Assembly (NCBI GenBank): GCA_003427395.1
Contig: BFEA01000017.1
Span: 328,017 to 391,120 of the forward strand
Source: Chara braunii
Taxonomy: Eukaryota; Plantae; Charophyceae
DNA length: 63,104 bases
Direction of reading: 5' to 3'
The stretch's first letter is position 1. Each line of letters starts with the position of its first letter. Positions 1 to 63,104 of this stretch are shown piece after piece. A model generated the notes under the pieces. It ran no database searches, was not told the origin of the DNA, and saw nothing but the letters and a program-made list of their open reading frames with translations. The translations under genes and the position numbers were made by a program.

Positions 1-330
1 TGACTGACTGACTGACTGACGGACGGACGGACGGACGGACGGACGGACGGACGGACGGACGGACGGACGGACGGACGGACTGACTGACTGACTGATTGAC
101 TGACTGACTGACTGACTGACTGACGGACTGACTGATCGACTGATCGACTGACCGACTGACGGACTGACTGACTGACTGGTTAATTGGTTGATTGAGTGAT
201 TGATTGATTGATTGATTGCTTCTTCTTTTTCTTTTCTTTTTTTTCTTCTTCTACTTCCTCTTCTTCATCATCTTCTTCTTCATCTTCATCATCTTCTTCT
301 TCTTTTTCTTCTTCTTCTTCTTCCGCCCTC
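1..330. repeat. Compound microsatellite (TGAC)n/(GGAC)n/(TGAT)n followed by (TCT)n
   Basis: Directly visible tandem 3-4 nt units. Confidence 0.97.
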
Positions 331-934
331 CTTCGCTTGCCTCCGCCTGTCTCCTCCTGTTTTCGCCCGCCTCCGCCTGTTTCCGCCCACCTCCCCCCAC
401 CTCTGCCTGCCTACNNNNNNNNNNNNNNNNNNNNNNNNNNNNNNNNNNNNNNNNNNNNNNNNNNNNNNNNNNNNNNNNNNNNNNNNNNNNNNNNNNNNNN
501 NNNNNNNNNNNNNNNNNNNNNNNNNNNNNNNNNNNNNNNNNNNNNNNNNNNNNNNNNNNNNNNNNNNNNNNNNNNNNNNNNNNNNNNNNNNNNNNNNNNN
601 NNNNNNNNNNNNNNNNNNNNNNNNNNNNNNNNNNNNNNNNNNNNNNNNNNNNNNNNNNNNNNNNNNNNNNNNNNNNNNNNNNNNNNNNNNNNNNNNNNNN
701 NNNNNNNNNNNNNNNNNNNNNNNNNNNNNNNNNNNNNNNNNNNNNNNNNNNNNNNNNNNNNNNNNNNNNNNNNNNNNNNNNNNNNNNNNNNNNNNNNNNN
801 NNNNNNNNNNNNNNNNNNNNNNNNNNNNNNNNNNNNNNNNNNNNNNNNNNNNNNNNNNNNNNNNNNNNNNNNNNCGCCTGCCTCCGCCCGCCTCCGCTCG
901 CCTCCGCCCGCATCCGCCCACCCCCACTCGCCCT

Positions 935-950
935 CAATCAATCAATCAAC

Positions 951-982
<32 letters not shown>

Positions 983-1002
983 AATGAATCAATCAATCAA
1001 TT

Positions 1003-1036
<34 letters not shown>

Positions 1037-1055
1037 GCAATCAAGCAAGCAAGCA
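935..1055. repeat. (ATCA)n microsatellite
   Basis: Directly visible; the same type recurs at 55490-55612. Confidence 0.95.
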
Positions 1056-1231
1056 ATCCGTCGATCTCGACGAATCATTTTGTTCAGTGCGAAAATAATT
1101 CATTAGTGCGCCCAAAGGGGAATCAGAAATTAATAGTGGAGAAAAGAAAAAACAAGGAATTTAGGAAATAGGATTCCTAAGATATGAGTGGAAGAATCGG
1201 AACTTCTGAAAATTATGATGGAGACAGCTTG

Positions 1232-1400
1232 ACTTTGACGATCCGGTCAAATTCGTGCGTTTTGAGTTGAAGCATACCTATGCATATGCTACCAGTGTAC
1301 TGTTGAGACAAGTGGTCGGTATTCTGATGGGCAAAAGTACGAGCCCTCCATTGGCTTGTATTTTATTCGCCTTCACAGAGTGCAAATTTCTGAACAGCCA
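1232..1400 (+). pseudogene. Penelope-like (non-LTR) reverse transcriptase fragment
   Basis: Translation ...FVRFELKHTY...LLRQVVGILMGKSTSPPLACILFAFTECKFL resembles the RT motif Q..G.PMG...SP.LA of Penelope-type RTs. Truncated at ~1400. Confidence 0.6.
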
Positions 1401-1435
1401 CCTCACCCCGCGGCCAATGTTGCTTAAGGGAACGC

Positions 1436-1999
1436 TGTACGCAGGAAGGAAGCGCCAGGTCCAGACATACACAGACGAAGAGAAGGGGATCAGACGAAGA
1501 AGAGGGGGAGAGATGGGAGGGTCGTCAACACCAAGTCTTTGTCACATCCCAAATAATCCCTCGTCGCAATGTCTGAAGCCCAAAAGTCGAGTCTGGATCC
1601 AATGTCACCAAGCTCTCTCTCTCTCTTTCTCTCGTCGTCTGCTGATGAAGTGAAGTCAGATAATGAGAGGGTGAGAGGGAGATGGTGGACTAAGAAGAGG
1701 AAGAAGAAAAACTCTCTCTCTATCACGAGCCAGATACTAACCTGTGAAGTTGGCGTTGTGCTGCAGGTACCTCGAAGACGAAGCTGGAGTAACGGCGCTA
1801 CAGGTAGGTACTCCTGGCCTCCACCCAATCTCTCTCTCTAGTGTTATCCTAGCTATGGCGCCCAACGCAGAAGACTACAACTACCTACTGCGCCCAGCGC
1901 TGAAGACTAATGCTAACGCTACTATTACTCCTGCAGCGCTTCCTCCAGAGTGCTGTTGTCGAATCCTGAAGACTACTGATTGCCTCCTGCCTACCCGTG
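1436..1999 (-). repeat. Partial 3' LTR (copy of ~6154-6728)
   Basis: Near-identical direct repeat from gaaggaagcgccaggtccagacatacac to gcctcctgcctacccgtga; both LTR termini are missing. Confidence 0.93.
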
Positions 2000-4900
2000 A
2001 GATTTCAAATACAACTTAGAAAAATACTTTGCGCCGCCCAATCGCTCAAGAAGATCGTCGATGCGAGGAAGAGGCACCGCATTCTTGACGGTTTGTGCGT
2101 TGAGCTTGCGGTAGTCGCTACACAATCGTTGATCCTTGTTCTTCTTCCGGACGAAGAGAACTGGTGCTCCATATGGGGAGCTACTAGGGCGGATCCAGCC
2201 CTTGGCCAACAAATCGTCGAATTGTGCGCGGAGGACCTCAAACTCCTCCTCGCTCATCCGATAGATGCAACCTTTCGGCGGCACGATACCGACCTCAAGA
2301 ATGATCTCGTGAGAGATCGGCCGATCCGGCACCACACCGGTAGGTGACGTGAAGATATCGGTGAACTCTTCCAGCAACCGCACGACCCGGGGGTCCGAAG
2401 ACAAGTCCGTGGGTCAAGAGTCGGCTACCGCGACGGTCCGTAGGAAACATAGGCCGATCTCCTCGGGCTTCTCGTAAGCGCAAGTCGCCCGGAATGATTT
2501 GACCATCACCCCTTGGCACTGAATCGAAGGGTGCGGTAGAGGAATAGTACACGCCACTTCGACGCCGAAGGCGTCGCAAACGCTAAGAGTCCGCCGGTGG
2601 AAGTTGACCGTGTGATCCGCACTTGCAAGCCAAGGCATTCCCAGAATGATGTCGAAGTCGTGTCCAAAATGTGGAACGTCACCGGTTCGCATGCATAAGG
2701 TGCGAAATACACCGGTACAACCTCGATGTAACGGTCGAGAAGTTGTTGCGTCTTTCCATCCACCAACTTGATCGTCGTCGGGTTTGCCTTCCTTCGAACT
2801 TGTGCGCCGAGGCCAGCCCTTTGCATAAAGGCTTGACTCATGAAATTGCGAGACACGTCACTATCCAGCAAAGCGCTGCAGGACGCTTGCCCAACCTGGA
2901 TGCGGACAAACATGAGCGGTGCGTTGTTGTCATCGTACCGCGGCGTGCAAAACTCGCGGGCCACCTTGGTAACATACAGATGTCCCCCACTGCGACTTCG
3001 TCATCCGTCGGCGAAGTTGGTGGTGCATAGAAGGATAAGTATGTGTGGAGATGAGCGCATAGTGCTGCACATTGCGGTCCCGGCAGGCGCCCCATGGTCG
3101 GGAGAGGAAGCCATGCAAAGTCCTCGGACGTGAGCGGGTCTAATACCTCTATGTTGAACTCGCGCGCCGGATCCCGTGAAGAACCACTTGAAGACGATAA
3201 GTCGTCGCTGCCGGACGGAGAAGATGCCGCACACACGTCTTGTCCTTGAGCTTGAGTACCCAACGTAGGAACGAGCCGGGTAGCATAGTCCTCAAAAGAA
3301 TACAGAAGAGGAGGACTATCGACTTCCGCATGCGCCTCGTAATGAAGGCCGGTCACTCGCGAAGAGACCAGTTCCGGAGGCGTCGAGAGTGTCGTCGAGT
3401 CACTCTCGGCGGTGCTTAGTTTCCCTGTTTGCCCTTGCCTTTCAATGGGAAGGCCAGTGTCTCATGGAGATCGTTGTTGCACCATAGGCAATAATGAAAT
3501 CTCGTCCACGCCTTGAATGCTTGCTCGGAGATGCCGTATTGGGACCACGGGGCTGGAGCTGCTGCGTCGGACCCGGGGCTAGATGCGGTGTGTGTCTTCG
3601 TCTTGCCGCGTCCTCGGCCTTTGCCGGGGCGACCACCTTCCCGGGCGGTTGTGAATCTGTCCCCTTCATTGGCAGGCACGGCCTCGCTAGTTTAGTCAAA
3701 CGGCGTTGCCGCCGCGAGAACGGTCACTCTTGGCCGATGCTGGTCTCTGCTCGGTCCTGGTGCAGACGAACGCAGGTTCTTGGCCTCCTTGTTCGTGATA
3801 ATAATCTGCGCGGCCTTGTGAAAGAGTTTCGCCGTTGTCGTCAAGGTGTCCTCGACGTGAGTCAGGGCATTGCTTAATGTCGGACACGACCTTGAGATGA
3901 AATAGTGGCGGATGGCCTTGAAGCCCATCTAGATGTCTGAGACTGATGTCAAGCGTTGGTACTCGGCAATCCAGTCGGTACTCGGCAGCGTGCCTTGTTC
4001 GAAGACCGTTAGCTTGTCCATTGCCTTGATCTCTGGCGGCTCGAATTGGAATCGCTTGTGCCACGCCGCCTTCAGATCATCCCAGTCGATCTTGGTGTGC
4101 AAGTCGCCAGCTACTACTCCGTACTTGGACAAGAGATTATCCAACCATGCCTGACACGCGCCCCCCGACCAGGAGTATAAGTATGCATGGTACTTGTGTT
4201 CTTTGACGTAGTGTAGCTGCAGCGTGAGCTCGAACTTGTGGAACCATGACATCGGATTTGTCTTCGTCGAGTCGCAGAAGATCTCCTGCCCGTCAAACTT
4301 TGAAGTTGTCTCGCGCGGTTCCGAACTCGAGTTGTTGGCGGCAATACAGATCCGCTGCTCCAATTATTGCGTTGTGGTCTGCTGTAATCGCACACCGTCC
4401 TTGAGGGAGCCGACGTCCATCTCCAATGCTTCGAGGCGATCGGAGGTGTTGGAAGAGCTTGCATCGGGGGTGGCGACAGGTCGCTGCTCCAGCTGCCGGA
4501 GGCGGCCGTGGACTTGAGTCAACGAGTCGTCGAGGCTATGGATGTCCTCCTGCTGTGTAATGCATGTCACCAGGAGGTCTGTGAGATGGGAGAGGAGTAG
4601 AGCGATCTTATTTTCGCTATCCTCCATCTTGCCATTCTCGGCCTCGATCCGGCACTCCGCTTCCATTGTGAGCAAAGTCTGCTCTCCGCTAAATATCTTA
4701 TTCCGCCGTTGAACTCGTCCTTCATCATCAGCCTTTGCTGCTGGCTCGTCGTGTTGGCGCTATTGTTCAAGTGTCAGCAGACGTGCCTGCTCGGCGTCCT
4801 CTGCCTTTTTCTTCGCCGCTGTTGCTGTGTCATCCGCCCGTCTCTTTGTTTCAGTACTCTGGGCCAGCGTCGGGGCGTGATAGGCCTCGTCTGCTTCTCC
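1991..4900 (-). pseudogene. gag-pol remnant: coiled-coil/Gag, knuckle-like CxxCxxxxH, aspartic protease, N-terminal RT
   Basis: Gag-like WFHKFELTLQLH...LKAAWHKRF; CLWCNNDLH; protease ALLDSDVSRNFMS (degenerate DSGA); RT IYRMS...[20 protein letters not shown]...[35 protein letters not shown]. Multiple stops and frameshifts. Confidence 0.93.
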
Positions 4901-4957
4901 GGACCTCTGGTCAATGACGGCTGTTTGTGAACGCAACATCATAGACCAGGCCGGGGG

Positions 4958-5060
4958 CCTGCTGACGTGGTATTCCCTGCTGCTGACGTGGCACTGATGA
5001 CGTGGCCTGCTGACGTGGCCTGCTGACGTAGTCTGCTGATGTGGCCTGCTGACGTGGCAA
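4958..5060. repeat. Tandem ~13-bp repeat CTGCTGACGTGGC in the retrotransposon leader
   Basis: About 7 imperfect units, directly visible; most contain TGACGT. Confidence 0.85.
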
Positions 5061-5834
5061 CTCACCAATGTCGCCGCAGGGGGTACCCGGAGACAGGTAG
5101 AGAAGGTAGGGCGAGAGGTGGCAATAACATAGGTAGGGAGGGGCGGGTGGGATAATCGCCCAGATAACGCCCAGATAAGGAGCCACTAATCAAAAAAAAA
5201 AAGTTCGAACTTTGCAACAAATTTGAGAAAAATAAAAATCTCGAGTTTTGCAAGTTCAGTAGGTCTCCCAACCTCCCTTGAAGTGCGAAATGATCAATGA
5301 GAGAAAAAAATTCGACTTCAGACTGCAAATGATTTATAAAACTGACTAACAGAATCCTAGAACTGTGAAAGAAATTTTCCGAAAAGAAATGACAAGTATT
5401 CAGATTTACTCAGATTAGAGTATTGAAGTATTCGCAATTTGGAAAATAATACCTGCAGGAGGGATTTCCCGTGCCGTTTTCAGAAAAACGAAATTTCGAA
5501 AAAAGAATATTCCGAATTTCCAAGTAACAGGGATGGAACATGAAATCGAAATTTTCGAAAAGAAGGATATTCCGGATTTTCAACAAAGAAATTTCAATTT
5601 TTCATAAGGAAAACGAAAATGGAAATTTCAGATGTTGCGCTATTGCAATTTTTCACAACAGAAATATCGAAACAACAAAATCCAAGAAAAAAATAAATAA
5701 ATTGATTTTCGGCAATAAGGTCAAAATCGTGATTTTGGGAGCTAACTAGTGTGTTCTAATCAATCAATAAAGACTAATCAGTTACCTAGTCTCCGCACAC
5801 GTTCCAGATCAGGTTGTCCTGATTCACGTGCGCC

Positions 5835-5846
5835 GTTCCAATACCA
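5835..5846 (-). promoter_or_regulatory. Primer-binding site, tRNA-iMet-like (TGGTATTGGAAC)
   Basis: Lies 2 nt from the LTR end (minus strand ...TGTAACA-AT-TGGTATTGGAAC); 9/12 match to the canonical TGGTATCAGAGC. Confidence 0.75.
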
Positions 5847-5848
5847 AT

Positions 5849-7143
5849 TGTTACATGCCCAGATGGGCGATGTACATAATAACCGAGGATCCGCAATGTG
5901 ATAAAAAGGACTGAATGTACAATGCAGTGCAAGTAGAATCTCAACAAGCAATTTGCATTATGATACATACAAAATGGTGTTGAATAGCGCAGGGAAGACT
6001 TAGATACAAATCCTGACCTGACTGGGACTGACCTCATTCACATAGTATAAGATAGCAAAGCAGAATGCTAGGATGCTAATGACTAGCCCAATCAATGTTT
6101 GAACGCAGACCAAACATACATCGTGTCCATCACAAGGTGTGAAGGAGCCTGGCGCTGTAGAAATGAAGGAAGCGCCAGGTCCAGACATACACCGACGAAG
6201 AGGAGGGGATCAGACGAAGAAGAGGGGGAGAGATGGGAANNTCGNCAACACCNAGTCTTTGTCACAAGTCCCAAATAATCCCTCATCGCAATGTCTGAAG
6301 CCCAAAAGTCGAGTCTGGATCCAATGTCACCAAGCTCTCTCTCTCTCTCTTTCTCTCGTAGTCTGCTGATGCAGTGAAGTCAGATAATGAGAGGGTGAGA
6401 GGGAGATGGTGGACTGAGAAGAGGAAGAAGAAGAACTCTCTCTCTGTCACGAGCCAGATACTAACCTGTGAAGTTGGCGCTGTGCTGCAGGTACCTCGAA
6501 GACGAAGCTGGAGCAACGGCGCTGCAGGTAGGTACTCCTGGCCTCCGCCCAATCTCTCTCTCTCTAGTACTATCCTAGCTATGGCGCCCAGCGCTGAAGA
6601 CTACAGCTACCTACTGGCGCCCAGCGCTGAAGACTAATGCTAACGCTACTACTACTCCTGCAGCGCTCCCTCCAGAGTGCTGCTGCCGAATCCTGAAGAC
6701 TACTGACTGCCTCCTGCCTACCCGTGAAGTGCATGGGAAGTCCCTATGTACTATCTTGGCCTGCCTCTTGACTGCCTCCGACTGCCTACAGTTGCAGGGC
6801 GGGCAGTCCAGGAGGCTGCTCTTGCCAATGCCGAACTGGGCCAGGGGCTGCCGCTGCAGCTGTCGTGGGAACAGGCCAAAAATAGCCTGTTCCTAAAACC
6901 CTGGTTCGGTGCCTGAGTTTCAGGGAAGGCCGGTCTGATGACAGACCGGAAATGGCCCTTCGTTTCAGGCTAAAAAGGCTCATGCCGTTTTTAGTCTGAA
7001 ACGACACAGGGTCTGTAGGGCCCTGGATTTCAGGCTTTCGAGCCGAATGGTCACGGGGCCTGTACGCCGTGGTTTTCAGGCTTTCGGCCTGAGGGACGCA
7101 GGGCCTGGAAAATGACCCTCGTGTGCAGGCGCAACATGTAACA
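5849..7143 (-). repeat. Complete 5' LTR, 1,295 bp
   Basis: Perfect 9-bp terminal inverted repeats TGTTACATG...CATGTAACA; internal part duplicated at 1436-1999. Confidence 0.92.
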
Positions 7144-7150
7144 TACCCCT

Positions 7151-7317
7151 GGGGCCAAGTCCCACTACCAGCGTTGAGTGTCCTCAACTGCTGAATCTGG
7201 ACATGTTTGTTGAGATGTGCGGTTGACGAAACTCAACGCCATTTCTGCACGTCTCCACAAACACAACCACATTCAGGCGTTGAGGACACTCAACGCTGCT
7301 AGTGGGACTTGGCCCCT
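7151..7317. repeat. Fold-back (MITE-like) inverted repeat
   Basis: ggggccaagtcccactaccagcgttgagtgtcctcaac pairs with gttgaggacactcaacgctgctagtgggacttggcccc (1 mismatch in 38); imperfect pairing continues inward. Confidence 0.88.
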
Positions 7318-7427
7318 GCCAGGTAATGTTTTTTTGCCTTTTTGAAGTCAGAGGATGTGAATTTCGCCACACCGTGTTTTCCTTGCCTTTCTGAAATAAA
7401 AAGGTGACCCACAAGCAGTTTCCCCTT

Positions 7428-7697
7428 CTTTTTTTTTTTTAAGAGAACAACCCAAGTGGATGCTGAGGGTGCTGATAAGAGCAGGCACGACTAACATTCC
7501 CAGGGAGGCTCCATCTACTTGTGGGGAGCAGCACCTGCTGGAAAGCGGGTCCAACATCCCTGAACATTGTAGTTGTTTGCCTGAACCAACATCTCGTTGT
7601 AATGACAGCACACTGCCTGGCTCACCAACAGAGAATGAAAGAAATTCAGTCGGTAGAACTACCCAGCCTCCTAGGTTGTCTGCCTACATCACATCCT
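7428..7697 (-). mobile_element. 3' end of an older non-LTR element (poly-A plus conserved 3' motif), interrupted by the LINE at 7698
   Basis: T-tract at 7428-7440, motif at 7508-7560; the host sequence resumes after the second TSD copy (13756). Confidence 0.7.
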
Positions 7698-8399
7698 TCT
7701 TTTTTTTTTTTTTTTTTTGAAAACAACCCAATCGGTTGCTAGAGGTGCTGATAAGAGCAGGCACCACTAGCACTGTCGGGGAGGCTCCATCTATTGGTGG
7801 GGAGCTTCACCTGCTGGAAATCGGGTCGAGCGTCCCTGTACAATGAACTGAGAGTGTTGATAATAGAATAACATGAGAGTATAGCGAGACCACTGCCTAA
7901 GTCTTCCTCTCGCCAATGTCTACCAGAACCTGAGTCCTGGATTCATGAATTTTTCCCCTGACACTGTGCTTCAATGGCCTACACTTGGGCATCCCTGGCC
8001 GGCATTGGAAGTGCAGATCAAAGTAGCAGGGACAGAGGGGACGGTGCCAGGGTGCGGGGAGAACAAAGAGGGAGGGGAGGAGGAGGAGCGTGTTATCAAC
8101 TGGTGGTGGAGGCAGGATGTGAAGATGAGGTAGGGGGAGCAGGTGAGGCTGACAGAGGGGGGGCAGACCGCGACTGGGAAGGGTTGCGGTGGGGGGCGAG
8201 GTGGGCAAGGTGGTGGGCACAGTCCAGTGGTGCAGGGGGAGCAAGTGGGGCTGACAAAGGGGGGGCAGGCGGCGGCTGGGAAAGGTTGCTGTTGGGGGCG
8301 AAGTGGGCAGGGTGCTGGGCACAGTCCACTGATGAGATGAGAACAAAATTAGTAGGTTGGTATACCACCTGGAAGTGGTGCCTCGGCAACCTTACTCAT

Positions 8400-9860
8400 T
8401 GCTTCTCTGTCGACAGCCACGGCTGCCAGTTGAGGGAGTGGGTATTATCGAGGCTACACAGTCACCCATTGTTGTCTGTCCAGGTGGTTTTGAATGTATC
8501 CACAATGTGACGAGTTCTGGTCTCGTCCGGTTGTTTCCGCAGTTCAGATTTCAATACTCTCCAGACCTCCTGGGTATTAGTTGTGATAGTTTCAATAATT
8601 GTTGTCCTTGCTTGCATAAAACCAAAGTCGTGTTGTTTCCTTTCATACGCGCAGCGCATCCTCCAGGCCGCCATCAACACCGCAAGTCTGGAGTAATCGA
8701 ACAGGTTTTTCATGAAGGGAGTCCAGTCTGAAACCCCCTCCAGAGGGCCCCCCAGCAGAAGAGTGCAAACATTCCATGGCAAATGCAGCCCCGTGAGATA
8801 GTGTCAGGCCGCATCCCACCAACACCAAAGTTGAGACACCATTGGGCAGTCTAATAGACAATGTTCCAAAGTAACTCTTTGTCGTGGTGTGGAGTTGGTG
8901 CAATACATGCACAGTGGGGAGAGCAGCCCTTTTGCCTCTAAGTCCGTTCTTGTTGTGAGCCAATCCGGAGTTGGCAGACATCTATGTATGATCTGCCATT
9001 GCAGCGCCCTGTGGCTGGTCGGCTTGATATGTGAAAAGGAGGACCACCTAAAGTGTTGGAAGTCCCGTTCATCGAGTGGAGAATCTCTTTCCCAACGTTG
9101 TATGATTTGTTGTGTCACCTGTACACGTTTCCGGGCTATCCGATAACCCTTCTTAACCGTGTATTGCCACAAGGTCATTGTCTGAGACTCACCCCATGAC
9201 CATTCCCATTCCGCCGGGTCAAATGGTAAGTCACAGAGGGGGATGGACGACTCATATAGATAAAGGTCATCCTTAGTGTTTCCTAACTCTGACTCAGGTG
9301 AGCTCGCAAGCGGGGCGTTGTGTGTCCAGGTCATCTTGTCTCTGAGTTTTGGACCAGCGGTCCCCTGGCAAGGTCGGGCTGTAGGCATGTAATGTTGTGT
9401 CCCCCTCATTGTTAGTCTGTACCTCGTACACCGTCATGGGAACTGGCATATCTTGAGTGGGCACCACCCAGTCCTTCGATTGTATCGTCGGGCCCGTTTT
9501 GAGGGCTTGAATCCAGGCCAACGGGATGGCTTCTTGTATCTCCATCAAGGCAGAGGCCATGTTTTTTATGTGGCCTGTGAGGCTCATCAAAGAGCGCTCA
9601 GATTTTCAGTTCCTTGTCTGGCTATCGCACAGGTGGCCCACTGCATAAACCCCTTTTCTGACCCATAGCCTCCATTTTGAGGTCCCTTGAAGGGAGAACA
9701 GGATGCCTGCTCCGTCTACGATATGCAGGTGTCCAAAAAGTGGTTGGCGGCTTACTTCTTCCCATGTAAGAGGTGTGGGGGTACGCTGCGACCCTCTTTC
9801 TCTCCATAGTTTAAGCAATGCTGGCCATAATGGGTCGACTTTGAGGTCCTATTTTGCCAT
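8400..9860 (-). pseudogene. LINE ORF2 C-terminal region with zf-RVT-like CCHC motif
   Basis: HRALQWQIIHRCLPT...CMYC...EHCLLDCPMVSQLW; homologous to 20400-21900, 16510-16840 and 30970-31500. Confidence 0.88.
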
Positions 9861-10636
9861 TTCTTCTGGTGAAACAGGCACTCCAGTGGAAGAACTTACT
9901 GCGGAGAACGCTCCACCGCAGCGACAACAGCGCCAGCAACAACTGCTTATTGCAGGTCAAGAGGAACTCCACACATCCGGAACCGAGACCGATTTAGATC
10001 CCCCGGAGCTAAACACACACAATGGGAAAACAAATACATTCAGGGAGGCACTGGGGGCCGCGGATCGCCTGTCTCAGAGCAGTGTAACAAAACCAGGGGT
10101 GGTCATAATCCCGGTGAAAAGAAGTTGCAAGTACGGGGAATGGAAAATCGGCCTTAGATCTAGTTCCCCCTAGGTGCCCAACCTGGTTAACCGGGCACTT
10201 AAGTCCGCGCAACAGAACCTTCCGGGCCTCACACTTCAAGGATGGAGGGGTTCCACATCGCACATTATGACCAGGCACATGCTCAGAAACCACCTCAACC
10301 AGAATGCAGACCAGGGGGTAGTTGGGACAGTATTCCCCAGCGACCTCCCATTTCCGAAGGGAGCTACACCCATACTAATCCTATTCACCGCAGACCAACA
10401 GGACCTCCACCAACAATCGGGCCAGATCCACTGGCTCACACAAAAGGAATTGTTGGATATGTCCACATTTAGACTCAGAGAAAACAACATCTGGTCCGCA
10501 GCAGAACAGACAGGATTCCTGCTTCATCTGCTGGAGGAAGAATCATTAGACAACAATAGGGTCTGGGATGACCCGCCCTTCGTCATCAGCATTCCTTGGC
10601 GGAAGTAGGATACAGCCCATCAGGTGAGCATAAGCA

Positions 10637-13600
10637 ATGGTAGGTAACTATCAAGGAGGAGGCTTGCGGCTAACGACGCATATACCGGCAAATCTGCATC
10701 AGCAAAGCCCCAATGGGTCCCGGGCGCCAGATGCACACCCACAGAATCCACGCTGTCCTGCTCCCCCTCACCCCCCACCTCCAATACGAAAACAACCACA
10801 GTGGGCAAAAAAACTATCGGAGGCCAACCTTGACATAAGATCCCTTAATGTCAATGGACTAGCGCAGCCCAATGAACAAAAGAAATCGCCAATCTGGAAG
10901 ATGATGCTACAAGACATGGGGGGGAAATGGCCTGACGCCATTGCAGTGCAAGAGACACACCTCACCGACTCTCAGACACACCTAGCCAGAGCCAGAAATG
11001 CTTGGCCATACACAACATTCATGGCCCCAGCTCGATCCTCAGCATCCACTGGGGTGGCCATTGGGCTACCCCCCTCGTCAAGACTGGTCCCGATATATGC
11101 GGACTGGGACAAAACTGATGGAAGGTGGGTCTGCCTAAAAGCGGCATTGGGAACAAAGGTACTTTACCTGGTATGCGTCTATGCGTCCAATGACCCAATG
11201 CAGCGTGTTCAATTTTTTCTTGCCTTACAACAAATTCTGCCATCAGATGCCCCGGTCGTCATGTGTGGGGACTTCAACACCACCCTCGATCCGCGGGTGG
11301 ATAGGAGATAATCAGCACCATCGCAGCAACTCTCAGGTGTGAGGCCCCAACGGGAAAACCCCCCGGATAGCATAGTGCTCGCCCAACTAATGGCGGACTT
11401 TGACTTAATAGATTCTTATAGAGAGATGTACCCTTATAAAAGAGCCTACACATGCGTCAGATCTCGGGGTCCGGCAGGAGTGTCTAACTGGAGAATTGAC
11501 TTCATCCTTCGCTCAAACGACCTGGCTGGTTTGCTAAGTTGCTAACCACGTCAGCAATTCTCCCGTTTTCTCTCTGTAAATCATTTGATCATCGCATGAT
11601 AGCGATAGGTCTTTCCCTCCACACTCACATCACTAGGGGTCCAGGTTACTACAAATTTAATGCGTCTCTTCTAAAGCTCCAATCTTTCGAACAGCTAGTC
11701 AAAGGTTTTTGGGCTTATTGGTCATCAACGAGACCCGACGACGGCTCAATAGTCCAATGGTTCAACGAGGGGGTGGCAGAGCTAAGAGAAAGAGTTTAAA
11801 AATTCTCCATCCAGAAAGCAAGAGAACGCAAAGCAGTATTGGATCGCCTGCTGCAATAACTGGAGGAATGGGACATGCACCTGACTGAAAACCCTTTAGA
11901 CATTGAAACTTTCAATGCCCTTCAGTGTGCCAGAAGCCAACTACAATAGCACTTGGACATGCAAGCACAAAAGTGGAGAATACAGGCTAAAATTAGGAAG
12001 GACGCCACAGAAGGAACAATGTCCAAAACTTTTTTCAATAAGGCAAAAGCCAAAAGTAGACAGTCTACGGTACCGTCCCTTAAACATCCGTTCGGCGCTT
12101 CCCAACTGCCAGCGACAAATGCTTACAAAATAGTGGAATATGCGTCTCTTTATTATACAAACTTGTTTACCTCACAAACTGTCTGTACCCAGCCACAGAC
12201 GCTTGCTCATGCAAGGGACACATTGCTGACAACGCTTCCTTCCCTTCTGTCCACAACACAGAGGAATACTCTCGACGAACCTATGACCAATCGAGAAATT
12301 CTTTAGGCACTACAAGATATGACGACGAGAAAACACCTGGCCTGGATGCCTTCCCAAAAGAGTTTTGGCTTCACTTCTTGGAGGTTTTCCAAAATGACTT
12401 TATCGTCTATGTCAACGCCGTATTTCACGAGGAGACATTCGGGGGCATGCTGGAACAAGGGGTGACAACGCTGCTGTACAAAAAAAAGGGGACAAAGAGG
12501 ATATTAGGAACTATCGTCATATAACCCTCCTGCCCGTCCCCTACACGATTGTAGCTAAAGCATGGGCAAACAGATTGTGGCCCCTCCTCCCCCACCTCAT
12601 CCACCCGGACCAATCGGGCTTTATGTCGTTTCGTAACATACAAGACAACATCTTGTTGATTAATGAAACCATCTGCCACGCAAGGCAACGACGTGTGGAA
12701 GAGGCTATATTGTTCATAGATTTCGAAAAAGCATATGATCACGTCGACTGAGACTTCCTCGACATGTGTCTAGTCAAAATGAACTTTGGCCCACTTTTTT
12801 GCAAGTGGGTCAATACTTTCCATAGAACAACCTCAACGAATATCACGCTCAATGGTCACCTTGCTCCCCCATTCTCTCTGCAACGCTCGGTAAGACAAGG
12901 TGACCCCATTGCGCCAATGTTATTTGTTCTAGTTATGGAAGCATTAGCGGCAATGATGAAAAATAACCCTGACATTCACAAAATCTGAGTGTCGAAAATT
13001 CCGGATCACTTGATCCCGATTACCTCAATTTTTGCAGATGATGTCACAATTTTGTTCAAAGCTGACCAAGAGAGCTTTCGTGCGGTGGCTCACACTGTCC
13101 ATTCATTTGAGATTGCAACGGATATGAAAGTTAACTGGGGAACGAAAACGGAAGGCTGGTGGCTGGACCCCCAGGGAGAGCCTCCACCGCCCGACCCTCA
13201 AGGGACCTGGAAGCAGAAAGAATCAGCAATAAAGGTGTTGGGAGTGAACATCACAGCATTGGGCCCGCCGCCGGACCACGGTGATTCACTGGTGGAACTG
13301 GCAATCAGAAAGCTCTCGAACTGGGATGGCAAACCAACCTCACTGATTGGCAGAGTGCTGGCGATTAACAACGCCATCTTTGCATCCATATGGTATAAGG
13401 TGGCATTCTGGCAGCTCAACAGAAAGTAGATCACCAAGTTAAAACAGATGCGACGGCATACCTTTGGAAGAATAGCCACAACGACACCCGTGCCTTAAAA
13501 AGGGTGGCATGGGACACCCTCATACAACCCAGGTCACAAGGCAGGCTAAGAATAATTGACCCAGAAGAGGAAATCAAGGCGTTGCTTTTCAAAGTCTTGA

Positions 13601-13739
13601 TCCGCCTCCTTCCGGGGAACAACATCCCGTGGGCTCCATATGCCTACATCCAGCTGCATTGCATCGCACCCCCCTCTAACCCCCTCTGCCTGGTTCATCC
13701 GTTGCAATGGCTGGTCAACAGAAGTTGGTCCTTGCCCGT
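10637..13739 (+). pseudogene. LINE ORF2 N-terminal part: APE endonuclease plus reverse transcriptase (inverted segment)
   Basis: APE motifs SLNVNGL, AVQETH, GDFN, RIDFIL, SFDH; RT motifs DFEKAYDHVD, RQGDPIAP, FADD. Several stops and frameshifts. Confidence 0.93.
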
Positions 13740-13801
13740 TGCCTACATCACATCCTAAGGAAAGTGATAATATACACTGGTCTCATAGTTGCTATTGCTA
13801 C

Positions 13802-13803
<2 letters not shown>

Positions 13804-13835
<32 letters not shown>

Positions 13836-15060
13836 GAATCAAACCGATTCAATGCTAGGGGTGATGGTAGGAGAAGACATCACTAGCACTTCCGGGGGGC
13901 TCCATCCATTGGTGGGGAGCTTCACCTGCTGGAAATCGGGTCCAGCGTCCCTATACATATGATGAGAACATTGAGAAGTGAGCATGCTATGTGTATGTCC
14001 GATCTGCTTTGTATAGATTGAGCTATGGTATGCCCTGGGTTCCATCCGTGAATCTAACAGCCTTAAGCAGGCATGCTATGTAAGTGTACGTTTAACTGTA
14101 GTGAGCTTTTCCTATTGTCCATTGTGTATAATACAGTCTTAAGCAGGCATGATTGCTGTAGGTTGTGAGTTGTGAGTTGTGAGCTGTGACCTGTTAGTTG
14201 CGGTAGATGTGAGGGTTTTATGCCAATGTGTACCTGTCAATGCAACAAGTATATGAATGTGTAAATGTGTAAGCTGTGATTTCCTTATGAGAGGCCGTGT
14301 CTGTGAAGTTTCTACTGTTTATCATGCATTTTGCGACCTTGAGCGTTTGTTGTGTAATGGAGTTGCGGTGGGTTGTGATTTATGAGTTGAGGTGAATATA
14401 AGCACCATATATGTGCACATCAGTGTAAGGTTGTAACTTGTGACTATCCATGTGATAAGGTCGTGTCGTGTCTATGTTCGTGCATGGGGATGTACAGTTG
14501 TAGATTTGACCTATGAAGATTGAAGGGACGTATCCTTCCTTCCTCCCTGTGTATGTTTCCTGAGATCTAATCCCATCGCAGTTTCTCCGTGCATTGTCTT
14601 GACCGTGGTGCCCTCAAACCCTTTGACCCCCCTGACCCTGAACCCCGACCCCTGAAACCCTGAATCCTCTAAGTCCTTAACCCTGTCTCCTCTTTGCCGG
14701 ACACTTGACTGACCGATCGTGCTTGTCCCGATCCCCGTCGTGATGATGGGTTCTCCCTTTTCGTCATATGTCCTACGGATCCCATTGTGGCGGAGAGGAG
14801 CACCCTGGCTGGCTTGTTGGGGATGGGGATTGGACGCGGAGTAGGAAGAGCAGGTGGGTAGGTGGGTAGGGTGGTGTTCAGCAGTAGGCGGAGGGGTGGG
14901 GGTGGGGGCAGGAGAGGGGGGCGGAGGAACAGGAGTCTTGAACAAGGTGTTAGCAGGGGGTTGGGAGTTTTCAAGAATCAGTACAAAGTTTGTAGGTCGA
15001 TGTTGCATCGTAAAGTGATGTTGAGGCAGAAATTTCCATTGGCTCAAGATTGCTAACCAT
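13804..15060 (-). mobile_element. 5'-truncated non-LTR element (3' UTR only)
   Basis: T-tract at 13804-13834, conserved motif at 13899-13951; 14850-15050 resembles the post-ORF2 region at 8100-8390. Confidence 0.7.
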
Positions 15061-15491
15061 GGTTGTCATTGTAGGTTATGACTCCTATCCATATGACAAA
15101 GCCTGGAGTTCGGGTCCAGCCATGTTATGGAGCTTGCCGCTAAGGGAAATGTCAAGGGAGGAAGGCACTTCCTGTCCGTCAGAACTAGGTTGGTCAGTAC
15201 TGGGGAGAGTTGTGGCGCCCTGTTACCCTAGCAGAAGGGGGTATGAGATCAAGTGAGTTATGGTACGAGGACTGAAAGCCTGGACCGACATTCCGTCTGT
15301 TGAGGGGGGGAGTTTTGGATAGTAGGCAGTTTTAGTTTCAACCCCCCGCTCTCATATTTTCCAAGCCTTCTCGGATTTTTTCTGAATTTTACCCTATCTC
15401 ATGAGGAAAGTCTTGAGAATGCCCTAGGATTCTGGGCACCTCTTGCAACTCATTTTAGGTTTTCTTAATGCTGTTATATTCATGGATCTGC

Positions 15492-15492
<1 letters not shown>

Positions 15493-15529
<37 letters not shown>

Positions 15530-16840
15530 CCCTTCCCCCATACAAGAAGCCCGGGCGACTGCTAGGGATGCTGATATAATCAAACAGCACTAGCAGTTCC
15601 GGGATGGCTCCATCTATTGGTGGGGAGCAACACCTGCTGGAAATCGGGTCCAACGTCCATGTGAAGCACATTTGAATTGTAGTTACACAGTTGAGAGTCA
15701 CCATATGAGCATGTGAAATCAATCTAATTGTGAGAAACTAGTGTACATGTGGGTGTGGTGAGGTGAGCTGTCATCTGCCCGCACACCTATTGAACCTATG
15801 TGCAGTTACCATGACGTCTGTGCCAGCTGACGGTTATGCTGTAGCGGGCTGTTGTTCTGGCCAGCAACCAATTAATCCTAATGAGTGTCTATGCATTTAC
15901 AATGCACACTGTACTGGCTATTAGTTGAGATGCAGTCTACTGTACACACTGTGTACTGTCTATTAGTTGCAATGTAGTCTACTGTACACCTAGTACACTG
16001 TACTGGCTATTAGTTGCAATGCAGTCTACTGTACACACTGTGTACTGTCTATTAGTGGCAATGTAGTCTACTGTACACCTTGTACGCTGTACTCATTGGT
16101 TATTATTCAGTAGATGACAATGGGAACCGAATCAACTATAATCCAATCAAATTGTGATAGGTCAGTCTGCATGCTGTTTACAGTAATCTGTTTGTCTATG
16201 CTGTTGCGAAAAGCTGTGAGCTTATTGTTGTTGCACATCGTCTTTCCATGACGCCCAACCCCCGGCCGGNNNNNNNNNNNNNNNNNNNNNNNNNNNNNNN
16301 NNNNNNNNNNNNNNNNNNNNNNNNNNNNNNNNNNNNNNNNNNNNNNNNNNNNNNNNNNNNNNNNNNNNNNNNNNNNNNNNNNNNNNNNNNNNNNNNNNNN
16401 NNNNNNNNNNNNNNNNNNNNNNNNNNNNNNNNNNNNNNNNNNNNNNNNNNNNNNNNNNNNNNNNNNNNNNNNNNNNNNNNNNNNNNNNNNNNNNNNNNNN
16501 NNNNNNNNNTCGGTTGACAGCCACGGTTGCCATTGCAGGTTATCGGGGTGGTGTAGTGTGCACAGCCTGCCGTTTGGGTCCACCCACTTCATCCGGAAGT
16601 TGTCGAGCATATGTCGCCTCTTAGGTTCTTCTGTCTCATTGCGGAGGCCAGATTGTAACTCCTTCCAGGCTGATTGTGTTTGACAGAATATTGTGTCGGC
16701 GATCGTTGCTCTCGTTTGCAGAAAGCCATAGGTATGCTGACTCCTCTCATGGGCGCACCTCATTCGCCAAGCTGCCATGAGTAGGGCCAGACGAGAATAT
16801 TGGAACAGGTTCAACATAAATTGCGTCCACTGCATTCCTT
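15493..16840 (-). mobile_element. 5'-truncated LINE: poly-A, 3' motif, ~43-bp minisatellite (15900-16090), N-gap, ORF2 C-terminus
   Basis: Motif at 15607-15658; WTQFMLNLFQYSRLALLMAAWRMRC is homologous to 8462-8782. Confidence 0.78.
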
Positions 16841-18444
16841 CTAGGGGGAGTACTGCAAATAGAATAAAAATCCAGACCAACGAACAATTACCCATCCAAA
16901 CGAACAAACCAGATACAACCTGCAACTCTAAAGTTATCAACAAACACACCACAAAGCAACCAACAACCAGCAAACACCATTGAAATGAACACCAATTTTA
17001 CCAACGAGCCAACTACTCAAGCGACCACAAAACCTCACCAACAACAAATCCTGACTAAGATTCATTGCAAACTGGTCACTGTCGATCAAGTAATCCAGCA
17101 CTCGTAAGGCTACCCTGGTTGAAAAGGGGCAGAGGAGGTCATGAACCCAAATCATATGCGCAATGGAAGATAAGGGTTCTTAACATCCCATGCCAGACTG
17201 CAGAGCCAGTATCTATAAACTCGTTTGCCCAACCCTCTCCAAAATATGTTGATCAGTTTCCTGAGATGGTAAAAATCTCGTCGCTCCGGGCAGTTCATAT
17301 ACAAAATCTATATAGGTGAATCCGAGAGTCACACTTCACAACAATCACCACGACACCAACCCTAATTAAAAATTATCACAACCCTATTTATCGAACCATG
17401 ACCGGTACTACTCTATACTAACAAGACTCGGCCTGACAATTAGAATCTAGGAGAACACAATCATCTATACTCACCACATTGAACACAATGCTTGCAGTTT
17501 AGGGAAACACAGTCAATGATTTGTAAGAGCCCCAGACATAAGAAAATCTTGAGCAACACCTCGCCCGAAGTAGGAGCAAAGGCAACAGTCGACAACCCCG
17601 CTCACAGCTTAAAGTCCGTTTTCAGTGACGGTGGACGATACCGACGGCATGAAATATGTCATCTATCTCCTGAAAGTCGGCGTTTATCGATGCACTCTCG
17701 TCCTTCATCTTCAACTCTTCATCCAGATAAAATTGCATCCACTCCAGCAACGCAATCGTTCTCCGTATTTATAATCAGCGGGCAAAACCCCTGATCAGGT
17801 TGTAATACACGATGCAAAGATCTTGCCCATTGACCGACCCCACATCTCTCTCCTTCCTTTGGCAGCCAATCTAGGATTACCAACTGTCGTCGGCCAAAAT
17901 TAGGCTATGGTAGGTGCATGGTTGTGCCCCCTTGAAGCGGCCTCCACCTCAGCGTCCACATGCTCTATCGCCTCTCTGCCTTCGCCATACCCAACAACAA
18001 GTGCTGGCTTAGCGCGATCCCCCATTGTTGTGCATCCTATTAGTGACGTGCTAGCGCATCGTTACCACTACGCTAGTGCGTCCGTGCAGCGTTTTTCGTA
18101 AACACCCTACTTTTTTTTAGCTCTACCTTGTTTACGGCCTTCCCTCTTGTTACAGTCTCGTCCTTTTTTTTTTTTTTTTTTTTTTTTGCAAGCGGACACA
18201 TAAGGCCCAAACATTTTATTTTTGCCAAGCCACCTTGGAACCAATGAACTTTAAGAATTATCCCATTGTCCCACGTTTTACTTTTTTTTTTTTTTTTTTT
18301 AAGGCTCATTTTTTGAAGCCCAACCAATTCAATTACCTGTCGAATAGTGGTGGTTAAAGAAAAAGAAAAAAAAAGAAATGTTCTGGCAATCATTGAAAAC
18401 CGGACCTGCTGTTGAACTAACTACCCTGCTATTAGTGGGGTTGT

Positions 18445-18600
18445 TTTTTTTTTTTTTTTTTTTTTAAAGCTAAAGGCTCCATCTTTTGGTGGGAAGCATC
18501 ACCTGCTGGAAAACGGGTTCATCGTCCCTTGAATACATGAAGTAGTATGAATGATATGTAATGTTAGTTTGTCGGCAGTTTGGTTGAGTTTGTCGAGACA
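18445..18600 (-). mobile_element. Non-LTR 3' end (poly-A plus conserved motif)
   Basis: T-tract at ~18445-18465, motif at 18476-18528; the 5' boundary is undefined. Confidence 0.7.
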
Positions 18601-19794
18601 TTCTCACCCTTCTGTGAGGGCCAGATATGTACCGTAACGAGAAGAAAAAAAGAAAGAAAGGGGCAGCGGAGCGCTACCGGAAGCGCTCCTCCGCCCGACG
18701 TTTTGACGCAACGGCAGACTCCTTGGTGAGGGTGAGAAACAAAAAACGGTCGGGGCGCCATGATGGCAGTTTCGACGCGAGGACAAGAGTGCAGGGCGAG
18801 AGTACAGCAGATGGATGATGAGGTGGGAAAGGGATCGTGGGGCATAGAGGAGCAGGCTAGTGGTGTCCGGGCGTTGCTGAAGGTTCTCTTGTTTGTTGTT
18901 TCTGTCACGTGCTTGCATGTTTGAGAAGAAGAACACAGGGGCAACGTGTCTCGTATCATGGTCTGGTTGGAGAGGAGGAATGTTGCGGGGGGGAGTAAGG
19001 GGAGGCAGGCGGGGTTTCATGGGCTAGAGGGAGAGTATTACAAGAAGGAATGGATGGAGGAACGTAGAAGTAAGGTTGTTGAAGACATGTCTTCTTTAGG
19101 CGGGCGACGTCTGCGACGATGAAACCTCTTCATCTCTTTGAGCTACCTGCGAGGGGCGGCTGGCAGACTCAGCGATTTAGTCTCGTAAAGTGGTTTGGAT
19201 TGTTGTGATGATAATCCTAGCTACGGTCCTGTTATCTTCATCGTTCGGTCCTTTGGGATGGTTGAATAGTTGTCAGCCACAGGCGGCCGAGTTACTTGAG
19301 AGTCGATGAAGCAGGACTCTGAGGTGAGGTTTGGAGAGAGAGGTGGGTGCGCTTAGGGATTGTCAAGGGTAAGTTGTGTTCTTCCTCTTCACGTCTTGTA
19401 GTGATGATTATGTGATGACCCTGATGGGACTCTTAACGATGTGATTCCTAGATAGTTTTGTTTGGTTCAATACCTATTAGTCTTTCTAACCTTGAATTCT
19501 AGATATGCAACAAAACTATAACCGATAATTCTGATTCTGAGGTTTGAAAATCAAGATTAAGTCTAACCTATATTTGTTTGACCTAGTTTGATTGTCCATT
19601 TCTTTCATATTTCACATCATTAGCCGTATCGATTGTCGTATGTTTGGTTGTTGAATTACTTCCTGGGCAATACTCTTAGCCTGAGATTTGTAAATCAGAG
19701 GTTGGACACCTCTGATTTCTTAAAAGTAATTTTCCAATCTTAACTCAATCTCGTTTGATCTTCTGATTTGTATCGATGCTTAAATTCATGAGGT

Positions 19795-19797
<3 letters not shown>

Positions 19798-19826
<29 letters not shown>

Positions 19827-22800
19827 NTTTAACAGTTAAGGGGGGCCTCCATCTATTGGTGGGGAGCAACACCTGCTGGAAAACGGGTCCAGTGTCCCTT
19901 ACATCGACCAAAGATTGAAATCATCTGGAATTGTCTGGGACATAGTGGTGGAGAATTTCTGCCGGCATTGATTACCCTGGAGTCCAGGGGATCGACCGAG
20001 CAGGGTGTTGGGAGAATGGGCAGACCTCTTCGCCTGAATTCGGCGCCAGATTCGTCACTTATGCATTAGTCCTTCCTTCCCCCTGTGGTGTAGCTATGTC
20101 GCAGTTCATGAACTCAGATTGAAATGAGATTATTAATAGAACCGAAGCTACCATGCAACTGCCAAAAGGACTTTTGCTTCTACTCTTGCCTCTACAGTCT
20201 GACGTCCCTCCCTCCCTAGGGGGTTTATCGTTGAATTGTCCCTAGGCTGCCAGATGTGACCCGTGCGTGTGGTCGTGTTCGGGGGGCACCGGACTGCCAC
20301 CTCTTTTCCTTTATGTGACGTACTCAGTCAGGGAAAGTGGGTGGGGCGGGAAGGGGTCCGGGAAGGTAGCAGGGGGGCATAGGGGAAATGAGGGTTCAAT
20401 ATTCAGCTAGTCTTTAAACAGCAGTTTATAGTCCCTCTTCCTTTCTAAGTCTTGGTGGCCGTCTAAGCTGTCGTCGTCCCCGCTCCATTTGACTTCTACT
20501 ATCCATCCTCCCCTTACCCCTCCTAACCACTCCTGGCAGAAGGAAGTGATTGCTTTCTTGATGTCCTTTTTCTGTCGGCACAGGTCCAGTTGTGGCTTCA
20601 AAGTTTGTCATTTTTGTGTTATTTCCATCTGGATCTGTTGTTTTATTTGTTCCATGATTTCTGTTGCATCTATTTGGATTTTATCTAGAGCAAGCAAGCA
20701 TCATTGCCACCATAAGGCCCATAACACTGTCTGTCTCCCTAATCTGAACATATTGTCTTCGAAGGTGGTCGCCAGTGACCTGCCAGTATCGTCTGCCATG
20801 ACCAGGGCCAGGGGGATGAGGTTCCCATCTTCCTCCAGATACGTTCCCAACTTGTCCAAATGAACTGGGCAATCGGGCACTGCATGAACACGTGTTCGAT
20901 TGTCTCGGCCCTCTTGTGTGATGGGAAGCAATTAGAGCAACGTTTGCACCATGGTAACAATTCCCCCCTCTGTTCCAAGTGCGTACGGTCAACCAGCCAG
21001 TTATTCGTGGGCAGGCAACGATGAGCTATCTGCCATTGCAAGGAATTGATTTTAGCTGGTCGGGACTTCCTCTCCTGGAACCAGCGGATGGGTTTGAGAA
21101 GATTGATGTCCACATTTAGATGTCTGGCCCAACGGTCATTTATTTGGCCCTCAGGTGTCATTTAGGCCGTAGCATTTTGTAAGTGGATTTGACTGTCAGT
21201 TTGTGTAAATAAAGTCATTTCGGGGTATACCTTGATTGTCCTTGTAGGAGTTTCCAACGTCACTCTTCCGGGTTAAAAGGCAGGTCCCGAATGTCTTTGT
21301 GTGGATAGAAGGTTGACCATCCCTTTCCTTCATCCAGCACTCTGATTCTGATTACCTCTGTTTTGTCCACCCATTGAAGGGGTCTCTACTTTCTTGGAAA
21401 GTGCCCTTGTGTCCTACAGTGTAGTATTCTGTCAAGGTTTTTTGTGTGTCTGTCATATGTACTCTACCAACCTTTCCTGTTAGTCCAATGCGGGCTACCC
21501 AGTCCCATTCTTTTATTGATGGTCATTGTCTCAGTATTTGGTACCATGCCAAGGGGATACTTTCAATTATCTGATGTAAGTGACGCTCTGCGTGATGACA
21601 GTATCTGAGTGTTGCTCTCAGTTGTTCTATCCCCTTCCAGTTTTTTCTCTCGCAGTCTCATAGGTCCCCTACTCGAAGGATCCCCCGTTTTACCCAGCCT
21701 TCCCATGAAGAAGCCGAGCACATCATTACCCGTCCTTGCGTGTCTGTGATCCCTCTGTTCCCAAAGAGGGGCTGGCGGAAGACCTCCTCCCAACGGTCCG
21801 GGTCTGGTCTATCAGGAAGCGGGAGTCTGCGCCAGGTTTTAAGTAGGTCCGGCCATAACTCATCTTCTTGCCGTCCCGTCTGCTCCCCTCCGTATTGCTG
21901 GTCTGGCAGCCTCCTCGGTAGCCCCCGCGGGATTGCCCAGAACCTGTCGTCTATCCATCTCAGCGAGTGGGTCTCTGGGGGGGTTTCCGGTGCTAGACGG
22001 GACAGGTGTTCTAAGGCCAGGGGGGTCCAGGGGCTTCGGGCGAGAAGATCAATTTTTCGATCCACTGAAGCCGCAACGCTTGGCTTTGTATGGCCGGGTC
22101 GATGATCCCTAGTCCACCGCCTACATTTGGTTGTGTGACTGAATCCCATGCTACCCTACTGATCACGTGGGTGCATTCGCTGTCTCCTCGCCAAAGGAAG
22201 GCGGTTGCCTTGGATTTCAATTCTTTTAACGCCCTTTTGCTTAGGGGCCAGAGAAGAGATTTATACCAAAGGGATGCAAAGACCACATTGTTTAGAATCA
22301 GGGCCCGCCCAAAGATTAACGTGTGTTTGTTTTTCCATTCAGACAATTTGCTCAAGGTCGGGATGCTGATCCATGCATCATTTGTGGTTGGTTTACCTTG
22401 TGCGGTCATGGTTATCCTTAGAATTCGTAGGGGTGCCTCCAGCGGTAACCACCTAATTCTTGGTGTCTTTGGGGGCTGGCCGCCTTGGTAGTGGATCCAC
22501 CAGCCTTGTGTTTTGCTGCCCCAGTTTATTTTCATATCAGAGATTTGTGCGAATTTGTCCATCATGTGGTGAATTTCCTCCATATTTTGTCGAGTTGCCT
22601 CCACCATTATCGTTAGGTCATCGGCAAACAGGGAGCATACCGGGACCGCTTCTTCAGGGATGTGGGAGACCCGGATTCTAGAGATATCCTTCTTTGCTCG
22701 CAAGTTTGCCGTCAGGGCTTCTATAATGATCAAAAATAAAAAGGGGGCGATAGGATCCCCCTGACGTACCGACCGTTCCAGTCGAATGGGGGGTGTCAAT

Positions 22801-23545
22801 GACCCATTGACCTGTATGCATGTGGTTGCGTTCTGGTGGAGGATTCTGACCCATCTTCTGAAGTGCGGTCCGAAATTCATCTTCTGCAGACATTTTTCAA
22901 GAAAAAGTCAGTCTACGTGGTCGTAGGCCTTCTCAAAGTCTATGAAGATGATCGCGGCGTTGTGCTGGGAGTGCCTGGTTAACTGTAGTATTTCATGCAC
23001 CAGCAAAAAATTTTCCTGTATGTTTCTATTCTGCATGAATCCAGTTCGAGACGGGTGAATAATGTCCACCAGTACTGGAATCATCCTATTGGCCAAAGCT
23101 TTGGCTAACATCTTGTAGACGATTGTGAGTAACGTAATTGGGCGATAATTTCTGATGTTTAGTTTGTCCCCCTTTTTATATAGTGAGGTCAGCACCCCTT
23201 GCCCTACCATCAGCGCATTTCCAAACCTCGTTATAGTACTCCATTAGATCTGCGCTCATAAAATCCCAGGAGGTTTCCCAAAATTCTTTAGGGAGACCGT
23301 CCATTCCGGGCGTTTTTTCTTCCTTCATCTGTAGGAGTGCAGTCCATATTTCTTGTTTGGAGAGGGGGGCCTCCAATTGATCTCGTTGTTTCTGGGAGAG
23401 TCTTTTTTCCATGGGGAGTAGGAAGTCGTCTATCATTCTGTGTCGTGTACCGTTGTCTGCGATATCAATGTGGGTTGAGAATGGATCCTTGAAGAAGTCC
23501 CGTGTGATCTTCATGCAGCGGGTTGTTGTCAACGTTGGCATCCCA
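19798..23545 (-). mobile_element. 5'-truncated L1/Tx1-like LINE (related subfamily) with decayed RT and C-terminal CCHC
   Basis: T-tract at 19798-19830, motif at 19845-19898; KTPGMDGLP, NYRPITLL, DFEKAYDHVD, RQGDPIAP, LFADD, CKRC...EHVFMQC. Confidence 0.92.
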
Positions 23546-25039
23546 TCTGAATGGAATTATCTCCCTTAGGGTTGGAGTCCCTCCCTACGAGGGTTACACA
23601 GGGTGGGTTGTGTGATCCTTGAGAGGGAGGGGCGGTGTTGAGGGTTTGTCCTTTTCCGGGTCACGCTGATTTTTGGGTCGGATCAGCTATGGCAGTTGGG
23701 GAGAGAGGAGAAGGGGTGCTGATGCCATCATGGTGAGATGTTGAAGGGTTGTTTCACTTGGAGGGGGTGGGGCAGGAGGGAAGGGGGATCTTCGGCTTTG
23801 CGGGGCATACTTTGGGGGCACTGTATGCAGTTGAGGGAGCAGGAGTGGTATTTAGGAGGCTGTTCTGAACTGGGGCTGGGAGGTGAGGAGGCACTTCCCC
23901 CCGGAGGTAGTGATCAGACAGGGGGTCATTTTTTGGGGGGAGAGGAGTAATCTGTCTTGGTTCTTGTGAGCCTTGTACATGCAGTCGAGAATTGAATAGG
24001 CACTGGAGTTTCCATAAGGAAAGAGGGTGGTTTTTTCCCTCCCTTCCCCTCTTCTTGTGGGAATAGTAGGTGCTTATATGGTTTTTTCAATCTTCTGATT
24101 TCCTGATTTCTCAACATGTTCTTGAATGGGATTTAATTTTCTGATAAAAAAATTATTTATAAGCCGGCGCTGGTGGCAGGGGGCTCTGGTTGCGATGGTG
24201 GGGGATAATGCGCTCTGCGGCCATGGGGCTAGCCTGCAAGGTGGAAATAGGGTACAGCAGCGGTGAAGATGGTGGCTTCATCGCAGTATGACTTCTTAGA
24301 GTAGGGTTGTGGGGATTTTATGTGAGATATCTGCAACCAGCGCCTGAAGGAGCTGAATGATCGGAACTACAATTATGGTGCTGATTGGTGGCTTGTCTGG
24401 TATTTGCTGTAATCTTGGGTCCCCGTGGGTTTCCGAATGGACGAGGCCAGAACGACGCTGGTCGGAGCTGGGGCTTGGTCGCGCTGCCCTGTAACTCGAG
24501 CTATACGAGGGCAAGAGACCTGGTAGAGAGATCTGGGGAGTTGTCGAGGGTGGAAGGCACTTTAGTGTCCTTTGGTAAGCTGGTGCTTAGTCAACGCTGG
24601 TCGGAGCCGGGGCAGGTCATTTTGCCCTGTAGCCTAGCAGGTGGGAGTCTTCTGGGTTGGATCATGCCACTCTGTAACCTAGCAGCTGGGGGTGTGAGGC
24701 CACAGACTAAGTATCAGGATATAGGGATGAGGCAGGTAGGGGTGGGCTACTGAAAGGCTCTAAGGCAAGTATTTCTCGTCTGAATGTTCTTCCAAAAAAC
24801 AAAAGGGCCCTTTGCATTTAGTACTGTATAGATGTCTGTTTTCTTCTATTAGCCCCTTCGAGGCTGTTTTCAATAGTACTTGGTGCAAGTTGTTCTCAGA
24901 TTTTTCTCAAAAAAAAAAACCTGTCATCAAAGGGCGTCTCCTGATCAGTTAACCCCCCTGTTCCGGGGCAATCAAGGCTGGCAGGGGGAGGCCTTCTTGA
25001 ATTTTTTTTCTCAATCTTTCTCAAAAAAAGACCTGCCTT

Positions 25040-25246
25040 AGGATTCTGGGTACTCCTTGCAACTCATTTTTGGCATCTTGATGCTGTTATATTCATGGAC
25101 CTGCGGGTTTTCGATGCCAGAACGACGCTGGCCGGTGCTGGGGGGTTGCCCTGTAACCTGTTGATAGCAGGAATGGAGTGACATGCGTAAGGTATACCAG
25201 TAGGGGAGACTGGTATCACCTCAACTAGTACTACCTGCAGAGTCTT

Positions 25247-25291
<45 letters not shown>

Positions 25292-25750
25292 CTGGTAGAG
25301 AGATGTGGGGATGCCTTGGGCCGGGCATTCCAAGGGAAAACCAAGGGTTGCTGTCGGGACGACGCTGGCCGGAGCTGGGATGAGTCGTGTTGCCCTGTAA
25401 CCTAGCAGGGTGGGGGCATGAGGCCTGGGGGAGCTCGGCAGGTAATTAGACAGTGTTAGAGAATTTTAGAGTGTTTTGTCGGGGAGTCCAGGGGTTCTGA
25501 ACATTCGAAGGACTTTTGTGGTAATTGCTGCTTGAGTAGCCTAGCAATAGGTCAACAGTTATCCACGTTCTTCCTAAATCTTCCTGAACTTTTTTCATAG
25601 TTTTCAGATTGTTCTTAGCCGAAGCCAGGTAATGGCCCTGGTATTTCAAATCATTTGTATATTCTACATGGGACACTGGGCCCAGTTCCCAGCACCCCAC
25701 GAATAGATTGAAGCATTTGTCCCAACAAAAAAAAAAAAAACAGAAAAAAA
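25040..25750 (+). mobile_element. Non-autonomous SINE-like family, plus-strand copy (interrupted at ~25160-25290)
   Basis: Reverse complement of ~27690-28290 and 30405-30963; ends in the shared 3' motif and an A-tract. Partial relatives at 15290-15492 and 24400-24740. Confidence 0.75.
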
Positions 25751-26154
25751 AACAGCTATGTACTGTAACCTGCAAGTACTATGCTTTCTAGGCAAAAAAG
25801 AGACATTTTATTTTCTGCTATCGTTCGTTCAACGGGTGAGGGAAAGCAATGCTGCCCAGAGGCACCATTACCTTGACAGTGGTAGCCTAGGCCCTAGGGT
25901 GGTCTGACAGAAGTGACCTTCAGAATGTTGGTGGGGTGTTTGGTGTTTAAACCACAAGTACACAGCCCCCACCTTGCAGTCCAAAACTTGTTGCCACAAG
26001 AAAATGAGTGAGGCCGATACGTCAAAACGTTGATAAAGCGGCCCCATTTTCCTTTCGCGCCTCCAGAATTTGAGGTGTCAGACCCGCGGCCCAGGTGCCC
26101 ATGTACTGGTGGTTTAACAGTTAAAACTTTTAGTTGTTTCGTTCTTCAACTTCA

Positions 26155-26277
26155 GGAAATCTACTTTATACCACTTATTTTTATTTGTTTCTGGTTTCAA
26201 GTCTTATTTTATTAGTGGCCATGATTGGAGCTATAGTACTTACCATGCATAAGACTACACAAGTAAAAAGACAAGAT
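26155..26277 (+). pseudogene. nad6: Mitochondrial nad6 fragment (NUMT)
   Basis: AT-rich island encoding GNLLYTTYFYLFLVSSLILLVAMIGAIVLTMHKTTQVKRQD, the recognisable C-terminal segment of plant mitochondrial Nad6. Confidence 0.92.
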
Positions 26278-26639
26278 TGGGTGCAGTGGATGCACCTGGG
26301 ACCAAGTCCCACCAAGTACTCAGATTCCCATTTTCTGACCCTAGATTTTGAAGATCATTTGAACGAGAGGGGGACGCTGGACCCGGTTTCCAGCAGTAGG
26401 GGGCCCACCAAAAGGATGTCGCAACTCTCAATCATCTTGATTTTTCATAAGGGATGCTGGGGCCCGGTTGCCAGCACGTGATGCTCCCCACCAATAGACT
26501 GGAGTCTGTGTTTAAAATTAAAAAAAAGAAGGAAAAAAAAAGAAAAAGAGAGAGAGAGATCAATGACCAGAAATGAAGGACCAGCTTGAGTGGGAATTGG
26601 CCGCCACCAGCCAACTGTGTTTGAATGGTGAGGTCTGAG

Positions 26640-27022
26640 GAACACTAGGAATGTTTGAACTTATCCGTGGTCGTGATTGTGGTCAGGTGCATCCAGGCTT
26701 GGCCGTAAAAGCAGTTAGTTACATCCTGGAAAAGTCCTCCTTTGAGTATGGCCTTTGAATGGTCAGGTCTTACGCTGTCTCTTATACACATCTAGATGTG
26801 TATAAGAGACAGGGTCAGGTGCATCCAGGCTTGGCCGTAAAAGCAGTTAGTTACATCCTGGAAAAGTCCTCCTTTGAGTATGGCCTTTGAATGGTCAGGT
26901 CTTACGAACACTAGGAATGTTTGAACTTATCTGTGGTCGTGATTGCGGTCAGGTGCATCCAGGCTTGGCCGTAAAAGCAGTTAGTTACATCCTGGAAAAA
27001 GTCCTCCTTTGAGTATGGCCTG
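26640..27022. repeat. ~130-bp triplicated unit, partly an assembly artefact
   Basis: Three copies of ggtcaggtgcatccaggcttggccgtaaaagcag..., with an adapter between copies 1 and 2. Confidence 0.85.
26775..26812. other. Nextera mate-pair junction adapter (two Tn5 mosaic ends); sequencing artefact
   Basis: Exact CTGTCTCTTATACACATCT followed by AGATGTGTATAAGAGACAG. Confidence 0.99.
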
Positions 27023-27689
27023 AGGTGGCAGTCTGGAGTGGGAGCTCCCTGGTAAGCGAGGAGCCGCGTTTCTCTCAGATGATCCCAGACATCTGTCCTA
27101 GTCCCGAATTGCTTTTTCCAAGTACACCCAGATGATTAGGACTCAATTTTGGCTCCTGCTTTGTAAAATGGGACGCTGGACCCGGTTTCCAGCAGGTGCA
27201 GCTCCCCACCAATAGTTTGGAGGGTGGATGGGGCATGTTTTGAAACCCTAAAGGCAAAAAAAAACACGCGCTGGCAAAGAAACCACGTGCCAACTTGAAC
27301 GGAGCGATTTCAGTCCAAAAGCATCCGTTGGGCTTTTTTTTTTTTTTTTTTTTTCCCCCTCTGACACCATGTCCGACCCCTGTAAATATGACACCTGGTC
27401 TGACACCACGGCCGTCAGTACTTCCGTGATGTGTGTTTTCTTTGCCAATTTGGTACTCAAAGGTGACATAAACGTACTCACCCCTTTTTATTATTATTAT
27501 TACTTTGAAAGGGCCACAGCCTTGGAATTTTGGGCCTTCCTCCACTACTTGACAGTCTGGACTCGTGAAAATTGGTGAGTGTAGCCTCGCTCCACTTACT
27601 CTCGAAGTGGAATCTTAAAAATCCCCTCCAAGGGTTGTCAGATAGCACTCGTGAAGAGAACTCTTGAACCCTCTTTTTTTTTTCTTAAT

Positions 27690-28440
27690 TCTTTTTTTTG
27701 GGACAAATGCTCCAGTCTATTCGTGGGGAGCAACACGTGCTGGGAACCGGGCCCAGCGTCCCATATAGAATTATACAAGTGATTTGAAATACCAGGGCCA
27801 TTACCTGAACGATCTGAGAACCTTGAAGAGATTCTAGAAGATTTAGGAAAAGACATGGGTAACTACTAACCTATTGCTAGGCTACTCAAGCAGCACTTAC
27901 TAAGTCAAAACGGCAAGCCACAGAAGCCCTTTGAATGCTCCGAACCCCTGGAATCCCCAACAAAACGTTCTAAAATTTTCTAACACTGTCTTATTCCCTG
28001 CCGAACTTTTCCAGGCCTCATGCCCCATCCTGCTAGGTTACAGGGCAACACAACTCACCCCAGCTCCAGCCAGCGTCGTACCAACAGCAAACCTTGGTTT
28101 TCCCTTAGAATGCCCGGCCCAAGGCATCCCCAGATCTCTCTACCAGGCCTCTCGCGCCTGCTATCAACAGGTTACAGGGTAACCACCCAGCTCCGGCCAG
28201 CGTCGTTCTGGCATTGAAAAACCGCAGATCCATGAATATAACACCATTAGAAAAACCTAAAATGAGTTGCGAGAAGTGCCCAGAATCCTAGAGCATTCTC
28301 AAAACTTTCCTCATGAGATAGGCTAAAATTCAGAAAAAAATCTCAAAAAGCTTGGAAAACATGAGAGCGGGGGGGTCAAAACTGAAACGCCTACTATCCA
28401 AAACTCCCCCCCTTGACAGACGGAAACGTCGTGCACAGCC
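27690..28440 (-). mobile_element. Non-autonomous SINE-like family, longest copy
   Basis: T-tract, motif at 27709-27762, and a body shared with 30405-30963 and (inverted) 25040-25750 and 15290-15492. Confidence 0.78.
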
Positions 28441-29310
28441 TGCAAACTCGCCGTTTCTCTAGGGTGCTCCATCCTACCCCTGGTTCAGCCTCCTTTTCTG
28501 AGAGTCGCCCTCGAGTTGAGGTGGACAAAGGAGTAGTTTACGTGTCCTGTAGTTGTGTCGCCCAGTAGTCCTGCAATTCGAGAGTCGTTGGTTCTAGAGC
28601 AAGTGGAGGGAGGGAGGGAATCCCGAGAGCTACCAGGGTCTGACAGATCTTGAACTACTCTCGAAATTTTTCGAGAATAGAGAGTAGTGGAGCGGGACCC
28701 ATTACCATCGAACTGACTGGCCCCATGTGATTCAGAGGTATGTGGTTTTATCCATAAACGGATTCAAACTCAGGTCTGGACTTCAGCAGTTCACGGGTGT
28801 ACCTACTGAGCGAGGTCAGTTGTTGGTGCCCGGACAATTTTTGTGTCATTGTTTGTTTTTTTGGTGGTTGTTTGTGTTGTTTTTTCCCCAAAAATGTGTA
28901 GCACCATTGAGGTAACTCAAGTCAACAGCTGAGCAGTGGAGGTGGGACCCAGTCCCGGGACGCGGGGGGATCGTGGGTGGAGTAGAGTGACAGCACCAAA
29001 AATTTGAAGCTGGAGGGAATGACAGGTGGACAGCACTGGCCACTGGTAAAGAATTGTAGCCTTCTGCTAGCAAAGTTTCAAGACCGCTGCGGGGTTGAAG
29101 TCCCACTTAATGCGAGTCCTTTGCAAAAATTTGATGGCTCCGAATTATTTGTGGGGAGCATCATGGGCTGGTAACCGGTTCTAGGCTCCCTTTGTGTGCT
29201 GAGTATAGTATTACCTAAGTAGACATCATTGATTGCCCTGGGCTGTAGGGTCTACGAGGGGGTTAGTGCATACTTGCCAGAGTAAAAATTAAGTCCGGAC
29301 AACATAGGAG

Positions 29311-29311
<1 letters not shown>

Positions 29312-29373
<62 letters not shown>
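29312..29373. repeat. Poly-C tract (62 nt)
   Basis: Directly visible; the length may be unreliable. Confidence 0.9.
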
Positions 29374-29375
<2 letters not shown>

Positions 29376-30219
29376 TTGTCGCTACCCCATCTCTTGTCCA
29401 GTTCTCACTACAGAGAGCCGCCCCTACTCAGCGATCTCGGTCAAAAGTCCGGGCCCGGAGAAAAGACTGAGATGCTGCTGCTGTGAGGGTACCACTCCTC
29501 AGTTTAATAAGAACATCATACAGCAGTGAGAATGGAGAAAATTATAAAAAAAAACAAGAGAAGAAGAAGAACAAAGAATGGATTGCGACAAGTTCAGACT
29601 GGGACCAAAGGTATCAAGGGTGCACATGGTGCGACCAAAGGTGGTGATACCGCTCAACACAAGTTCAACTCAGGCCCGGTGCTTCTCAACGGAGACCCAA
29701 CTTATGACACCATAGGTTGCCCTGGAGATCTGCAAGGGTATTTATGCTGCTCTAAGGATACTGTAAAACCTACGTGGGAGCAGAGAGACAGGGCACATCA
29801 CCCAGCAAAGGAAGAGAGGGGGTAGGGGAAAGGGAGGTCTGCTTGCCTGCTTAAACTGAACCAGACTCCAAGAATGAGAAATCAAGGGGCTGTAAGCTGA
29901 GTGAAGAGGGGGAAGTCAATCTGTTCCCAACGCTGTCAGGGCCGGGCATGAGAGCTGTGAATACTACATCTTTCAGTAGGATATATCATGGAGGCAAGCA
30001 TCTCAGCAGCTGCGGTATACTTCCTTCTGCCAAAAGTTCAGTCATTGGAGGTGGGCGAGGCAGCTGGGTGGTAGCTCAAATACAAATCTGTTCACATTAA
30101 CAACTACGAGTCTACGACAACAAACCGATTTTTCCTACAGGAATGGGGTGTGGCAGAGCATTACTTAGAAACTCTTCCCAACCCTCTCAGTAGCACCGTT
30201 TGCACTCAATCTATTCCAA

Positions 30220-30405
30220 TGCACCCACCTCGCTCTTCTTATGGCGGCTTCGAGAATGAGGTGCTCGAAAGAGGCCAACACCTGTTCGGGTTTCAGAAAG
30301 CCACATGATGCCTGGAAAGGCCTGCAGACCCGACTGCAACAAGAGAAGGACGCTGCCAAGCGTCCACAGCTTGTCAAAAACTTCTCCACAACATGGCTGG
30401 ACCCT
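30220..30405 (+). pseudogene. LINE ORF2 extreme C-terminal fragment
   Basis: LLMAASRMRC...AWKGLQTRLQQE...KNFSTTWLDP is homologous to 16510-16800. Confidence 0.75.
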
Positions 30406-30963
30406 TTTTTTGTTTTTTTTGCCCTTTTTCTTGGGACAAATGCTCCAGTCTATTCGTGGGGAGCAACACGTGCTGCGAACCGGGCCCAGCGTCCCATATA
30501 GAATTATACAAATGATTTGAAATACCAGGGCCATTACCTGGTTTCGGCTAAGAACAATCTGAGAACTATGAAACAGATTCTATAAAATTTAGGAAAAACA
30601 TGGATAACTGCTGACCTATTGCTAGACTACTCAAGCAGCACTTACTAAGTCAAAACGGAAAGCCACAGAAGCTCTTTGAATGCTCAGAACCCCTGGAATC
30701 CCAACAAAACATTCTAGAAATCTCTAACACTGTCTTATTCCCTGCCGAGCTTTCCCAGGCCTCATGCCCCCATCCTGCGAGGTTACAGGGCAAGACAACT
30801 CACCCCAGCTCCGGCCAGCGTCGTACCGACAGCAACCCTTGGTTTTCCCTTGGAATGCCCGGCCCAAGGCATCCCCAGATCTCCCTACCAAGCCTCACGC
30901 TCCCGCTATCAACAGGTTACAGGGCAATCCCCCAGCTCCGGCCACTGTCGTTCGGGCATCGAA
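30405..30963 (-). mobile_element. Non-autonomous SINE-like family, truncated copy
   Basis: Direct repeat of 27690-28215, with the motif at 30442-30494. Confidence 0.8.
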
Positions 30964-30969
30964 AGATGG

Positions 30970-31500
30970 TCCTTGCTTCACAGGATGGAACAGCTCGACA
31001 TTACAAACCCGGCTGAGGCTTTCATCCGCGTACAGGTGGTGCAAGACGATCACGATTTATTATATGCTTATGAACCACATACCCCCCTCTCCCACCTCCC
31101 TTTTGATCCGGCGGAATGGGAATGGAAATGGGGAAGAACCTCAACTATGCAAACCTGGCAGTACTCAGTCAAGAAAGGATACAGGTCAATGAGAAAATGT
31201 GCCTTAGTTCGGGAGAAAATCCTGAAGAGCTGGGACAGAGACTCGACTCTAAAAAGAACTGACCTCAGCAGCTTTAGGTGGTCGGCCTACTCTCACATGA
31301 GACCGACCAACCATAGAGCGCTTCAGTGGCAGGTCATTCACAGGTGCTTGCCCACCCCTGATTGGATTACAGAAAGGACCAACCTGGAGCAAAAAGGGAT
31401 ACTGTCCCCACTCTGCACATACTGCGAGCTCATTCCCCCAAGGAAACGTGCCAACCTTGAGCACTGCCTTCTGGATTGCCCAATGGTTGCTCACTTATGG
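30970..31500 (+). pseudogene. LINE ORF2 zf-RVT/CCHC fragment
   Basis: LPFDPAEWEWKWG...HRALQWQVIHRCLPTPDW...CTYC...EHCLLDCPMVAHLW. Confidence 0.88.
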
Positions 31501-32789
31501 GTTACTGCTACGCAGTTAGTAGTTTGGGCGTGTTTTGCTGTTAATTTTGGGTTCAGTAGAACCGCTCTAGTTGACTGCTGTTAGTTAGTAGGTTAATTTC
31601 GTTTTCGCTTGGATGGGTAATTTCCCGCTGCTTGATTGGTGCTAATTTGGAGTCCGTTTAACCTTCCTGATATGGGTGATAGTAATCAGGGTTTGGTTCA
31701 TGATGTTGGTCTTGGTAGAGTTTCCGTTGTATAGTTTTAAATACTCCAACGAGGTGATATGGTTTAGTTTTAATTGGGATCTGGTTTCGGTGGGTGTCTA
31801 TTTAGCTAGGGTTTGTGCATACTAGTTATTTCTTTTACGATTGAAAGCTTAATCCTACCCCTTCAGCAGCATTGGCCGCGGGGGGGAGGTCGATGGTCCA
31901 CAGCGTGCCGGAATCGGTTCAAAGTTTCAGTGCATGCCAGTGGATGAAGGTGATCGATGGTGGGTGAGCATGCAGAGTGGCGCGCATACCGAATTGTTCA
32001 CATCGCGCCATCAAACGTGAGAGCACGCTCCTGGGGCGGGGCAGACGGCGGGCGTCGATGCGGATGAACATCTCGGAGGAGAGCCCTCCGTTATGCGAGT
32101 GTTGGGCCAGACGTCGTTCCCCTTTTCTTTTTTTTTCATTTCTGGGCAGCCGTCGGCCGTCGTTTCCCTTTTCTTTTGCTTTTTTCTTTTTTTTTTCGTT
32201 GTCGCTTTCGATGCTTTTTTTTTTTTTTTTTCGTTGTCACTTTCGGTCGTTGTTTCCCGCTCGCTTTCCGCTTTTCTTTTACTTCGTCGTCACTTCCCGT
32301 TTTTCTTTTGGTTTCATTGTCGCTTCCCGTTTTTCATCTCGAGGACGTTTTTTTTTGTTTCCTGGCAAAAGGCACTGGGGTGCCACCCAACCACCCACAC
32401 ACACCACCCACCCACCGACCCCCCCACACAGACATATTAAGATTATGAAGTTTGTCGCTGATGGTTGTCGTGGAGGTTTAAACCCTCACAAATATTTGAG
32501 ATACGCAACTGCCCTAACCACTCAGGTCAACTGGGTCCCTGTGTGTTTTGGGGGACTGCTTCTTTATGAAGTGTATCCAACATCAGGCAGCTGACGGGTC
32601 AGGATGTGATTCTGTGCCAAAACCCTAACGTTGCACAGTGTGGCAGGCGGGTCCAGTCTCGCAATTTTCAAAAGTCAAATCTGGCGATTTTTAACGCTCA
32701 GACGAATAGAAGAAAAAATATTAAAAATTGAGATTTTGTAGAATAGGTTGTGATCTTTTGAGGAAAAATATCAAAAAAAATAAAAAAAG

Positions 32790-33229
32790 CAAATTTAGAC
32801 CGTGAAATAAATGTCGCGCTGTTTCGTTGCATTTGCCATTTTTGTCATTCTTGCTTGTGTTGGCCAACGAAAAAAGTATCATTACTTGCTTGTGTTGGCC
32901 AACGAAAAAAGTATCATTACTTCCGCTATTTTTTGCGCTCGGAAGGATGACTCCACAACTCTGGAAATTTATAGTCCAGTAGATTGGGTCGTGAATATTC
33001 TACAAAAAATATTCTTAAAAAAATTAAAAATATCTAACATCGTGAAATAAATGTCGCGCCAATTCGTCCTATATTCAAATTTTGGTGTTTTTTGTTGCTG
33101 TATCACGTGTCTGCCAACGGGAAAAGTACCCCAACTTCCGCGATGTTTTGCGCTCAGACGGATGACTCTACCATTATGAAAATTGATGGGCCTGTAGATT
33201 TGGTCGTGATATTTTTCACTAAAAAAATT

Positions 33230-33235
<6 letters not shown>
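32790..33235. repeat. Diverged ~240-bp tandem duplication, AT-rich
   Basis: cgtgaaataaatgtcgcgc at 32801 and 33041, with collinear downstream similarity. Confidence 0.8.
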
Positions 33236-33294
<59 letters not shown>

Positions 33295-33364
33295 NNNNNN
33301 NNNNNNNNNNNNNNNNNNNNNNNNNNNNNNNNNNNNNNNNNNNNNNNNNNNNNNNNNNNNNNNN

Positions 33365-33453
<89 letters not shown>

Positions 33454-33680
33454 GGGGCACACACACATATACACACAGACACAAACAAACACACACACAC
33501 ACACACTCGCACCTGACACACACACGCATACGTGACACACACACGCACACACACACATATTCACACACCCACACCCACACACATAGCAGCACACACACAC
33601 ACATATACACAAACACACACACACACACACGTGACACACACATACACAAACACACACACGCGGGCGCACACACACACACA
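33235..33680. repeat. (TA)n and (CA)n microsatellites around a gap
   Basis: Directly visible. Confidence 0.97.
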
Positions 33681-33787
33681 TATCCATCATTCAAATGCAT
33701 CCTAGGCAAACTATTGGGGTTCAACCTCCCGATACGTCGGTGAAAGTCCGACAAAATAGTCTGGCACAATCCGAAGTGTGGGGGTCT

Positions 33788-36432
33788 ACAACACTCTACT
33801 CTGCTGTACACTACTCTTCTCTACAACGCTCTACGACACTCAACGACACTCTACTTTGCTCTCCTCGACTCTGCTCTACAACACTCTACTCTACGACACT
33901 CTACTCTACGACACTCTACAACACTCTACTCTACTCTACTATACTTTTTATTTCTCTCTTCTTCGACACTCGATTGTACTCTTCTCTACAATACTTTACT
34001 CTTTTGTACTCCACTCTACTCTACCACACTCTACCACACTCTACCACACTCTACCACACTATACCACTCTCTACTCTACATATCTCTACTGTACGACTAC
34101 TCTACTCTACTCTACTGTACGACAATCTACTCCACTCCACTGTACTCTACTCTACATAACTTTATGGTACGACTACTCTACTCTACTATACTTTATGACA
34201 ATACTCTACAACACTCTACGATACTTTACTCTACGAAACTCTACTCTACGATACTCTACGACACTCTACTCTACGACAGTCTACTCTACTCTACGACAGT
34301 CTACTCTATGACAATTTACTGTACTCTACGACACTCTACGCTACTTTACGGCACTCTACTATACTCTACTATACTCTAATTTACTCTACTCTACAAGACT
34401 CTGCCACACTCTACTCTACTTCACTATACTCCACTCTACTCCACCCTACAATGCGACACTTTACTCTACTGTACTTTACGACACTCAACTGTACCTACTC
34501 TACGCTACTCTACTCTACTCTACTGTACTCTACGACACTCTATTCTCCTCCACTCTACTCTACGACACTGTACTCTACTCAATAACAATCTACTGTACTA
34601 TACTATACGACACTTTATGACAGTCTACTCTGCTCTACTCTTCTCTACTCTACTCTACTCTACTCTACTCTACTCTACTCTACTCTACTCTACTCTACTC
34701 TACGATACTATACTATGCTCTACGACAATCTACTCTACTATACTCTATGACAGTTTATGACACTCAACTTTACTTTACTCTTCTTTACGACACTCTACTC
34801 TCCTCTACTCGACTCTACGACACTTTACTCTACTCAACAACAATCTACTCTCCTAGGTTATACGACACTTTATGACACTCTACTCTACTCTACTCTACTC
34901 TACTCTACTCTACTCTACTCTACTTTACTCTACTCTACTCAGAGTCTACGCTGCTCTACTCTACTCTACTCTACTNNNNNNNNNNNNNNNNNNNNNNNNN
35001 NNNNNNNNNNNNNNNNNNNNNNNNNNNNNNNNNNNNNNNNNNNNNNNNNNNNNNNNNNNNNNNNNNNNNNNNNNNNNNNNNNNNNNNNNNNNNNNNNNNN
35101 NNNNNNNNNNNNNNNNNNNNNNNNNNNNNNNNNNNNNNNNNNNNNNNNNNNNNNNNNNNNNNNNNNNNNNNNNNNNNNNNNNNNNNNNNNNNNNNNNNNN
35201 NNNNNNNNNNNNNNNNNNNNNNNNNNNNNNNNNNNNNNNNNNNNNNNNNNNNNNNNNNNNNNNNNNNNNNNNNNNNNNNNNNNNNNNNNNNNNNNNNNNN
35301 NNNNNNNNNNNNNNNNNNNNNNNNNNNNNNNNNNNNNNNNNNNNNNNNNNNNNNNNNNNNNNNNNNNNNNNNNNNNNNNNNNNNNNNNNNNNNNNNNNNN
35401 NNNNNNNNNNNNNNNNNNNNNNNNNNNNNNNNNNNNNNNNNNNNNNNNNNNNNNNNNNNNNNNNNNNNNNNNNNNNNNNNNNNNNNNNNNNNNNNNNNNN
35501 NNNNNNNNNNNNNNNNNNNNNNNNNNNNNNNNNNNNNNNNNNNNNNNNNNNNNNNNNNNNNNNNNNNNNNNNNNNNNNNNNNNNNNNNNNNNNNNNNNNN
35601 NNNNNNNNNNNNNNNNNNNNNNNNNNNNNNNNNNNNNNNNNNNNNNNNNNNNNNNNNNNNNNNNNNNNNNNNNNNNNNNNNNNNNNNNNNNNNNNNNNNN
35701 NNNNNNNNNNNNNNNNNNNNNNNNNNNNNNNNNNNNNNNNNNNNNNNNNNNNNNNNNNNNNNNNNNNNNNNNNNNNNNNNNNNNNNNNNNNNNNNNNNNN
35801 NNNNNNNNNNNNNNNNNNNNNNNNNNNNNNNNNNNNNNNNNNNNNNNNNNNNNNNNNNNNNNNNNNNNNNNNNNNNNNNNNNNNNNNNNNNNNNNNNNNN
35901 NNNNNTACGACAGTCTACGACACACTACGACACTCTACAAAACTCTACTCTACTTTACTCTACTCTACTCTACTCTACTCTACTCTACTCTACGACACTC
36001 CACTCTATTATACTCTACTCTACGCCACTGTACGACACTCTACTCTATTCAACTCTACTTTACGGCACACTACTCTACTCTACCCACTTTACTCTCCTCT
36101 CCTTTCCTCTTCGCTACGCTACTCTACTACGATCCTCTCTACTACATTTTACTTTACTCTAAGAAACTCCTACAACACTCTACTCTACTCTAAGAAACTC
36201 TACTACACTTTACTCTACTCTTTTCTACGACACTCTACTCTACTCTTCTCTACTCTACTCTACTCTACTCTACTCTACTCTACTCTACTCTACTCTACTC
36301 TACTTTACTCTACTCTACTTTACAACATTCTAGTCTACACCACTTTTCTCTATGACACTTTACTCTACTCTACTCTGCGACACTCTAATCTACTATAATT
36401 TACTATAAGACACTCTACTTCACTCTACGACA
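33788..36432 (+). repeat. (CTACT)n / CTACGACACT satellite containing a gap
   Basis: Directly visible pentamer array with 10-mer variants. Confidence 0.97.
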
Positions 36433-37004
36433 CTGCAATCACATCAAAGATTCATCCAGAAGTCCACGCGCTACACGGGGTCAACTTCAACCATTCCTCG
36501 CACTCATACCCCTCGCTTTAGCCATACAAGCCTCACTTGTGCAACTCTTAAATAAATACTCTGTACTTTTGTTGGATGACCATTCAATAAAGTCCGGGTA
36601 AAAATACAACAAAACAATTCAAATCTCAAGGCTAAAGCCTTTAGGTTGAGTGACAGGAGTGAATTGAAGTTGAATCGTAAACCGACGAATCGGCAACCGA
36701 TCTGTTATCAAGGATAACAGAAGATGACCTTTGTAGGATCAAGCTGAAACTAGTCCAAATCCTGAATCAAACGACCAAGAGGACCTGTAACACAAGACAG
36801 GGCAATCCCCAAGCTGAACTCATAAGTGTATGGAGAATACAACTCCATAACACATTCTCACCCAAGATCCTTTAAATTGACTAAACCCTGAACCTACCTT
36901 TAAGCAGTGCCCAAGGCAAAGGTAGACCCTGGCATAATCCCCCCTATACAGAGTGGACCGCCAAAATCGTCACCTGTCAAAACATAATCTATCTCCTTTA
37001 AACT

Positions 37005-37330
37005 AAGAAAATTTCGGCAGCGCTTCCCGTAGGAAAAGTGTCTTTTCAAAATTTATATCAACCCAAATATTAAACCAAAACTAGCATTTGACTTTCCAAA
37101 ATTCAATTTTTGTCCAACTCCCTGAATTAGCAAAAATTTGGGCAGCACTCCCTTTAGAAAAGGAGACTTTCCATATTTTTACTAAGTCATATATAAACTT
37201 TAGACAAGTTGAATTTTGACAAGTCAAAATTTGACTAACTCCTCGGATTTGCAGAAATTTTGGCAACGCTTCCCGTAGAGAAAGTAGCTTACCAAAATTT
37301 ATACAAAGCCAAGTATAACAAAAAATCCCA
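37005..37330. repeat. Three diverged ~123-bp tandem units
   Basis: aaattt.ggcagcgcttcccgtag.aaaag recurs at ~37010, ~37135 and ~37256. Confidence 0.8.
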
Positions 37331-37589
37331 GAAAATGCGAGAGTTGATCTAAGTAAAAAAAACTTAGCTCAGAAAATGCAGGAATCGAAACTAACTCCTA
37401 TCGCTCTAGCACGTGGTGAGCCTCTAAAGTAACTACCTGTCAAACTGAAACTCAGACCAAGTAGTAGCCTCACTCGGTCACAAGCAGGCCAAACCACAAA
37501 GGTAAGTACTCTCACCAACCCCATGTTGACTTAGCAAACATTAGTTCATAGTTTTTCAATTATTTAACCCTTTACTCCCGGCTTACATA

Positions 37590-38235
37590 GGGCATTGGGA
37601 TTGGTCATTTATCTTAGAAACAATATCAACCCTCTGCCTTAATTATACACGAACAGGCTGCACAACTACTTTTCTCTTCATTGGGGCACATGACTAAGCC
37701 ATTCATCTTAGAAACCATGCTTAGTCGCCCTGGACTATTTAAGTAACCAATTTATATATACTTCTTTGAACTTAATCTTCAAGAATTAGTGTAAGACTGA
37801 GTCATTCATCTTAGAAACAATACTCAGTCGGCCCAAGTTACCTTCACTTATAACTCTTGATTATACCCTCTTCGCTTGTGATAAGGCTATAATCAGACCA
37901 TTCATCTTAGAAACAATGCCTGACTAGCCTTGTTCGTATATAAGTACATATATATACAACATTATAGAGAATCATATTCCTTCGTTCTCATTATGGTCCC
38001 GAGGCCTCAGACTGAAACCATTCATCTTAGAAACAATGTTTAGTCCTCTGGCCCTGAATCCTCCCTCAGAATAAAACAATCAAGGAGAGATGAGCCATTC
38101 ATCTTAGAAACAATGCTCAGCTCCCCCTTTTTCAGTACACAAAAAAACAGAGTACCCTGGGTCTGACCCAGAGACTGTTCAGAAACCACCCAAGTAAACA
38201 GCGACCAGACCATTCATCTTAGAAACCATGAATGA
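37590..38235. ncRNA. Array of 7 hairpin units with a conserved 19-nt core CATTCATCTTAGAAACAAT and unit-specific stems (putative structured RNA or ssDNA array)
   Basis: Cores start at 37606, 37700, 37803, 37899, 38019, 38096 and 38211. Flanks differ between units but are self-complementary within a unit. The repeat itself is certain; function as an RNA is inferred. Confidence 0.7.
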
Positions 38236-41200
38236 CCCTATAAGACCCATTCAAGTGCAAGCAAAACTGCCTTCCTCCCAGCCTTCCCCCAGATGCATCC
38301 CTTTGTGACAATCTGCTTTCAGACAATCAATAACTGAAACTGCCATTATACAAACATTCCTTTAGTCAGTCTGATTTGTGTCCTGAAAGTCAACTCAAAG
38401 TCAAAGTAAGGGCGACATACAATGCAGTCAGCCAATACATAGGGAGAGGTATAGATAGGGGTTAGACTGGGTTTATAAAGGAAGCAATGTTTACCTCTGA
38501 GTTCCCTGCCTCCAGAACTCCTCCTTAGTTCCGGCAGGGCTCCCACAATCGGTGGGTTGACTCCCCACAGAGCCTTGATGCGGACCTACGGGTTGCAATC
38601 CCGCCTGCCGCCTTCCTCTCAGAACCAATAGACTAGATTTAGAGTAAGAAGGGCAGAAAGAGAGTCATTAAGTCTCTCGAATACAAGGATGGTGCTCTCA
38701 GACTCGCGTGAAAGGGCCTTGTTGCCTTGATGCACCTGAGGGCCCCGCAATGGCAGCCGAGGTGCGCTGCAGCCTGGTCAAACCGATGTCAACTATCAAT
38801 TGTTGACCTCTTGGCAACTCGCCAGTTCCCAGCAACAACCGCACTTGCCGGCCAAATCATGTCCTCAAGTTACACTCCCTCCTGCCTGGCTAAGACCCCA
38901 CACCTCAGCCTAGAGCGACCGCTTCCGGAATAAAGCGCGCCTCCTCCTCGTGCTCTTTGTTCAAACTCAGCACTACAGGGCGAGCAGCATGCACATCAGT
39001 CGCGATGGACAGCCAGCTCCACAGCCATGCTTAACGAGCCCGGGCACTATATCGGCCAATACATAAACTCCTGGGCCTACCGACCGCTTGCCTCGTCCCA
39101 CACAGTTTCCGTCCCTGCAGAGTTCATCCAAGGCGCCGACGCTACCTGCCAATCAAAAGTGTCGCCTCGGTCAAGTTCTCCAAGGCCGGTTACTAACTGT
39201 CAACCATCGAGTATGACATATAGTCACACCCGGACGGAAGCAACGAGCACACCTTCGGCGTCGTGCACCATCGCCCACTAAGTCAAAGGGGGAGCTTCTA
39301 ATCTACCCCTCTCCTACGTGGCCATTCAATCAGGCCGAAGGTCTCATCGCTAGCGAGCCCAATCAAGCAAATCACTCTGCCGACCGAGAGTGGTCACGCG
39401 CGCAGAGAGGTAGAGACAAGTTGCCCCTTTCCGACAGAATGAGCCCTGCACTGGTTAACGGCCAGCCCCTAGGCCCGGGAAAAGATCTCCCCTCTGCGAA
39501 CCGGGCATACAACACGGGAGTGAATCTTCGGTATATGGCGGATGGCTTCACTTCTTCCCAATAGCAACCGTAGCCCCTCTCTACGGACGCGGTTTCCTGA
39601 CAGACAGGCAAGTTCGATCTCTTCCTCCTCTCTCTCTCTCTCTGTATGTGCTCGTGTGTGCTCTCTCCTTCTCTCGCTCACGGACACACTTGGCCGCCCA
39701 TCACGTTGAGCCCGTCCAGAGTCTGAGAACGAACTTCTCGAGGAGGAGAAAGCTGTGGAGGAAAGATCGTAGCCGGGGCGATTAGTGATTAACGGGGAGG
39801 AGTGCGGTATCTCGCTGAGCCTTACGTAAACGATGGTAGAAACAACGATCTACCCGGCAATACTTTGCAAAGTGAGGACGACCCTTTCGCTAAAATACGA
39901 CTAGGTGCATTCGCACCCCGTTGATCCCTCTCTCTCGGGCGCAGCTCGATTCTTCCTACCTCAAAAACTACAACTTCTCCCCCGAATCCGGCTTCACTAC
40001 CCAACTCCCAGCTTCCTAAAACCTCAGTACAAACCTTCTCCCCACCTAATTTCATCCAAGATCAACTGAAATCTCCATTTCCTATCTCTGCCACCTCCTA
40101 CCTCCGCGCACTGCCTTTTCTCAATAACTCCTATCTCACTGATATAACACCAAAACTGACCTCAGATTCGAGGTCGCCCATCCCCAAAACCCCAAACTCG
40201 CAACTTTCCCTGTCTAAATCCGTCCGCTAACGAGTACCAAACACTCGTTTCCCCACTGCGCCTCGCCTGCCTCCTCACCATCTCTACCTTCGAATGCACC
40301 TGGCCCAAGCGCCTGTCCCGGTTCGCCCCCTTCAATCACTTCTTTCATACGCAACCCCTGCCACCAACCCGGCCTGCCCAGTACTCGAATGTGACATCCA
40401 ATGCTCCCATCAGACTCGCCACATCCTCAAACCCCAGATTTGAACCTTCGTTTGCCCGCTGTCGTAAGGGATTGAGCGTATTAGAAGTCTCGTTGTCTGC
40501 CATAGCCGCTTCCCGCCTTTCCCCTGCGCAGTCGTTTTCTAATCTAACTCTTATTTTACTAACTTACTACAGAAACTAACGTAACTATCTAACTCGCCTG
40601 GGGCCAAAACCCCGGGATTGCCTTTCTCCCCTCTCGATTCTATCAAGAATCGAGTGATAGCACGACTTTTCCTTTCACCTCAGTCCCCCTCCCGCCATAG
40701 CCTCACGCACTAACGTTCTCTTCTACCCCCTAACCCACTAACCTTCTATTAATTCCGACCTCATAACCGTACTTGCCTTCTCCTAAAACCCCCTGCTAGC
40801 ATCTACCCTCGCTCGATTCCACTAAGAAATAGGCCATTATTACTAATTTTTGCCCCACTATGGCCAACATCCGCCACCTCCCTTGCTGCACGTAACTGGC
40901 GCGGAACCGCGCCAGGTTCATTCCTTCGTCTTCACTTTTCCCCTCTCCTCTGTCGTTCTCGTCTGCGCCTCACAGGCCCACTGCCGGTCGCCTGCTACCT
41001 GCTGTCCGCACTTCGTTGTCTTCCCTCTCCCTCAGCTCCCGATGACACCCCGCTCCCACAACACTTTCAACCCCACTGCTCCTCGCTCCTGCCTATCTCC
41101 TCCGTTTGCTGGTACCCCGCTGCTGCCTACTTCGCTTTCTTCCTCTTCTCACCCCCTCAGCGCTAGATGCCTGCTGCGCTGCTGCACCGTACACTACAGC

Positions 41201-42549
41201 CGCTGGCCCCTCCGTGCGTGCTCCTGGAGCGGTTCCCCGCCCAGGTCCAGCTACCCGATTTTGCCACCCCGTCGGCCTCCTTTCACCCCGACAACGTCGG
41301 CTATCCTTCGGGAACCTCCGGAGGGAACTTGCTACTAGGCGGTTCGATTAGTCTCCGCCCTGTACCCAAGCCTGCCGACTAATGTACCCACTGCCCCACT
41401 GCCTTGGTGGCCCGACCCTATTGCCCGCCAGTCCAGAAGGCGGATGGCGCCCGAGCGGGCGAATCATGTTCAGCCGCCCTGTTAGCCTGCCCCAAAACGG
41501 CCGCCGCGTGCCACCTACACTTCAACCGTGGCGGCATTGTGACTCGTAGGAAAGCCATGGGCCTGCTGCGTGCCTGGCAGCGTAAATAGGTGAAGCGGGC
41601 CACGGTGCAAATCTTAGTAGTAGTAGCAAAGATTTTAACGAGGACCTTGAGGACCAAAGTGGAACATGCTCCCGCGGGTGGGCTGCTGCCGCGGCCCTCC
41701 CTCGGTGCCCCGGCAAAAGTCCTACCACTTGATTCCCTTCCGGCCCATGTGACAGCAAAAGGCAAGGGGGATAGTCTTATAAGACCATCAACCCCTCAAG
41801 CCCTTTTTGTCACGCTCTGCTCCTCCACTACATGTTGTTGGCCTCAATCCCTGCACCTGCTGCATACCAGTCCGATGCCATAACTTATAGGGCTACGCCC
41901 AAGCCTAGTATCAGCAGGCTCGGCTCTCCTAATAAAGAGATAGCACCCGGCCTTTGGGGCCAAGGAACTGCCGCATGCCACTTCCCGGCCCGTACTTCGC
42001 ACAAAAGGCCACCGAAAAATCCGCGCCGGCCTACCCAAACCGTGTCGTAGCCGCCCCCGCGCACCATCCTATGCCGCCCCATTTACCGCACGAGGTCGCG
42101 CTGTCACTGTCGATGCCGTCGTCCTCGCATGCGCGCTCGCCTCGGTCAAACGTACCAATCAAAGGAAAATATCCTTAATTCCTACTTAATCAAGAATAAA
42201 TAAAAACAAAGTTAACCCGACTGGCATCCGCGCCGGCTTTATAATCAACGACAAGGAAAGAAATCCCGCGCGCCTTAAACCCTGTGCGCCCACGCACTCT
42301 CTACTTCTAGACCTCATGACCAACCTATAGTCACCACATTGCCGCAAGTCGCGCGGCCTTCTCAACAATTCCAGGTCAAACTTGTTTCCTGTCACTTGCA
42401 AAAACCAGGGCGGATACCCTTGTAAGGGTATTCGCGCTGACATCGTGTCTGTGGACGACAACGGAAAAGAGGCAAACCACCAGAGAGCGTCAAGTAACAG
42501 TTAAACCATAACGCAGGCGGCAACGAAGCATCAAAAACTCAGGCGGCAA

Positions 42550-43125
42550 ACATTTCGTTCAACACGTCTGTCACATCACGCCATTGGAAGACCTCGAAGT
42601 TCGGATCCCGGCGAACTTCGAACGCGAAGACCTTTAATAACCTCCAACCTGCAACACGAACAATCTTTATAAGGGGACACACGTCATGCAGCCGGACGAC
42701 AACCACATTGGAATTTTCGAAGCACGGATGCCGGAGGGATTTGAACATGGGCATTTCCCGCAGGAATCAGCAGGCGGTAATGTTCGAAGTTTGCGCTGGA
42801 TGGGGACTGTCCCCCGCTTAACACTCGAAAATCGGACAGGCCAGCACGCTAAGTTCGCCGGGATCCGGAGTAGAAGAGGGTGCGAGAGAGAGAGAAAGAG
42901 GCAGCCCATGCAGCCTGCGTTCCAGAACCGTGCACGAGCAAACACACTCCGCAACTGCATATGAGCAAAACGAGAAGTCGGAGTCGGACTCTCCCTGTTG
43001 CCGGGTGGTTCGTGCGAACCATCGGCACCACGAAGACCAAAGACAAGCCGACGCACATCCCGAAACGTGAAGTTCGCCGTGATCCAAACTTCAGGACAAT
43101 GCGACAGGCAGAGACGGCGTCAGAG
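42550..43125. repeat. Imperfect inverted-repeat (MITE-like) segment with palindromic GAAGTTCG...CGAACTTC motifs
   Basis: cgaagttcggatcccggcgaacttcg at ~42595 is the near reverse complement of tgaagttcgccgtgatccaaacttc at ~43068; partial copy at 42851. Confidence 0.55.
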
Positions 43126-43417
43126 ACACACGATGCGTAAGTCTGTGGTTGTAAAACTCAGCCTGGAACCGGGAAGGAGACACAGACATGAAAATCTGGT
43201 TAAACTCAACAAGGAACCGCAGCCAAGTGTTCAATCAAAAAAATTCTCACACCCTAGCCAATTACCATCAACAACAAACTTCCATAACCACACTACCCTA
43301 AAGTATCACTAAAGCACGAACATACCCTAATTTAAAGGTAGTGATTCTAGTGAAGTATTAGAACAAGTCTCAAGTATTAGAACAAGTTTCACATATCCAC
43401 CAGTTCTACAATCTTAA

Positions 43418-43511
43418 CTAGCTAAGCGCCCGCAGTGTGGGCGGTGCGGGCCATGCCCGCAAAGATAAGAAATGTTGTAGGCAAACTGACACGGACCACT
43501 CGCATAAACCG

Positions 43512-43549
<38 letters not shown>

Positions 43550-43655
43550 ATCACAGGCTAATACAAAATATCATAAAACTGGCTACCAAGTTTGAGTTTC
43601 TATTGACAAATAGCTTCGCGCTCGTGGTGTAGGCGGTGCGGGCTACGCCCACAAC
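43418..43655 (-). mobile_element. Two tandem Helitron-like 3' termini
   Basis: Minus strand reads GCGGGC-ATG-GCCCGC, CGCCC-ACACTGC-GGGCG, CTTAG, CTAG|T, ending at 43418. A second, degenerate copy at 43611-43653 ends in CTAT. Confidence 0.55.
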
Positions 43656-43689
43656 CAAAACCACCAAAACGGTAAAGAAAGTATCATAG

Positions 43690-46086
43690 GGTAGAGTGTC
43701 GTAGAGTATCGTAGAGTCTCACAAAGTAGAGTAAGGTAGAGTGGAGTAAAGTAGAGTGTTGTGGAATACAGTGTTGTACAGTAGTGTTGCAGAGAGTGTT
43801 GTCGAGTAGAGTAGAGTAGAGTAGAGTAGAGTAAAGTAGAGTAGAGTAGAGTAGAGTAAAGTAGAGTAGAATGAAGAAGAATAGAGTACAGTAGAGTAGA
43901 GTAAAGTGTCTGCGAGTAGAGTGTCATAGAGTAGAGTACATTGACGTAAAGTACAAAAGACTAGATTGTCGTAGAGTAGAGTAGAGTGTCGTAAAGTAAA
44001 GTACAGTAGAGTAGAGTATCATAGAGTAAAGTGTCATAGAGTAAAGTGTCATGAAGTATCGTAGAGTAGAGTAAAGTAGGGTACAATAGAGTAAAGAACA
44101 ATGTCATGGAGCAGAGTAGAGTGCCCTTGAGTGTCGTAAAGCAGAATAGAGTGTCGCAGAGTAGAGTGGAGTGTCATAAATTGTCGTAGAGTATAATATC
44201 GTAGAGTAGAGTATTGTCTCGTATAGTAGAGTAGAGTAGAGTGTCGTAGCGTGTCCTAGAGTAGAGTAAAGTTTCGTAGAGTAGAGTATAGTGTCGTAGA
44301 GTAGAGTAGAGTAAAGTAAAGTATCGTAAAGTGTCGTAGAGTGTTGTAGATAAGACAAGAGTGTCATAGAGTAGAGTAGAGTAAAGTAAAGTAGAGTAGA
44401 GTAGAGTAAAGTAAAGTAGAGTAGAGTAGAGTACAGTGTCGTTGAGTAGAGTACAATAGGGTGTTGTAAAATAGAGTGTTTTAGAGTGTCGTAGAGTAGA
44501 ATAGAGTGTCGTAGAGTATCGTAGAGTGTCGTAGAGTAGAGTAGAGTAGAGTAGAGTAGAGTAGAGTAGAGTGGAGTAGAGTAGAGTAGAGTAGAGTAGA
44601 GTAGAGTGGGTAGAGTAGAGTAGAGTAAAGTATCGTAAAGTAGAATAGAGTGTCGTACAGTACAGTGGAGTAGAGTGTCGTAAAGTGTCGTAGAGTAAAG
44701 TATAGTAGCGTAGAGTGTCGTAGAGTAGAGTAGAGTAGATTAGATTAGAGTAGAGTAGAGTAGAGTAGAGTAGAGTAGAGTAGAGTAGAGTAGAGTAGAG
44801 TAGAGTAGAGTAGAGTAGAGTAGAGTAGAGTAGGATAGAGAAGAGTAGAGTATCATAGAGTAGAGTAGAGTGTTATAGAGTAGAGTAGAGTGTCATAGAG
44901 TAGAGTAGAGTGTCAAAGAGTATCGTAGAGTGTCATAGAGTGTCGTAGAGTAGAGTACAGTAGAGTACAGCAGAGTGTCGTAGAGGAGAGTACAGCGCCA
45001 TACAGTAGAGTATCGTAGAGTAGATTGTGATAGATTAAATTGTTGTAGAGTAAAGTGGAGTAGAGCAAAGAAGAATATAGTAGAGTATAGTAGAGTAGAG
45101 TAGAGTAGAGTAGAGTAGAGTGTTGTCAAGTAAATTAGAATAGAGTGTCGTAGAGGAGAGTAAAGTATCATAGGGTGAAGTAGATTGTCGTATAGTAGAG
45201 TAGAGTAAAGTAGAGTAGAGTAGAGTAGAGTAGAGTAGAGTAGAGTAGAGTAGAGTAGAGTAGAGTAGAGTAGAGTAGAGTAGAGTAGAGTAGAGTAGAG
45301 TACTGTAGAGTGGAGCAGAGTAGAGTAGAGTAGAGTAGAGTAGAGTAGAGTAGAGTAGAGTAGAGTAGAGTAGAGTAGAGTAGAGTAGAGTAGAATAGAG
45401 TAGAGTAGTGTAGAGTAGTGTAGAGTAGAGTAGTGTAGAGTAGAGTGCAGTGTCACGAAGTAGAGTAAGGTACAATACAGTGTCATAGAGTAGAGTAGAA
45501 TAGAGTGTCGTAGAGTGTCATACATTACAGTAGAGTGTCACAAAGTTCAGTAGAGTGGCGTAGAGTAGAGTCGCAAAGAGTGTCGTAAAGTAGAGTATGG
45601 TAGATTGTGGTAGATTGTGGTAGAGTAGAGTAGAGTAGAGTGTCGTAGAGTGTAGTGTCGTAGAGTGTAGTGTCATAGAGCGTTGTAGAGTAGAGTAGAG
45701 TGTCGTAGAGTGTCGAAGAGTAAAGTAGAGTCGAGTGTCGTAGAGTACAGTAGAGTGTCCGAGAGTATCATAGAGTAGAGTAGAGTGTCGCCGAGTAGAG
45801 TACATAGAGTGTCGCAGAAGAGAGCAGATTGTCGTTGAGAAGAGTAGAGCATCGTAGAGTAGATTGTCGTAGCGTAGAGTAGAGTAGAGTAGAGTAGAAA
45901 CTGTAGAGTAGAGCAGAATAGAGTAGAGGGTCACAAAATAGAGTAAAGTAGAGTAGAGTGTCGTACAATAGAATAGAGTAGAGTGTCATAGAGAAGAGTT
46001 GAGTGTCGCAGAGTAGATTAGAGTGTCGTAGAGTGTTGTAGAGTAGAGTGCCGTAGAGTAAAGTAGACAGTTGTAAAGTAGAGTGA
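43690..46086 (-). repeat. (AGTAG)n satellite, the reverse complement of the 33788-36432 array
   Basis: Directly visible. Confidence 0.97.
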
Positions 46087-47152
46087 TGTGGCTGCCTGCG
46101 ATTACGTACATATATGGTTGAGAGGGGCCCCACTGTGACTGTGAGAATTGATCGTCCTATATAAATAAGCCTTATGTATATATTTATATGTGCCTTGGGC
46201 ATGCGTGCAGCTTGTTGTGATCGTGCGCAAGGGTTGGCCAGATTATGGCTTGAGAGAAAAAAAAAGATCCCATTTTTTCCTTTGTTTTTTAAAGATTTTT
46301 ATGGTCGGACGTTGGTCCTGGGCTGGGATTCAAGGTCCTTGTCCAGGACATCCCAAACCCTAGATTCTGCAGGGAAGGAATCTTCCCCCGTGCAGAGCCT
46401 ATTTGCCTTGCTTGCCGAGACGCTCAGACCAAAGGCCGGAGGTCTCGCGGCGGCTGCACGACTATTCCTTTAGCCGTGCAATGTCGTGAAGGATTAGACC
46501 CTCACGACACTTTGAGTCTGACACTTGAGTGTCGTAAGCGGTACTCGGATCCACGAGGGACCGCTTGATTATGGATACTACATAGTACGCCATCATTGCG
46601 ACTGCTTGCGCACGTTTGCATCGCGAGTCGATATGAGATAGCCCTGCGTCCGCGCAGTTTTATACTAAGCCTCGCACGCGACGCTTATCCGGTTTTCGTG
46701 GCGGGAAGTTATGGGATGGCTACCAAGGGGCTAGGAGCGTTGTCGTGTTGTTCGTGTTGTGTCGTTTTGTATGGGTGCGTGTGTGTGTTTTATTTTTGTG
46801 TTTGTTAGAGTGGTGTGCGCGTGGTGTGCGGGATGCGTCCTAGTCGACCGACGACGGGCCGCGTTTGGGACTTCAGCCCCCCAAGATGTCGGTTTGCGTG
46901 CGGGTCCGATAGGCGTATTACCGCGCATACCCCCTATGCTACAACGAACGAGAAACGCCCTCAGCTGGTCCACCTCTGCAATTGCAACCGAGTAGCTTTC
47001 GTACTGTGGACTGGTAGCTCGGTGGGGATACGCCCACCGAAGGGAGGTGACAGCTCCCGTAAGGTGGAGGTAAGTTGTGCCTCGCGTAGGCCATATCTTG
47101 TCGTAGGGGCTCGCGAGAGGGGGGGGATCTGGGTTCCGGTGAAGCTACACAA

Positions 47153-50100
47153 TTGCAGCGGGAGGAGAGCGAAGGTCAATTTGACGATAGTGAAGATGAG
47201 GCGCCGCGACTGCCGTTTTCGCCGTTGAGCAGAAGAGACCGGTTCATGCTGTCCATACCTGGGGTCCGGCAAGAGACCCCGGTTCGACAAGAGGTCGCAA
47301 CACACCTCGGAAAAGAGGCAGTCCAATGTGGGCTGGACTTGGAGCCTACCGAGGGCCATGGCACGGACGACGAGGCTGTGGGCGGGGAGGGAACGCAGGG
47401 CACTCCCCAAAAAAGAAGGGGAGATTGTCAAGAGGTCTTGGTCGGCTCTTCGAAGAAACAGAAGACCAAGACCCCGAACACTACGGGGGAGAAAAGGAAG
47501 GGAAGGGGGGTGGAAGAGGACCGCCCGGGTAGCAAACGTCCGGCTTCGAAACAGAAGCAGCCTGCGTCGGGACCTTCCACGCCACGGCCTGCCATCGACG
47601 TGGATGTCGGGTACTTCCTGGAGTACAAAGACGGCGTCAGGACAAGGCGGGAGTATGAGATTAGCCCAGCTGAGGTCGTCGACCTCGGGGAATGGGAGGA
47701 TCTGTACAACCAGCGGTCCCTGGATCCCGTCCTGGTTGAGGAGATCAAAGAAGCGATGCGGTTGGCGTTCGAAAATAAAGAACAGACGTACGAGTTGCCG
47801 ACCCTCAAGCTCGCACCACTGGGGCTTCAAAAACCAACTCCCGGGACCAGGGCACAACGTCTGAACCCGGAGGAGTGGAAGGACGAGCTGGCGGGAGAAT
47901 ACTACTACTACGCGGTGTGTGGGCAACATAACGCGGCTGCAGCCCGATCGCTGCTCGGCAGCGAGGTGGCCAAGAGGTATAATTTCGAGCGATGGCTGAC
48001 AAGAATGGTGTACTTTTCGGACGATGACGTCGAAGGGTATTTTCTTGTTAGTTCACAAGACAACAAGAAGGACCTTAAGGCGCCTCCCAGACAGTCGAAA
48101 CTGTCTATGAAAGACATTCGGTGGCAGTGGAAGCATGACAGCTGCCCGAGAGCTGTGATGGGGAATCCTAGCGGGAAACAAGATCAGGTCCGGGATTGGC
48201 GTAAGTTCTGTACAACGGCGTTCCATAAGGCGCCGCACAACAGCTTGTAGATTCTCGCGGATCAAAAGGAAGAGGAGGCCATTAAGAAGCAAAATGCTGT
48301 CCTGCGTTCTTATTTCCCTCTCACGATGGCCGGAGAGAATGTCTGGAAACTGGCCGTGAAATTTTTTGAAAAGTGGGAAACGAGTAGATTGCTGAGCCAC
48401 GACGGAGCAAAGTGGATCATGAAGAAGAAGAAGGTAAAAAACGTCAAGCCTGGGGTCGCCTACGTCGACAACGACAAGTTGGGCAGAAAGGAGGTGGTGT
48501 ACAACGTCCCCGTGGAGCCGCGTACTAAGAAAGGCAAAAAGGAGAAAGAGGAGGGTGATTGGTTCGTGCAAGTGCCGGACCCGGACGTGCATTGCTGGAA
48601 AGCGATGGAATCACTCACCGATAACGAGAAGTGTCGCGTTCTGAAGAAGGTACTTGCTTGTGAGGTCGTTTGGGTCCAGGCCAGCTCCCCGTCGTTGGCG
48701 AAGTTGGGGAAGCTCAGCGTGCAGGACATGGTGCAGTTGGTGAAGTGCGACCGCGTGCTGGTCCAGTTGTGGAATTACTACCAATTCAAACACGAGAAGA
48801 GGCCGGACGCGGATTGGATCCAAAAGTACCCTTTCCTGAAATCGAGGTCCGCCGTGTTCAAGAAGTTTGAAGGTCAGGGATTGGATGGCGATTTGTGGGA
48901 TAATAGCAGGAAACACATTTTCGACTCGGCGCTGTTCAAGGACTGACTGCCATACATGGGTTGCGACCAGGAGAACTCGATTGACGTGACGAAGAAGTCG
49001 GCGGGCCACAAGAAGTTGTTTGTCGACTCGAGAAACAAGGTTCTTTCCGTGTTGAATGGGAGCAGACTGAAGAGCCGGGAAATCGCACTTGCCGAAGTCA
49101 TTGTTCACATCAAATGGAAAGACACAGGGGACGTGACATCCATCGTGCTGTTCGGTAACGACCCTTTGGAGGTGGAAGTCAGGGGCGTAGAGCTGAAGGA
49201 AGCAGTGAGTGCTACAAAGAGCTACACGTTCGTCCTCAATCTGTGCAAGCCGGTTGACCTCAAACTGTGGAAACCCCAAGCGTGAAAGACTTTGAATTCC
49301 TATCTTCAGACGTGGTGTCCGTCGCATTGGACTCTCGTTGTTTTCGTGTCGCGGCAGCACAACCTATCGTTTCTCGCTAGCATGCACCATCTTTCTTTCG
49401 TTAAGCTGTTGGAAGGGAAGTGGGTGCGGAGAAGTCAGCAAAAAAAAAGCGTCCCCGTTGGGAACAATTTGTACATGGAGGACGACCGCATGTACATCCT
49501 CTTCAAGGGTCACGATCTGCGCGTCAACACGTCCGTGGTGTACGAGGGAAAGTTGCCCAAGGGTGCCGCTGCTGCGGTGCGGTTGCCTCAGAGGGTCACC
49601 CAGACGGATGTGTCCGAGATTCCCTTCATTCCGTGCGACTGGTCGCTGGTGGCGCCAGAACGACAGGGCAGTGTCTACGGGGATATGGAACGTAATCCGA
49701 CACATTTCGTCGGTCTTCTGGATTTCCTTGGCAAGAAGGGAGAGGGTGTCGTGTTCCTTAGGAAACCACACGCGCGAAGCGTCTGGGATCTTCTGAAGGC
49801 TGGCCGGCACGTTGTCGCGATGGAAGGGAACTCCGACCTCTTGCAATTCACGATGCAGGTGGTGAAAAGCGAAGTCAATTCGGGCGAGCACAATTGTGAA
49901 TTCATGGTCATGAAGCCGACACGGGATCGGGTGTGGAGCAACAAGATGGACATGTGGTTCAAGTTGAGCGAGAGGAAGAGGAGGAAGATATACGATTTCT
50001 TGTTCCTTCAAATGCGGCCGCGGAAGGACACTGACGCCGAGTATGTCCGCCGCAAGGACCACATGTTGACACCGCTCGACAACTACCACTTCGCCTCCCG

Positions 50101-52171
50101 CATGAACGCAAAGACGTTTCTCGAAAGACTGCAGTCGCTGCACTTCGTGGAGTCCGAGGAGCAGTTGAAGTTAGTCAGTTACGCTTCCTTGATCTCCATT
50201 GATGACGAGGAAGCCACAGGTGTGGAGTTCCTCGCCAACGCAAAGGAGGAGGAGAGCGACACCGAGAGCCTTGACCTGCAGTACGACCCACCTCCGCCGG
50301 ACCACGCCCGAGGGTCCTCGTCGGCCGGTCCGTCACCAAGCGCTGCAGCCCTCGTGTCACCGACGGCCAAACCGGCGCCGGGCACCACGGCGATGAAGTT
50401 GCTGGAGAGACTTAGAGCTCTGGCCGTCCCCCCGCCTGATTTGCGTCCCGGGTCCGACATCCCCCCCGATCATCTGTCTTGGATGGATGACCACACCCAC
50501 TTCCTGTTTGAGCCACAACGTCATTCGCCCGAGGTGGACTGGTGGGTCATGGCCGTCGCAATCCCGGGCACGGGATGGGTGTCATTCCCGCACGAGTCGA
50601 AGTCCAACTTCCTGCACCTCGCTAGGATTTCGGCCGAAAATGACACATTTGCAGCCGGCGACCTGTCCGTCATTCCCGCAGCCGGTCGACTGTTCAACGA
50701 GCTTCAAGACAAGTGCTGGTTGGAATTGACGAAGGACTAGTACGACCTCGACACGAGCCCGTCGAAGGGCATGGTGGACTGGAAAGTGCCTCCTCCAAGT
50801 GGGCCGGACGACAGTTCTGGGGGGGGGGTCAACTGGAGGTGGAGGGGACAGGGGTGGTGGTGCGGGGGGTGGCGAAGGAATCCCGCCTGGTGGGGAGGGA
50901 CAGTCTCACGGCCACAACACGACACCGGGAGGCAGCGGCGGGGTGGCAGGTTTCGCCGTCGACCGGCCTCCATCGACAGGCACCTGGCCGGAGCGTACGA
51001 CACAGTCCGCCGACCTCCCGACTTCATCTGTGGCCCTGTGGGCTCAGCGAGGGAGACGTTGGCAGCCTTGGTTGCTCTCGGCAGCCGCTCCGGCGGAAAG
51101 TTGAAGTCTGCCGGGATCTGAACTACGTCGGGTGAGGAGCCGCCAGAGCGGTCCGGACTGCGAAGCCGCTCGGGGTCGGGGGAGCCGAACCAGGATCCCG
51201 AAATTGGCAGCGTTGCGGCGCGGGACGGAAAGGTGTCGCCTGAGCGGGAGCGACGACCGCAAGAATTGCAGCGAGAGGCGGCAAGTGCAGGGTCCGGCGA
51301 CACGGAGACGACAAAGTCCGCCGAGATCCGAACTTCTTTGGGCGGGGGGTGTCGGCCAGGGATTGTCGTGCCGCCGAGAGGGGCAGCATGCACGGAGACG
51401 GAAGGGCGGTCCTCGGGGTTCAACACGGGTACCGCGGAAGGGGATGAGTTTCGTGGAAAGGAAGTAGGGGAGGAAATGGAGGAAGGGAAGGAAGCGCAAG
51501 AAGGGGAGGAAGAAGGGGAAGAAGAGGAGGAAGGGGAGGAAGCGGGAGAAACGGAGCTACTAAAATTTCTTAAAGGAAGGGAGGGTGACGGATCTGGAGA
51601 CGACGAAGTGGAGCACAGTGAGGACGATGCCGGATCTGGAGAGTCGTCTGACGAGTTCGGACAACTGTACGGAGAGCATCACGAGGATAATGTCGACGAC
51701 GATGCCACGACAATGGAGATGGAAACACAAGTGGTTAGCAGCCTTTCCGCAGAGCCTGAAGATTATGTGGTCCGACCACTGACGTCTGCTGTCGACTTGC
51801 AAAACCAGTTCGGCGAGGCTTCCGTTGCTGTTAGCCCATCTAAAACAAGTCGTCGTATAAGCATCGACGAAGTTATCGACGGTATCCTCGGCGACCACCA
51901 CGTGTCCGCCCATCCGTCCACAACGCCTGACGTCGACGACGCTGGCAACGTCGCATCTTCCATGGCAGCTGCCCTCGCTTCGTCGCCGCCGAAGTTTCTG
52001 GTACTGCCGTCCACCCTTGCCGCTGGAGGGGAAGGCCAGGTCAGGGGACGACAACATGTCACGTCCCCGAAAAAATCCAGGGTCGGCAGTCAAGCTCTCG
52101 ACGTGCTCGCTTTGCCCGTGCCAAATTCCCCGTCGAAGGAGCGGAGAGAGAAACAGACTGGTAAGCCGTGA
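47153..52171 (+). pseudogene. Long decayed ORF: ParB/DGQHR-like domain, degenerate beta-class amino-DNA-methyltransferase-like domain and acidic linker
   Basis: ORFs starting at 47153, 48326, 48956, 49292, 50771 and 51233 are all in one frame and separated by single stops. NQRSLDPVLVEEIKEAM...YYYAVCGQHNAAAARSL is ParB-like. GKWVRR...EDDRMYILFKG...ERNPTHFVGLLDFLGKKGEGVVFL...LLKAGRHVVAMEGN is MTase-like. Confidence 0.7.
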
Positions 52172-52898
52172 AGAACGCCACACTGCCTGCGCGTCCTGGA
52201 TTACGAAAATGAGAGAACGGATTCCGTCGTAGTCCGGATGTCGGCGGACTACAGTCCGCACCATGCACTCGACGACTGTCCACACTGTCTGCCGATACGG
52301 GAAGTTTCAGATGCCGGGAAACTACAGCCACCAGCCCTTACAAATACATCTCATCGGCTTATCTGTGAGTCAGCCGGGTTGCTGGCCGAGGGCAGCGTAA
52401 ACTTCGTCGAAAACCTTACACTCCATCTAAGGAAGGATCTGCCCTGGCTGAGAAAGTGGCCAAGGGGCTAAGAAAGTGGCCAAGTAGATGGATTGACGGT
52501 TTTCCCTTCTCGGAAATAGTGTCGGTTTTAGTCCGACGGGATCAAAACTTCCTTTGTTGATGCGTAATGTGGTCAGTCTCTGTGGGGCTGCTGTATTGAA
52601 AAGTCCGCCGCAGTCCGAACTTCGGGGATTGCTGGCCTTCGGCTTCTGTGAGTTGTGATGGTTTTCCTTTGTGAAGTGCGGGGGTGTTGAGCTCGAATGT
52701 TGCAGTCGTTTTGTTTTCCAGTCGCACACACACACCTAGGTGCACATGACCACGCGAAATCAGGGTCATATGGTCGGAGAGGTCCTGCTTGACTGTTGCA
52801 TCTGTGCGATTGTATGGTTCTCATATTGTCACTTTTGTCGCATTCGTGTTGGGAAACGTGTATTCATTTTCCGTTCTGTCTTTCTTCTGTTGTACAGG

Positions 52899-53971
52899 GG
52901 TGGGGTCGTCTCGAACACGGAGGTCCTCGAAATATCCAGAACACATATTGCGGAAAGTCCCCGGGTTGACTACAAAACACAAGGATATGTTAAAGGCATC
53001 AGGGGATGATGTCGAGATCGGGAAGAAGGAGTACACCGTTGTCATTGAGGAATGTCTATCCCTTCTTGCCCAGAGAAAGGGACATATCCACGATCTGTGA
53101 GTAGGAGTCAGGCCATGTATGAGAAGTACTTAGCAACGCGTCATGCACCGGGGGACAATGCCTAGAACTCCGTTTCTCACTACCCCACGTGTCATTTGCT
53201 CGATGTTGTGCAGTGCGGGCCACAAGTGCAACACACGGGAAAAGGTTCGCTGTAGCGATTGCGCCTCTGAGCTTGCGGGTTTTGGACGACATTATACGAG
53301 GCTCGGTGCCACCTCACACCGTTCTCTCTATACTGGCCGATGGTCAATTCCGGATTGCAGCAAAAGATCTCCTCACCCTCTTGCATATCGATGGCAGGGT
53401 GAATGATGAGGTGGCCAATTTCTATATGGCGTTGTTGGGGTCGACTGCATGTGGGTCAGGTGACATCTCGTCAGACCTTCAAGTCTTCAGCTTTAATTCG
53501 TTATTTTTCTGTAAACTGCAACTTCAAGCACACGGTGGGGTGCAGAGGTGGACTAAAAACGTAGATTTGCTTCATTACGATATTATCTTCGTTCCTGTCC
53601 ACAACGATGATGATCACTGGATTCTCATTTCCGTCAACATGAGAGATGACGTTCTCAAAATTTTTGATTATTTTCCTCGCGTTGTAGTTGATGCAAGTTT
53701 TTACATTAGTGTTTTCGGGTTGATTATGTAGTATTTGGAACGTCAAACATCACATAGGCGGTCGGGTAGGAATTGGAAGTCGATATAGAAAAATGTTGTG
53801 GTGGATGGAGTTCCGAGACAAGTGGATGGAGCTAGCTGCGGGGTGTTCATGTTGATGTATGCGACGTTGTTGCAACGTGGAGATCGACTGCCTTTTCGGT
53901 TCTCTTGTAAAGATATTCCGCTTCTTAGATGACAATTAGCATCATGTATCTTAGAACATCATTGTCTTTGA
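52899..53971 (+). pseudogene. Ulp1/SENP-family (peptidase C48) protease exons
   Basis: VNDEVANFYM, FNSLFF, VQRWTKNVDL, IIFVPVH..DHW.L, KIFD, and past in-frame stops VPRQVDGASCGVFMLMYA (His-Asp-Gln-Cys retained). Plausible splice sites: AG at 52897-52898, GTGAGT at 53097, AG at 53213-53214. Confidence 0.9.
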
Positions 53972-54544
53972 TGAATTTTATTAACTTCGATACTTTTTTC
54001 TAAGGTGTTCCATTGGTTGTTCATTACATTTTGTAAATCGATACATTATTCAACTGTCCTCCTGACAACGACATTGCTTTTTTTTATCGTTTGGACAACG
54101 ACATTGCTTTCTTTTATCGTTCCGAGTTTGAGTTGTCTTCGTCAAACTCATTGAATGTCCGACATCATATATAGACTTCGTAATCTCTGTCCCGTCGCAG
54201 TCATTTCTCATGCAGTGGAACATGTTATACATTACGTTCCATGTTTCAAATTCTGTTCAACTAGAAGTGTACACATGATTGTGAAATTGGTCGGTGCATG
54301 CATGACAAATGACATCTTATGTTTTGGATGCATTATAAATTGGTCAGTAGATGCATTAATAAATGTAAGGACCAGTTGCTTTATGTCTCTTGCGTGGGCA
54401 TAGAATCACATGCCTTGTGACCACGTGCATTACATGTAACCAACAACCTTGAGTCCGTGCCCAAACCTTCTTCGCATGACCATTTAAAGTGCAGATTTTC
54501 ATCGTGAATAAGCAAAATTTAAAGTTCTACACTTATCACAACTG

Positions 54545-55380
54545 TGAACAAGTATGGATCTCAGTGCCCTCATGTCGGGCGAGATGATGAGCGTGCCTGT
54601 ATGCGGAAGTCCGGATCTCTTCAACATCCAAACAACCGTCTCATGTGAGATGATGGCTGTACTTGCATAACTTACGGATAACCTAGTAAACGAAAAATTA
54701 ATGTGTTAACCAACGACGGTTCGATCATGACACCTTGCTCATCACATATGTAAGCTTTGAGTTTAACAAGTATGGATCTCAGCACACTTACGCCCACTGT
54801 CAGGGTCACAAGTCTTCTAAAAAAGTCCGGATCTCATCATACATCTAAACAATTGTCTTGAGCGAGACGAGGAACCTGCATGTGTAACTTTGGGATAACC
54901 GAAAGAATTATACTCTTCAATTCTATCTGATTACATTGCTAATTTTATTTACAAAGTTCAACAAGTATGAATGTCAGCAAACTTTCGCATTTAGGGCGAG
55001 TGGATGGGCATGCCTACGTGGAAACACTGCAGTCAAAAATGAATTCGTAAGATAGAGGACAGTGTCACAATATAACGTCTTTCATTACATTTATGAGATT
55101 GAAGTTTGACAAGTAAGGATTCCAGCACACTTCCGCACAGGGTTTCCTGTTTGGCGTGCCAATCGTTATTCGTTTATGAAGTTTGACTACTATGGATCCC
55201 AACACACTTCCCCACAGAATCACCAACACGTTTTTGAAGTTCAACAAGTAAGGATCCCAACACACTTCCGCACAGGGTTCCCGGGTGGCGTGGCTAACAT
55301 GTGTGGGTCTCAACACGCTTCCGCATTTGGGATTTCATTTATAAAGTTTCACAAGTACGGATCTCAGCACGCTTCTGCAT
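54545..55380 (+). repeat. Cluster of ~7-9 direct repeats, consensus ACAAGTA(T/A)GGATCYCARCACACTT
   Basis: Copies near 54548, 54766, 54961, 55109, 55187, 55244 and 55351, at irregular spacing. Confidence 0.8.
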
Positions 55381-56009
55381 GTGGTTAAGCCCTGGATGGG
55401 CATGCCTACGTTGCTTAGGCTGCAACCAGAAATGAATTCGTTAGAAAGAGGACACAGTATAATGTCCTATTTTAACGAATAACATGTTTCAATCAATCAA
55501 TCAATCAATCAACCAACCAATCAATCAATCAAGCAATCCCCCCCCCCAAAAAAAAAAATCAAACCAATCAATCAACCAATCAATCGATCAATCAATCAAT
55601 CAATCAATCAACNNNNNNNNNNNNNNNNNNNNNNNNNNNNNNNNNNNNNNNNNNNNNNNNNNNNNNNNNNNNNNNNNNNNNNNNNNNNNNNNNNNNNNNN
55701 NNNNNNNNNNNNNNNNNNNNNNNNNNNNNNNNNNNNNNNNNNNNNNNNNNNNNNNNNNNNNNNNNNNNNNNNNNNNNNNNNNNNNNNNNNNNNNNNNNNN
55801 NNNNNNNNNNNNNNNNNNNNNNNNNNNNNNNNNNNNNCATTTTTAAGTTTTTTTATTTTTTTTCAATGTGGGGGGGTGGGGCCTCGGGTGCGCCCCCGGA
55901 ATCCCGACCCCGACCTCCGGTACCCCCTCCCCCTCGCCCGCGGCCGCAACGGTCATGACCGCGGGCCCGCGGTCGACCGCATGGGCCGCGGTCATGCCCG
56001 CGGTGACCG

Positions 56010-56480
56010 CAGCAGCTTCTTCTTTTTCTGCTTTATCTTCCTCTTCTTTCTTTCTTTTTTCCTCCGCCTCCCTTTTTGTCCTTTCTTCTTCCTGCTGCTT
56101 GTCCAGCAGCTGCTTGGCCATCTTCCCTACAGCACTGAGAGAATCCTCAAGTTCTTTACTCAAGGAGACAGTCCCTCGTTGCCCACCGTTCCCTGGCCTT
56201 CCTTGCAATCTCAGGCACTGGCTTTTGTAGTGTCCAATCTCGTTGCATTCATAGCACCTTACTTGCCTCGTACCCCAATCACCGTACCCCCTTCTGTCGT
56301 AACTTTCTGCCGAACCTCCTCTTCTGTCACTGGGTCATTGTTCTCGGCGCTCCTCCCTGCCTCGGTCACGCCTCTCATCACCACCGCTCTCCCAACCGCT
56401 CGTGTCATAGCCGCTGTACCTATTCCTTCTTCCTCCTAAATCATACCTCCGGCTTCCCATCCTGTCACCTACCATAGGCC
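56010..56480 (-). pseudogene. CCHC zinc-knuckle plus coiled-coil ORF fragment (retroelement ORF1/Gag-like)
   Basis: Arg/Gly-rich segment, then VRCYECNEIGHYKSQC, then KQLLDKQQEEERTKREAEEKRKKEEE; cut off by a GC-rich palindromic block. Confidence 0.8.
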
Positions 56481-56977
56481 CTTCAGGCACTACTCCGATG
56501 TCTTGAGTTGTCACGTTCAAAACCCGTTCAGCTGTGTTCTTGATATCTCCAAAAGCAGCTTCGTCAACTCCAATCAGTCTCAGTAAGTCTCCTCACTCCT
56601 CGATAATCGTTCACCTTAGTCGCTTCTCCAGCACTCCGTAGGCACGTAACTCACTACCACCATTCTCCAAGTAACGTCCCTTGGATGGTTGTAGAGCTCG
56701 CTAGAAGTTGATTACAGACGATGCATGACTTGAAACACACATGCAGCCACATGCAGCGCGGAGGTTTACACAACGTAAACTCAGATAGATGTATTCAATT
56801 CAAAACGAAACGCAACGTGCATAGAAATTGTCGATATAGCTCGGGCACAGCATGCGAGACTATGGTCTGCGCATCTGGCTATTCCCCGACGTGTGGCGTC
56901 TCGAACTGAGAGACCTATCCAAAAGGGCCGTCGATTATTATAGTCCAACCGGCTCTCGAAAACAAAGGAAAAAACAG

Positions 56978-57262
56978 CAAAAGCCAACTCAACTAGGCTA
57001 AGCCCTTACCCAAGGACAGGCCCGTGTTCAAACCCTCCGGAGTCCTACCAACTTTCGAAAAACAAAGGCGAATAACGCAAAGGCCAACTCCCTAGGCTAA
57101 TCCTTTACCCAAAGACAGACCCGTGTTCGAACCCTGTGGACTACCTCCTATCCTTACTTCCTCCGAATCAAAAACAGCATACAACGTAAACCACGAAAAG
57201 CCGACTCGACCGGGCTAAGACGGGCAAAGACCTTACCCAGGGACAGGCCCGCGAACGAACCC
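56978..57262 (-). repeat. Three diverged leader repeats with conserved hairpins, upstream of the CCHC ORF
   Basis: gcc.actc...ggctaa...ttaccca..gacag.cccg.g..c.aaccc at ~56980, ~57080 and ~57197. Confidence 0.75.
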
Positions 57263-57359
57263 AGGCCCTGGTTATCCCGTCATCCTATTCCCCAAGTCAC
57301 TCTCCTAGCTAACTCCGCCCAGTCAGGGGCCTTCTTCCTTACGAACTTCCATAGTGAAC

Positions 57360-57539
57360 GGTCAAACAAATCGGCCGAATAATCTTGCCTTCTCAGCTCG
57401 AGCGTTTCAGCGTGAGCAGGCTTTCTTCCGCACCCGAAGGACTTTTACTGGTCAAACAAATCGGCCGAATAATCTTGCCTTCTCAGCTCGAGCGTTTCAG
57501 CGTGAGCAGGCTTTCTTCCGCACCCGAAGGACTTTTACT
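57360..57539. repeat. Perfect 90-bp tandem duplication
   Basis: ggtcaaacaaatcggccg...gaaggacttttact twice. Confidence 0.95.
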
Positions 57540-58056
57540 GTATTCTAGTATTTTCGGATTTTAGTATTTTAGTAGAAATTTAGACTTCAGTGTTTTTTAA
57601 ACTGAGTCTCTTGCGAATGAATGAAAAATAGGAGAGTCATCAGTAAATAGAAACAACAAGCCTAGGCGGATAACAAGGCAGGGTTTGACTTCGCGAAGGT
57701 AAAAAAAAAAAAAAAACAGTACTTGGGCACTGCGCGCCGCACCGGCCGCACCTTTTTTGAAGCGGCGCGGGCCGAAATTCTCGTAGCGCTAAGGCGTCGC
57801 CCAAGTTTATTTTTGCGTCTCCCCCATTTGACACCCACGGCCGGCCCCTGTAAAAATGACACCTGGCCTGAAAGGCTGAAACCACGGCCGTCGGTACTTC
57901 GTTTTCATTGATTTTTCGAACTCGGCGCCTGGTTTCTTTTTTTTGCCGGCGCGTGTTTGCTGTGATTTGTTTTTGAAGTTTTTTTTTTCCGATAATACTC
58001 AAAAAAGTGAACTGACATGACCGTACTACTTACCTCTAGTAAAATTATTATTTTTT

Positions 58057-58092
<36 letters not shown>

Positions 58093-59265
58093 NNNNNNNN
58101 NNNNNNNNNNNNNNNNNNNNNNNNNNNNNNNNNNNNNNNNNNNNNNNNNNNNNNNNNNNNNNNNNNNNNNNNNNNNNNNNNNNNNNNNNNNNNNNNNNNN
58201 NNNNNNNNNNNNNNNNNNNNNNNNNNNNNNNNNNNNNNNNNNNNNNNNNNNNNNNNNNNNNNNNNNNNNNNNNNNNNNNNNNNNNNNNNNNNNNNNNNNN
58301 NNNNNNNNNNNNNNNNNNNNNNNNNNNNNNNNNNNNNNNNNNNNNNNNNNNNNNNNNNNNNNNNNNNNNNNNNNNNNNNNNNNNNNNNNNNNNNNNNNNN
58401 NNNNNNNNNNNNNNNNNNNNNNNNNNNNNNNNNNNNNNNNNNNNNNNNNNNNNNNNNNNNNNNNNNNNNNNNNNNNNNNNNNNNNNNNNNNNNNNNNNNN
58501 NNNNNNNNNNNNNNNNNNNNNNNNNNNNNNNNNNNNNNNNNNNNNNNNNNNNNNNNNNNNNNNNNNNNNNNNNNNNNNNNNNNNNNNNNNNNNNNNNNNN
58601 NNNNNNNNNNNNNNNNNNNNNNNNNNNNNNNNNNNNNNNNNNNNNNNNNNNNNNNNNNNNNNNNNNNNNNNNNNNNNNNNNNNNNNNNNNNNNNNNNNNN
58701 NNNNNNNNNNNNNNNNNNNNNNNNNNNNNNNNNNNNNNNNNNNNNNNNNNNNNNNNNNNNNNNNNNNNNNNNNNNNNAGGGGGAGAGGGAGGGGGGAGAA
58801 AGTCAGTCTGTGTAGTTGTTGCAAACATCTCTCAGACTTCGATGTGATTATGAAGTGTACGGAATTTTATGTCTCTTTCTGTCTCTCTCTATCCTTGTAC
58901 AAGACAGGAGATAAGAGTAATTTCAATTTTCAAATTAATGATATTGATTTAAATTCGTTTAATTTAATTTAAATTAATTTTTATTCCGCAGTTCAACTTA
59001 GTAAAATGGCTGAAGGTTGGATGAGCTTGTGAATCGGACGAACCGAAATTGGGTGAAAGTTCCGTGAAATGACATCAGCGGACAGCAAAAATTGGACTTC
59101 AATTTTGTAAATACACAAACAAAGAAAGATTAATGAAAAAAGAATTAGAACATCGCATTAAAATTGGATCAGGAATGGTTCAAAAAAAAAAAAAAAAAAA
59201 AAGTATCGTGAATGGTATGGTCACTCTGATGCCACTGATGGGCCTTTGTATGCATCATGCCTTCA

Positions 59266-59590
59266 TTACCTGAAAGCTAACAGTGACGCATGAATGTTCA
59301 GCGGCAGTTCTTTTGTGATCCTCTGCGTGTAAGACGCGTCCACAGTCTCCCGTAGGGGGTGTCTGTCAGTCTGAGAGCAGTTGGCCAGGGCAGTTGGGTT
59401 CACGACCTCGCCGACATTGTACATCAGATTCTCCTCTTTCCTTTGCCGTCTGATTCGATAAGTAAGGCGGCCGAATGTCGGCAATGCCAAGTCATAGTGG
59501 TAGACATAGACTACAAAAGGCGCTCCATATTATGTATGGAAAGAGGACCAAACTTCATCGAAGGTGTGTCTTTCCTCAAAGGTGCATCAG
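59266..59590 (-). other. Possible degraded exon of an unidentified gene
   Basis: Protein-like translation (LALPTFGRLTYRIRRQ...SYTQRITKELPLNIHASLLAF) ending at a CAG|GTAA donor; no family recognised. Confidence 0.3.
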
Positions 59591-59592
59591 TG

Positions 59593-59676
<84 letters not shown>

Positions 59677-60184
59677 ATTCAGGAGTAGCGTGTGGCGTTT
59701 CTTCTCACCCTTCCTTCCTCACTCAATTATCCCAGGCCTCCTCCCTGCTCCCTCCTACTTTCTTCCTCCCTCCTTCCCCTCCACATCCCTAGTTACTGTA
59801 GCCTATCTCCTTGTCCTTGATTCCTGGGACAGCTCTCCCAGCTGGGTCCACCTTGACTCAATCCCTCGGTGTACCATCCCATCCCATATTAGGGGGAAAT
59901 TCAATGAGAGATTCAACATGTATGGTTGGCAATTTGACAAGCCGGTGTTGAGGGCCCACCTGCAATGATTCAAAATCCTTCTTGTCAAGATTCGTCCCGC
60001 TGCATGATGATCTCCTCGGTCATAAGTTAAACGGCGCTGCTGCAATGACTCCGCTACTATCATGTTGTTCTGTTCATGCCCATCTCTCTCCATCAACATC
60101 AGGCTTGAACTTTCTTCACATCCACTGCCAGCAATCCATGGGTGCATGCACCTTCACATAGTACTCTGTCTTCAGCTACTTGAC

Positions 60185-60225
60185 TGCTACTACGAGTATT
60201 CCTACTACCACTACCACTACTACTA

Positions 60226-60283
<58 letters not shown>

Positions 60284-60381
60284 AACAGTACCTCGCGCAG
60301 TGACCGCTGCTGCTGCTGCTGCTACTACTACTACTACTACTACAGTACCTAGTGCAGTGACCGCTGCTGCTGCTGCTGCTA

Positions 60382-60415
<34 letters not shown>

Positions 60416-60456
60416 AACAGTACCTAGCGCAGTGACCGCTGCTGCTGCTGCTGCTG

Positions 60457-60511
<55 letters not shown>

Positions 60512-60590
60512 AAATACTTCGAATACTACAAATACTTCGAATAGTACTACTGCCTCAGAGTGTGCAATTGGTAATGCTACTGCTGCTGAT
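60185..60590. repeat. (ACT)n/(GCT)n trinucleotide repeats with a ~60-bp higher-order unit
   Basis: acagtacct.g.gcagtgaccgctgctgct occurs three times between ACT runs. Confidence 0.93.
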
Positions 60591-61094
60591 GGAGTTGTTG
60601 TCTAAACCAACCAGAATCTGATCCCAACTGCAGTGCAGACATGAAAGGTCTGGGAAGGTCTGATCATCGCAATATGATGGAAAGAGTTCCTCGGCAAAGT
60701 CATTGGGTCCCCACATATGACAGTTGATGATTGTTGTTGTTGTCAACTTACCTGAGGACAATGGCAGCAACAGGGGCAACGGCAACAACAGTCACTGTGG
60801 CAGAAGGAGCGTTTGCTGCTGTGCGCCGGCCAAAAGAGGCCATTGGCAAGCCATGCTTTGAGAATCAGTGCAACAGGGCCGTATTCTGCAGTCTGCCTGC
60901 TGTATGAGGCTGACAAACTCGAGGAGGATCTCTCCAACAGGCCTGTGTACTATCTGATCGGATTGAACAATCTGATGTGAGACCAGCAGTGCTGAAAGGC
61001 CGACTGAAAATGCACCACAAACAAAACCCCGATGTTGATTAAAATTTTGGATCCCACCTCGTGATCTTAATAGAGCAGCCGGCGGCCCAATCAT

Positions 61095-61182
<88 letters not shown>

Positions 61183-63104
61183 CCTGCCATAAATGCAGTC
61201 ACACACAATGCCATCCAAATCCCACATTATGCCCTTGGGTCCTTTATGGCGTTTTTGACACTCCACCACTCGCCAGAAGTGCAAAATGGGAATGAATCTT
61301 CCACTAGAACGCAGGAAGATACACTGGCATACGTTTTGTCTTTTGTGCATGTGGTGGGTAGTGGAGTAGTGGACCAGCGCGGCAGTGGGCCTCGTTCCAC
61401 CACTCCACATATACAAAAGACAAAAAATATGGTGATGTATATTTCCATGTTCTAGCAGAATATTCATTTTCATTTTGCACATTTGGAGAACAGTGTAGCG
61501 AGGCCAAGTGTGCACTTCTCTACGAACATTCTTTTTTTTTTTTTTTTTTTTTTTCGGATAAATTTATGAGAAAACCAATTCTATTTATTCAAGAAGAGAG
61601 GCAGGGCCCAGGAATACACCCCAACAAAATAACCCCGTACTCGAAACATGCTCGGGCCTTCACCCCGCTATAGGCTTCTGGAACTGGGTCCAATGTCCCT
61701 CAGAGTCTACGAAAGAATCTCCAAAAAACGAAAGCTTCATGGAAAAAAAAGGCCTCAACAGGCAAATCCTCTAATATTTCTCTCTGCAGGGACTCTACCT
61801 CAAAGGAGCCAACATCACCTTTCTGGACGTCTGGGTTACGGAGGGGAGCTAAAAGCTTAAAACGCTTTCCATGACCCGTTGCAGAGAGTAGCCAGGGCCA
61901 GAAGCATAGCCTGCCTTCTGCAGTAATCTTCACCTAATCTGGACTCTCTCCCCCATGTTTCCCAGAACCACTTTCAGATCTGTGTTTTGCATTACTACAT
62001 CAGATTCTATCTGCCTTAAGAATCCAGTCACTTGGAATCGTCAGTAGAATCTGCTGCGTAATTGTATTATTGACAGCAGGGTCTGTCAGTGAGATGAATT
62101 TACTCTTAAACAGTTGATTGTTTCTATCATCCCAGATTACCTTCATAGTGATCGCCCTGATGCCTGGGCTATATACAACCAGTCTCTTTCCTTGGGGTGC
62201 ATGTGTTCATGGACACCATTCAGTATCCAATCATCAGACCGATCAAAATTCGTATTTGAGATCATGTCCCAGTTTCATGCTGATTCGAGCTCATGCCTCG
62301 TGTCTTTTGCCATGCATCGGACTGCTATGTGCTTGTATTCCAACAAAAGCGAAGTGGCGGCCCCCAAAGCTGAAACTTCTCAGCCACGCCGTGGCCCACA
62401 GGTACCGCCTCCCTTCGCTGGACTAAGTTTCCCTGGGCCCGGAAAATGTGTGATGCGAGGACCGCTTTACGCTTTAGGAGGATGTAGATTATTTCTGGCA
62501 GTCCGGTAGATGGGTTTGGGGAGGAGAGCTCTACTCTGCAGGGGCATCACAAGGTGGGAAGTGTATGTCCTGGAGGGGGTGGGAGCAGATTTGGGGGTTT
62601 GCTCTGATCCGGGCCTGGGGGAGATGTTTGGATTGGCATCATTTTCCAGCGGGGGCAGATAAGGCCAAGGGGTAGACAGAGGCATGCTTTGGGAGGGAGT
62701 AGGATGCCTTTGTGAGAACAGGGAAGGGGGGGGAGTGTGTCTGTCCAAGCTGGGGCTGAGGAGTGTCTGGAATTAGACAGTCCTTTTTGGTGGAGGCAGC
62801 GCAGGGACAGGGGAGAGGGAGGGAGGGGGAGAAACTTTCTTCTATTTTCTGCAATCTTCTAAAACTGAATGAATTCTTCTGCAAATCATTAGCATCTTCA
62901 AATTACTGCAGAAATTGCGTACCAGATAGCAGCGACGTTTTTTGCTGATCCAATGCCGCACAAAGCTGTGATGATTAGGGTTCCTGGTTGGCTGACGCCA
63001 GGGTTGTCAGGCGGGGGCCCCCGGGGGCAAAGCCGGGGTAGGGGTTTAACCCCCGGACCCCCGCTGCCGGGGTGCCCCACCCCCGCCCACCCCAAAACAC
63101 CCCC

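Follow-up and report, generated by a model that had tools for sequence, protein, structure and literature searches.

Cis-acting RNA signals of retroelements include the TAR hairpins of HIV and BIV, the HIV RRE, the CTE of MPMV, the transport elements of MusD and IAP, and the psi stem-loops, which are structured RNAs situated in an LTR or leader or in an intron. TAR consists of a stem, a bulge or internal loop, a short upper stem and a hexaloop, and the RRE and CTE mark unspliced RNA. Little is known of how plant and algal LTR retrotransposons tell their own genomic RNA apart for export and packaging. Rows of hairpins with a constant loop and varied stems are familiar from engineered MS2 and PP7 cassettes and from bacterial CsrB-type sponges, which bind many copies of one protein. 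It is also well known that non-coding transposon DNA can hold multiple protein-binding motifs. Examples are the Su(Hw) insulator of gypsy and the VANC motifs of VANDAL transposons, the latter being subfamily-specific and co-evolving with an element-encoded protein; both act as double-stranded DNA and lack covarying stems. Finally, parts of three papers describe tandem-repeat arrays in Ty3/gypsy non-chromoviruses (Ogre, Retand and Athila) and in long LTRs (Retrosat2), and a title cited in the first of them describes Ogre as partially spliced (PMC3485330, PMC11963269, PMC7004042).

Here we describe a row of hairpins in a 63,104-nt stretch of the genome of the charophyte alga Chara braunii (contig BFEA01000017.1; hereafter the window). 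By analogy, the array appears to work like the retroelement cis-acting RNA signals, yet it matches no curated family.

Results

The original prediction described seven copies of a 19-nt core with only two variable positions. Core matching across the window reproduces this: the matches start at 37606, 37700, 37803, 37899, 38019, 38096 and 38211, giving core-to-core spacings of 94, 103, 96, 120, 77 and 115, and the only variants are at position 5 (unit 1) and position 17 (units 2 and 7). All seven lie on one strand within 37606-38229 and none is found elsewhere in the window, against an expectation by chance of 0.02. Tandem Repeats Finder reported no array at 37590-38235, and the units there are not alike over their full length in the head-to-tail manner of a satellite or retrotransposon tandem repeat. 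Three copies of the array were compared, namely that of the window, L001 (BFBZ01008522.1), which was found through an exact match to the core, and L028 (a Chara scaffold).

In transcript order on the minus strand, the array opens with unit 7 (38203..38237; core 38211-38229, hexaloop UAAGAU 38216-38221). A core-less perfect hairpin at 38155..38173 marks a degenerate eighth position, at which L028 bears a full unit. Unit 6 (38088..38122; core 38096-38114) is missing from L028, and is followed by unit 5 (38011..38045; core 38019-38037) and unit 4 (37883..37933; core 37899-37917). Unit 4 has an extended outer stem, and its flanks enclose a different inner stem in L001 and the loop CAAGCC in L028. 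The core of unit 3 (37795..37829; core 37803-37821) is identical in L001, and that of unit 2 (37692..37726; core 37700-37718) is taken out in both L001 and L028 by a 17-nt deletion. In unit 1 (37598..37632; core 37606-37624), one substitution breaks an inner pair.

Read on the minus strand, the window units fold as an outer stem, an internal loop (AUUGU over UG), a 3-bp inner stem and the hexaloop UAAGAU. The same architecture is common to all copies, with an inner stem of 3-6 bp and, once L028 is included, a loop consensus of YAAGNY. The flanks are specific to each unit and yet pair within it, as had been proposed: in the window alone, 85.9% of outer-stem cells are paired, seven of eight pairs vary on both sides, and none of 500 shuffles matches this. 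Covariation extends across genomic copies, a comparison that the original prediction had called for. For the outer stem of 14 units from the three copies, 87.5% of cells are paired and all eight pairs are changed on both sides (0/500 shuffles), and for the inner stem of 17 units (window and L001), three of four pairs are changed on both sides around an invariant T-A-A-G-x-T. Pairing in slid controls reaches at most 60%, and at most 51% for the 14-unit outer stem. Since the shuffles disregard relatedness among units and copies, 0/500 should not be read as a probability. AAG is kept in 23 of 23 units, against variation in both stems and in every spacer. At the apex there is probably a hexaloop, carried by a short stem. 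The fold first suggested, with a bulged C and a 12-nt loop, can form in the window core through three A-U pairs, but it shows no covariation and most L001 units cannot adopt it.

The functional strand of the hairpins is more likely to be the minus strand than the plus strand on which they were first read. Folding energy is lower on the minus strand for 7/7 window units and on the same strand for 15/15 further units (nine of L001 and six of L028), and the z-score prefers it in five of the seven window units. Outer-stem pairing over the 14 units is 87.5% on the minus strand versus 78.6% on the plus strand, the difference being made up of G-U wobbles (15 G-U/U-G cells). The minus strand of the array is G/T-rich, which by itself favours G-U pairs, and so this gap is partly compositional. 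Unit 7, which was thought to pair weakly, does pair on the minus strand through wobbles, its outer stem containing two G-U pairs and a 2x2 mismatch.

L001 and L028 retain the window spacers in the same order, and each position of the array can be aligned between copies in both spacer and outer stem. The spacers, described at the outset as largely unrelated, are indeed unlike one another within the array but are homologous by position between copies; being fixed in order, they are inherited, which rules out spacer acquisition. The core, in turn, is near-invariant within the window array as claimed, but varies across the repeat family. The apex is UAAGAU in all seven window units; in L028 it is UAAGCU in the first three units and CAAGCC in the last three; in L001 it is UAAGAU in two units and UAAGUU in eight, with several different inner stems. 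Apical sequence therefore differs between copies in blocks, the same spacers carrying different cores. Although the L001 contig comes from a metagenome collection, it carries the Chara repeat and is therefore probably algal DNA. Other single 19-mer matches in metagenome and viral contigs had no second core nearby and were taken as chance. About 400 kb of further Chara sequence, mostly introns, at eight loci (L022-L027, L029 and L030) yielded no copy of the repeat, and two near matches among them were also judged to be chance. In one of these loci (L027, from BFEA01002662.1), at its positions 3417-3707, we noted tandem 97-nt copies with a sequence resembling a transposase-library adapter, which are likely an assembly artefact.

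The array lies inside a dispersed, non-coding Chara braunii repeat of very high copy number, other copies of which occupy other loci. When the contigs of one DNA run were placed, together with RNA reads, on 36400-42300 (5,901 letters), summed contig depth over the array reached 10,000-20,000, rising to 29,000-112,000 across the flanks; unique contigs gave about 8-11. Summed depth is not a copy number but, read roughly, these values suggest that the repeat is present in thousands of copies and that fewer of these contain this variant of the array than contain the flanks. On the minus strand, window 36434-38800 and L028 run colinear, and patchy homology continues to about 41200, so the repeat spans at least 4.8 kb. 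The block of highest DNA and RNA depth, 38495..38760 (minus strand), is also the most conserved and is a probable exon upstream of the array. Upstream of it, 38760..41200 (minus strand) diverges fast, with patchy homology to L001 and L028 that is clearest at 38760-38915 and 40520-40830. Downstream of the array, a conserved part (36434..37590, minus strand) is cut at 36434 by an ACTCT satellite, and 46087..47120 on the plus strand is probably its continuation beyond the break, being homologous to L028 at about 6015-7055 (weakly over the first 400 nt, then strongly).

No domain was found by Pfam scans of ORF pieces of the repeat, including those of 38760..41200, and a length-limited search with two of its ORFs found no homologue. 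The conserved block is absent from the viral and prokaryotic genome collections. Rfam returned no match for the window, the array region or L028, with SECIS, IRE, hammerhead, snoRNA and retroviral elements among the models. In the window as a whole, Pfam scans of 40 ORF pieces recovered LINE, gypsy protease and Ulp1 domains only, in keeping with the earlier statement that there is no cas gene and no named family.

Several other features of the repeat and its surroundings deserve mention. The repeat looks split by an AGTAG/ACTCT satellite (window 33785-47120) with its 5′ part inverted: from 36434 upwards it lies on the minus strand, and 46087-47120 on the plus strand matches the sequence that follows the break point in L028. 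The left satellite contains an assembly gap. The downstream part holds three diverged ~122-bp repeats (37009-37325) that share a GC-rich motif, well kept in L028, and are possibly a second array. Just downstream of the hairpins, a 16-nt hairpin (37501-37516) lies within a 30-nt stretch that is identical in L028; each strand there offers donor-like sequences. A CG-rich stretch at 42596-43092, close to where the 5′ end of the repeat likely falls, contains nested inverted repeats of 17-24 nt. Elsewhere in the window, a decayed Ty3/gypsy element (1613-6563) with gag, protease and the start of RT on the minus strand lies between 227-nt direct repeats of 96% identity. The gypsy protease fragment has protein matches of up to 88% identity, and those that were looked up lie in GCA_003427395.1. 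LINE domains are found at 8807-9409, 10637-11308 and 22014-22880. Eight copies of a 67-nt motif are spread over 7421-29196, several beside poly-T tracts, and are probably LINE or SINE 3′ ends on the minus strand. A Ulp1 domain is confirmed at 53189-53728, and five dispersed copies of a ~49-nt motif follow its ORF (54756-55389).

The host repeat is probably the giant LTR of a retrotransposon. It is a dispersed, high-copy, non-coding repeat, as judged by depth, by the L001 and L028 copies and by the lack of an ORF homologue. No paired LTR in direct orientation was found; the window and L028 each contain a single copy, at loci that are rearranged or nested. Searches for matching ends (TG..CA) and a target-site duplication were without result. 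A candidate start of the LTR, and end of the element, at 38755 was rejected, its TG being unconserved between copies. In L028, homology to the window stops at about 7055 and is followed at about 7062 by a 17-mer that resembles a primer-binding site and which we take to fit the pattern of a tRNA 3′ end; no tRNA matched it, and no CA immediately precedes it. Some 3 kb past this site, from 10001 and on the same strand, L028 has a gag-like ORF with weak Pfam matches (E 0.006 and 0.03), which may belong to a nested element.

The RNA data comprise two oligo-dT runs, X6 and X7, whose library direction is uncalibrated. Nearly all reads derive from other copies of the repeat, those 99% alike to this one numbering 2/191 and 37/3944 in the two runs. 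In X6, depth over 38370-38763 is 20-23 in one direction versus 1.3 in the other, a signal that would come from minus-strand RNA in a library of the usual type. At 38493..38495 on the minus strand lies a sequence resembling a 5′ splice site, G/GTA, that is invariant in the three copies. Twelve X6 reads leave in register with it near 38500: their consensus runs for five bases ending in AG and departs at the G/GT of 38494. These junction reads agree with one another at only 0.62, their other side was searched for and not located, and the matches listed include no joint from the 38494 donor to internal acceptors. On passing the donor-like site, X6 depth drops from 20-23 to 1-2, the level also seen over the array. 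The array starts about 255 nt downstream of that site and lies upstream of acceptor-like YAG/GT sites near 36974 and 36785 that are retained in L028. The conserved donor-like site so close upstream, and the RNA reads that depart from it, make it probable that the array is intronic. In X7, both directions are present, with the opposite direction ahead over 36400-37580, left of the array. A TATA-like box at 38474 was considered as a conserved promoter and rejected, being absent from L028. Read ends do not pile up within the array in the oligo-dT runs, a library type that would miss small RNAs. Twelve X7 reads fall at 41540-41670, five of them starting at 41627; by eye, this stretch resembles decayed 28S rRNA, antisense to the repeat, and Rfam gave no report for it.

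Discussion

The conservation of structure in three genomic copies supports the suggestion that this is a selected feature in mobile eukaryotic DNA. Multivalent protein binding, which the original prediction had put forward among its options, is our preferred reading too: we hold at roughly even confidence that the array is a set of such binding sites which marks unspliced element RNA for export or packaging. In this view the array would serve a highly abundant Chara retroelement as a cis-acting RNA element, and it most likely sits within that retroelement's giant LTR. The element would be transcribed from the minus strand, and the donor at 38494 would place the array within an intron, such that only unspliced (genomic) RNA would retain it. 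Each hairpin may then dock a protein, which could be an element-encoded Gag or accessory protein or a host RNA-binding protein, and six to ten such sites would provide the avidity that licenses the RNA for nuclear export or packaging. Block-wise switching of the apex would reflect subfamily-specific recognition, with conversion between units carrying a change of apex through the array and selection then maintaining it. A more tentative extension, which we regard as doubtful, is that the array, a row of aptamer-like hairpins, forms a programmable RNA address, the apical code of which is rewritten as subfamilies split and is read by a co-evolving reader encoded by the element.

As in TAR, RRE, CTE and psi, a structure on one strand is conserved with covariation; the fold follows the order of parts seen in TAR, and there is a possible likeness to the RRE and CTE in the marking of unspliced RNA. 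The Chara array differs from all of these: it comprises six to ten discrete hairpins, set between unrelated spacers, whose outer stems vary freely and whose apex switches from copy to copy, and it has no sequence match to them in Rfam. It shares the layout of MS2/PP7 cassettes and CsrB-type sponges, but with another loop, and it is embedded in cis in a natural eukaryotic mobile element. The arrays of Ogre, Retand, Athila and Retrosat2 likewise sit in long non-coding parts of Gypsy elements, but as described in parts of those papers they are head-to-tail sequence repeats, whereas the Chara array repeats only a fold and an apex; a term search of one of them found no mention of hairpins or stem-loops (PMC3485330). 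In a literature search that covered few subscription journals, we found no description of hairpin arrays in retrotransposon LTRs and nothing relevant on Chara.

Alternatively, the hairpins might work within the nascent RNA and govern how the element is transcribed, spliced or silenced, rather than its export or packaging, whether in a TAR-like role, in splicing regulation or by recruiting an anti-silencing factor. We consider this rather unlikely. In its favour, the array lies between a conserved donor-like site and acceptor-like sites, X6 RNA falls across the donor, and the loops hold UAAG, which resembles short motifs bound by hnRNP-type proteins. Against it, no start site is mapped and the TATA-like box is lost in L028, and a conserved host splicing factor would poorly explain subfamily-specific switching of the apex.

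A role at the level of DNA seems improbable. Single-stranded hairpins could function in reverse transcription or integration (strand transfer, pausing, or the binding of integrase or a host factor), or the cores could be double-stranded binding sites similar to those of VANC or Su(Hw), with which the array shares the presence of several short motifs in non-coding transposon DNA. The array has little RNA coverage, and DNA hairpins tolerate G-T wobbles, as such a role would allow. However, double-stranded sites require no covarying flanks, the inner stem swaps all of its letters with pairs retained, and the one-sided bias in wobbles suits RNA better.

It is likewise improbable that the array is a mutational by-product, in which a single palindrome was long ago amplified in tandem, its arms corrected by template switching (as in quasi-palindromes) and its cores homogenised by conversion, all without selection. 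Units are freely lost (the core of unit 2, unit 6, and the core-less hairpin at 38155-38173), the contiguous blocks of core change resemble conversion tracts, and thousands of copies would supply many templates. Yet template correction gives perfect palindromes rather than a constant asymmetric internal loop and a constant hexaloop length, it leaves the 15 G-U/U-G cells on one strand unexplained, and the persistence of AAG in every unit while stems and spacers vary also argues against it.

The original CRISPR-like designation and its guide-RNA option, read as a precursor of guide or small RNAs with acquired spacers, are very unlikely to be correct, for although a constant core alternates with dissimilar DNA at periods of 77-120 bp, the repeats diverge beyond 19 nt where those of CRISPR arrays are identical over ~23-50 nt with near-constant spacers, the spacers are unequal in length, orthologous in L001 and L028 and without phage match, the core varies within the family, no cas-like gene or Rfam family accompanies this eukaryotic high-copy repeat, and no read ends pile up in the array (in libraries blind to small RNAs).

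The new elements here are the three-copy test of covariation, the comparison of strands, the presence of two loop codes within one copy, and a donor with junction reads. If the array were only a splicing or mutational feature, it would remain a specialist curiosity of Chara repeats. If instead it marks unspliced RNA, then it is a discrete and mutable signal with natural variants, and the question of self-recognition in these retrotransposons therefore becomes directly testable. Should the apical code prove to be an address, export or packaging by each subfamily would be confined to its own unspliced RNA, to the exclusion of parasites, and the array and its readers would constitute natural orthogonal RNA-protein pairs like those of MS2 and PP7. 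A co-evolving reader, if there is one, would demonstrate self/non-self discrimination among retroelement subfamilies and offer a source of orthogonal RNA tags.
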